A program made the translations under genes and the position numbers. From Cupriavidus necator (GTDB taxonomy: Bacteria; Pseudomonadota; Gammaproteobacteria; Burkholderiales; Burkholderiaceae), in contig NZ_CP066020.1 of the NCBI RefSeq assembly GCF_016127575.1, positions 180,001 to 212,000 of the forward strand: a DNA stretch of 32,000 nt. Direction: 5' to 3'. Shown here piece by piece: positions 1-32,000 of this stretch (the stretch's first letter is position 1; each line of letters starts with the position of its first letter). The notes below the pieces were generated by a model, which made no database searches, was not told where the DNA came from, and was given only the letters and a program-made list of their open reading frames with translations.

Positions 1-333
1 TCCCTGGCCATCGAATCTGTCACCCAGCTTTGGCAACTGGCCAAAGAGAAGAAGGGGGAGGATCTGGTTGACGCGCACCTCCGGTCAGCGAGCGGGAACA
101 AACTCACTTTGCCCGAAATCGAGAAGCAGCTGTATGTGGATAGGGTGATCACTAATGAAGCGCGGCTCGCTCTCGGCCAGGCCTCACGCAATAGCAAGAA
201 TCCCTGGTTTAAGAGCGTTACGGCCATGGAGGAAGTTGGCTTCACAATTGTCGGGCCAGGGTTCGAGAGCGCTGAGCCCGCCTTTGGCACTGAGGTGGCT
301 AAACTGTTCCAGTGGTGTCACCACCATGGCTAA
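1..333 (+). CDS. 3' end (about 110 codons) of an unidentified gene entering from upstream of the window; translationally coupled to the downstream helicase
   Basis: Frame 1 is open from nt 1 to TAA 331-333; the ORF track only lists it from the internal Met at 109. Its stop overlaps the helicase start (ATGGCTAA, 326-333). The visible tail has no diagnostic motif. A nuclease/ATPase partner role is inference from the helicase pairing only. Confidence 0.5.
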   Translation, partial: SLAIESVTQLWQLAKEKKGEDLVDAHLRSASGNKLTLPEIEKQLYVDRVITNEARLALGQASRNSKNPWFKSVTAMEEVGFTIVGPGFESAEPAFGTEVAKLFQWCHHHG

Positions 334-1744
334 TTATGACCTTGACCTTCTTGAACTAGCCGGCGCGCGGGTAGAAGCGCCGGCCGGTTGCGGCAAGACG
401 CAGATGCTGACGAATGCCCTAATGCGTCACGGGCAATCCAAGCCGATCTTGTTGCTCACCCACACCAACGCGGGCGTGGCCGCGCTGCGCAAACGTCTTG
501 AGCATGCTCGGGTGGACCCGAGCCGATACCGGCTCGGGACTGTGGATGGCTGGGCGATGAAGCTGGTCGCGACGTTCCCGGCGCGCGCGGGCATCGACCC
601 GGCGCTCCTTGCCGCCCTACGGCCCGACTACAACGCCATCCGCGAGGCCGCGGCACGGCTGCTGGCGGGAGGTCACGTGGGCGACGTGCTGGCGTCGAGC
701 TACGCGCGCCTCTGGGTCGATGAATACCAGGATTGCTCGGTCCGCCAGCACGCCATTATTCAGGCGGCTTCGGCATTTCTGCCAACCTGTGTTGTCGGGG
801 ATCCGTTGCAGGCAATCTTCGGTTTCGGCGGCGATCCGCTGGCATCGTGGCAGGACGACGTGTGTCGACATTTCCCGAGGCTCTTCACGCTCGATCGACC
901 TTGGCGCTGGATCAATGCCGGTGCAGAGGTCCTCGGTCAGTGGCTTTTGCAGGCGCGCCAGGTCTTGCTGAATCGGCAGCCGATCAACTTGGCGAGCGCG
1001 CCCCCCGCCGTGCAATGGGTGCAGCTCGATGGTTCGGCTGGGGATCACGCTCGCCTTCTCCAGGCAGCTGGCACCGCGGCGCCGCATCGGGACGGCACGG
1101 TACTCGTTATCGGCGACAGTACCAGTCCTCAGAGCCAGCAACGGATGGCAAGTCTTGTGCCGGGAGCCGTCACGGTCGAAGCCGTGGACTTGCGCGACTT
1201 GGTTGACTTCGCGACCGGTTTGCAGCTGGCAGCTCCGGAGGCGCTCAGGCGCGTCGTCGAATTCTGCGGCCGGCTGATGACCGGGGTCGGCGTTGCCGCA
1301 CTGCTGGAGCGAGTGGAAATCCTGCGGCGCGGCACAGCACGGCGAGAACCGAGCCTGGCCGAAGCCGCCGCGCTAGCGTTCGAAGCCGAACGCTCGCTAC
1401 CCGCCGTCAAGCGGCTCATTGAGGCAGTTCGCCAGCAGCCGGGGACACGAGTCTTTCGCCCTATTGTGCTGCGCGCCTGCTTGACTGCGCTCGACACCTC
1501 TAGTACAGGCGGCACGACGCTGCAGGAAGCCGCGATTCGGATTCGCGAGCAGGGCCGCATGCAAGCGAGAGCGCTGCCACGGCGGGCGGTGGGTAGCACG
1601 CTGTTGCTAAAAGGACTGGAGGCACACGTCGCGGTCGTTCTCGCTGCGGACACCTTGAACGCGTCAAACCTTTATGTCGCCCTGACGCGGGGCTCGACCC
1701 AACTGGTGGTGTGCTCACGCACTCCGCAACTGCTGGGACGTTGA
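326..1744 (+). CDS. Compact UvrD/Rep-superfamily-1-like helicase (about 472 aa)
   Basis: SF1 motifs read from the translation: Walker A EAPAGCGKTQ, Ia LLTHTNAGV, II WVDEYQDCS, III VVGDPLQAIFGF. The C-terminus has STLLLKGLEAHVAVVL and LYVALTRGSTQLVV, the UvrD_C-type ending. I place the start at ATG 326 (MANYDLD), not track position 155, because 155-325 overlaps the upstream gene in another frame. Confidence 0.8.
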   Translation: MANYDLDLLELAGARVEAPAGCGKTQMLTNALMRHGQSKPILLLTHTNAGVAALRKRLEHARVDPSRYRLGTVDGWAMKLVATFPARAGIDPALLAALRPDYNAIREAAARLLAGGHVGDVLASSYARLWVDEYQDCSVRQHAIIQAASAFLPTCVVGDPLQAIFGFGGDPLASWQDDVCRHFPRLFTLDRPWRWINAGAEVLGQWLLQARQVLLNRQPINLASAPPAVQWVQLDGSAGDHARLLQAAGTAAPHRDGTVLVIGDSTSPQSQQRMASLVPGAVTVEAVDLRDLVDFATGLQLAAPEALRRVVEFCGRLMTGVGVAALLERVEILRRGTARREPSLAEAAALAFEAERSLPAVKRLIEAVRQQPGTRVFRPIVLRACLTALDTSSTGGTTLQEAAIRIREQGRMQARALPRRAVGSTLLLKGLEAHVAVVLAADTLNASNLYVALTRGSTQLVVCSRTPQLLGR

Positions 1745-1804
1745 CCTCTCGGGAAAGGACGTGGCGGCCGTAGAATCGCGGATTCCTTTGCCTGCAATGC
1801 CAAT

Positions 1805-1834
1805 AAAAAAGCCCTGCAACAGCAGGGTTTTTTT
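1805..1834. terminator. Bidirectional rho-independent terminator
   Basis: AAAAAAGCCCTGC-AACA-GCAGGGTTTTTTT: a GC stem (1811-1817 / 1822-1828) flanked by an A-tract on one side and a T-tract on the other. It lies between the convergent helicase stop (1744) and the minus-strand ORF stop (1860). Confidence 0.75.
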
Positions 1835-1859
1835 ATTGAGCAAGCGCATCTACCAATCG

Positions 1860-2063
1860 TCAGCGACGTGCGCCGGCGTAGACGCTGAAGGGACCGTGTT
1901 CGGCTTCCCACTTGCGAGCGATCTCGGCACGCTTTTTCAACGCCTCCACGCTCATTTCCGGACGGGCGAACAGAGCGCGCACGCGCGCGACGGCGGCCGA
2001 ATCAGCCTCGTTCGGACGTCGAACCTTTGCAACAAGTCGAGGAGCGTTTGCCTTGCGATCCAT
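1860..2063 (-). CDS. Small hypothetical protein (about 67 aa, MDRKANAPRLVAKV...)
   Basis: Minus-strand ORF ending TGA at 1860-1862, about 30 nt before the terminator hairpin. ATG at 2063 has GGAA 8 nt upstream; the track ORF extends to 2102. No recognisable motif. Confidence 0.4.
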   Translation of the reverse strand: MDRKANAPRLVAKVRRPNEADSAAVARVRALFARPEMSVEALKKRAEIARKWEAEHGPFSVYAGARR

Positions 2064-2135
2064 GGTGCCGTTCCAATGTGTTGCCGAAAAGTGCTTCGGC
2101 ATTATCTCGGAATGTACATCCGTATGCCCTCGATT

Positions 2136-2663
2136 CTACCGGGTTTTCGCCGGCCGTGCCATCATGCTCACCGACCGACCGACCAGCTTGGCGGTGCGGT
2201 AGCCGTGCTGTTCATAATAAGGCACAACTTGTGCGAGTGGCTTATCAATCACTATCTGCGCCGAGTTGAAGTAGGCCGCGATGACATCAAGGATAACGTC
2301 GATGGCCACAAAGCCACGGCCCTTTAGGAAGTCGTCGGTCTTGTCTCGCTCCAGGAAGAGTAGCTTGGTCAGCAGGCCGCCCTTGGAAACCCGGATCAGA
2401 CTAAGAATGCAAACGATATCGCGAGTTCGAATGCCGATAAAGCAACTTTTTGTCGCCGAGCTGCATTTTTTCCGCGCGCCCTCCCAATTTAGCATCGGCT
2501 GGCTCGCCCACCCTCGCACGACTTCTGGCACGGCCGACGTATGAATAATTTCTGCCCGCGCGGCAGGGTCCTCGAACAGAGCATGTAGCGCTTCTTCCAC
2601 CTCGTCCAGCGCCTGTTGTACCTGTTCAATGAACCTCTTGCGGGCCTCAGATCGTGCTGACAT
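2136..2663 (-). CDS. Putative GNAT-fold N-acetyltransferase-like protein (175 aa)
   Basis: GGAG lies 5 nt upstream of ATG 2663. The C-terminal half has a GNAT-like pattern: a beta-strand run (ILSLIRVSKGGLLTKLLFLER), the loop FLKGRGFVAIDVILDVIAAYF where the Q/RxxGxG/A acetyl-CoA loop sits, and then VVPYYEQHGY. The match is by eye and imperfect. Confidence 0.45.
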   Translation of the reverse strand: MSARSEARKRFIEQVQQALDEVEEALHALFEDPAARAEIIHTSAVPEVVRGWASQPMLNWEGARKKCSSATKSCFIGIRTRDIVCILSLIRVSKGGLLTKLLFLERDKTDDFLKGRGFVAIDVILDVIAAYFNSAQIVIDKPLAQVVPYYEQHGYRTAKLVGRSVSMMARPAKTR

Positions 2664-2810
2664 AAGTCTCCAAAGTTAGCCGCCGCTTCGAAGCGCGGTG
2701 CCGTCGGGAATGGATTCTAACGAAGGAAGTGGGGCGGCTCGTGACGAATAAGCAACAGCTCGCTACGTTGGAAATTGCGGGCTTTTTTCGTCAACTTCAG
2801 CTCGCACGCT

Positions 2811-3120
2811 GCAAGCACAGAGCGAAGAGCAGGACAAAGAACAGGGTACGCTCCTCCCTCAACCCGGATGACGGCAACCGTGGCAACGACGGCAAGTGAC
2901 AAAGAGCGGGCGGACGCGATCCGCTTGATCCAGACCTAGATGGACGAACGCTGAACGAGTTGGAGGCGGGCGGGGTGCTTTGATCCGCCGCCACCCGCCC
3001 CTCCGCCGCCGGTCTGCTACCGCAACCCCAGGGCATGAGCTGGGACGGGCAGGGCGAGATGCCCGATTGGCTGCGGCGGGCGGTCAATGCCGGGCAGAGC
3101 GTGGAATTTTTCCTGGGCCG
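2811..3120 (+). pseudogene. Decayed copy of the kfrA-like 3' tail plus the H-NS-like gene (paralogous to 7830-8173)
   Basis: Nucleotide-level similarity to 7830-8173 is readable by eye. Examples: cggatgacggcaaccgtggcaacgacggcaag vs cggaagacggcagcgacagcagtgacgacagcaatgac, and gcgatccgcttgatcc vs gcgatccgctggatcc. The motif ggacgggcagggcgagatgcccgattggctgcggcgggcggtcaatgc is also shared. The copy is disrupted by an in-frame TAG (2937-2939), an in-frame TGA, internal deletions and a 1-nt deletion before the WDGQG motif. Track ORF 3035..3304 is the surviving C-terminal fragment (MSWDGQGEMPDWLRRAVNAGQSVEFF) running on into unrelated sequence. Confidence 0.7.
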
Positions 3121-3314
3121 AGAGTTGCAACCGGCTCTCCAACTTAAGGAGTCAGATTTCTGGCTGAGGCCGCTCCCGCGCAACGGGGATACAATATGTT
3201 GGGAGAATGAAGAATCCCATCACTACATATGGTATAAATGCGAGATGTGCGGACTTTGCTTGGGACTGACCCTGAGTGCAGATTTCACACGCGTGCCGCC
3301 TTAAGCGAGGAACA

Positions 3315-4127
3315 GTGTCTCTGCCGGACCTTCCCTTTCCATACGGTAAGCTTCAATTCCGACCAATCACCCGCGTGAGCGAAGCTTCGCGTGTTGTACT
3401 GGTGGGGCAAGTCTGTTCTCCTGTCTCACTCGCGCGCTTTAATGCGCACGTAAAGCTGCTTCCGGAGAAGGAATTCATTGCGGAGTCCGCGTGCGCGTGG
3501 CTGGCCAGACAGGTGGGACTGCCCGCGCCCGAAGCGATGTGGATCTGCGTATGCCGGAGCGCCTATCCAGCCGCGTGGCCGTATGGGGACGAGGACGTGC
3601 ACGTCTGTTTCGGCACCCGGTCCATAAGTAATGCGCTACCGCTTAAAGTTGAGTCTTCCACCGCCGGCTGGCTCTTCCAGCAAGATCGGGTCCTGCTCAT
3701 CGCAAAGATCGCGCTTTTCGATGAGTTAGTTGGCAACGACGACAGGCATCAAGGCAACCTCTTGCTAGGACCAACTGGCAACATTCTAGTGATTGACCAT
3801 GAGCGAGCCCTTGGTGGAACCGCTGCTGGGCTCTTCTCCAGTGACCTGATAGGTCCTAATCATCTTTTGGAGCTTGTCAGGGAGCTGCCTGCGAAGCAAA
3901 GGGCGGAGCTTAAAGCGCCACTTCTGCAGTTTGCGACCGCTTGCGCCGTTGCGGTTGATCGGCTACCGTTCGACCAGATCGCCGAAGCCAATCCGACGCT
4001 TAAAGAGGCGGCCAAACGATTCTTAGCAAAGCGCGCCGCGTCCCTGCACGACGTAGTGCTTCGGACTCTCGGCGTACCGGGTCTACCAGGTATTTCTGAA
4101 GTCCCCCTCCGATCCGCACCGCTATGA
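3315..4127 (+). CDS. HipA-like / PI3-4-kinase-like protein kinase-fold protein (about 270 aa)
   Basis: Catalytic-loop and Mg-loop pattern LVGNDDRHQGNLLLGPTGNILVIDHERAL (DRHxxN ... IDH), as in HipA/PI3K-type kinases. Upstream there is a candidate ATP lysine (HVKLL) and the ...ESACAWLARQVGLPAPE pattern seen in HipA-like proteins. Preferred start is GTG 3315, with GAGGAA 4 nt upstream; the track start ATG 3276 is the alternative. Confidence 0.65.
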   Translation: MSLPDLPFPYGKLQFRPITRVSEASRVVLVGQVCSPVSLARFNAHVKLLPEKEFIAESACAWLARQVGLPAPEAMWICVCRSAYPAAWPYGDEDVHVCFGTRSISNALPLKVESSTAGWLFQQDRVLLIAKIALFDELVGNDDRHQGNLLLGPTGNILVIDHERALGGTAAGLFSSDLIGPNHLLELVRELPAKQRAELKAPLLQFATACAVAVDRLPFDQIAEANPTLKEAAKRFLAKRAASLHDVVLRTLGVPGLPGISEVPLRSAPL

Positions 4128-5011
4128 ACCACCTTGTGTTGCACTTCGAACTGAATACACCTGCATCAGGCGTGGTCAGCGGCCAGGCTCGGCTCGCCAA
4201 TCTTGTTTTCGAGGCTTCCGGTGAGGCGTTGGCCATCGCGGTGCTCGGCCAATACTCTGATTGCACCCCATTCGCGCGAGTGGTGACGCCGAAAATTCTT
4301 AAGTGCCTGCCCCAGGAACTAGGTCATGCATGTCATACCTTCGGAACCCTACTGGTTGCTGACTACCTATCTTGGTCCAACTCGGGTAAAGAGTTCGCCG
4401 ACTGGCGCGCTCCGCTAGGTGGTATCCGTTTGGGAGAGCCTTTTGACATTGATGCTGAAGACGAAGAGGGAGTGGTCGTCAGAGCTCTTGATCGCTGCTC
4501 TTTGTATAGAGGACGCGTCGACTTGGCATCGAGAGCCGAGGAAACTGACCCTAGGCCTATACATGAAGCGCGCTTCGCCAAATCGGTGAAGGATGAGGTC
4601 TTGTCCGTGGCGCCCACTCTTGCACAGGGATTCAACAGAAGCTTCAGCCTAACTGGGACGACATCCGGCTTCTCCATAGACTATGTCGGCCACGCTTACG
4701 CTACTTGCTACGCTGCCATTAATCCGAAGGCTAAATCCATGGTAAGAAACAAGACGGCAGCGGCTGCTCTCTGGCGGCTTGCGCGCGCACGTGACGCTTT
4801 TGGATTTGCTACGCCGGAATCCATTGAGTTGACGGCTTGGATACCGGCGCCTGGGCAACCCATTTACTCAGACAGCGAGTATGCGGAAGTCAGCGATATT
4901 CTCTATGAACTGAGAGAACAGGCTAAGCGAGAGGATCTTCAAGTCTTTTCCGCTTACGATGCAAAGCGTGCTTGTAGCCGATTGCTTGCAGAGGAAGCCT
5001 TGACACATTAA
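4124..5011 (+). CDS. Hypothetical 295-aa protein, translationally coupled partner of the kinase-like gene
   Basis: ATG 4124 overlaps the kinase stop (ATGA, 4124-4127). Clean 888-nt ORF with a non-repetitive, mixed-composition translation. No motif recognised. Confidence 0.6.
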   Translation: MNHLVLHFELNTPASGVVSGQARLANLVFEASGEALAIAVLGQYSDCTPFARVVTPKILKCLPQELGHACHTFGTLLVADYLSWSNSGKEFADWRAPLGGIRLGEPFDIDAEDEEGVVVRALDRCSLYRGRVDLASRAEETDPRPIHEARFAKSVKDEVLSVAPTLAQGFNRSFSLTGTTSGFSIDYVGHAYATCYAAINPKAKSMVRNKTAAAALWRLARARDAFGFATPESIELTAWIPAPGQPIYSDSEYAEVSDILYELREQAKREDLQVFSAYDAKRACSRLLAEEALTH

Positions 5012-5015
5012 AGCG

Positions 5016-5079
5016 TTGCCTTCTGCTAGCAGCAGTTTCATGTAAGAAGCAACTTCGTTCGCAAGCTAATGTTTTTTTT
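5016..5079 (+). terminator. Possible terminator of the kinase operon
   Basis: Imperfect stem GTTGC(C)TTCT ... AGAAGCAAC (about 5016-5053) enclosing the 10-bp palindrome CTGCTAGCAG. A T8 run follows at 5072-5079. The T-run is about 20 nt from the stem, so the geometry is not canonical. Confidence 0.35.
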
Positions 5080-5363
5080 GGGTTGGATAGCCGGCCGCGC
5101 ACGGCTGACGGAGCGCCGACATCGAACTGGCAACCTGTGCATCGACTTGCTGCTCGTCCACTAGGCCGAGGACCTTTGCGCCTAGGTGCTATTTTTGACG
5201 CATGCGCGGCACGAAGCGATGTGTGATTTTGGTAATTTTCGGACGGAAGGAATATGGCCGGTCATCCCAATGTCCCCGAGCGAGCCCATGTTGGTGTCGA
5301 GCTGAGATTGACGTCATGGGCTGGTTGGCTCAAGCGCGACCACCGCGCCACATGTTCGAAGCT

Positions 5364-5388
5364 GGCGAGCGCAGTAGCGGCGCTCGCC
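5364..5388 (-). terminator. Stem-loop immediately after the stop of the 5397-5864 gene
   Basis: Perfect 9-bp GC stem GGCGAGCGC / GCGCTCGCC with a 7-nt loop, 8 nt past the TAG (5397-5399). There is no U-tract on the minus strand, so it is not an intrinsic terminator of canonical type. Confidence 0.4.
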
Positions 5389-5396
5389 GACTAATA

Positions 5397-5864
5397 CTAT
5401 GAGGTCGTCAACTTGGTACGCCAGAAGTCCAGAACACGATGAGCCAATTCCACAACTTCAATCTTTCCGCTTAGGGTCAGGCCGTTGTCCTCAACAAGCA
5501 GCACGTAGACCTCCTGCTCGAAGTACCCTGGCTCGACGTATCCGTCCTCCGCATAGCTCTCGTCCACAACATCCTCAATAAGGTCGTGGCGTGCATTGGT
5601 TAATTCAAAATGTTTTAGGCCATCTGCAATGTGGGCGCAGATTTTAAGTACAGGGTTTCCTGACCGCTCACTGACCAACCCTGCCCAGTCGGCGATATGG
5701 TGAGCTGTGACAAAGAAGTTGAAAGCAATCCAAGCGTCCTGTGGATTGGCCTCTAGTTTCGCGAGGTCATTTTCTGCCTTGAGCAAAAGATCACGAGCAC
5801 TCCGAAGTGCCAAGAAACCTGTCCGAGAAGGGGTGTAGTGAGCGATGACGTTTGGCTTGACCAT
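5397..5864 (-). CDS. Hypothetical protein (about 155 aa, MVKPNVIAHYTPSRTGF...)
   Basis: Minus-strand ORF. ATG 5864 is preceded by AGGAAA 4-5 nt upstream; the track start 5921 is a TTG. Composition is helical N-terminally (LLLKAENDLAKLEANPQDAWIAFNFFVTAHHIADW) with an acidic C-terminal half. No known motif recognised. Confidence 0.55.
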   Translation of the reverse strand: MVKPNVIAHYTPSRTGFLALRSARDLLLKAENDLAKLEANPQDAWIAFNFFVTAHHIADWAGLVSERSGNPVLKICAHIADGLKHFELTNARHDLIEDVVDESYAEDGYVEPGYFEQEVYVLLVEDNGLTLSGKIEVVELAHRVLDFWRTKLTTS

Positions 5865-6403
5865 TCGTTTTCCTATTATGGTGTGCGAGTCCTTTGTGGG
5901 GTAGTCGTACTTTTTGAGCAAAATCTGGCACTAGCCAACCGGAGAGCCGACTGCAGCAAGGCTTTGTGGCTACACTCACTTTGTAACGGCAGGCGTTGTG
6001 GCAAGCCCTTGATCCACATTGATTTTTGGAGCCAACCGCCAGATTTCGCACCAAAAGTACGATCACCCCCCAACGAGCTGCGCGCCTCTTTCTTTTGTCC
6101 ATCCGCAGTTCGTGATCTCGAGCGCTTTTTCCTCAATCCGCAGTGGGGCTCCCCCGTCAATGAGAATATCGGCGGCGGCACACTAACCTATCGCGCTGTG
6201 CAAGACCCTCGCGCACCGGAGCGGACATTCTGGCGCTTCACTATCTACGGTATCGTCATGGGACATGCGCCTGGGCGACCGGGCGTGCGGGCGGATGCGA
6301 TCTATGGCGTCTCAAATCCTCCGCGAGAATGAGAGTGCTGGCGCCGGGGCAGGTGCAAGCCAATCGCGGCCAAAATTCAGCCGACTAGCCGATCAGGGGC
6401 GCA

Positions 6404-6889
6404 ATGGAAACAATCGACGGTATCGATTTGAGCGGCTTCACGCCTGCGGTCACCATCAAGAGTCTCCACAACACCCGTTGCACCCACGTACCCACCGCAG
6501 CGGGCGTCTATGTCGTTGTCCGCACAGAATCTACCGCCCCGAAGTTTCTCTCAGAGAGCCGGGCTGGATGGTTCAAGGGGCAGCATCCCAGCTATCCGGA
6601 ACACATTGTTCGAGATAATTGGGTAGAAGGCGCCACGGTGATCTACGTCGGGAAGGCCTGCGGGCGCAACGGTCTTCGCCAGCGAGTGCGCCAACTGGTG
6701 GAGTTCGCCTACGGCAAAGCGATTGGGCATCGCGGTGGTCGACTGCTTTGGCACCTCGCGGAGTGGGAGGATTTGCAAATGCACTGGATGGAGTGCCCAA
6801 GCTTGGCAGCAGATGGCCTCGAAACCGAGTTGATCGGACAGTTCCGACAGATGTATGGCGATCGCCCGTTTGCGAACATGACGAAGTGA
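6404..6889 (+). CDS. GIY-YIG nuclease-superfamily protein (161 aa)
   Basis: Motif order typical of GIY-YIG domains: AAGVYVVV (GIY), VIYVGKA (YIG), LRQRVRQL (conserved Arg helix), then GLETELIGQF (catalytic Glu region) and ...PFAN. Confidence 0.7.
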   Translation: METIDGIDLSGFTPAVTIKSLHNTRCTHVPTAAGVYVVVRTESTAPKFLSESRAGWFKGQHPSYPEHIVRDNWVEGATVIYVGKACGRNGLRQRVRQLVEFAYGKAIGHRGGRLLWHLAEWEDLQMHWMECPSLAADGLETELIGQFRQMYGDRPFANMTK

Positions 6890-7021
6890 TAGTCAGACAT
6901 CCGCTACGGTTCCGTGTGCCTTCTAATTAGGAACTGTTGGCGGCGCTATGCTGTTGAAATGGCACAAGGCGACCTGGATTGATACCGCGAACGGCGTGAT
7001 CTCAAAGTCACGGTAGAGCCA

Positions 7022-7043
7022 GCCGCGGATCGATCAGCGCGGC
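7022..7043. repeat. GC-clamped GATCGATC-centred imperfect palindrome (site 1 of 3)
   Basis: GCCGCGGATCGATCAGCGCGGC. It shares the 14-mer GCCGCGGATCGATC with site 2 at 8195-8208. Function unknown. Confidence 0.6.
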
Positions 7044-7105
7044 GGCGAAAGGCGCAGCTGCGCTTCGTCGTAGGCCTTATGCGCCTCCGGCCAGGATAGA
7101 GGGTT

Positions 7106-7155
7106 GGCCGGGATTCCCAAAATATCTGAAGCTTCAGATATTTCGAATCCCGGCC
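7106..7155. repeat. About 50-bp near-perfect palindrome with an AT-rich core, at the 5' truncation point of the kfrA-like gene
   Basis: GGCCGGGATTC-CCA-AAATATCTGAAG|CTTCAGATATTT-C-GAATCCCGGCC. The 24-bp core (7120-7143) is a perfect palindrome centred on AAGCTT. The outer 11-bp arms (7106-7116 / 7145-7155) are also perfectly complementary. Confidence 0.85.
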
Positions 7156-7926
7156 GGCCCTCGCGGTCGCGCGGGAAGAGGTCGCGGCCATCTCGGCGCA
7201 GTTGGCCGAGGCGCGCCAGTCGCACGGCGCCGTGCAGGCGGACCTGGCCGCGGAGCGGCAGGCGCACGCGGCGACGCAGGCCCGGCTCGAAGCGGGCCGC
7301 ACGGAACTGGAGGCGGGCCGACGTCAGCTGGAGACGTTGCGCACCCAATTCTCGACGGAGTTGGAGCCCGCGAGCAGGTGACCCTCGCGCAGGAACGGGC
7401 CGAGGCCAGCGAGCGGCGGAGCTTGCGCGAGCTGGACGCCGAGCGCACCGCCCGCCAGCAGAGCGAGCGCGCGGCCGAAGCGTTGCGCGGCGAACTGGCG
7501 GCGGTGCGCAGCGAGGCCCGCGACGTGGCCGTGGCGCAGGCCGAAATCCGCGCGCGGCTCGAAGCCCAGGCCGCGGCGCTAGCCGATCGGCTCGCCACCG
7601 CCGAGCAGGCGCAGCGCAAAGCGGCGCACGACCTGGACGCGCTGCAGGCGGAGCTGGGCGCGGCGCAGCGCCGGGCCGAACGGGCCGAGGCCGAAGCGGC
7701 GCTGGCGCGCCAGCTGCTGGCAGAATTGCGGGTGGCGCCAGCCGGGCGGGGGGAAGGTGGTGGCGGGCGGCGGCGCAAGGCCGGCGACCCGGCGCCGACC
7801 GAGCAGGCGGCGCCAGGCGAAAAACAGAACGAACAGCAGGACGACAAGCAGGGCGCGCCAGCCGCAGCCTTGAATCCGGAAGACGGCAGCGACAGCAGTG
7901 ACGACAGCAATGACAGCAAAAACTGA
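7130..7926 (+). pseudogene. KfrA-like alanine-rich coiled-coil gene, 5'-truncated and frameshifted
   Basis: Frame 2 (7130-7381) reads ...REEVAAISAQLAEARQSHGAVQADLAAERQAHAATQARLEAGRTELEAGRRQLETLRTQFSTELEPASR* with no start codon. The same heptad-like A/E/R/L/Q text continues in frame 1 from 7378 (TLAQERAEASERRSLRELDAERTARQQ...) to TGA 7924-7926. It ends in an acidic, Ser/Asp-rich tail. No N-terminal DNA-binding domain lies upstream. The KfrA assignment rests on composition and on context with the adjacent H-NS-like gene. Confidence 0.55.
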
Positions 7927-8173
7927 GCGGGCGGCGGCGATCCGCTGGATCCGGGCGGAGATGGCCGACTACGGGCTGACCATGGAGGAGCTGGCAGCGG
8001 CGGGGTGCTTCGATCCGCCGCCTCCTCCGCCACCGCCGCCACCCGCACCAGCGCCGGTGGTCTGCTACCGCAACGCCGCGGGGCAGAGTTGGGACGGGCA
8101 GGGCGACATGCCCGACTGGCTCAGGCGGGCGGTCAATGCGGGGCAGGCCGTGGAGTTTTTCCGGGTCGGGTAG
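7910..8173 (+). CDS. H-NS-family nucleoid-associated / xenogeneic-silencer-like protein (87 aa)
   Basis: N-terminal oligomerisation-type helix ERAAAIRWIRAEMADYGLTMEELAAAGCF. A poly-Pro linker (P10APAP) follows. The C-terminal DNA-binding motif is YRNAAGQSWDGQGDMPDWLRRAVNAGQAVEFF (YR..G..W.G.G..P.W pattern of H-NS-like proteins). ATG 7910 is preferred over GTG 7898. The start overlaps the end of the kfrA-like frame. Confidence 0.8.
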   Translation: MTAKTERAAAIRWIRAEMADYGLTMEELAAAGCFDPPPPPPPPPPAPAPVVCYRNAAGQSWDGQGDMPDWLRRAVNAGQAVEFFRVG

Positions 8174-8193
8174 CGCCGCCGCTATCTCGGCTC

Positions 8194-8215
8194 GGCCGCG
8201 GATCGATCTGCGGCC
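8194..8215. repeat. GC-clamped GATCGATC-centred imperfect palindrome (site 2 of 3)
   Basis: GGCCGCGGATCGATCTGCGGCC, 21 nt downstream of the hns-like stop. Confidence 0.6.
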
Positions 8216-8266
8216 GATGCCCCTTGTGATAGCGGATTCCCCGTATCTTGGCACGCCCCCTACAAC

Positions 8267-8282
8267 CCGCGATCGATCGCGG
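8267..8282. repeat. Perfect 16-bp palindrome (site 3 of 3)
   Basis: CCGCGATCGATCGCGG is its own reverse complement. Confidence 0.6.
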
Positions 8283-8399
8283 CTGTCGGGCTATTGGCGG
8301 CCTACCGTGCCGACCCTCAGCCGACAACACTGGAACGCGTGCTTCACGTGGCCGTCCAGCACGATACGGGCATGGCCGGGTGCTACGGGCCGGGGCGAC

Positions 8400-8407
8400 T
8401 GCGCAGC
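8400..8407. repeat. Left copy of the 8-bp target-site duplication of the IS66 element
   Basis: TGCGCAGC directly abuts IRL. The identical octamer is at 10869-10876, abutting IRR. Confidence 0.9.
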
Positions 8408-8429
8408 GTAAGCGAGTCGCCAGCACCGT
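8408..8429 (+). repeat. IS66 left inverted repeat
   Basis: GTAAGCGAGTCGCCAGCACCGT. The reverse complement of 10847-10868 is GTAAGCGGATCGCCAGCACCGT. Confidence 0.9.
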
Positions 8430-8477
8430 CTGTACCGTTCAGTAGAGTGGCGCCAAAGTAGTTCCCACCAAATAGTG

Positions 8478-8888
8478 ATGGGAACTACTTTGTCACAGTC
8501 ACAGGAAGAACCAGTCGCCGGCAGTCGCAAAGGCCGGCCGAACCACAGCGAGGAATTCAAGCGGCGGTTGGCAGCCGCTGCGTGTGAGCCGGGTGTCTCG
8601 GTATCGAAATTGGCGCGCGAGCACGGCATCAACGCGAACATGCTGTTCACCTGGCGCCGACGCTATCGAATGGAGCAGCGCCAGGAAGCCGCGGTGTTGT
8701 TGCCGGTGACCGTTGAACACCCAAGCTCGCCACCCGGTCCGATGCCAATGAGTCCGGCCGCTGCGGTTTGCGAGCCGACGCCGCCGCACGGCGCCATTGA
8801 GATCCGTTTGGGCCGAGCGGTGATTCGCATTGAAGGGGCAGTCGACGCGACCACGTTGCGTACCGTACTGGACCGTTTGACGCCATGA
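8478..8888 (+). CDS. tnpA: IS66-family accessory protein TnpA (orf1)
   Basis: Small HTH-type protein (...[44 protein letters not shown]) as the first ORF of the element. ATG 8478 (GTG 8475 in the track). The stop overlaps the tnpB start. Confidence 0.85.
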
Positions 8889-9232
8889 TCGGGTTGCCGG
8901 CGGGAACACGCATCTGGATCGCTGCAGGCGTGACCGACATGCGCTGCGGATTCAACGGGCTCGCCGCGAAGGTGGAGGCGACTCTGCAGGAGAGCCCGTT
9001 CTCCGGCCATGTCTTCGTCTTCCGCGGCAGGCGCGGCAACGTCATCAAGGTGTTGTGGTCAACGGGCGATGGGCTTTGCTTGCTCTCGAAGCGCCTGGAG
9101 CGCGGACGTTTCGTCTGGCCGCAGGCCGACAGCGGCAAGATCCACCTGACGCAAGCGCAGTTGTCGATGCTGCTGGAGGGGATCAACTGGAAGCAGCCCG
9201 AGCGCACCTGGCCGCCACTGTCGGTGTTGTAA
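8885..9232 (+). CDS. tnpB: IS66-family accessory protein TnpB (orf2)
   Basis: Characteristic IS66 Orf2 sequence: [25 protein letters not shown]...[43 protein letters not shown] overlap with tnpA. Confidence 0.9.
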
Positions 9233-9262
9233 ACCTTGCGGCATGTGCGTAAACTGCCGCGC

Positions 9263-10816
9263 ATGCCAATCGACCCCAGCGATCTCCCCGACGACATTGA
9301 GGCCCTGAAGGCCTTGGTGTTGGCACAGCGGGAATCGATCGCACTCATGGAACGGGCCTTGGCGGTCCGCTCCATGGAGATCGAGCAGCTAAATCTGCAG
9401 ATCTCAAAGCTGAGGCGGATGCAGTTTGGCCAGAAGTCCGAGAAGCTGGATCGACAGATTGAACAGCTCGAGACCCGACTGGAAGATCTGCTGGCCGAGG
9501 AAGGTGCGGCCGAAACCGAAGCCGATCCGCAGGCTACCCCTCCTGTCCGGAAGAAAGCGGTACGCAAGCCGTTGCCGGAGCACCTGGAGCGGGAGGAGCG
9601 CATTCTCGAGCCCGAGACCGAAGCCTGTCCAGAGTGCGGCGGTAAGCTCAAGCCGCTGGGCGAGGACATCTCGGAGCAACTCGATATTATCAGCAGTTCA
9701 TTCAGGGTGATTCGGCAAGTGCGGCGCAAGAAGGCCTGCGCCTGTTGTGATTGCATCGTGCAGGCTGCAGCGCCAAGCCGGCCAATTGAGCGTGGCATTG
9801 CCACGGCGGGGCTGCACGCTCACATACTGGTTGCCAAATATGCTGATCATCAACCGCTGTACCGTCAAGCCGCGATCTATGCCCGGCAGGGCGTGGAGCT
9901 GGACCGCACGACCATGGCTCGCGGTGTCGGCGCTTGCGGTGCGCTGGTACGCCCCCTAGTCGAGGCTTTGCACCGATACGTGATGATGCCCGGCAAGGTG
10001 CATGCGGACGACACACCGCTGCCGGTACTTGCGCCAGGTAAGGGACAGACCAAGACGGGAAGACTATGGGCTTACGTGCGGGACGATCGCGCATCGGGTT
10101 CAGATGCTGCACCTGCAGTCTGGTTCGCCTACACACCAAATCGCCAGGGCCAACATCCCCAAGCGCATCTGGCCGGCTTCCGCGGCATCCTGCAGGCAGA
10201 CGCGTATGCGGGCTTCAACGCTGTTTTTACCGATGGCAGTGTGCGCGAAGCAGCTTGTATGGCCCACGCGCGCCGTAAGGTGCACGATCTGCATGTCCGC
10301 AAGGCAACGCCGACCACCACGGAGGCGTTACGCCGGATCGGCGAGCTCTATGCCATCGAAGCGGAAATCCGGGGTAAGCCACCTGCCGTGCGTCAACAGG
10401 TGCGGCAGCAAAGATCCCGGCCCCTACTGGACAGCCTCGAAGTGTGGTTGCGAGAGCGGCTATTGACGCTCTCAACGCAGTCGGAAACGACCAAAGCCAT
10501 CAACTACATGCTGAACCAGTGGCAAGCGCTAATCTACTACTGTGATGATGGTCTGGCAGAGATAGACAACAACATCGCGGAGAATGCGCTGCGCGGTGTC
10601 GCGTTGGGTCGGAAGAATTTTTTATTCGCCGGCGCTGACAGTGGCGGCGAGCGCGCGGCCGCAATGTACTCGCTCATCGGGTCCTGCAAACTCAACGGCA
10701 TCGATCCCGAGGCCTATCTGCGTCACGTCTTGGCCCGCATCGCCGATCATCCCGTCAATCGGATCGACGGACTTCTGCCGTGGAACGTCGCCGCTCAACT
10801 GGCGTTGCAAGCCTAA
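9263..10816 (+). CDS. tnpC: IS66-family DDE transposase TnpC (orf3)
   Basis: N-terminal leucine-zipper-like region and zinc-finger CPECGGKL...CACCDC. Conserved IS66 transposase blocks: [68 protein letters not shown], and a C-terminal LLPWN. ATG 9263 is preferred; the track start 9236 is a TTG. Confidence 0.92.
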
Positions 10817-10846
10817 AGCAGCACCATTCCTGTCTCGTCGTCAACC

Positions 10847-10868
10847 ACGGTGCTGGCGATCCGCTTAC
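10847..10868 (-). repeat. IS66 right inverted repeat
   Basis: ACGGTGCTGGCGATCCGCTTAC on the plus strand. It pairs with IRL with two adjacent mismatches (AG vs GA). Confidence 0.9.
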
Positions 10869-10876
10869 TGCGCAGC
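10869..10876. repeat. Right copy of the 8-bp target-site duplication
   Basis: TGCGCAGC, identical to 8400-8407. Confidence 0.9.
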
Positions 10877-10893
10877 GATCCCTGCCACCGGCA

Positions 10894-12099
10894 ATGCTAC
10901 GGACGCTGATGCGCCTGGGCCTGACCTCGACCACCTACGCCTTGCCAAGCCGCGATCTAGTGGATTGGGAGTGCGTCGAGGACTATCGCGCCCATCGTGA
11001 GGCGCAAGAAAACGCCCGAAAAGACGCGGAACGTGACAGGCTGCGGGCAGCGGTCACGGCGGAACTGCGATGGCTGTCGGGCGAGGGGGACGAGCCTGGC
11101 TGGCCGGAGCTGCCGGACCCGAGATCCCCGAAGGTGCGTGCCGGGATCCCCTTGGGCGTGCCGCGACGACAGCGTGCAAAGCCACCCGCGCCACGCGAGT
11201 ACGCGCTGGACTCGAGCGCGGCGGCGCATTGGCTGTCGCTCGCGAAAGACCTTTGGTATCGGGACGCGCCCGAGCGGTTGCGCGGCCTGGTGCTTCACTG
11301 TTGGGCGTGGACGGCAAGCGCGAACGGCGTCGGATGCAAAAAAGATGAAGAGCCTGGGGAGCGCGCGCATCAATGGAACGAAGCGTATTTCGCCGCAGCG
11401 ACCGCCGCGGCCGCCACGCTGGGTGATGCCGGCCTCAGCGAGATGGTCCTCCAGCGCGTCGCCCAGTTGCCGCAAGATCGCTTCCTCGACGCCACCACCG
11501 CGGTGCTGCATGAGCTCGACAGACTCTGGATGAACAACGGGCTCGTGTCGGGTCCCTTAGTGTTATTGGTATGGGAGACCCTGGCGTCGCGCATCAGGGA
11601 ATTCTGGGCGTGGAAGCGACTCACGTCTGAGTGCTCGACCAGCGCGGAAATCCATCTCACAGGCGCACTCGCTGCGCTGTTTATGGGGGAGTACGAGATC
11701 GGGAAGGGACCTCGCTGCTATGTCCGTCCGCCCGGGGCTGAGGGAGCGGACGCCCTGTTGCCGATGCTCACGCGCCTGGCCGTGGAGGCCGCGCCGTCCA
11801 CCTTCGTCGCCCTCGCGATACTTGGCCTGCTTGAGGTGCAGCCGCAAGTGCATCGACTGACGTTCCTTGCGGGAGTGGTCAGTGCCTGGTGGCGGGCGCA
11901 GGGTGCAAACACGGAATTCTGGAACGACTACGGCATAGGGCCCCGGGTATGCGCCTGGGTCGAAAAGGCCATCCTAAGCGCTCCGGTACCCCAGGAGGTT
12001 CTGGATAGCGCGGAACTGACGTCCGTCGTGGATACGCTGGTCCAAACCGGCACGCCACTGGCGCGGATCCTCGACGAGAAGCTTGCGCGACCGCGCTGA
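10894..12099 (+). CDS. Hypothetical protein (about 401 aa)
   Basis: Long open frame with a plausible, non-repetitive translation (MLRTLMRLGLTSTTYALPSRDLVDWECVEDYRAHREAQENARKDAERDRL...). The track ORF starts at 10780 inside the IS and crosses IRR, which cannot be native. The first ATG outside the IS and its duplication is 10894. No motif recognised. Confidence 0.5.
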   Translation: MLRTLMRLGLTSTTYALPSRDLVDWECVEDYRAHREAQENARKDAERDRLRAAVTAELRWLSGEGDEPGWPELPDPRSPKVRAGIPLGVPRRQRAKPPAPREYALDSSAAAHWLSLAKDLWYRDAPERLRGLVLHCWAWTASANGVGCKKDEEPGERAHQWNEAYFAAATAAAATLGDAGLSEMVLQRVAQLPQDRFLDATTAVLHELDRLWMNNGLVSGPLVLLVWETLASRIREFWAWKRLTSECSTSAEIHLTGALAALFMGEYEIGKGPRCYVRPPGAEGADALLPMLTRLAVEAAPSTFVALAILGLLEVQPQVHRLTFLAGVVSAWWRAQGANTEFWNDYGIGPRVCAWVEKAILSAPVPQEVLDSAELTSVVDTLVQTGTPLARILDEKLARPR

Positions 12100-12271
12100 C
12101 GCGGTCCTGTGGATCAAGTCCCACATGGCCCACCTCGGATTGACCTACGAGCAGCACCTCCTCGCGGCCGGCTGTTTCGCGTCGCCCGGCGTGGCCGGCG
12201 GCAAAAAGGTGTCGGTGGAGCGCCTGTCAGAGGAGTTCCGGGATTCACCGCCAAACCGCGGCGAAGCATAG
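12083..12271 (+). pseudogene. H-NS-like N-terminal (oligomerisation-domain) remnant lacking the DNA-binding domain
   Basis: RADAVLWIKSHMAHLGLTYEQHLLAAGCF aligns with RAAAIRWIRAEMADYGLTMEELAAAGCF of the intact copy at 7910-8173. After AAGCF the sequence diverges, and no frame contains the W.G.G..P.W motif. There is no ATG (TTG 12083 only). It overlaps the 3' end of the preceding ORF, as in the intact kfrA/hns junction. Confidence 0.5.
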
Positions 12272-12454
12272 CGAGCGCCTGGCGTTATTCCTGCGGGGTA
12301 GAAAGGGTGTTAATGGCGAAATCGGCGAGCAGGCAAAGGCAATGCAGTATGTGGATGCTGCGTAATCGTGGCATTGTTGGAATGGAAGAGGCTGCGTAGC
12401 TGGTCGGTGACTTTGGAGGATAATGGCCTTTTTCGCTCCTAGTTTTTGACTAGC

Positions 12455-13327
12455 ATGGACGCGCCTAAAGACGAGCCAGTACTGCCGCAGCCCATAGGCA
12501 CAAGCCCCGACCAGTGGAAAGCTCTAGGAAGTTCCATTGTTGAGATCGGGGTTGCCATTGGATCCGCCTTCAGGCAGATGCAGGAGTGGTGGGTAGCCAA
12601 TGCTCCGGTTATAGGAGCTGCAATTCAGTTCGCGATTAAGGAGCTTCCTCCTGCGTACCGTCGAGCAATGGTTGAATTGGCTAAGCACGGTTGGTACATT
12701 GATATGCAGCGCATGGGGCTGGGGCATCCCCCTCGGCTAGCCGAAGCTCTTCGCAAGAACGAGGGTGCCGAGGAGGCGAAGGAAGAGCTAAGACTGCATT
12801 TTTCAGTGCATTTGGATGAGATTGAAACTGAGGTGTGCGAGCTGCTCCCACACCGCTCGCATATCCTGGCGCAGGCGTTCAATGCCCACAGGGCCGGGCA
12901 GTACGCGCTTTCAATACCAGTGTTCCTGTCGCAAGCCGATGGAATCTGTTTTGAAAAGGTGAATGCCTACTACTTCGTTTCCGACAAGACTCCGGAGGGT
13001 CGGAAGATTGGTCGCCCGGAGACTGCTATCCATGCCGAATCCCTCGACCATGATTTTTGGACGCGTATTGTGCTGGCTCCGCTAGGCGAATTCGGTGAGC
13101 TCAATGTAAGTGGCAAGAAGCGGCCTCCAGACTTCCAAGGGCTAAACCGCCACACAGTGATGCATGGTCAGTCGCTCGACTATGGAACTGAGATCAACAG
13201 CCTCAAGGCGATCTCACTTCTGAACTATGTGTCGCACGTCTTGGCCCGCAAGAGCTTTCCGCAGCGTTTGCAGGAAGGTGACAGCCCGCCAGTCGCCGGC
13301 CGCCTCGTGCGAAATCCACGTCGCTAA
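12455..13327 (+). CDS. Hypothetical protein (about 290 aa) with a HEPN-like Rx4H motif
   Basis: Clean ORF in a lower-GC patch. The C-terminal block GLNRHTVMHGQSLDYGTEINSLKAISLLNYV contains R-HTVM-H (Rx4H) followed by G, as in RNxxxHG-type HEPN motifs. The upstream helix HRSHILAQAFNAHRAGQYALSIPVFLSQADGI is also notable. ATG 12455 is preferred over TTG 12446. The HEPN call is tentative. Confidence 0.55.
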   Translation: MDAPKDEPVLPQPIGTSPDQWKALGSSIVEIGVAIGSAFRQMQEWWVANAPVIGAAIQFAIKELPPAYRRAMVELAKHGWYIDMQRMGLGHPPRLAEALRKNEGAEEAKEELRLHFSVHLDEIETEVCELLPHRSHILAQAFNAHRAGQYALSIPVFLSQADGICFEKVNAYYFVSDKTPEGRKIGRPETAIHAESLDHDFWTRIVLAPLGEFGELNVSGKKRPPDFQGLNRHTVMHGQSLDYGTEINSLKAISLLNYVSHVLARKSFPQRLQEGDSPPVAGRLVRNPRR

Positions 13328-13879
13328 CCCGGAGCTGCTCGTCAAGTTCGAGCCGGGCCAGAGGTTTTTACGTCGACTTCACACCCCGCATAACCGGGGT
13401 AGTCCCGCGTAGCGCGCATTCCTCCCGGGAAAGCCGAGGGTTCGCTTGCCGAGCGAGAGTTATAGAAGGAAGTCGACCGGGACAGCCCCGTGAAGGCAAA
13501 GCTGAGGCGACGCGCGCCCCCGACGCACGCACGCCGCAACGTCGCTACGTCGCTGGATGTGTAACCGTCTTACCGTTACATCACGCGGGCCCTGGTGAAG
13601 GCACTGGGCCTGCCGGCAGGAACCATTGAATTCGAGCTGCGCGCTGCCGTCGGCGAGATCGTTACGGTGAATTGCACTTACGTTCAAACCAATGACACTA
13701 CTTTCGGGTTTAAGCCGGCGCCGCGCCCATGCGGCCATCCAGTTCCATCATCAGATTCTAAAACTGAGCCGTGCCGGTCGCCTTGAACAGCAGGTCGCGT
13801 GTGCGTCTCGGTATCCCGTCCATCGGTACCGACTTTTTTGTTCTGGGCGTGGCGGTACGTGTTCGCGAATTGCCAATAA

Positions 13880-13940
13880 GGTGGAGCTCGCCGCAGCGCA
13901 GCGCCGGGCCGAGCGGGGCGAAGCGGAAGCGGCCCAAGTG
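13880..13940 (+). pseudogene. Isolated about 60-bp fragment of a kfrA-like coiled-coil gene
   Basis: ggtggagctcgccgcagcgcagcgccgggccgagcggggcgaagcggaagcggcccaagtg aligns by eye at roughly 80% with ggcggagctgggcgcggcgcagcgccgggccgaacgggccgaggccgaagcggcgctggcg (about 7640-7700). It translates to ELAAAQRRAERGEAEAAQ versus ELGAAQRRAERAEAEAAL. It ends 19 bp from the stop codon of the convergent PRTase-like gene. Confidence 0.55.
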
Positions 13941-13958
13941 GACGACTTTAGCGAGACG

Positions 13959-16229
13959 TCAGTTTCCCAAAAAAGCTGCGAATCCTGCGCGCAGGTAGAT
14001 GCTGCTTCGCGCGCCGTCGTCCGCGATGCCGCGCGCCAAGCCTCGCATCTGAGCGAGTAGCAGCTCCCTCAACGCCCATAGATCGGCTGAACCAGGAGCG
14101 GCATTGGCAACGTCTTCGATGAGTTGTCGCACGTAATTCTTGGTTTCATCATCTACTTCGGAACTGGTGAGGCACCTTAGCAGACAGATCACAAACAGAG
14201 TCTCATTTTGAAAGTGTCGAACTACCCTTGAGCCTAACACGAGCGACTTGGGGAACCCTTCAGGATTTATGTACGCGGGCGTCCTTGTTCTTGCCTGTTG
14301 CACTGCGCTCGCACATGCGAAGAGCAACTGGATAGGCGTGGCGCCGGCGACCAGCAATGGCGAGTCATTGCCAAAGACGGGCGCCGACCGCCCCTTTTCC
14401 AGGCATACCCACTCAGAGTGGACCAGGCCTGTCTCCGTTTGCCCCAAAAGTGCGCCTCGCTCATCCGTCCCACCTGCCTCCTCGTCGTCAAACTCCAAGG
14501 GGAGCTGAGAAATGCTGAAGGACTCTCGGCACCACGGACAAGCGCGCTCGCCGGAATCCGGAAGTGCAAACCGATATAGCCATTCAACACGAAACGCCCT
14601 TTCATGATGGTCGGAGGCGATGCCTCGAATTGCACTGTCCATCTCACTTTCATTCGCGGGGAGGACGAGCAGTGGCATGAGTGTGATGAGCCTGGGCGCC
14701 ACGAAGAGGTCGTTCGATCCCCGTATGGCTTTGACATATGCCTGCAATCTTTCGGAGCCGTAGGCGACGTCATCGATTATCAATATCGATTCAGACTGCG
14801 AGATTGCTTCCGCGAGAGTGCGATCTAGGTCGACCGCAAGATTGATGCGCAATGATTCATGCGACTCTACGCGAATCTGTAGTTCGCGCTTGAGGAATCG
14901 GGCTATTGCAGCCGCGCCTCGATGAACAGGGGTGATGATGAGGTCGGGAACTGGGTCCATACCCCGAATCTTGCCGAGGAGCTGTTCGCAAAATGCTGGG
15001 ATTTCCAGCAGTTTCTCCACGTTGATGCTAAATGCACGATGCTTCCCGCTTCCCCAGCTCGTATCATTGACGTGCGTGCGCAAAACGCCATCGAAATGGC
15101 CGTAAGCTTCGATGAAGGTGCGCTGCGCTCTGAAGAGGAGGGGGGGCAATGCCCGGGTGTCGACATTTCTCGCCGCGAGGAAGTATCGAGCGCGATCAAT
15201 GCGAAATACGGGACTGTTGCCTTGCTGACATGCCACGCAATGTTCAGATGACGTCGTGTGCCAGTAGTCATCGATTTGTAGTGCGCAAAATGCATGCGAC
15301 GCTGGGTCTGGCGTGGTTGCGTAGAGCACTGACGTACCAACGGGCACATCAAGTGACCCCGCGACTCTCCGCAATGTCTTAGTGAGTGTGCCAGTGGACG
15401 ACACGCTGACAATGAAGTGAATCCGGGAGTTTACCGCAATGCGTGGCTGCAGCCATTGACGAAGATCTGCCGATCTGTCTGGGTTCTCAGGATATGCGCG
15501 TACGCAATCATATGTCATCGCCAATTTGGGGAAGACATGACTCAAGCGAAGCGCAAGAGTAAGCGTACTGGGATTGTCGACCAGCACAACTAAGCCACAA
15601 GTCTGATTCGGATCAGCACCGATGGCGTGTTGTTCACAGATGTCTCGGGCGACCCAATATACGAGTTTATCCAGATCGTCAGTACTTGCTAAGCACTCGG
15701 CAAGTCGGAAGAAATGAGATGTGTGCGCGCCTGATGGCAACTCAAAATGGCCTCCGTCCACCGCCAGTACCGCACGATTTCGGTGAACATTTACGATGTC
15801 AGAGAGTTCCTGGCTGCGGATATCAGTAAGTTCCTCCGCCATCATCACAGCTAGGGCGGGACCACCGTCCCCGTCGGCGGTCACCATCAAGGGTGTCTTG
15901 AGCATGTCTTCAGGAGACGCATCCGAGACGATCTCGTTCAGCTGAGGCAAGCGGGGCAGGATCGCCAAGCGTCCACCTTTCAAGCGCTTCGCAACGTCTG
16001 CCAAAGCGTATCTTAGACGACCGGACGCTGTCTCTACCGTCTCGGCAATAACCGCTTGATTGAAAATCGCAGTGGCTGTCAACAAACTTCGGAATAGGGG
16101 CAAGGCAACACGAGCGACGTATGCTCCAGCCTCACTTGCATAATCATGCGTAGTGGAAGAGAGAGCAGCGTCGATATCGGCGATGGACTCTATGTCGCCG
16201 CGAATAAACGCCCAGCGGGTATCTGTCAT
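13959..16229 (-). CDS. Tandem phosphoribosyltransferase (PRTase)-like protein, each unit followed by a CxxC (about 756 aa)
   Basis: Unit 1 has the PyrE-type hood GGHFELPSGAHTSHFFRL and a degenerate PRPP loop RIHFIVSVSSTGTLTKTL, with no acidic pair; HCVAC follows. Unit 2 has a canonical PRPP loop SILIIDDVAYGSERL (nt 14751-14786), then ACPWC. The C-terminal about 170 aa are unassigned. Start at ATG 16229 (MTDTRWAF), 7 nt after the upstream gene's stop, with AAGG upstream. The track ORF start 16286 would overlap the upstream gene by 50 nt. Confidence 0.7.
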   Translation of the reverse strand: MTDTRWAFIRGDIESIADIDAALSSTTHDYASEAGAYVARVALPLFRSLLTATAIFNQAVIAETVETASGRLRYALADVAKRLKGGRLAILPRLPQLNEIVSDASPEDMLKTPLMVTADGDGGPALAVMMAEELTDIRSQELSDIVNVHRNRAVLAVDGGHFELPSGAHTSHFFRLAECLASTDDLDKLVYWVARDICEQHAIGADPNQTCGLVVLVDNPSTLTLALRLSHVFPKLAMTYDCVRAYPENPDRSADLRQWLQPRIAVNSRIHFIVSVSSTGTLTKTLRRVAGSLDVPVGTSVLYATTPDPASHAFCALQIDDYWHTTSSEHCVACQQGNSPVFRIDRARYFLAARNVDTRALPPLLFRAQRTFIEAYGHFDGVLRTHVNDTSWGSGKHRAFSINVEKLLEIPAFCEQLLGKIRGMDPVPDLIITPVHRGAAAIARFLKRELQIRVESHESLRINLAVDLDRTLAEAISQSESILIIDDVAYGSERLQAYVKAIRGSNDLFVAPRLITLMPLLVLPANESEMDSAIRGIASDHHERAFRVEWLYRFALPDSGERACPWCRESFSISQLPLEFDDEEAGGTDERGALLGQTETGLVHSEWVCLEKGRSAPVFGNDSPLLVAGATPIQLLFACASAVQQARTRTPAYINPEGFPKSLVLGSRVVRHFQNETLFVICLLRCLTSSEVDDETKNYVRQLIEDVANAAPGSADLWALRELLLAQMRGLARGIADDGARSSIYLRAGFAAFLGN

Positions 16230-16236
16230 TGCCGCC

Positions 16237-17376
16237 TTAGAGAGCCAGTACGCGCTGATCGACGTCTGTGAAGAGCACAGGCACAAACAGGTCTACGCAT
16301 GTTCCTGCCGCGAACTGCTGAGGAAGCCTGGAGAGAACCGCGCCATCCATTGTCGGCATCTTGTCTTCTCCGAGGGAAAAGTCTTTGATAAGCCGATGGC
16401 CAGCGGAAGTAACTTGCAGGCGTGTCCGAAGACGAAATGCCGCGTCCACGACCTTAAGCAAGCCCATCCCTTTTTCGACGGAACTGACGCTCTTGCGGGT
16501 CTGCTTCAGCTGAAACGCCCTGCGCAACCGATCTTCGGGGTGTTCCTCAACGGACTCAGCAGGGAGGGTGTTCTGAATGCCTTCTCCCATGTCCATAACG
16601 GATATGCAAGCCAGCAGTCGGTCTTTGTCCGTCTTTTCCATTTCCGCAACGCGCAGCAGAAATTCGCGCATCTCCGCAGAAATATCTCGCCTGTCTAGCT
16701 GGGCGGCGTTGAAGACGATCTTGGTAATCGAGATGCCTCGTGTGCTATGCCTTGCTACGCGAGCGTCGTGTGGCCGTCCGTGCTGTAGCGTGTTCGCAAA
16801 GGTCTCATAGATGAAATCCGTCAGTGTTGGAAGAGTGCTTTGGCTAGCAATGCGCCCCAAGCCCATCCCTGACAAAATTCTGTGCAGACCAGAAGCGAAC
16901 TGCGAGGGCAATGGTATCTCGGTGGCGTTGACATCCGAGTGGGTGTCAAATACGCGAGGAATCGAGCGTTTGGGATCAAACGCCAGGATGCCAACGCGGT
17001 CTCCGAGTCCAATTACGCCACGCTTTGCATCGTAGCAGCGGCCAGCAAACCGTCGAAGCTCCGTCGCACCACTCTCAGGGCCGTCACGGAACGCCGCGGT
17101 AGCACATGCCCGTAAGAGCGCATAGCCGAACATCGTGGACAGAAGCGTTCCACTGAAATCGTTGTTGTCCCGAGGGAAAGCGAATTCGCAATGGATGTGT
17201 AACGAAGAGCATCTCTTGATGGCAGCACTAAGGTACGCCAGGGCAAGCCCCTCTGCGCCAGCTTCGAACTCCGCGGATTTGCCAATAACAAGGCTAAGGG
17301 AGGCTTCGCCCGCGTCTGGCCATTGCAAAACATCTTCTGCGGCAATGCGATCAAGCAGCGTGACTTGGGTAGGCAT
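16237..17376 (-). CDS. GHKL-superfamily (HATPase_c-like) ATP-binding protein (379 aa)
   Basis: Bergerat-fold motifs occur in order in the C-terminal half: N-box ETFANTLQHG (ExxxN), G1 ISVMDMGEGIQ (DxGxG), G2 EKGMGLLKV (GxGL) and a late GTCVDLFVP. The N-terminal about 190 aa are unassigned. I recognised no DHp His-box or receiver domain. Confidence 0.7.
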   Translation of the reverse strand: MPTQVTLLDRIAAEDVLQWPDAGEASLSLVIGKSAEFEAGAEGLALAYLSAAIKRCSSLHIHCEFAFPRDNNDFSGTLLSTMFGYALLRACATAAFRDGPESGATELRRFAGRCYDAKRGVIGLGDRVGILAFDPKRSIPRVFDTHSDVNATEIPLPSQFASGLHRILSGMGLGRIASQSTLPTLTDFIYETFANTLQHGRPHDARVARHSTRGISITKIVFNAAQLDRRDISAEMREFLLRVAEMEKTDKDRLLACISVMDMGEGIQNTLPAESVEEHPEDRLRRAFQLKQTRKSVSSVEKGMGLLKVVDAAFRLRTRLQVTSAGHRLIKDFSLGEDKMPTMDGAVLSRLPQQFAAGTCVDLFVPVLFTDVDQRVLAL

Positions 17377-18083
17377 GCAGTTGTTCCGAGGAGTTCAAAG
17401 CCAACAAATCCGTGGGTTCGGGATCTTAGCGCACTGTAGCCCGTTCAGCGAGCAGTGGAAGGTCGGGCAGACAAACTCGGGACGTACGATCCTTTTGAAT
17501 CAAAGACTTGCAGCGAACGCCTAGTTTTAGCTTTCCCATGAAAAAGGTCATCAAAGCACATTTTAGGTGTCGATGGGAATTGTTGACCTGCTGTTCTCCG
17601 ACCGCCAACAAGCTCTACAGCCTGGTGCGCAAGGGCAGCGTGGCACGCCAGCTGAGCCGCTGCAAGCGTACTCGCAGGAGCTGTGCGGGCGCACGCGCGT
17701 CACCATCGAGCATCCGGACCTCCCGGACGCTTTGAAACAGGTGGCCGCCCACGCCCATCAAGGCAATCTGACAGACGGCCACCGAAGCCGCCATCGGCGA
17801 GCTGGCCACGCTGCGTGCCGAGGCCGCCATGTGGTCAGTGCCGCCAAGGGCCGGCGAACGAATTGCTGATAAGTCTTTGAATCTTCGGAGAATGATGTGG
17901 GCTTAACTTGTGATGGCGGTCTCTCAGGTGACTCCCACTCGCTCCACAAGCTGCTTGCCCCCCCACGATTGTGCTATCTGGCCTGGCCCGCTCTGGGTGA
18001 GCGCTGGCGTGGCTGGCGGCTTCAAAACCAGATTCGCTTTGAATGCTGTCAAAATACGGACAACGAAACGCCGTGGAGCAGCA

Positions 18084-19538
18084 ATGCAGGGTTTACCGGT
18101 CTCGCCCTCGCTCATTCCTCTCGACACCCTGAGGGAACAGATCGCACGGGCCGTTGCCACGGCCAAGGCCTACGACGTTCCCGATGTCTGTGTCGGCCTG
18201 AGGATTCAGCAGTCGGTGGACGAGGCCGATGCGCAGGAGGCTTTCGGCAGCAAACGGCTGTACGTCCGACGCAGGATCATCTCCTGGAGCGAGGCGGACC
18301 TTTTAGACTTGGCAACGCGGGTGCTACGCGATTACCCCTCGGAGGAACTTGCGGACATCGTGAGCGAGATGACCGTCCATGCAGAACAGCGCGTAAGTGC
18401 ATTGGTCCGGCGTGACGTTCTCAAGGCTCTCAATCCCTTGGCCTCCCTGTTCGGCGACCTACCGCTGATTGATGGACTCAGAGTGGTGTTCGGTGCCTCG
18501 GTCATCCAGGACGATCCGACAGGGCTGACTGGTCTGCTTGGCCTTACCAGCCTGCATGGGCAGATTGTCCAGCACTGCTTACGCAACGATGACTGGTCCC
18601 ATGAAGAGCTGCTGATTCAATGCGGCGCGATGACGTGCAGCCAGACCCGCTTCTTTTCGTTGCTGAACAAGCTTTTGCATCCCATGTCACGCCGTGACGG
18701 CGAGCAGGCGACACTAGCCACCGCGATCGACACGGCACTCAGGCGGGACGGCTTCGCGGTTAGGAAGACCAGCGTGGAGTCGGGGTACGCCGTCTATGGC
18801 GTGGTCCGCATGCAGGCAGGTGTCGTCGGAGCAATGAAGAACCTGATCTTCGCATCAATCGGTGAGAAGCCAGAATTGGTCTTTCGCGACGCAGTCAATA
18901 ACGACGTCGAGATCATCAAGCATGCCGACAAAGTACTGGTCTTTGACCGCCCTTTACCCAATTCCGGACTGCTGCTCTGGAAGGACTTGCGCGACTGGTA
19001 TGCCGAACTTCAGGGTATTAGCGACGTGGCCAGTGCGAAAGAGAATCTTTTCCGGCGGCTGCGCCAGGCTGTGCTCGGTGCCCGTTCGGCGGGTGAGTTT
19101 GCGGTATTTCAAGGCTACTACGAGCGCTACGGTGGTCCGCTTGGAGAGCGGTTGCCCGCGCTTGTCCCGCAGGTCTATCTGCACTACGACCCCTACACCC
19201 GTCGCCAACGCGGCGACGAACAGTTTTTAGCGCGCCAGCGTATGGATTTTCTGCTGATGCTGGATCACGGCGTGCGCATCGTGATCGAGATCGATGGCCG
19301 CCACCACTACGCAGTACCGGATCCTCTAGCGCCGGATCGGTTCATCGCAAACTCCCAGCGCTATGCCGAGATGGTGGCGGAAGATCGTCGGCTGCGGCTT
19401 ATGGGGTACGAGGTCTACCGCTTCGGCGGTTACGAATTCTTGGACGTTGACCTGGAACAGCGCAGGGTTGGTCCACACGCTCAAAAATGCGTCGCGGACT
19501 TCTTTGACAGGCTTTTGGCCCGGCATTGTGTTAGGTGA
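18084..19538 (+). CDS. Two-part protein: N-terminal region resembling AbiJ-N-terminal-type domains, C-terminal DUF559/Vsr-like PD-(D/E)xK endonuclease domain (about 484 aa)
   Basis: The C-terminus MDFLLMLDHGVRIVIEIDGRHHY...AEDRRLRLMGYEVYRFGGYEF matches the D...(V/I)E(I/V)DG..H...D..R...L...G..V.RF pattern of DUF559-type endonucleases. The N-terminal region has RVSALVRRDVLKAL, GQIVQHCLRNDDWSHEELL, FFSLLNKLLHPMSRRD and LRRDGFAVRKTSVESGYAVYGVV. From memory these resemble AbiJ-NTD families; this is unverified. Start at ATG 18084, with GGAG 5 nt upstream. The track ORF start 17910 adds 58 low-quality residues. Confidence 0.7.
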   Translation: MQGLPVSPSLIPLDTLREQIARAVATAKAYDVPDVCVGLRIQQSVDEADAQEAFGSKRLYVRRRIISWSEADLLDLATRVLRDYPSEELADIVSEMTVHAEQRVSALVRRDVLKALNPLASLFGDLPLIDGLRVVFGASVIQDDPTGLTGLLGLTSLHGQIVQHCLRNDDWSHEELLIQCGAMTCSQTRFFSLLNKLLHPMSRRDGEQATLATAIDTALRRDGFAVRKTSVESGYAVYGVVRMQAGVVGAMKNLIFASIGEKPELVFRDAVNNDVEIIKHADKVLVFDRPLPNSGLLLWKDLRDWYAELQGISDVASAKENLFRRLRQAVLGARSAGEFAVFQGYYERYGGPLGERLPALVPQVYLHYDPYTRRQRGDEQFLARQRMDFLLMLDHGVRIVIEIDGRHHYAVPDPLAPDRFIANSQRYAEMVAEDRRLRLMGYEVYRFGGYEFLDVDLEQRRVGPHAQKCVADFFDRLLARHCVR

Positions 19539-19886
19539 TTAGCATTGTGTGAGGCGACATACCATTTGAAGAGACCAACTACACAAGCGCTGGCAATGGC
19601 AGATCCCCGCATGATTTTTTAGTTCAGTGAGCGAGAGAACGGGCGACGTGCTAGGACCGGGTATGCGATATTGCCGACGGTGTGACGAGGTACCCCGCGG
19701 ACGGTCCTGCTCGGAGTCTAACAGCCAGGCAAGAGGCGGGGAACCGTTTTTCGGCCGGCCTGCCGGCCGCACTCGGGTGGCGAATGTCGAAGCAGGGTCC
19801 CGATTGTGAAGGATCCTGCGCGGTAAACGTGGCGACAAGGGACGCCCGGTTTGCCGCCAAGGCTGAGCACTCTTTGACGAAGACCA

Positions 19887-20171
19887 TTACGTCTCGTCGT
19901 CGAGGCCTTCGCGATCCTTCGAAAGCTCCCTCAGCTTCTTCCCCATATCGGTGGCTATCATCTGATAGGTCATATTCGCATTCAGGCGGACCAACTCGTC
20001 GACGCTAAGCATGTCGATTCGACCATTGGGCAGCAGTCGGACGTTCAACATACCCTCCATGCCATTGGGATGCATCTTGCCGGATTGAAGATGTTCGTGG
20101 ACGAGATTGATTCGTTCCTCGAACTCTTCCCTCGTCGTGGGCCGCTGCATTGTCGTGAGTTTGGGCAACAT
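19887..20171 (-). CDS. Small hypothetical protein (94 aa), last gene of the MBL/protease-STAND operon
   Basis: ATG 20171 lies 6 nt after the TAA of the giant gene. The translation is plausible and charged/helical (TTREEFEERINLVHEHLQSGKMHPNGMEGMLNVRLLPNGRIDMLSVDELVRLNANM...). No motif recognised. Confidence 0.5.
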   Translation of the reverse strand: MLPKLTTMQRPTTREEFEERINLVHEHLQSGKMHPNGMEGMLNVRLLPNGRIDMLSVDELVRLNANMTYQMIATDMGKKLRELSKDREGLDDET

Positions 20172-20177
20172 GATCTA

Positions 20178-23100
20178 TTACGCCTTATGAAGCACCGCTC
20201 GGACCTGTCCGTTGATCCTCAACATCCATTGCATGCGCCACCCCGCAGGTAGGGTTAACGCGTCGCGACGGATGGCGAGTATGGAAACCTCATGACGACG
20301 GCTGACTCCCCGAGTTCGGACAGTGCTACCGTCTCTCCAATGGTACCTGACCATAGCGGAAGGTGGAGCACGCAATAGATCCACGAATTGCGGGTTCGCT
20401 ATGGCAGGTGTGAGAGCTCCAAAGTGTGCCAGTCCAGGTTTAACACGACCGCAGACTGTAAGCTGGTCGCTTGGCCCAGGTCGCGGAAGCTCCGTCGGTT
20501 TAAAGGTGCCTAACTGCCCGGAGTTAGGCTCCCGCTGTCCCGGCGGGAGCAGGTGCGATGTAAGGTCTACCTTAATCACCTGCCGCCTTCGCTCCAGATA
20601 GCACTGGACATCCAAGAAAACGAGATCGTCGCTTGAGGGTAGGAACCTTGTTTCGTTGCCTGACTCCATTGCGTCGATCAGCCCTGCGACGAGCCGCCTT
20701 CCGTCCGGTGGCTCGACCAACGACTCCGGGTTGTAAATGCGCAGAGCAGCTTCAATCTTGGCGAGCTGCTCAATCGACGCTGGCGCGAAGAGTGCAACAT
20801 TGAGTGCAAACCGAACTCTTGCTGCCCATCGGTCCGGGACGACGCCTGCCCACTCTCCATGCCTTCTAGCAGCCAGGCTGTCGAGTTGTTGCACATCGGA
20901 TAAGGCGTATGGTCCGCACGAGTCCTGAAGGATCGACGCAGCTCGCTGTAGAGCCGCATCGTTCAAGATGCCCAAGCGCGTAAGCTCCCTCCAAGATGCA
21001 GTTAGGCTGGGAGGCACGTGGTCTGCATGCAGGCGGCTCTTCGCCGGGTCTTCTGGGCTTGGATGCGCGATTGGCTTGGCGCGTAGAACTTTGACCGCAT
21101 CTGCCGCTGAAGCAACGCCCTTATTGCTCGCGCGGTCGGCTATTCGCAGGAGCGTCGCAAACCGTCCTGCATGTGTGCATGCCCGCACCACTTCGTTGAC
21201 ATCGACGAAGCGCACGACACGTTCCCAAAGGCTTGCTGGAGTCTCGCGGGACAAGATGTCCAGCGCCCCTGCAGCAACGTCAGCGCGGCTGCCACTATCC
21301 ATCGAAAACGCCAGCCGGGCCAGCCTCGCCATCAAAGCATCGTCAGAGCGCAGCAACCAGAGCACCATTGCTGCAGCTGTATCGCGCCGCTCCCAGCTCG
21401 GGTGATCAAGTGCCCAAAGCAAGAGCTCAAGGAGGGCATCGGATGCACTGACGGGCTTTGTTGCTCCGATGTATGAGAAGGCTTCGGACGGAGCGCTCCC
21501 CACCATCTCGCGAACATGCTCAGTCGCGACCGACAGTAGCTGGGTCCGCTGACTTGCATCTAGCTTGGGGCCAATCAAATTGATGAGGTGATACGCGGCT
21601 GTCCAGCGCTGCACGTGCTGCTCATTGAGAGCCAGTGGGCCGTACAGTCGCGCTAGCTCATCAGCCGACTGCACGTTCTCCCGGATGATCGTGTCAGCTA
21701 GGCTGCTGCCCGAGTGGCCCTTCTCCCATATCGACCACCCGCCGCCTTGTAATGCCCTGAGAGCGAAGACAGCTCGCTCAACGGCAGCTGATGTGTTTCG
21801 GCGCTTGATGTGTTTCCTCGCTTCCTCCAGCGCTAGGTCAGCATCCCTGACGGAAGTTCTGCTTCCAAAGGTGCCAGGCATGAACAGCCGGTCCTCGCCG
21901 CCGTCCTCCTCATCAGTCTCGGCAGCTTCTGCGGCATTTGGGACGTCGGGATTCGGCGGGCCGCCTGCAACCACTTCACTGCGAACACCGAATCTCGCAG
22001 TTAACTGGTCAAACTGATTCGGGCTGAAAGACTCTCGAAACTGCTGAAGCATCTCCGAGAACGCCTCGCAAAGGAAGGCCGGCAGCGCCCCCGTCAAGCT
22101 ATGCATGAGCATCCAAGCGCGCTCGGCATTCATCGTGTGCGCGATTCTGCCAATTCGCTTGACTGCCCAAGCCAGGTCCGCCGCGCTGTGTGATATTTCC
22201 TGGATGATGGTCGCGTAGGCTGGCCCCCAATCTCTCAGGTACCGCTCGTCTCCGTGCTGGTAGACCTCTAGGAGCGCCCAGCGCACTCTCCAGTCCGCGT
22301 GGATTCCAGCGTGTTCAAGGAGCTGCATCAATGCCGCTTGTTCCTCCAGCGCGCCGCCTGGGTAACGCATGCCAACGAGAGGAGCTACGCGGTCAAGACC
22401 ACCGTCCGATGCTTGTTCGCACATCTCCTTGATGCTGCCATGAGCCTGATGCTGAAAGTAGCGAACGGCGTCTGCATACATGCCACGTCGACTCAGTTCC
22501 CCGATGAACGTCCCCTTGTCTGAGCGGACGTATCGCTGAAACGTCATCTCTCCGCTGGCGTGTTCCAGGTACGCGGCAATCTGGGCTAAAGCCGCGGGGG
22601 CAATCTCAGCGTCTGCTGGGAGTGCTTCAAGCACTCTCGACATTACGGCGAATTGGTCCTCCTTGTACCAACTCGGGCCCATCGAAGCGGCGAGGACGGA
22701 GTGATAGGTACGGAGAGCTTCCTCTGCGGACTCCATCCGAGCGAACAGTGGGACCATCGAGAGCAGTTCAGGTACGAGCTCGTGCCTGTTCTGCACGTTG
22801 TCTCTGACGTAGTCCCGCCAACGCAGCAAGAGCGCGAACGCTTTATCGGCGGTATCGCCTGAAATGCCTGCATTGACGAGCGTTCCGATCACCGCTGCCA
22901 AGGCGCGACGAAAGCCTTCATTGTACAGGCCGAGTTGTCCGTCAAATGACTCCTGAATAACCTCGAGAAGCTCGGCAGCCTCGTCGGGAAGACAGTCCAG
23001 ATAGAGGTCTGCAAGGTGGCCGTATAGGAGCGGCAGAATGTTCTCAGGGATGAAGTAGGCCCCGGCCCAAAGCATGCGCGACGCGAGTTCGAGCCTGAAG

Positions 23101-25994
23101 AATGGGAGAACCTCATCGTTGAGGTACTTCTTTGCAGAGGCGAGGGCGGCCGGGTCACTGGTTGCGCGCGCATGGCGAACTTTTGCGTCTGCCCATGCAA
23201 CGGCTTGAGCCAGGGTCTCTAGCCATTCCTCCCAGTTGCCGTGCTCCAGCGCCTCGGGCATGGGTCTGGTCTGGTTACGGCCCAGAAAATTGGCGGCTCG
23301 AAGACGCGCGTAGGCCTCCACGAACGCCTTCTCGTCGGCGAGAGAGCGATTCTCTGTAAACAGAGGAAGGGTAGCGGCATCCCACACCACTCCGTTGGAG
23401 TAGGCCTCAACGAGGCCGGCGTCGGCTCCTGCTTCGATCAGCAAGTCAACGACGCCAAATGCCTTCTCGTCAACGGTTAGCGAGTCGTCAATCTTGCTGC
23501 CAATGTCCGCGAGCAGCATCTCCACCTTGTCCCTCGGAAGGCGGGTGCCGTAGTTGCGAGCGTGGATGCGAGCATAGGCAAGCACCGAGATTAGCGAGAG
23601 CGCTTGATCCTTGTTGGGCGTATCTGTAGGGATAGGAAGCTGAGAGAGCGGCTTGTAGGAATGAGCCACGCAGAGGATGTTTCCGAGCATGTTGCCGATA
23701 ACGTCGCTCAGCAGCTTCTGCCCGTGCTCCTGCGAGATATTGTTTTGGGGTGCTTTGACGAGCCGAATGACGTATTTCAGGAAGTCGAATGTGGACGGAT
23801 CGGCTCCTGCATAGCTAGCCAAGCCATAGCCTTGGAGCTTGACTGCCGCTGCATTGAGATATTCGCCAACCTTTACGCCGTCGCGTGTAAGGATCGGTAG
23901 AAGCAGGCTGTCGACCTTTTGAAGGATCTCGAGGGCTTCGTTCTGATGCCCCGCCTCGATGAGGCTTCTTGCTATGGCGAAGGCGTCGCTCGGGTCTACG
24001 ATGAGGTGCCCATAGCGAAGGATGTGCCGCATAGCCTGTTCTGTCTTGCCAAGCGCGATCAGGGCCTCAGCGGCAAGGCCAGCAGACTGAGCAAAGAGCG
24101 TGTCGTAACGGAATTTAAGCCGTTGCGAGAGAAGCAGGAGGCGAAAGATGTCAGTCGCGGTGCCTAGACGAGTGGCAGCCTCAAGCGAATCCTCGATGTC
24201 CCCCAGGAGAACGTCAGGCTCAGCCCCGAGAAGTACGGATTGGTCGACCCATTGCTGCTGGCACTCACCTATCGCTGCCAGCTGCTTTTGAGCGTCGGCA
24301 CGGAGGCCATGGAACACACGGTTGAGCGTCCCGTAGTCGCCGCTACCAGGCTGAAGGCAGAACTCAGCAAGTCGCCCTTGAACCCATTCGCTCTGCGTCG
24401 ATGTCTTGTGAACCACGAAGTCAGAGAACGACGAGTGATAGACCTCGGTCGTGTCCGGTGCCGACAGCAAGTGGCGGATGCGAGTGATGGTCGGAACGAA
24501 CGCTGCAGACTCTGACGGGGTCAGCATGGCCATCAGGTCGGTCGTTGGGATCCCCCAGCGAAGGCGCGTGACGATGCTAAGCAGGTTGATCGCATCCGTT
24601 TCCGCAAGGAGCTGTGCCCAGATGCTCTCGTAGTAGTCTTCAATAGATCCACTAAACGGCGGCAGTGACTCGAGGTCGCCCTCGCTGGCGCCACCGTTAA
24701 CGAGGTCGACAAGGTAGCGCAGGTACAGCGGATGGCCCTTTGCGCGCTCGCAAAGAGCAGAGACCAGTGTAGAAGTAACCTTCTCTGCATCAAGGGACGA
24801 CGCGCAAAGCCGGTACTGAATGTCCTCGTCCAAGGTCGGCAGCGTCAAGCGCTCAGCCCCATAGAGGAGAGGGCTGAGCTTGCCGGCGATGGCGTCCAGA
24901 CCTGCTCCCACTACCACAACTTGTACTCCTGGCGGAATGCTTGGAGGCAAGAGTCCGACGAAGCGCTGCAAGGCGTCACCGCCGACGGCAGCAGCCTCGT
25001 TGATCCCGTCGATGAACAACACTCCTACTTTGCCGTCACTCGAGCAACGTTGCGCCAAGGCCTGAAAGGCCTGATGCGTCGTCTGAATGAGCTGTGCATA
25101 TGTGAGCTGCATCAGCCGAGCTGGCTTGCCGGTAGCCCGCGTCGATAGCAACGAGGTCAACCAGTCGACGAAGACTTCCGGTTGCACCTGGAGAGCCGGA
25201 GTAGAGCCGCGACTGCACTCGGAAAAGGCATAGACACCCAGGACTTCTACATTGGCCGATTCCGGCTTGAAGCCTCGGCAATATGTCGACTTGCCGATGC
25301 CGTGAGCACCATCAAGGAACAGGTATCCTCCGCCGGCCTTGACCACTGTCGACTCAAACAACTCATCAAACGCGGGCCGCGATGCGAACGGTGAGGCGTC
25401 GCCTTGAGACGCTTCGCCCTCCGGAAGAAGCCCGTTTGCGGCCAGGAACTCCCGAAGCGCCTCCGTGCTCACGGCGCCGAGGGCGTTGTCGACGCTGACG
25501 CGCAGCATCCCCTGGCAGCCGTCTGTAGTCATGAGCGCAGCGCCGGACATCCCGCGGTAGTCAGTCAACACCGTCTCCGGGCTAACCGAGAGGTCGAGAT
25601 CTACACCGTTGGCCAGCTCGTTCAGGGCCTGCTGCACCGCTCCCTGCAGGACCTGGCCAATCTGCAGCTTGGAGACCGGATAGCCAAAGGAGAGCCATCG
25701 CTCGCCTGGCCGCGGAGCGCCGACGTTGAGTGCTACTGGCGCGAAGGCGGAGGGCTCTTGAAGCCTCAATATGCAAACGTCAAGGTCGGTATCAAACGCA
25801 TCCAAGACCGCCTGCTGCTTCGACGCGGACTGCCCGACTCCAAAGCTGACCTCAAGGCTGACTCCTTGATCGGCTGCCTCGCCGAGACAGTGATAGGCCG
25901 TCAGGACATGGTCAGCAGATATCAGCCATCCTGTACCGGCTTCGCCAGCACCTAGAACCTGGCACGTCGCGAGCTTCACTTCCTCTTCAGTCAT
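20178..25994 (-). CDS. Giant (1938 aa) trypsin-like serine protease / STAND-type P-loop NTPase / helical-repeat protein (Avs/NLR-like)
   Basis: The N-terminus has a Trypsin_2-like triad context: GWLISADHVLTAYHC (His), DLDVCILRL (Asp), YRGMSGAALM (Ser). Then Walker A YLFLDGAHGIGKSTY and Walker B KVGVLFIDGINEA. About 1,400 aa of helix-rich, repeat-like sequence follow, and the last about 150 aa are rich in beta-type residues. GGGAGAAG lies just upstream of ATG 25994, overlapping the stop of the MBL gene. Confidence 0.85.
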   Translation of the reverse strand: MTEEEVKLATCQVLGAGEAGTGWLISADHVLTAYHCLGEAADQGVSLEVSFGVGQSASKQQAVLDAFDTDLDVCILRLQEPSAFAPVALNVGAPRPGERWLSFGYPVSKLQIGQVLQGAVQQALNELANGVDLDLSVSPETVLTDYRGMSGAALMTTDGCQGMLRVSVDNALGAVSTEALREFLAANGLLPEGEASQGDASPFASRPAFDELFESTVVKAGGGYLFLDGAHGIGKSTYCRGFKPESANVEVLGVYAFSECSRGSTPALQVQPEVFVDWLTSLLSTRATGKPARLMQLTYAQLIQTTHQAFQALAQRCSSDGKVGVLFIDGINEAAAVGGDALQRFVGLLPPSIPPGVQVVVVGAGLDAIAGKLSPLLYGAERLTLPTLDEDIQYRLCASSLDAEKVTSTLVSALCERAKGHPLYLRYLVDLVNGGASEGDLESLPPFSGSIEDYYESIWAQLLAETDAINLLSIVTRLRWGIPTTDLMAMLTPSESAAFVPTITRIRHLLSAPDTTEVYHSSFSDFVVHKTSTQSEWVQGRLAEFCLQPGSGDYGTLNRVFHGLRADAQKQLAAIGECQQQWVDQSVLLGAEPDVLLGDIEDSLEAATRLGTATDIFRLLLLSQRLKFRYDTLFAQSAGLAAEALIALGKTEQAMRHILRYGHLIVDPSDAFAIARSLIEAGHQNEALEILQKVDSLLLPILTRDGVKVGEYLNAAAVKLQGYGLASYAGADPSTFDFLKYVIRLVKAPQNNISQEHGQKLLSDVIGNMLGNILCVAHSYKPLSQLPIPTDTPNKDQALSLISVLAYARIHARNYGTRLPRDKVEMLLADIGSKIDDSLTVDEKAFGVVDLLIEAGADAGLVEAYSNGVVWDAATLPLFTENRSLADEKAFVEAYARLRAANFLGRNQTRPMPEALEHGNWEEWLETLAQAVAWADAKVRHARATSDPAALASAKKYLNDEVLPFFRLELASRMLWAGAYFIPENILPLLYGHLADLYLDCLPDEAAELLEVIQESFDGQLGLYNEGFRRALAAVIGTLVNAGISGDTADKAFALLLRWRDYVRDNVQNRHELVPELLSMVPLFARMESAEEALRTYHSVLAASMGPSWYKEDQFAVMSRVLEALPADAEIAPAALAQIAAYLEHASGEMTFQRYVRSDKGTFIGELSRRGMYADAVRYFQHQAHGSIKEMCEQASDGGLDRVAPLVGMRYPGGALEEQAALMQLLEHAGIHADWRVRWALLEVYQHGDERYLRDWGPAYATIIQEISHSAADLAWAVKRIGRIAHTMNAERAWMLMHSLTGALPAFLCEAFSEMLQQFRESFSPNQFDQLTARFGVRSEVVAGGPPNPDVPNAAEAAETDEEDGGEDRLFMPGTFGSRTSVRDADLALEEARKHIKRRNTSAAVERAVFALRALQGGGWSIWEKGHSGSSLADTIIRENVQSADELARLYGPLALNEQHVQRWTAAYHLINLIGPKLDASQRTQLLSVATEHVREMVGSAPSEAFSYIGATKPVSASDALLELLLWALDHPSWERRDTAAAMVLWLLRSDDALMARLARLAFSMDSGSRADVAAGALDILSRETPASLWERVVRFVDVNEVVRACTHAGRFATLLRIADRASNKGVASAADAVKVLRAKPIAHPSPEDPAKSRLHADHVPPSLTASWRELTRLGILNDAALQRAASILQDSCGPYALSDVQQLDSLAARRHGEWAGVVPDRWAARVRFALNVALFAPASIEQLAKIEAALRIYNPESLVEPPDGRRLVAGLIDAMESGNETRFLPSSDDLVFLDVQCYLERRRQVIKVDLTSHLLPPGQREPNSGQLGTFKPTELPRPGPSDQLTVCGRVKPGLAHFGALTPAIANPQFVDLLRAPPSAMVRYHWRDGSTVRTRGVSRRHEVSILAIRRDALTLPAGWRMQWMLRINGQVRAVLHKA

Positions 25995-26005
25995 TGTTCT
26001 TCTCC

Positions 26006-27178
26006 CTAGACGTGGATCCAGCCGTCTTGAACGACGTCCACGTTGAACTTCGCCCCGGACCTTGACACGTGCGCCCTGAGGCGAGTGGATGCGGGGGTCT
26101 CGTAGTTGAAGTAGATCTTTCGCTCGAAGGTCGCGGGCCTGTCGACGATCTCGGCCAACACTTCATAGTCTGGGTGATGGTGGATTGATCCGTTGGTTGA
26201 AACCAAGAAAATGGGAGCGTCAATGAGCGACAGAAGATCCACGCTCGTGTTGTGGATGCTGCCGTGATGAGACACCTTGATGGCATCGAACAGCTGCGGA
26301 CGGCCATCTCCATGGAGCCTCTTGAGCTCAACGACAACGTCCTCGGCCCAAGCATCGCCCAGAAACAGTAGCCTCTTGCCTTCACTCTCGATGAGGGTGG
26401 CAATCGAACTGCCATTGGTAGGGGAGATGTCGGGCACGTACACCTCATTGAGCCTCTTGGTGCTCCCAGCTGAAATGGTCTTGACCATCGCCGGTGCCGG
26501 CTGCCGGGTGTATGCGCAAACCATTTCGTAGGCGTCCTCAACCACAGGGTCGACCGCTGCTCCACCTTTGTAGGAGAGCCTGCGCATCTCCAGGATCCAC
26601 CAAGTGCGCAATTCCTCCAGTCGGGCCACTGTTGGGCCTATCAAGCGGACCTGAACGCCATTCGGCAAGGTGTACGGGGGGCGCCCGCTCGTCATGTTCG
26701 TGGTGCCATCGCTCGCGTTCCATAGGTAGCCGTATTGCTTGAGGCGCTTCGCCAAGGAGCTTCCCTGCTTTGCGCTGATGGGATTTGCAGTCGGCCCAGA
26801 TGCCGGTGGCAGAAGAAATCCTCGCCTCCGGATCGCCTCGAGTACCTGGCAGTCGGACGCGCTGTCTGGCGGGCCTGGTGGGGACGGAAGCGATCGAAGG
26901 CTGTTGTGCCAGACCTCTTTGACCTCAACAATGCTTCGCGCTCCTGGAGCGCCGTTCGAGGAGATGAACTCGAGAAGCCCTCCAATGTGGTCTCCATCAA
27001 TATGGGTGCAGACGAGCAGATCCAGTTGGCCGCCCGCACGTGCCAACTGCCTCAAATCGGGTGCGATGTGGTCGTTGAAGGTGCTCGCAAAGCCCGCGTC
27101 GATGAGGACGTGGGAGCCTGAAGCATCGACAAGAAAGGCATCGCCGTTTCTAGCCGGGTACATTTTCAGTCTGAGCAT
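26006..27178 (-). CDS. Metallo-beta-lactamase-fold hydrolase (390 aa)
   Basis: MBL signature NGDAFLVD...VLIDAG...LLVCTHIDGDHIGGL (HxDxDH variant, as in ComEC/Rec2-type MBL domains). Downstream are LFLGDA and KVSHHGS. There are 11 nt between its stop and the start of the giant gene. Confidence 0.8.
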   Translation of the reverse strand: MLRLKMYPARNGDAFLVDASGSHVLIDAGFASTFNDHIAPDLRQLARAGGQLDLLVCTHIDGDHIGGLLEFISSNGAPGARSIVEVKEVWHNSLRSLPSPPGPPDSASDCQVLEAIRRRGFLLPPASGPTANPISAKQGSSLAKRLKQYGYLWNASDGTTNMTSGRPPYTLPNGVQVRLIGPTVARLEELRTWWILEMRRLSYKGGAAVDPVVEDAYEMVCAYTRQPAPAMVKTISAGSTKRLNEVYVPDISPTNGSSIATLIESEGKRLLFLGDAWAEDVVVELKRLHGDGRPQLFDAIKVSHHGSIHNTSVDLLSLIDAPIFLVSTNGSIHHHPDYEVLAEIVDRPATFERKIYFNYETPASTRLRAHVSRSGAKFNVDVVQDGWIHV

Positions 27179-27276
27179 GCACGCTATTCGCTATCTCCTG
27201 AACCCAGCCTTCTTCGCATTGGAAGCCTACCGTACGCGACCTTGCGAAATCTGCGTTCGACAAATCAGTCCGTGGC

Positions 27277-27306
27277 AAATAAAAGTCGGCCCGCGCTTGG
27301 CGGGTC
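27277..27306 (-). terminator. Rho-independent terminator after the 103-aa gene
   Basis: On the minus strand: GACCCGCC-AAGCG-CGGGCC stem (plus 27288-27306; 7 bp including one G-U), followed by CGACTTTTATTTG (plus-strand A-tract 27277-27284). It starts 12 nt after the stop at 27318-27320. Confidence 0.6.
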
Positions 27307-27317
27307 AACTCGGATTC

Positions 27318-27629
27318 TTAGAAGGGATATTTTTCTTTGAGATCAGAATAGTTTGCAGCGATCCAGTTTATTACTTTGGAACGTCCTTGGATGTCGGAAG
27401 GCAGCTTTTCGTGGATCATCCATTCACAGATTTGACGCGTGCGGATGCTCAAATCGGCCTGATCTTTGCCTTTGAGAGAATTGAGCAACGTCAAGACTTC
27501 GTAGCCCTCTTTACGACTGAACCTATCTGCGTCCTCTTTGGTCTTCTTGGGATCGTCCCCAGTCACGGTGGTCCAGCTGTAGTCTTCGTAGTTGAGATCG
27601 CTTTTTTTGATTTCCGGCACTTTTCTCAT
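27318..27629 (-). CDS. Small hypothetical protein (103 aa) in the lowest-GC patch of the window
   Basis: ORF MRKVPEIKKSDLNYEDYSWTTVTGDDPKKTKEDADRFSRKEGYEVLTLLNSL... GGAGG abuts ATG 27629. A GTG at 27620, 9 nt downstream of the GGAGG, is an alternative start. It has its own terminator. No motif recognised. Confidence 0.5.
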   Translation of the reverse strand: MRKVPEIKKSDLNYEDYSWTTVTGDDPKKTKEDADRFSRKEGYEVLTLLNSLKGKDQADLSIRTRQICEWMIHEKLPSDIQGRSKVINWIAANYSDLKEKYPF

Positions 27630-27851
27630 CCTCCAGGTGAAGTCGAATATCGGTCAGGGGGGATCACGATACATATTTCAAGGGCTACTAAAAAAAATAA
27701 TATGCCTTTCGTGGGACTTGCCGGATTCTCAACTGAGCACGCAAGGTAAGAGGGGAACCCGGTCATCAATATTCTCCTGGGATGCTGCGTCACGTCAGCA
27801 GTTTAACGGGACTCGCTGGATTTTCTTGACTCGACTCGAAGGTGTCCTGTT

Positions 27852-29753
27852 TTAAGCGACAGTGATGGTTTGGACGCCTGCCGTCGCCAGAAGGCCATAC
27901 AGCGGTGCGATGTTGACTCGTGCACCACGCTGTGGCGTATAGGTAAAGATCACCCGTTGCTTCGCGCGTGTGAACGCCACGAAGAAACCTGCCGTCGCGT
28001 CGACGGTGTCCTGTACAAAGCTCCACCATGCCGAGTCGTCGAGGCCGATGAAGATCACGGTGTGGTACTCCAGCCCCTTGCTCTTGTGCAGCGTCATGAG
28101 CGGTAGGGCTTTTGTTCCTTCGTAGGCATCGAGTGTCGCAGCCCAGTCAGTTGCCTGGACGGCGCTCGACTGCAGATGCAAGGCCAGACTATTCTCGACT
28201 TCCGCGAGCCACCCCCCTTGTCCATAGGGCGTATGGGCCGCGATGAGGGCATCACGGCCCAGGAAAGCCTCCACCTCCTGGATGACAGCGCGGGCCATCG
28301 CCTCAGTCTCCGGCGGTTGGGGATGCTGCTGGATAAACCGACGCGCAAAGGCGTCTAGATCCTGAGCAAGGACGCGACGTGCACGGTCGTCGGTAGGCGC
28401 GATGCCCCGCAAGTTTGCTAATGCGTGCTGGGCTTCGATCCAGGTCAATCCGCCTCGAGGGGCGCAGGCCAAGCGAAGGATTAACAGCACTAGTTCCGAC
28501 AGGGGTTCGGTGAGCAGCTCTTGCAGCATCTGGGCGCCAACATAGGCGGCTTCGTTGCGCAGGGGGATACCCGCGGTCGCAAAGGCGGGGGCTAGGACCC
28601 GGGCATAGTCTTCCGCCTTCTGCCGTACCAACAGCACGAAGTCGTTGGGCTGTAATTGATGCTCGCGCATCTGCGACGCGACGTACCGGGCAAGAGCCTG
28701 GGCTTCAGTGTTCACGCTGGAGAAGTCCCAGATGGCACAGCAAGCATCGGAAATACTGGCGGCGGCTTTTGACTGTGGGTGCGCGGCAGACGTGTCGAGC
28801 GCTTGCGCCAGTACGTGTTGGATGCGCACGAGCTCGGGCGAGGAGCGGTAGTTGCTGAGCAGAGGGATGCGTTGCGCGCCGAAAGTCTGTTCGAATGCGC
28901 CGAAAGGATCGTCCATCGCTAGTGCGAAGCGCATGATCTGCTGCTTGTTGTCACCCACAGCTGTCAGGATCGTTGGCATGCCCAGGAAGATTGTTTGGAC
29001 TAGGTCGAACTGGGCCTCAGTCGTGTCCTGGAACTCATCCATGAACACATGAGAGTAGGTCAGCGCCAAGGCGTTACGTACGGACGCATTAACGCGGACC
29101 AGCAGTTCCGCCAGTCGGCTGAGCATGGGGAAGGTGAGGTGGCTGCGCGTGGCGCCTCGAAGCTGTTCGTCCCAGAACCGCTGTCCAGCCCAGAGGCCTG
29201 CATTTCCCGACGTCCAGCCGGCCTCTGGTAAGCGCTCAGCGAGCACATGACGGCGCTCGAAGTAATTGACCGAGAGTCCTTGCACGGCCGCTTGCCCGAA
29301 GGGGTTGTCCAGAGCAAGGGACGCACGCTGCAGGAAGTCGGCCCAATGCGCCCGCTTGGGGAACAAAATGCCATAGTCAGCCGTAGGCCGCCAACGGTTT
29401 GGCAGTGCCTGTCCGAACCGATCCACGAGGCTCTTGGCGAACGCATCGAAGGTCAGCGAGTCGAAGCGGCTCGCATGGTCGGGGTGGCAACGCTGACGCA
29501 CACGGCGCGCGAGGTTTCGTGCGGCATCGCGCTTGAAGCTGATGGCTAGAATACGCTGCGGAGCAGGGGACGCGCCTGTTTGTAGGAGGAACGCAGCGCG
29601 TTGCGCGAGCAGTTCAGTCTTGCCGGCGCCGGGTCCGGCAAGCACCGAGCGGTGCTCGGCCGACCGAACGACGGTCAATGCATTCGGCTCCAGGCTGTGC
29701 ACGCCGACCGGCTGCCAGTCGCCGGGGGGAACGCGTCTTGGCGGCAACGACAT
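27852..29753 (-). CDS. UvrD/PcrA/Rep-like SF1 helicase (about 633 aa), partner of the OLD nuclease
   Basis: Motif I VLAGPGAGKTE, II VFMDEFQDTT, III AVGDNKQQIMRFA; C-terminal LMTLHKSKGLEYHTVIFIGL and FFVAFTRAKQRVIFTY. ATG 29753 lies 2 nt after the OLD stop. Alternatively GTG 29759 overlaps it as GTGA. Confidence 0.9.
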   Translation of the reverse strand: MSLPPRRVPPGDWQPVGVHSLEPNALTVVRSAEHRSVLAGPGAGKTELLAQRAAFLLQTGASPAPQRILAISFKRDAARNLARRVRQRCHPDHASRFDSLTFDAFAKSLVDRFGQALPNRWRPTADYGILFPKRAHWADFLQRASLALDNPFGQAAVQGLSVNYFERRHVLAERLPEAGWTSGNAGLWAGQRFWDEQLRGATRSHLTFPMLSRLAELLVRVNASVRNALALTYSHVFMDEFQDTTEAQFDLVQTIFLGMPTILTAVGDNKQQIMRFALAMDDPFGAFEQTFGAQRIPLLSNYRSSPELVRIQHVLAQALDTSAAHPQSKAAASISDACCAIWDFSSVNTEAQALARYVASQMREHQLQPNDFVLLVRQKAEDYARVLAPAFATAGIPLRNEAAYVGAQMLQELLTEPLSELVLLILRLACAPRGGLTWIEAQHALANLRGIAPTDDRARRVLAQDLDAFARRFIQQHPQPPETEAMARAVIQEVEAFLGRDALIAAHTPYGQGGWLAEVENSLALHLQSSAVQATDWAATLDAYEGTKALPLMTLHKSKGLEYHTVIFIGLDDSAWWSFVQDTVDATAGFFVAFTRAKQRVIFTYTPQRGARVNIAPLYGLLATAGVQTITVA

Positions 29754-29755
29754 TG

Positions 29756-31726
29756 TCACAACCTTGATACCTGAGCAGAGATATGCAGCAGCACACGCTG
29801 GAGAGGCGCAGGCATGCCGGCTTTTAATGCGGGCAAGTCAATGTGCGTGAGTGCGCGCAGGTGTGTGGCAGGCTTGCTGTGCGTGAGGAAGTGGTAGCGG
29901 TATGCAGCCATGTGGTCACGGAACATCTGCGCGTTGCCGGTGTAACTGATCAGCCCGGGACCTGCCGTTCCAAGCACTACCTCGGCAGCGCTTTCGTTAG
30001 TCATACGCGGCCCAGCTCCGTCGATCGTGGCTGCGTATGCAGCGGGGAAGGCGGCCAGCATCGCCAGGTCAAGGTCAAGTGGCCAAGAGAAGAACACCGA
30101 GGAAGAGCGCTCTAGGTAGCTCAACCACCCCTCGAGATTGGCTGCGTCAAATGTCTCCATTTCTGCAAGCCGCTTATCGCTGAGATGCGTCCCATCGGAG
30201 AGTTCCAGAATTTTTTCGCGAGGAACGCCAAGTGCGAGCATTTGCTGCAAGGCATTCTTGAGTCGGCCATAGCCACCACCGTCGCGACCCAGATCTAGGT
30301 CGAGCAGGGTCGCGTAAGGAATGCCCAGGCCATGGAGCAGCCGCCAGAAATGATTAACGTGGCGGCCTCCGAGAGGCACGATCGCAACGAACGACGGGTC
30401 GACGAGCAGGTTGAGCGCCTCCGCCAGCCGCGGCAGCACGATACGCTCTGAATCGCCCTCAACCAACAGCACAAAACGCGCAAAGTACAGTTCGGGGAAT
30501 GCAAGGAAGGCGTTGCGCACGAACTTGATGGCCTCGACGTCGCTGGTCGGCATCGGGATGGGCAGCACCGTTGACACGCCAGTCGCTTGGTTGCGCCGGC
30601 AGTAGCGCACGTCGTCGGGCGGGACGCGCCCCAGCACCGAGGGGGAATGGCTGGACACGATGGCCTGGCCGGCGCCTGTCTCGACGAGCGTGCGGATCTG
30701 CTGCAGGATACGCGAGAGGTAGTAGGGCGCCAGGTGGTTCTCGGGCTCCTCGACCGCGAACAAGGTGAGGGCTGGTACGTTGAGTTCCTCGGTCCTGAAT
30801 CCCTGGATGCGGCCCGCCACTGCAGCCCGCTCCACGTCGAAGACCGCGGCTGCCAGCGCGAAGTAGAAGAGTGACTGCTGGCCGTCGCTCAGCGCGTCGA
30901 GTCCACGGTCTTCTCCGGCCGGTCCGCGCTTGAACATCACGCCGATGCGTGCGACGACTTCCTCGAACCGCCGGCTCATCAGGCTCAGTTCGGGGTTGCA
31001 GTCGATGTCACCGTCGTGCAATTTCTCCCACCGCTTGGATAGCGACTCGCTGATGGCCTGAATGGCGTTCTCGCTTCCAAAGGCATTCAGCAACTGCTCT
31101 GTAGCCGCGTGGACGGTCGCCTGAGTGCCCGCCGACCATTCGATGGCCCTGAGCAGGCGAGCTGCCAACGCCCCCGTCGTGGCTCGGATCTGAGTGCCAG
31201 CGTCGCGGCTGGCCGGTGTGTAGAAGAGCTGGATCAGACCGCGATCTCCCGGGGCTACCGGGGAGGCTTGATCGTCACGTACGACGTCATCAGCTGTGTT
31301 AATCCAGTTCAGGTCCTGACTGACGGCGCCTTCCGCAGTGCCATCGTCGTCCCAGCGTGCGCGAAGCCGCAGGCGGCATAGAGGCGTGCCGCCGGGGCGC
31401 TCGATGCGGACATGGCGAAACACCGGTGCGACCGTGGCAGCGGTCGCGCTGCCGTCCACCAGTTCCGGCAGGCTCAGGCGTACATCGATTGTCAGCGTCC
31501 GCGATTTGAGGCGTTCGGTCTCGGTCGGTGTGACATGAAAATCGGAGGGGACGATCGTGCGCTGAGCGCGCGTCACCCCGAAAAGTCGCATCAGAGCCTG
31601 CAGCACCGCTGTCTTACCTGATGCATTCGGCCCCACGATCGCGGTGAGTCCCTGGCTGAAGGGGATGGCTGTCGGGTTAGGGCCGAAGCAGCGGAAACCG
31701 GCTATCGTGACGCTTTCAATATGCAT
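29756..31726 (-). CDS. OLD-family ATP-dependent nuclease (ABC-type ATPase plus Toprim), class-2 / GajA-like (656 aa)
   Basis: N-terminal MHIESVTIAGFRCFG...LTAIVGPNASGKTAVLQAL (Walker A), LSDGQQSLFYFALAAAVF (signature-like), LFAVEEPENHLAP (Walker B) and SSHSP. The Toprim domain reads FARFVLLVEGDSERIVLPRL ... ATLLDLDLGRDGGGYG. The immediately adjacent UvrD-like gene is the class-2 OLD / Gabija arrangement. Confidence 0.9.
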   Translation of the reverse strand: MHIESVTIAGFRCFGPNPTAIPFSQGLTAIVGPNASGKTAVLQALMRLFGVTRAQRTIVPSDFHVTPTETERLKSRTLTIDVRLSLPELVDGSATAATVAPVFRHVRIERPGGTPLCRLRLRARWDDDGTAEGAVSQDLNWINTADDVVRDDQASPVAPGDRGLIQLFYTPASRDAGTQIRATTGALAARLLRAIEWSAGTQATVHAATEQLLNAFGSENAIQAISESLSKRWEKLHDGDIDCNPELSLMSRRFEEVVARIGVMFKRGPAGEDRGLDALSDGQQSLFYFALAAAVFDVERAAVAGRIQGFRTEELNVPALTLFAVEEPENHLAPYYLSRILQQIRTLVETGAGQAIVSSHSPSVLGRVPPDDVRYCRRNQATGVSTVLPIPMPTSDVEAIKFVRNAFLAFPELYFARFVLLVEGDSERIVLPRLAEALNLLVDPSFVAIVPLGGRHVNHFWRLLHGLGIPYATLLDLDLGRDGGGYGRLKNALQQMLALGVPREKILELSDGTHLSDKRLAEMETFDAANLEGWLSYLERSSSVFFSWPLDLDLAMLAAFPAAYAATIDGAGPRMTNESAAEVVLGTAGPGLISYTGNAQMFRDHMAAYRYHFLTHSKPATHLRALTHIDLPALKAGMPAPLQRVLLHISAQVSRL

Positions 31727-32000
31727 GAAACGGTGCTCTTCCTGGCTGTTTGCAATTTATCAGATACGTATTGTGGCAAATTCACGCTGTATATTGGTGC
31801 ATTTTTTTGTTATGGCATCAAGTCGTGGCGGTGCTGAGAGGCTTGCGGGTAGCTAGCAAGCCCCCTCTTTCGTAGGGATTAAGGCTTGCCGGGCAGATGC
31901 CGATTCAGAACCAAATCCTCGGTGCAGTTATACGCGCCTGAGCCTCCATTCTTTTACTCGACAGTGCCTATAGGGACCCCCAGTGTATCTAGCTCAAGCG

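Follow-up and report, generated by a model that had tools for sequence, protein, structure and literature searches.

By profile comparison, the two genes described here, which lie on megaplasmid pHG1 of Cupriavidus necator H16 and are both labelled hypothetical in RefSeq, are a divergent branch of PDC-M65, a candidate phage-defence system in PADLOC-DB v2. With moderate confidence, we interpret them as a defence module of this family, in which an ATP-dependent switch or kinase (protein A) would gate a toxic enzyme (protein B) directed at PRPP or nucleotides. The same interpretation takes the pair to be self-contained and horizontally mobile, and B to consist of two type-I-PRTase-like domains fused into a pseudo-dimer.

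The gene pair described in the initial annotation was confirmed in the window, i.e. the whole stretch of 32,000 nucleotides that was analysed, and is arranged as follows (genes from the ORF listing):

16237–17376, minus strand: gene A, 379 aa, WP_041688671, PDC-M65A-like ATP-binding protein
16230–16236, minus strand: A–B spacer, 7 nt, ggcggca, in the context TAA-ggcggca-ATG
13959–16229, minus strand: gene B, 756 aa, WP_136227934, tandem PRTase-like protein, divergent PDC-M65B relative; the start is the ATG at MTDTRW

Both ORFs and the exact spacer could be read from the sequence, in agreement with the tight packing and 7-nt gap first reported. An AAGG/GGCGG Shine-Dalgarno-like sequence overlaps the stop of gene A, so that translational coupling of A and B is likely; across all homologous loci the spacing ranges from an overlap up to 27 nt. 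At 0.556, the GC content of the pair is below that of the window (0.597) and of the IS66 stretch (0.648), which bears out the lower GC claimed relative to the IS66 backbone. The position between defence modules was also verified, as the pair is flanked in the window by genes for GajB, GajA + GajB (two Gabija systems), Avs1abc, an AbiJ_NTD3 protein, and a HipA-like kinase.

PDC-M65 has the same two-gene layout, with an A of about 380–400 aa followed by a co-directional B of about 720–770 aa after a tiny gap, and its members reside in defence islands, as does the window pair, whose A and B are homologous to PDC-M65A and PDC-M65B. Window A matched the PDC-M65A model with an E-value of 9.2e-6, and the A members of its clade did so down to 6e-8. 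The PDC-M65B model was matched by all 14 B relatives tested (10 distant ones, the Ralstonia B, and three metagenomic ones; 1e-6 to 5e-29) but misses window B, and a PADLOC run would therefore probably not call the system here. When the B clade profile was aligned with Pantoea PDC-M65B by hhalign, the two were colinear over 486 columns (probability 93.6%, E 2e-7). Window B matched neither the Pfam Pribosyltran nor the ShosT models, and A itself lies under the Pfam HATPase_c threshold, with sub-threshold matches in three of ten A relatives tested; the proposed Pfam and PADLOC searches recognized A, through PDC-M65A, but not B. Since A matches PDC-M65A and the relatives of B match PDC-M65B, the initial description of the system as unnamed does not hold, although the name is that of an unpublished candidate, as are the PDC systems in PADLOC. 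A literature search found no paper mentioning PDC-M65.

Protein A contains the following features:

16852–17376, minus strand: N-terminal alpha/beta domain, residues 1–175, family-specific (invariant columns of the clade alignment)
17248–17268, minus strand: invariant FEAGAEG of the N-terminal domain
16966–16983, minus strand: invariant AFDPKR of the N-terminal domain
16279–16839, minus strand: Bergerat (histidine-kinase-type GHKL) ATP-binding domain, residues 180–366 (motifs, Foldseek, hhalign)
16777–16806, minus strand: N box ETFANTLQHG, position verified in the sequence
16576–16593, minus strand: G1 box DMGEGI, position verified likewise
16459–16470, minus strand: G2 box GMGL, position verified likewise
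16297–16308, minus strand: G3 box GT, position verified likewise

The ordered Bergerat fold predicted at the outset is well supported: its four motifs are the sole residues common to 12 distant A homologues (kept in 12/12), and all of the top 30 PDB matches found by Foldseek with the AF2 model (pLDDT 84.5, pTM 0.87) were GHKL ATPases, with GyrB, Topo II, Hsp90, CheA, RsbW, and MORC among the top matches. By hhalign, the E-values were 5.8e-5 for CheA P4 and 6.3e-5 for EnvZ, but about 5e-3 for GyrB and MutL, where the alignment covered the G1 box only. Judged by its profile, A is nearer to histidine-kinase CA domains than to GyrB or MutL, and a role as a kinase or switch is therefore as plausible as that of the sensor ATPase originally suggested, the GHKL-type fold itself being upheld. 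A shares with the histidine-kinase and CheA CA domains the E-x-x-x-N-x-x-x-H-G N box, G1–G3, and the fold, but it lacks DHp/HisKA and a receiver partner and has a unique N-terminal domain. This domain gave no match of its own in PDB, Pfam, or BFVD searches and so stays unassigned as first stated, at a length of about 175 aa instead of 190; its D134 is kept in 12/12 distant homologues. At least 10 of the 20 A homologues share contigs with B homologues.

Protein B contains two PRTase-like units between additional terminal domains:

15840–16229, minus strand: N-terminal domain, residues 1–130, variable across the superfamily
15192–15839, minus strand: PRTase-like unit 1, residues 131–346 (hood, acid-less loop, CVAC)
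15705–15749, minus strand: OPRT-like hood of unit 1, HFELPSGAHTSHFFR (TIGR01367 pyrE match, E 0.0024)
15564–15590, minus strand: motif VVLVDNPST of unit 1
15387–15416, minus strand: phosphate loop of unit 1, FIVSVSSTGT, without acidic pair, position verified
15228–15239, minus strand: CVAC of unit 1, position verified
14496–15167, minus strand: PRTase unit 2, residues 355–578 (profile, and Pfam matches in relatives)
15030–15080, minus strand: H386 and (K/R)H(R/H) hairpin motif of unit 2
14913–14939, minus strand: PPi-loop motif of unit 2, IITPVHRGA
14748–14786, minus strand: PRPP loop of unit 2, ILIIDDVAYGSER, position verified
14523–14540, minus strand: CPWCRE of unit 2, position of CPWC verified
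13962–14477, minus strand: C-terminal helical domain, residues 585–756 (AF2 secondary structure), with conserved R591, Q644, R647, R685, E691, and E722

Foldseek with the full AF2 model of B (pLDDT 81), i.e. with both units together, placed OPRTases and APRT on top with a probability of 1.0. With E-values up to 10 admitted, the unit-2 profile matched 41 PDB sequences. About 39 of these have the PRTase fold, and PRPP synthetase, OPRT, APRT, PurR, PyrR, and HGPRT are among the matches (best E 9.4e-5). The assignment of gene 2 to the PRTase fold was thereby substantiated. In Pfam, Pribosyltran was matched by 12 and PRTase-CE by 5 of 19 B clade members, and the matches fell within residues 402–517 in all ten individually listed members. 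The unit-1 profile alone gave no significant PDB sequence match; the PyrE-like hood ascribed to this unit was recovered by the TIGR01367 model. The proposed internal duplication was not detectable with narrow-clade profiles (hhalign E 0.28), but with diverse profiles the two units were aligned in equivalent register over 131 columns (E 1.6e-4, probability 51%). In a majority of the distant B relatives, the match to the profile begins only at about position 110, and in Spirosoma the counterpart of the N-terminal domain is a separate ORF.

All the motifs quoted in the initial annotation (ETFANTLQHG, DMGEGI, GMGL, HFELPSGAHTSHFFR, FIVSVSSTGT, ILIIDDVAYGSER, CVAC, and CPWC) were found in place, so that the absence of an acidic pair from unit 1 and its retention as DD in unit 2 can both be read in the sequence. 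They are invariant in the 19- to 20-member clade alignments, except for an SG-to-GS swap in the DD loop of the window (AYGSER, compared with AYSGxR in its clade relatives). Among 127 B homologues, P165, F173, and R175 of the unit-1 hood and C564/C567/E569 (CPWC-E) of unit 2 are kept in 127, DD of unit 2 in 124, H386/H397 in 98–100%, and D218 and G280 of unit 1 in at least 94%. With DD and CPWC at 98% or more, and the Bergerat residues alone shared by the 12 A homologues, this conservation goes beyond chance. Parts of the family have CVAC but not CPWC, or the reverse, which makes one obligatory shared zinc site unlikely; the joint Zn site suggested earlier for the two pairs is thus not a family-wide feature.

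The proteins that best match the PADLOC B model (Spirosoma, Pantoea, P. aeruginosa, and Rhizobium) have a unit 2 without DD, RHH, CPWC, or the P-x-H loop, all of which are present in the window branch. Canonical PRTase chemistry at unit 2 can therefore not serve the whole superfamily. These canonical PDC-M65B proteins retain the unit-1 hood residues and phosphate loop as well as R647, R685, and E691 of the C-terminal domain, and on these alignments it is the acid-less unit 1 that is conserved superfamily-wide. Unit 1, initially called probably dead or regulatory, does lack the acidic pair, but we reject the notion of a decayed remnant, as its hood is the most universally conserved part even where unit 2 is degenerate.

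The canonical proteins, with no acidic pair in either unit and the unit-1 hood and phosphate loop kept, would suit a reversal of roles, in which B senses PRPP or nucleotides that change on infection and A is a kinase output acting on a host or phage target or on the C-terminal domain of B. The universal Bergerat motifs of A, its profile, which resembles kinase CA domains more than it does GHL ATPases, the existence of PRPP-only binders with a PRTase fold, and the presence of PurR and PyrR among the unit-2 matches are consistent with this. We nevertheless consider it unlikely, since the strong conservation of DD, RHH, and CPWC-E in the window branch points to catalysis, A has no recognizable substrate-docking, DHp, or effector domain, and B, which is larger and multi-domain with a variable N-terminus, has the build of a typical sensor–effector fusion.

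An exhaustive HMM search yielded 708 representatives of B relatives. The window clade is extremely patchy: 5.8 billion proteins contain 20 clusters of it, and no member was found in 185,579 GTDB species representatives. A preceded B in 10/10 loci read for six window-clade proteins looked up, in Ralstonia, on Pantoea, Spirosoma, P. aeruginosa, and Rhizobium plasmids, and, in the most distant clade, in 10 of 11 metagenomic loci having upstream sequence; no third gene common to the homologous loci was found. The expectation that the homologues would be syntenic and lie beside defence genes was borne out, as this order occurred in every clade examined and defence genes were usually adjacent: Qat, Gabija, and TIR at one set of window-clade loci, and Lamassu, Qat, or TIR with a dGTPase and a ubiquitin-like system at other homologous loci. 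Integrases or transposases lie near the pair in several loci, some loci are amid metabolic genes, and the flanks vary between loci.

In the collections searched, all isolate occurrences were on plasmids or megaplasmids, namely pHG1, P. aeruginosa pBJ86, and replicons of Ralstonia, Pantoea, Spirosoma, Rhizobium, and Agrobacterium. Together with the typical toxin–antitoxin architecture of two genes and a tiny gap, this could suggest a toxin–antitoxin, plasmid-addiction, or inter-plasmid exclusion module and not an anti-phage one. This bias, however, is an artefact that comes from the use of a plasmid database; the flanks look chromosomal at metagenomic and draft-genome loci, and the neighbours are specifically anti-phage systems. 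We regard such a function as quite improbable, and it is not exclusive with defence, given that ShosTA is both a toxin–antitoxin pair and a defence system.

PRPP synthetase likewise has two PRTase-like domains in tandem, of which only the second carries the acidic loop, and the best PDB match of unit 2 was the C-terminal (ribose-5-phosphate loop) domain of a ribose-phosphate pyrophosphokinase (E 9.4e-5 over 114 positions). B might accordingly be imagined as a PRPP-synthetase-like pyrophosphokinase or nucleotide-converting enzyme that depletes ATP or generates a nucleotide acting as a toxin or signal. This is very unlikely: the top 50 Foldseek matches consist of single-domain enzymes (OPRT, APRT, and purine PRTases) and include no PRPP synthetase, the hood of unit 1 is OPRT-type and lacks Prs N-domain motifs, and OPRT and APRT scored merely 1–2 orders of magnitude worse than Prs. 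In sequence-profile searches with unit 2, OPRT, APRT, and PRPP synthetase come out on top, and the first two are also the top structural matches of B, but identity is about 10–16%, and B differs in its added N- and C-terminal domains, its acid-less unit 1, its family-specific H/RHH and CPWC-E, and its location outside metabolic operons. A housekeeping nucleotide-salvage or ComF-like competence operon, to which the PRTase-like domains with nearby cysteine pairs bear a superficial ComFC-like resemblance and one nr record calling a homologue 'phosphoribosyltransferase' might point, is effectively refuted by the extremely patchy distribution, and the variable flanks, the GC below the surroundings, the lack of a helicase or ComFA partner, cysteine pairs that follow the domains instead of forming an N-terminal finger, and the failure of any salvage-family model to reach threshold also make it exceedingly improbable.

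For the preferred interpretation, that of an A-gated toxic B, the analysis itself shows the domain identities, the conserved motifs, the strict A–B synteny, a distribution that is patchy and mobile, and the setting in defence islands. Through translational coupling, A and B would be made in a fixed ratio and may form a complex, in which A would either hold B off or switch it on upon sensed infection, by ATP binding/hydrolysis or by phosphorylation of B. Unit 2 of active B would be where PRPP, or a ribose-5-phosphate nucleotide related to it, is consumed; in the window branch this unit keeps the full predicted PRPP-binding site (PPi loop, DD + S/T-G-x-R loop, and H/RHH/CPWC-E), while unit 1 may complete this site across the pseudo-dimer interface or bind a regulatory nucleotide. 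Nucleotide synthesis would then collapse, and phage replication and host growth would stop, i.e. abortive infection.

Precedents for PRTase-fold effectors exist in the two groups cited initially. The toxin ShosT has a PRTase fold and, fused to it, a second Rossmann-like domain; its toxicity requires PRPP binding and is abolished by D331A/D332A in the essential DD pair of the PRPP loop (PMC11961720, PMC12961424); two B relatives match ShosT weakly (E 0.007). In ShosTA, however, the partner is a DprA-like DNA-binding antitoxin instead of an ATP-binding protein, and the second domain of ShosT is a pyrophosphatase-like hydrolase and no PRTase duplicate. In the type III-A3 retron Retron-Eco11, the PRTase-like effector is inactive in the complex and, once triggered, leads to abortive infection, with which PRPP depletion is associated (PMC12746101). 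That effector has a single PRTase domain, and its control lies with a reverse transcriptase and msDNA, whereas here an ATPase would take this role; the window pair has no RT or ncRNA.

The two-gene kind was known already, catalogued as PDC-M65. What is added here is a divergent branch with intact unit-2 motifs, missed by the B model, and the conservation of these motifs suggests that this branch of PDC-M65 is probably still catalytic.

The sequence of the window was identical to that of megaplasmid pHG1 of C. necator H16 (approximately 147.8–181.2 kb of NC_005241.1), and both minus-strand ORFs described in the initial annotation were recovered with their lengths of 379 aa (gene A) and 756 aa (gene B) and their 7-nt spacing. 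The nucleotides between the stop codon of gene A and the start codon of gene B read ggcggca, and a Shine-Dalgarno-like AAGG/GGCGG sequence overlaps the gene A stop. A longer, TTG-initiated gene B ORF extending to 16286 was rejected, as it is supported neither by RefSeq nor by the N-termini of homologues. The GC content of the pair (0.556) is lower than that of the window as a whole (0.597) or of the IS66 stretch (0.648). A scan for promoters and terminators gave nothing above shuffled controls. The surroundings of the pair in the window constitute a defence island, with the following order of features.

155–1744: GajB, at the left edge; its GajA is cut by the window edge
Then, in this order up to the pair: HipA-like kinase, H-NS, IS66 and two ORFs without a match
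13959–16229, minus strand: gene B, 756 aa, starting with the ATG of MTDTRW; hypothetical in RefSeq
16237–17376, minus strand: gene A, 379 aa; hypothetical in RefSeq
Beyond the pair: a divergently transcribed AbiJ_NTD3 protein, then Avs1abc
27852–31726: complete GajA/GajB pair on the right side, the second Gabija system of the window

The AbiJ_NTD3 neighbour of gene A (18084–19538, plus strand) was recognized by Pfam with an E-value of 1e-45 and had no PADLOC match. A 39%-identical homologue (13974–15368 of L035, one of the homologous loci fetched for comparison) directly follows qatD on P. aeruginosa plasmid pBJ86, and the same island holds a pair of PDC-M65, a phage-defence candidate catalogued in PADLOC. 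The ORF at 3276–4127 (plus strand) encodes a HipA_2-type kinase (Pfam E 7e-10) with a weak match to PADLOC PDC-M66A (E 8e-7), and it overlaps a 295-aa ORF without a match (4124–5011, plus strand); these two may form another divergent PADLOC candidate of the island that is at present not called. Between IS66 and gene B lie ORFs of 439 and 293 aa (10780–12099 and 12446–13327, both plus strand), for which we found no match in Pfam or PADLOC and no homologue in any other fetched locus. The stretch at 7001–8500, previously called the 'kfrA' region, has a GC content of 0.71–0.73 and an AT skew of +0.33, and its long ORFs on both strands overlap the annotated H-NS gene.

Protein A matched no Pfam family. 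To its AF2 model (20 homologues as input; pLDDT 84.5, pTM 0.87), the first 30 PDB matches found by Foldseek were all GHKL proteins, including ParE/GyrB, Topo II and Grp94, with CheA, RsbW and MORC further down; the best E-value was 8.5e-4, the probabilities were 0.95 or lower, and the alignments covered only approximately 130–190 columns. A fold search of BFVD gave weaker GHKL matches and nothing closer, e.g. no rIIA. The HATPase_c model scored 3 of 10 relatives of A at 14–15 bits, below its gathering threshold of 26.4 bits. The Bergerat boxes occur in order (N box, E191...N195; G1, D262xG264xG266; G2, G303xG305; G3, G358-T359) and are invariant in the window clade, i.e. among the close A/B relatives of the pair. 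The ordered motifs and the fold matches thus bear out the GHKL/Bergerat fold that had been assigned to gene A from the sequence.

When window A was aligned with 12 distant A proteins (nine of them from metagenomic loci, the others from Ralstonia, Pantoea and Spirosoma), E191, N195, D262, G264, G266, G303, G305, G358 and T359 were kept in 10–12 of the 12, and the positions conserved overall were essentially the Bergerat motifs plus R213 and D134. Since these motifs are nearly the sole residues in common, ATP binding by A is predicted to be under selection across the whole superfamily. The results of hhalign comparisons with an A-domain profile showed alignment with the P4 domain of E. coli CheA over 115 columns (E 5.8e-5) and with the CA domain of EnvZ (6.3e-5), whereas with GyrB and MutL only the G1 box was aligned (approximately 5e-3). 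The N box of A has the form E-x-x-x-N-x-x-x-H-G. Thus, A is best described as a predicted histidine-kinase-type Bergerat domain (residues ~180–366) that follows a family-specific α/β domain of approximately 175 residues, for which no relatives were detected. The sole match of a full-length A profile to PDB sequences (E 1.5) was spurious.

Window B gave no match to Pfam, including Pribosyltran (PF00156), and among the NCBIfam models only the pyrE hood was found (residues 156–200, E 0.0024). With the AF2 model of B (pLDDT 81, pTM 0.56), Foldseek ranked orotate PRTases highest among PDB entries (E 7e-5, probability 1.0), followed by adenine and purine PRTases, the match being to whole B and not assigned to either of its units (unit 1, residues 131–346; unit 2, residues 355–578). 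Pribosyltran was matched by 12 of 19 clade members, in all cases below threshold (best E 0.0031; best listed score 16.2 against a cut-off of 26.3 bits), and PRTase-CE (PF24390), a little-documented Pfam family, by 5 of the 19; in the ten members listed individually, all matches to these two families fell within residues 402–517. A unit-2 profile of 22 sequences retrieved 41 PDB sequences at E ≤10, approximately 39 of which have the PRTase fold. The best match was the C-domain of PRPP synthetase (9.4e-5), followed by OPRT (1.6e-3) and APRT (3e-3); PurR, PyrR and HGPRT were also found, and the alignments extend from the PPi loop to include the PRPP loop. The PRTase fold proposed earlier for gene B is thereby supported. 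A full-length B profile gave nothing against PDB sequences, only the domain-level, more diverse profiles being successful, and the N-terminal 130 and helical C-terminal 170 residues of B had no assignable relatives.

To examine the extent of the family, a word-indexed search was performed, which returned 20 clusters each for A and B, with at least 10 A/B pairs apparently on the same contigs; a third word-indexed protein search with the A alignment added no further distant relatives. Both clade alignments were also used for pattern scans across 185,579 representative genomes of GTDB, and no relative was found, a result that holds for the window clade only. With an HMM built from the B alignment, exhaustive searching identified 708 representative proteins at E ≤1e-3, 544 of which reached E ≤1e-10. 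These proteins were mostly 700–770 aa long and were matched from ~110 to 710, suggesting that both units and the C-terminal domain are common and that the N-terminal domain is variable. From the 150 best-scoring matches, 127 full-length members were aligned to determine conservation.

Conserved residues of protein B, as the proportion of the 127 aligned members
Unit 1: P165, F173, R175, W192, 100%
Unit 1: D218, G280, at least 94%
Unit 2: H386, 100%
Unit 2: H397, 98%
Unit 2: D486, D487, 98%
Unit 2: G492, R494, 94%
Unit 2: C564, C567, E569, 100%
C-terminal domain: Q644, R647, E722, at least 98%

The PRPP-loop pattern of type I PRTases (four hydrophobic residues, two acidic residues, x-x-(T/S)-G-x-(T/R)) was found in unit 2 only, as ILIIDDVAYGSER in the window. 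Across the family, this loop has the consensus hhhhDDVxx(T/S)GxR, with DD in 124 of the 127 sequences, in agreement with the canonical loop ascribed to unit 2 in the initial annotation. The corresponding loop of unit 1 (FIVSVSSTGT) has S or G at position 275 in all 127 sequences, and the acidic pair is absent from unit 1 throughout the superfamily. Unit 1 alone gave no significant match to PDB sequences or to E. coli PyrE. When diverse profiles of the two units were compared by hhalign, they aligned over 131 columns (E 1.6e-4, probability 51%) in equivalent register, hood with hood, VDNPS with P-x-H-x-x-G and SVSSTG with DDVxxTG, but the narrow clade alignment gave a non-significant E-value of 0.28. 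The internal duplication of a PRTase unit that had been proposed is thus plausible as an ancient event, if only modestly supported.

The pair had initially been regarded as an unnamed system, but a label already exists for it. Window A matched the PADLOC model PDC-M65A weakly but colinearly (E 9.2e-6, 22.8 bits; residues 136–310 against 144–325 of the 398-position profile), and the clade members P0031, P0036 and P0039 matched it at 6e-8 to 1e-4. Window B gave nothing at E ≤1 against PDC-M65B and had no PADLOC match at all; its distant relatives, found by the window-clade profile, matched PDC-M65B in ten cases out of ten (4e-6 to 5e-29). The A partners in distant clades matched PDC-M65A at 1e-19 to 8e-7 and the window-clade A profile too. 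An A–B pair 33% and 28% identical, respectively, was located by tblastn on Ralstonia solanacearum megaplasmids (B at 1e-56), and the Ralstonia B matched PDC-M65B at 6.7e-15. The window-clade B profile aligned with the Pantoea PDC-M65B over 486 colinear columns (hhalign probability 93.6%, E 2e-7). Bona fide PDC-M65 pairs were present on plasmids of four genera, those of Spirosoma scoring 4e-126 (A) and 5e-261 (B) and those of Pantoea 1.5e-47 and 1.5e-122; for P. aeruginosa and Rhizobium, the pairs were recognized from tblastn and gene order.

Gene A came first and was co-directional with B in the loci examined that had room upstream. In the most distant B clade, consisting of 14 metagenomic loci from a scan with a single-clade alignment, this applied to 10 of the 11 loci that have upstream sequence; in these, the gene preceding B, of approximately 390–400 aa, matched the window-clade A profile, PDC-M65A or both. 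A third conserved gene was rejected, since only A and B are common to the loci. The pair thus shares adjacency, order and homology of A and B with PDC-M65, and differs in that its B is not matched by the PDC-M65B model. By these sequence comparisons, we consider it to be a divergent branch of the catalogued PDC-M65 candidate, one that keeps an intact predicted PRPP site and is unseen by the current B model. According to the literature, PDC systems are unpublished PADLOC candidates. Our literature search found neither PDC-M65 nor PRTase-CE, nor a PRTase together with a GHKL protein in one system; the DefensePredictor paper has PRTase and HATPase in legends only, and of different systems.

The best matches to the PADLOC B model came from Spirosoma, Pantoea, P. 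aeruginosa and Rhizobium. The B proteins of these four genera keep the unit-1 hood, D218 and a Ser/Thr-rich loop, but their unit 2 is devoid of H386, RHH, the P-x-H loop and CPWC, and DD is replaced by AG, GS or AA. The whole unit-2 set is kept in the window clade, in Ralstonia and in all 127 full-length members. The superfamily splits into B proteins whose PRPP site is intact and B proteins that lack such a site, and the intact type seen here is missed by current models. Since the unit-1 motifs are kept in both forms, unit 1 is the universally conserved core of the superfamily. The initial annotation considered unit 1 to be probably catalytically dead or regulatory; its lack of the acidic pair is borne out, but, being so widely conserved, it is no decayed remnant.

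The first CxxC (C331/C334) was found in only 100 of the 127 members, with one whole clade of 27 having CP(W/L/F)C as its sole CxxC, and it may be present or absent in both B forms. As the unit-2 set is lost or kept together, CPWC-E co-varies with the active-site residues of unit 2 and not with the first CxxC. This independent variation makes a single obligatory four-Cys zinc site in B unlikely, contrary to the joint Zn site envisaged for the HCVAC and ACPWC pairs. In L016, a Spirosoma plasmid locus, PDC-M65B is split into ORFs of 138 aa (5588–6004) and 637 aa (6001–7914) that overlap by 4 nt. The split lies exactly at the boundary of the variable N-terminal domain and unit 1, which suggests either a frameshift in L016 or an N-terminal domain that forms a module of its own.

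The A–B cassette was neighboured by Qat, Gabija, a TIR protein and integrases at one locus, by CHAT/TPR and M78-HTH genes at another, by integrase and AAA_21/QueC-like genes at another and by an Mrr-like gene at yet another. Further loci contained Lamassu and recombinases, QatABCD, or TIR proteins, thyX, dGTPase, a RecB-like nuclease and a ubiquitin-like system. Some loci had metabolic flanks, and tblastn of phage genomes found no carrier of the cassette. The co-occurrence of homologues, proposed as a check in the initial annotation, was thus verified, with the A–B order kept across the loci examined and defence genes usually adjoining. On Rhizobium plasmid p3 (locus L036; 4468–5406, 5418–8827, 9071–10414), thyX lies 12 nt 5' of PDC-M65A and a dGTP triphosphohydrolase just 3' of B, an arrangement that would fit a nucleotide-directed mechanism. 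An HTH + Peptidase_M78 gene of approximately 385 aa occurs near the pair in two window-clade loci. It immediately precedes A on the same strand in L008 (7274–8422), and in L010 (5472–6638) it lies three genes upstream, encoded by the opposite strand; it is absent from pHG1 and not conserved at other loci.

PRTase-fold toxins are recent in phage defence, the examples being ShosT, with a DNA-binding antitoxin, and Retron-Eco11, with a retron. In ShosT, mutation of DD to AA abolishes toxicity and PRPP binding is essential (PMC11961720, PMC12961424), and the PRTase-like effector of Retron-Eco11 is associated with PRPP depletion (PMC12746101). These two are precedents for a nucleotide-depleting PRTase step. 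ShosTA combines the toxin ShosT with the DprA-like ShosA, whereas the partner in our pair is an ATP-binding protein and its locus contains no DprA-like gene. Window B had no match to ShosT; the ShosT profile matched 2 of 10 B relatives (E 0.007).

Established for the pair are the domain identities, the conserved catalytic motifs in A and B, the strict pairing, and the mobile, defence-associated distribution. In the mechanism that we propose, A and B would form a complex in which an ATP-dependent action of A, as a switch or a kinase, gates B. Unit 2 would bind and consume PRPP or a related ribose-5-phosphate nucleotide, and the resulting nucleotide starvation would abort the infection. Type I PRTases are obligate dimers, and unit 1 could therefore complete the site across a pseudo-dimer interface; it might also bind a regulatory ligand. 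The interpretation given in the initial annotation is thus upheld in part. The main evidence against the proposed mechanism comes from the DD-less B proteins, which show that canonical unit-2 chemistry cannot account for the entire superfamily.

It is possible, though unlikely, that the roles are reversed, with B as the sensor and A providing a kinase output. That the pair is a plasmid-addiction module appears quite improbable. Still less probable is that B is a PRPP-synthetase-like pyrophosphokinase. PRPP synthetase (Prs) consists of two PRTase-like domains, and among PDB sequences unit 2 matched its C-domain best (9.4e-5); no Prs was among the top 50 structural matches to whole B. A housekeeping or ComF function is effectively excluded by distribution, which is unlike that of a core gene, and by context, ComFC having an N-terminal four-Cys zinc finger, one PRTase and the ComFA helicase, whereas B has Cys pairs after each of two units (C331/C334, C564/C567) and there is no helicase in its operon.

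A more specific version of the proposal that A gates B, which we put forward as speculative and would not expect to hold in full, is that the histidine-kinase-type A acts directly on a fused, pseudo-heterodimeric PRTase, which it would control through phosphorylation or ATP-driven clamping. The acid-less unit 1 would sense a nucleotide- or PRPP-pool signal of infection, and unit 2 would then destroy PRPP or make an unusual phosphoribosylated product. Members of the PADLOC type, which lack DD, would use the scaffold in a second mode that is not catalytic. If true, a GHKL kinase would gate a nucleotide-metabolic toxin, a defence logic so far undescribed for any system.

PRTase effectors and the PDC-M65 candidate are already known; the architecture of the pair is unusual and directly testable, and without a phenotype the pair stays a conflict-island cassette. 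The targets for mutation are E191 and N195 of the N box of A and, in B, D486, D487, CPWC-E and the unit-1 hood residues P165, F173 and R175, and C. necator H16 with pHG1 is a tractable model host. PDC-M65 is the visible tip of a larger superfamily of at least 708 clusters at 50% identity, and the pair would add a third control logic for PRTase toxins, that of an ATP-dependent, kinase-like partner.
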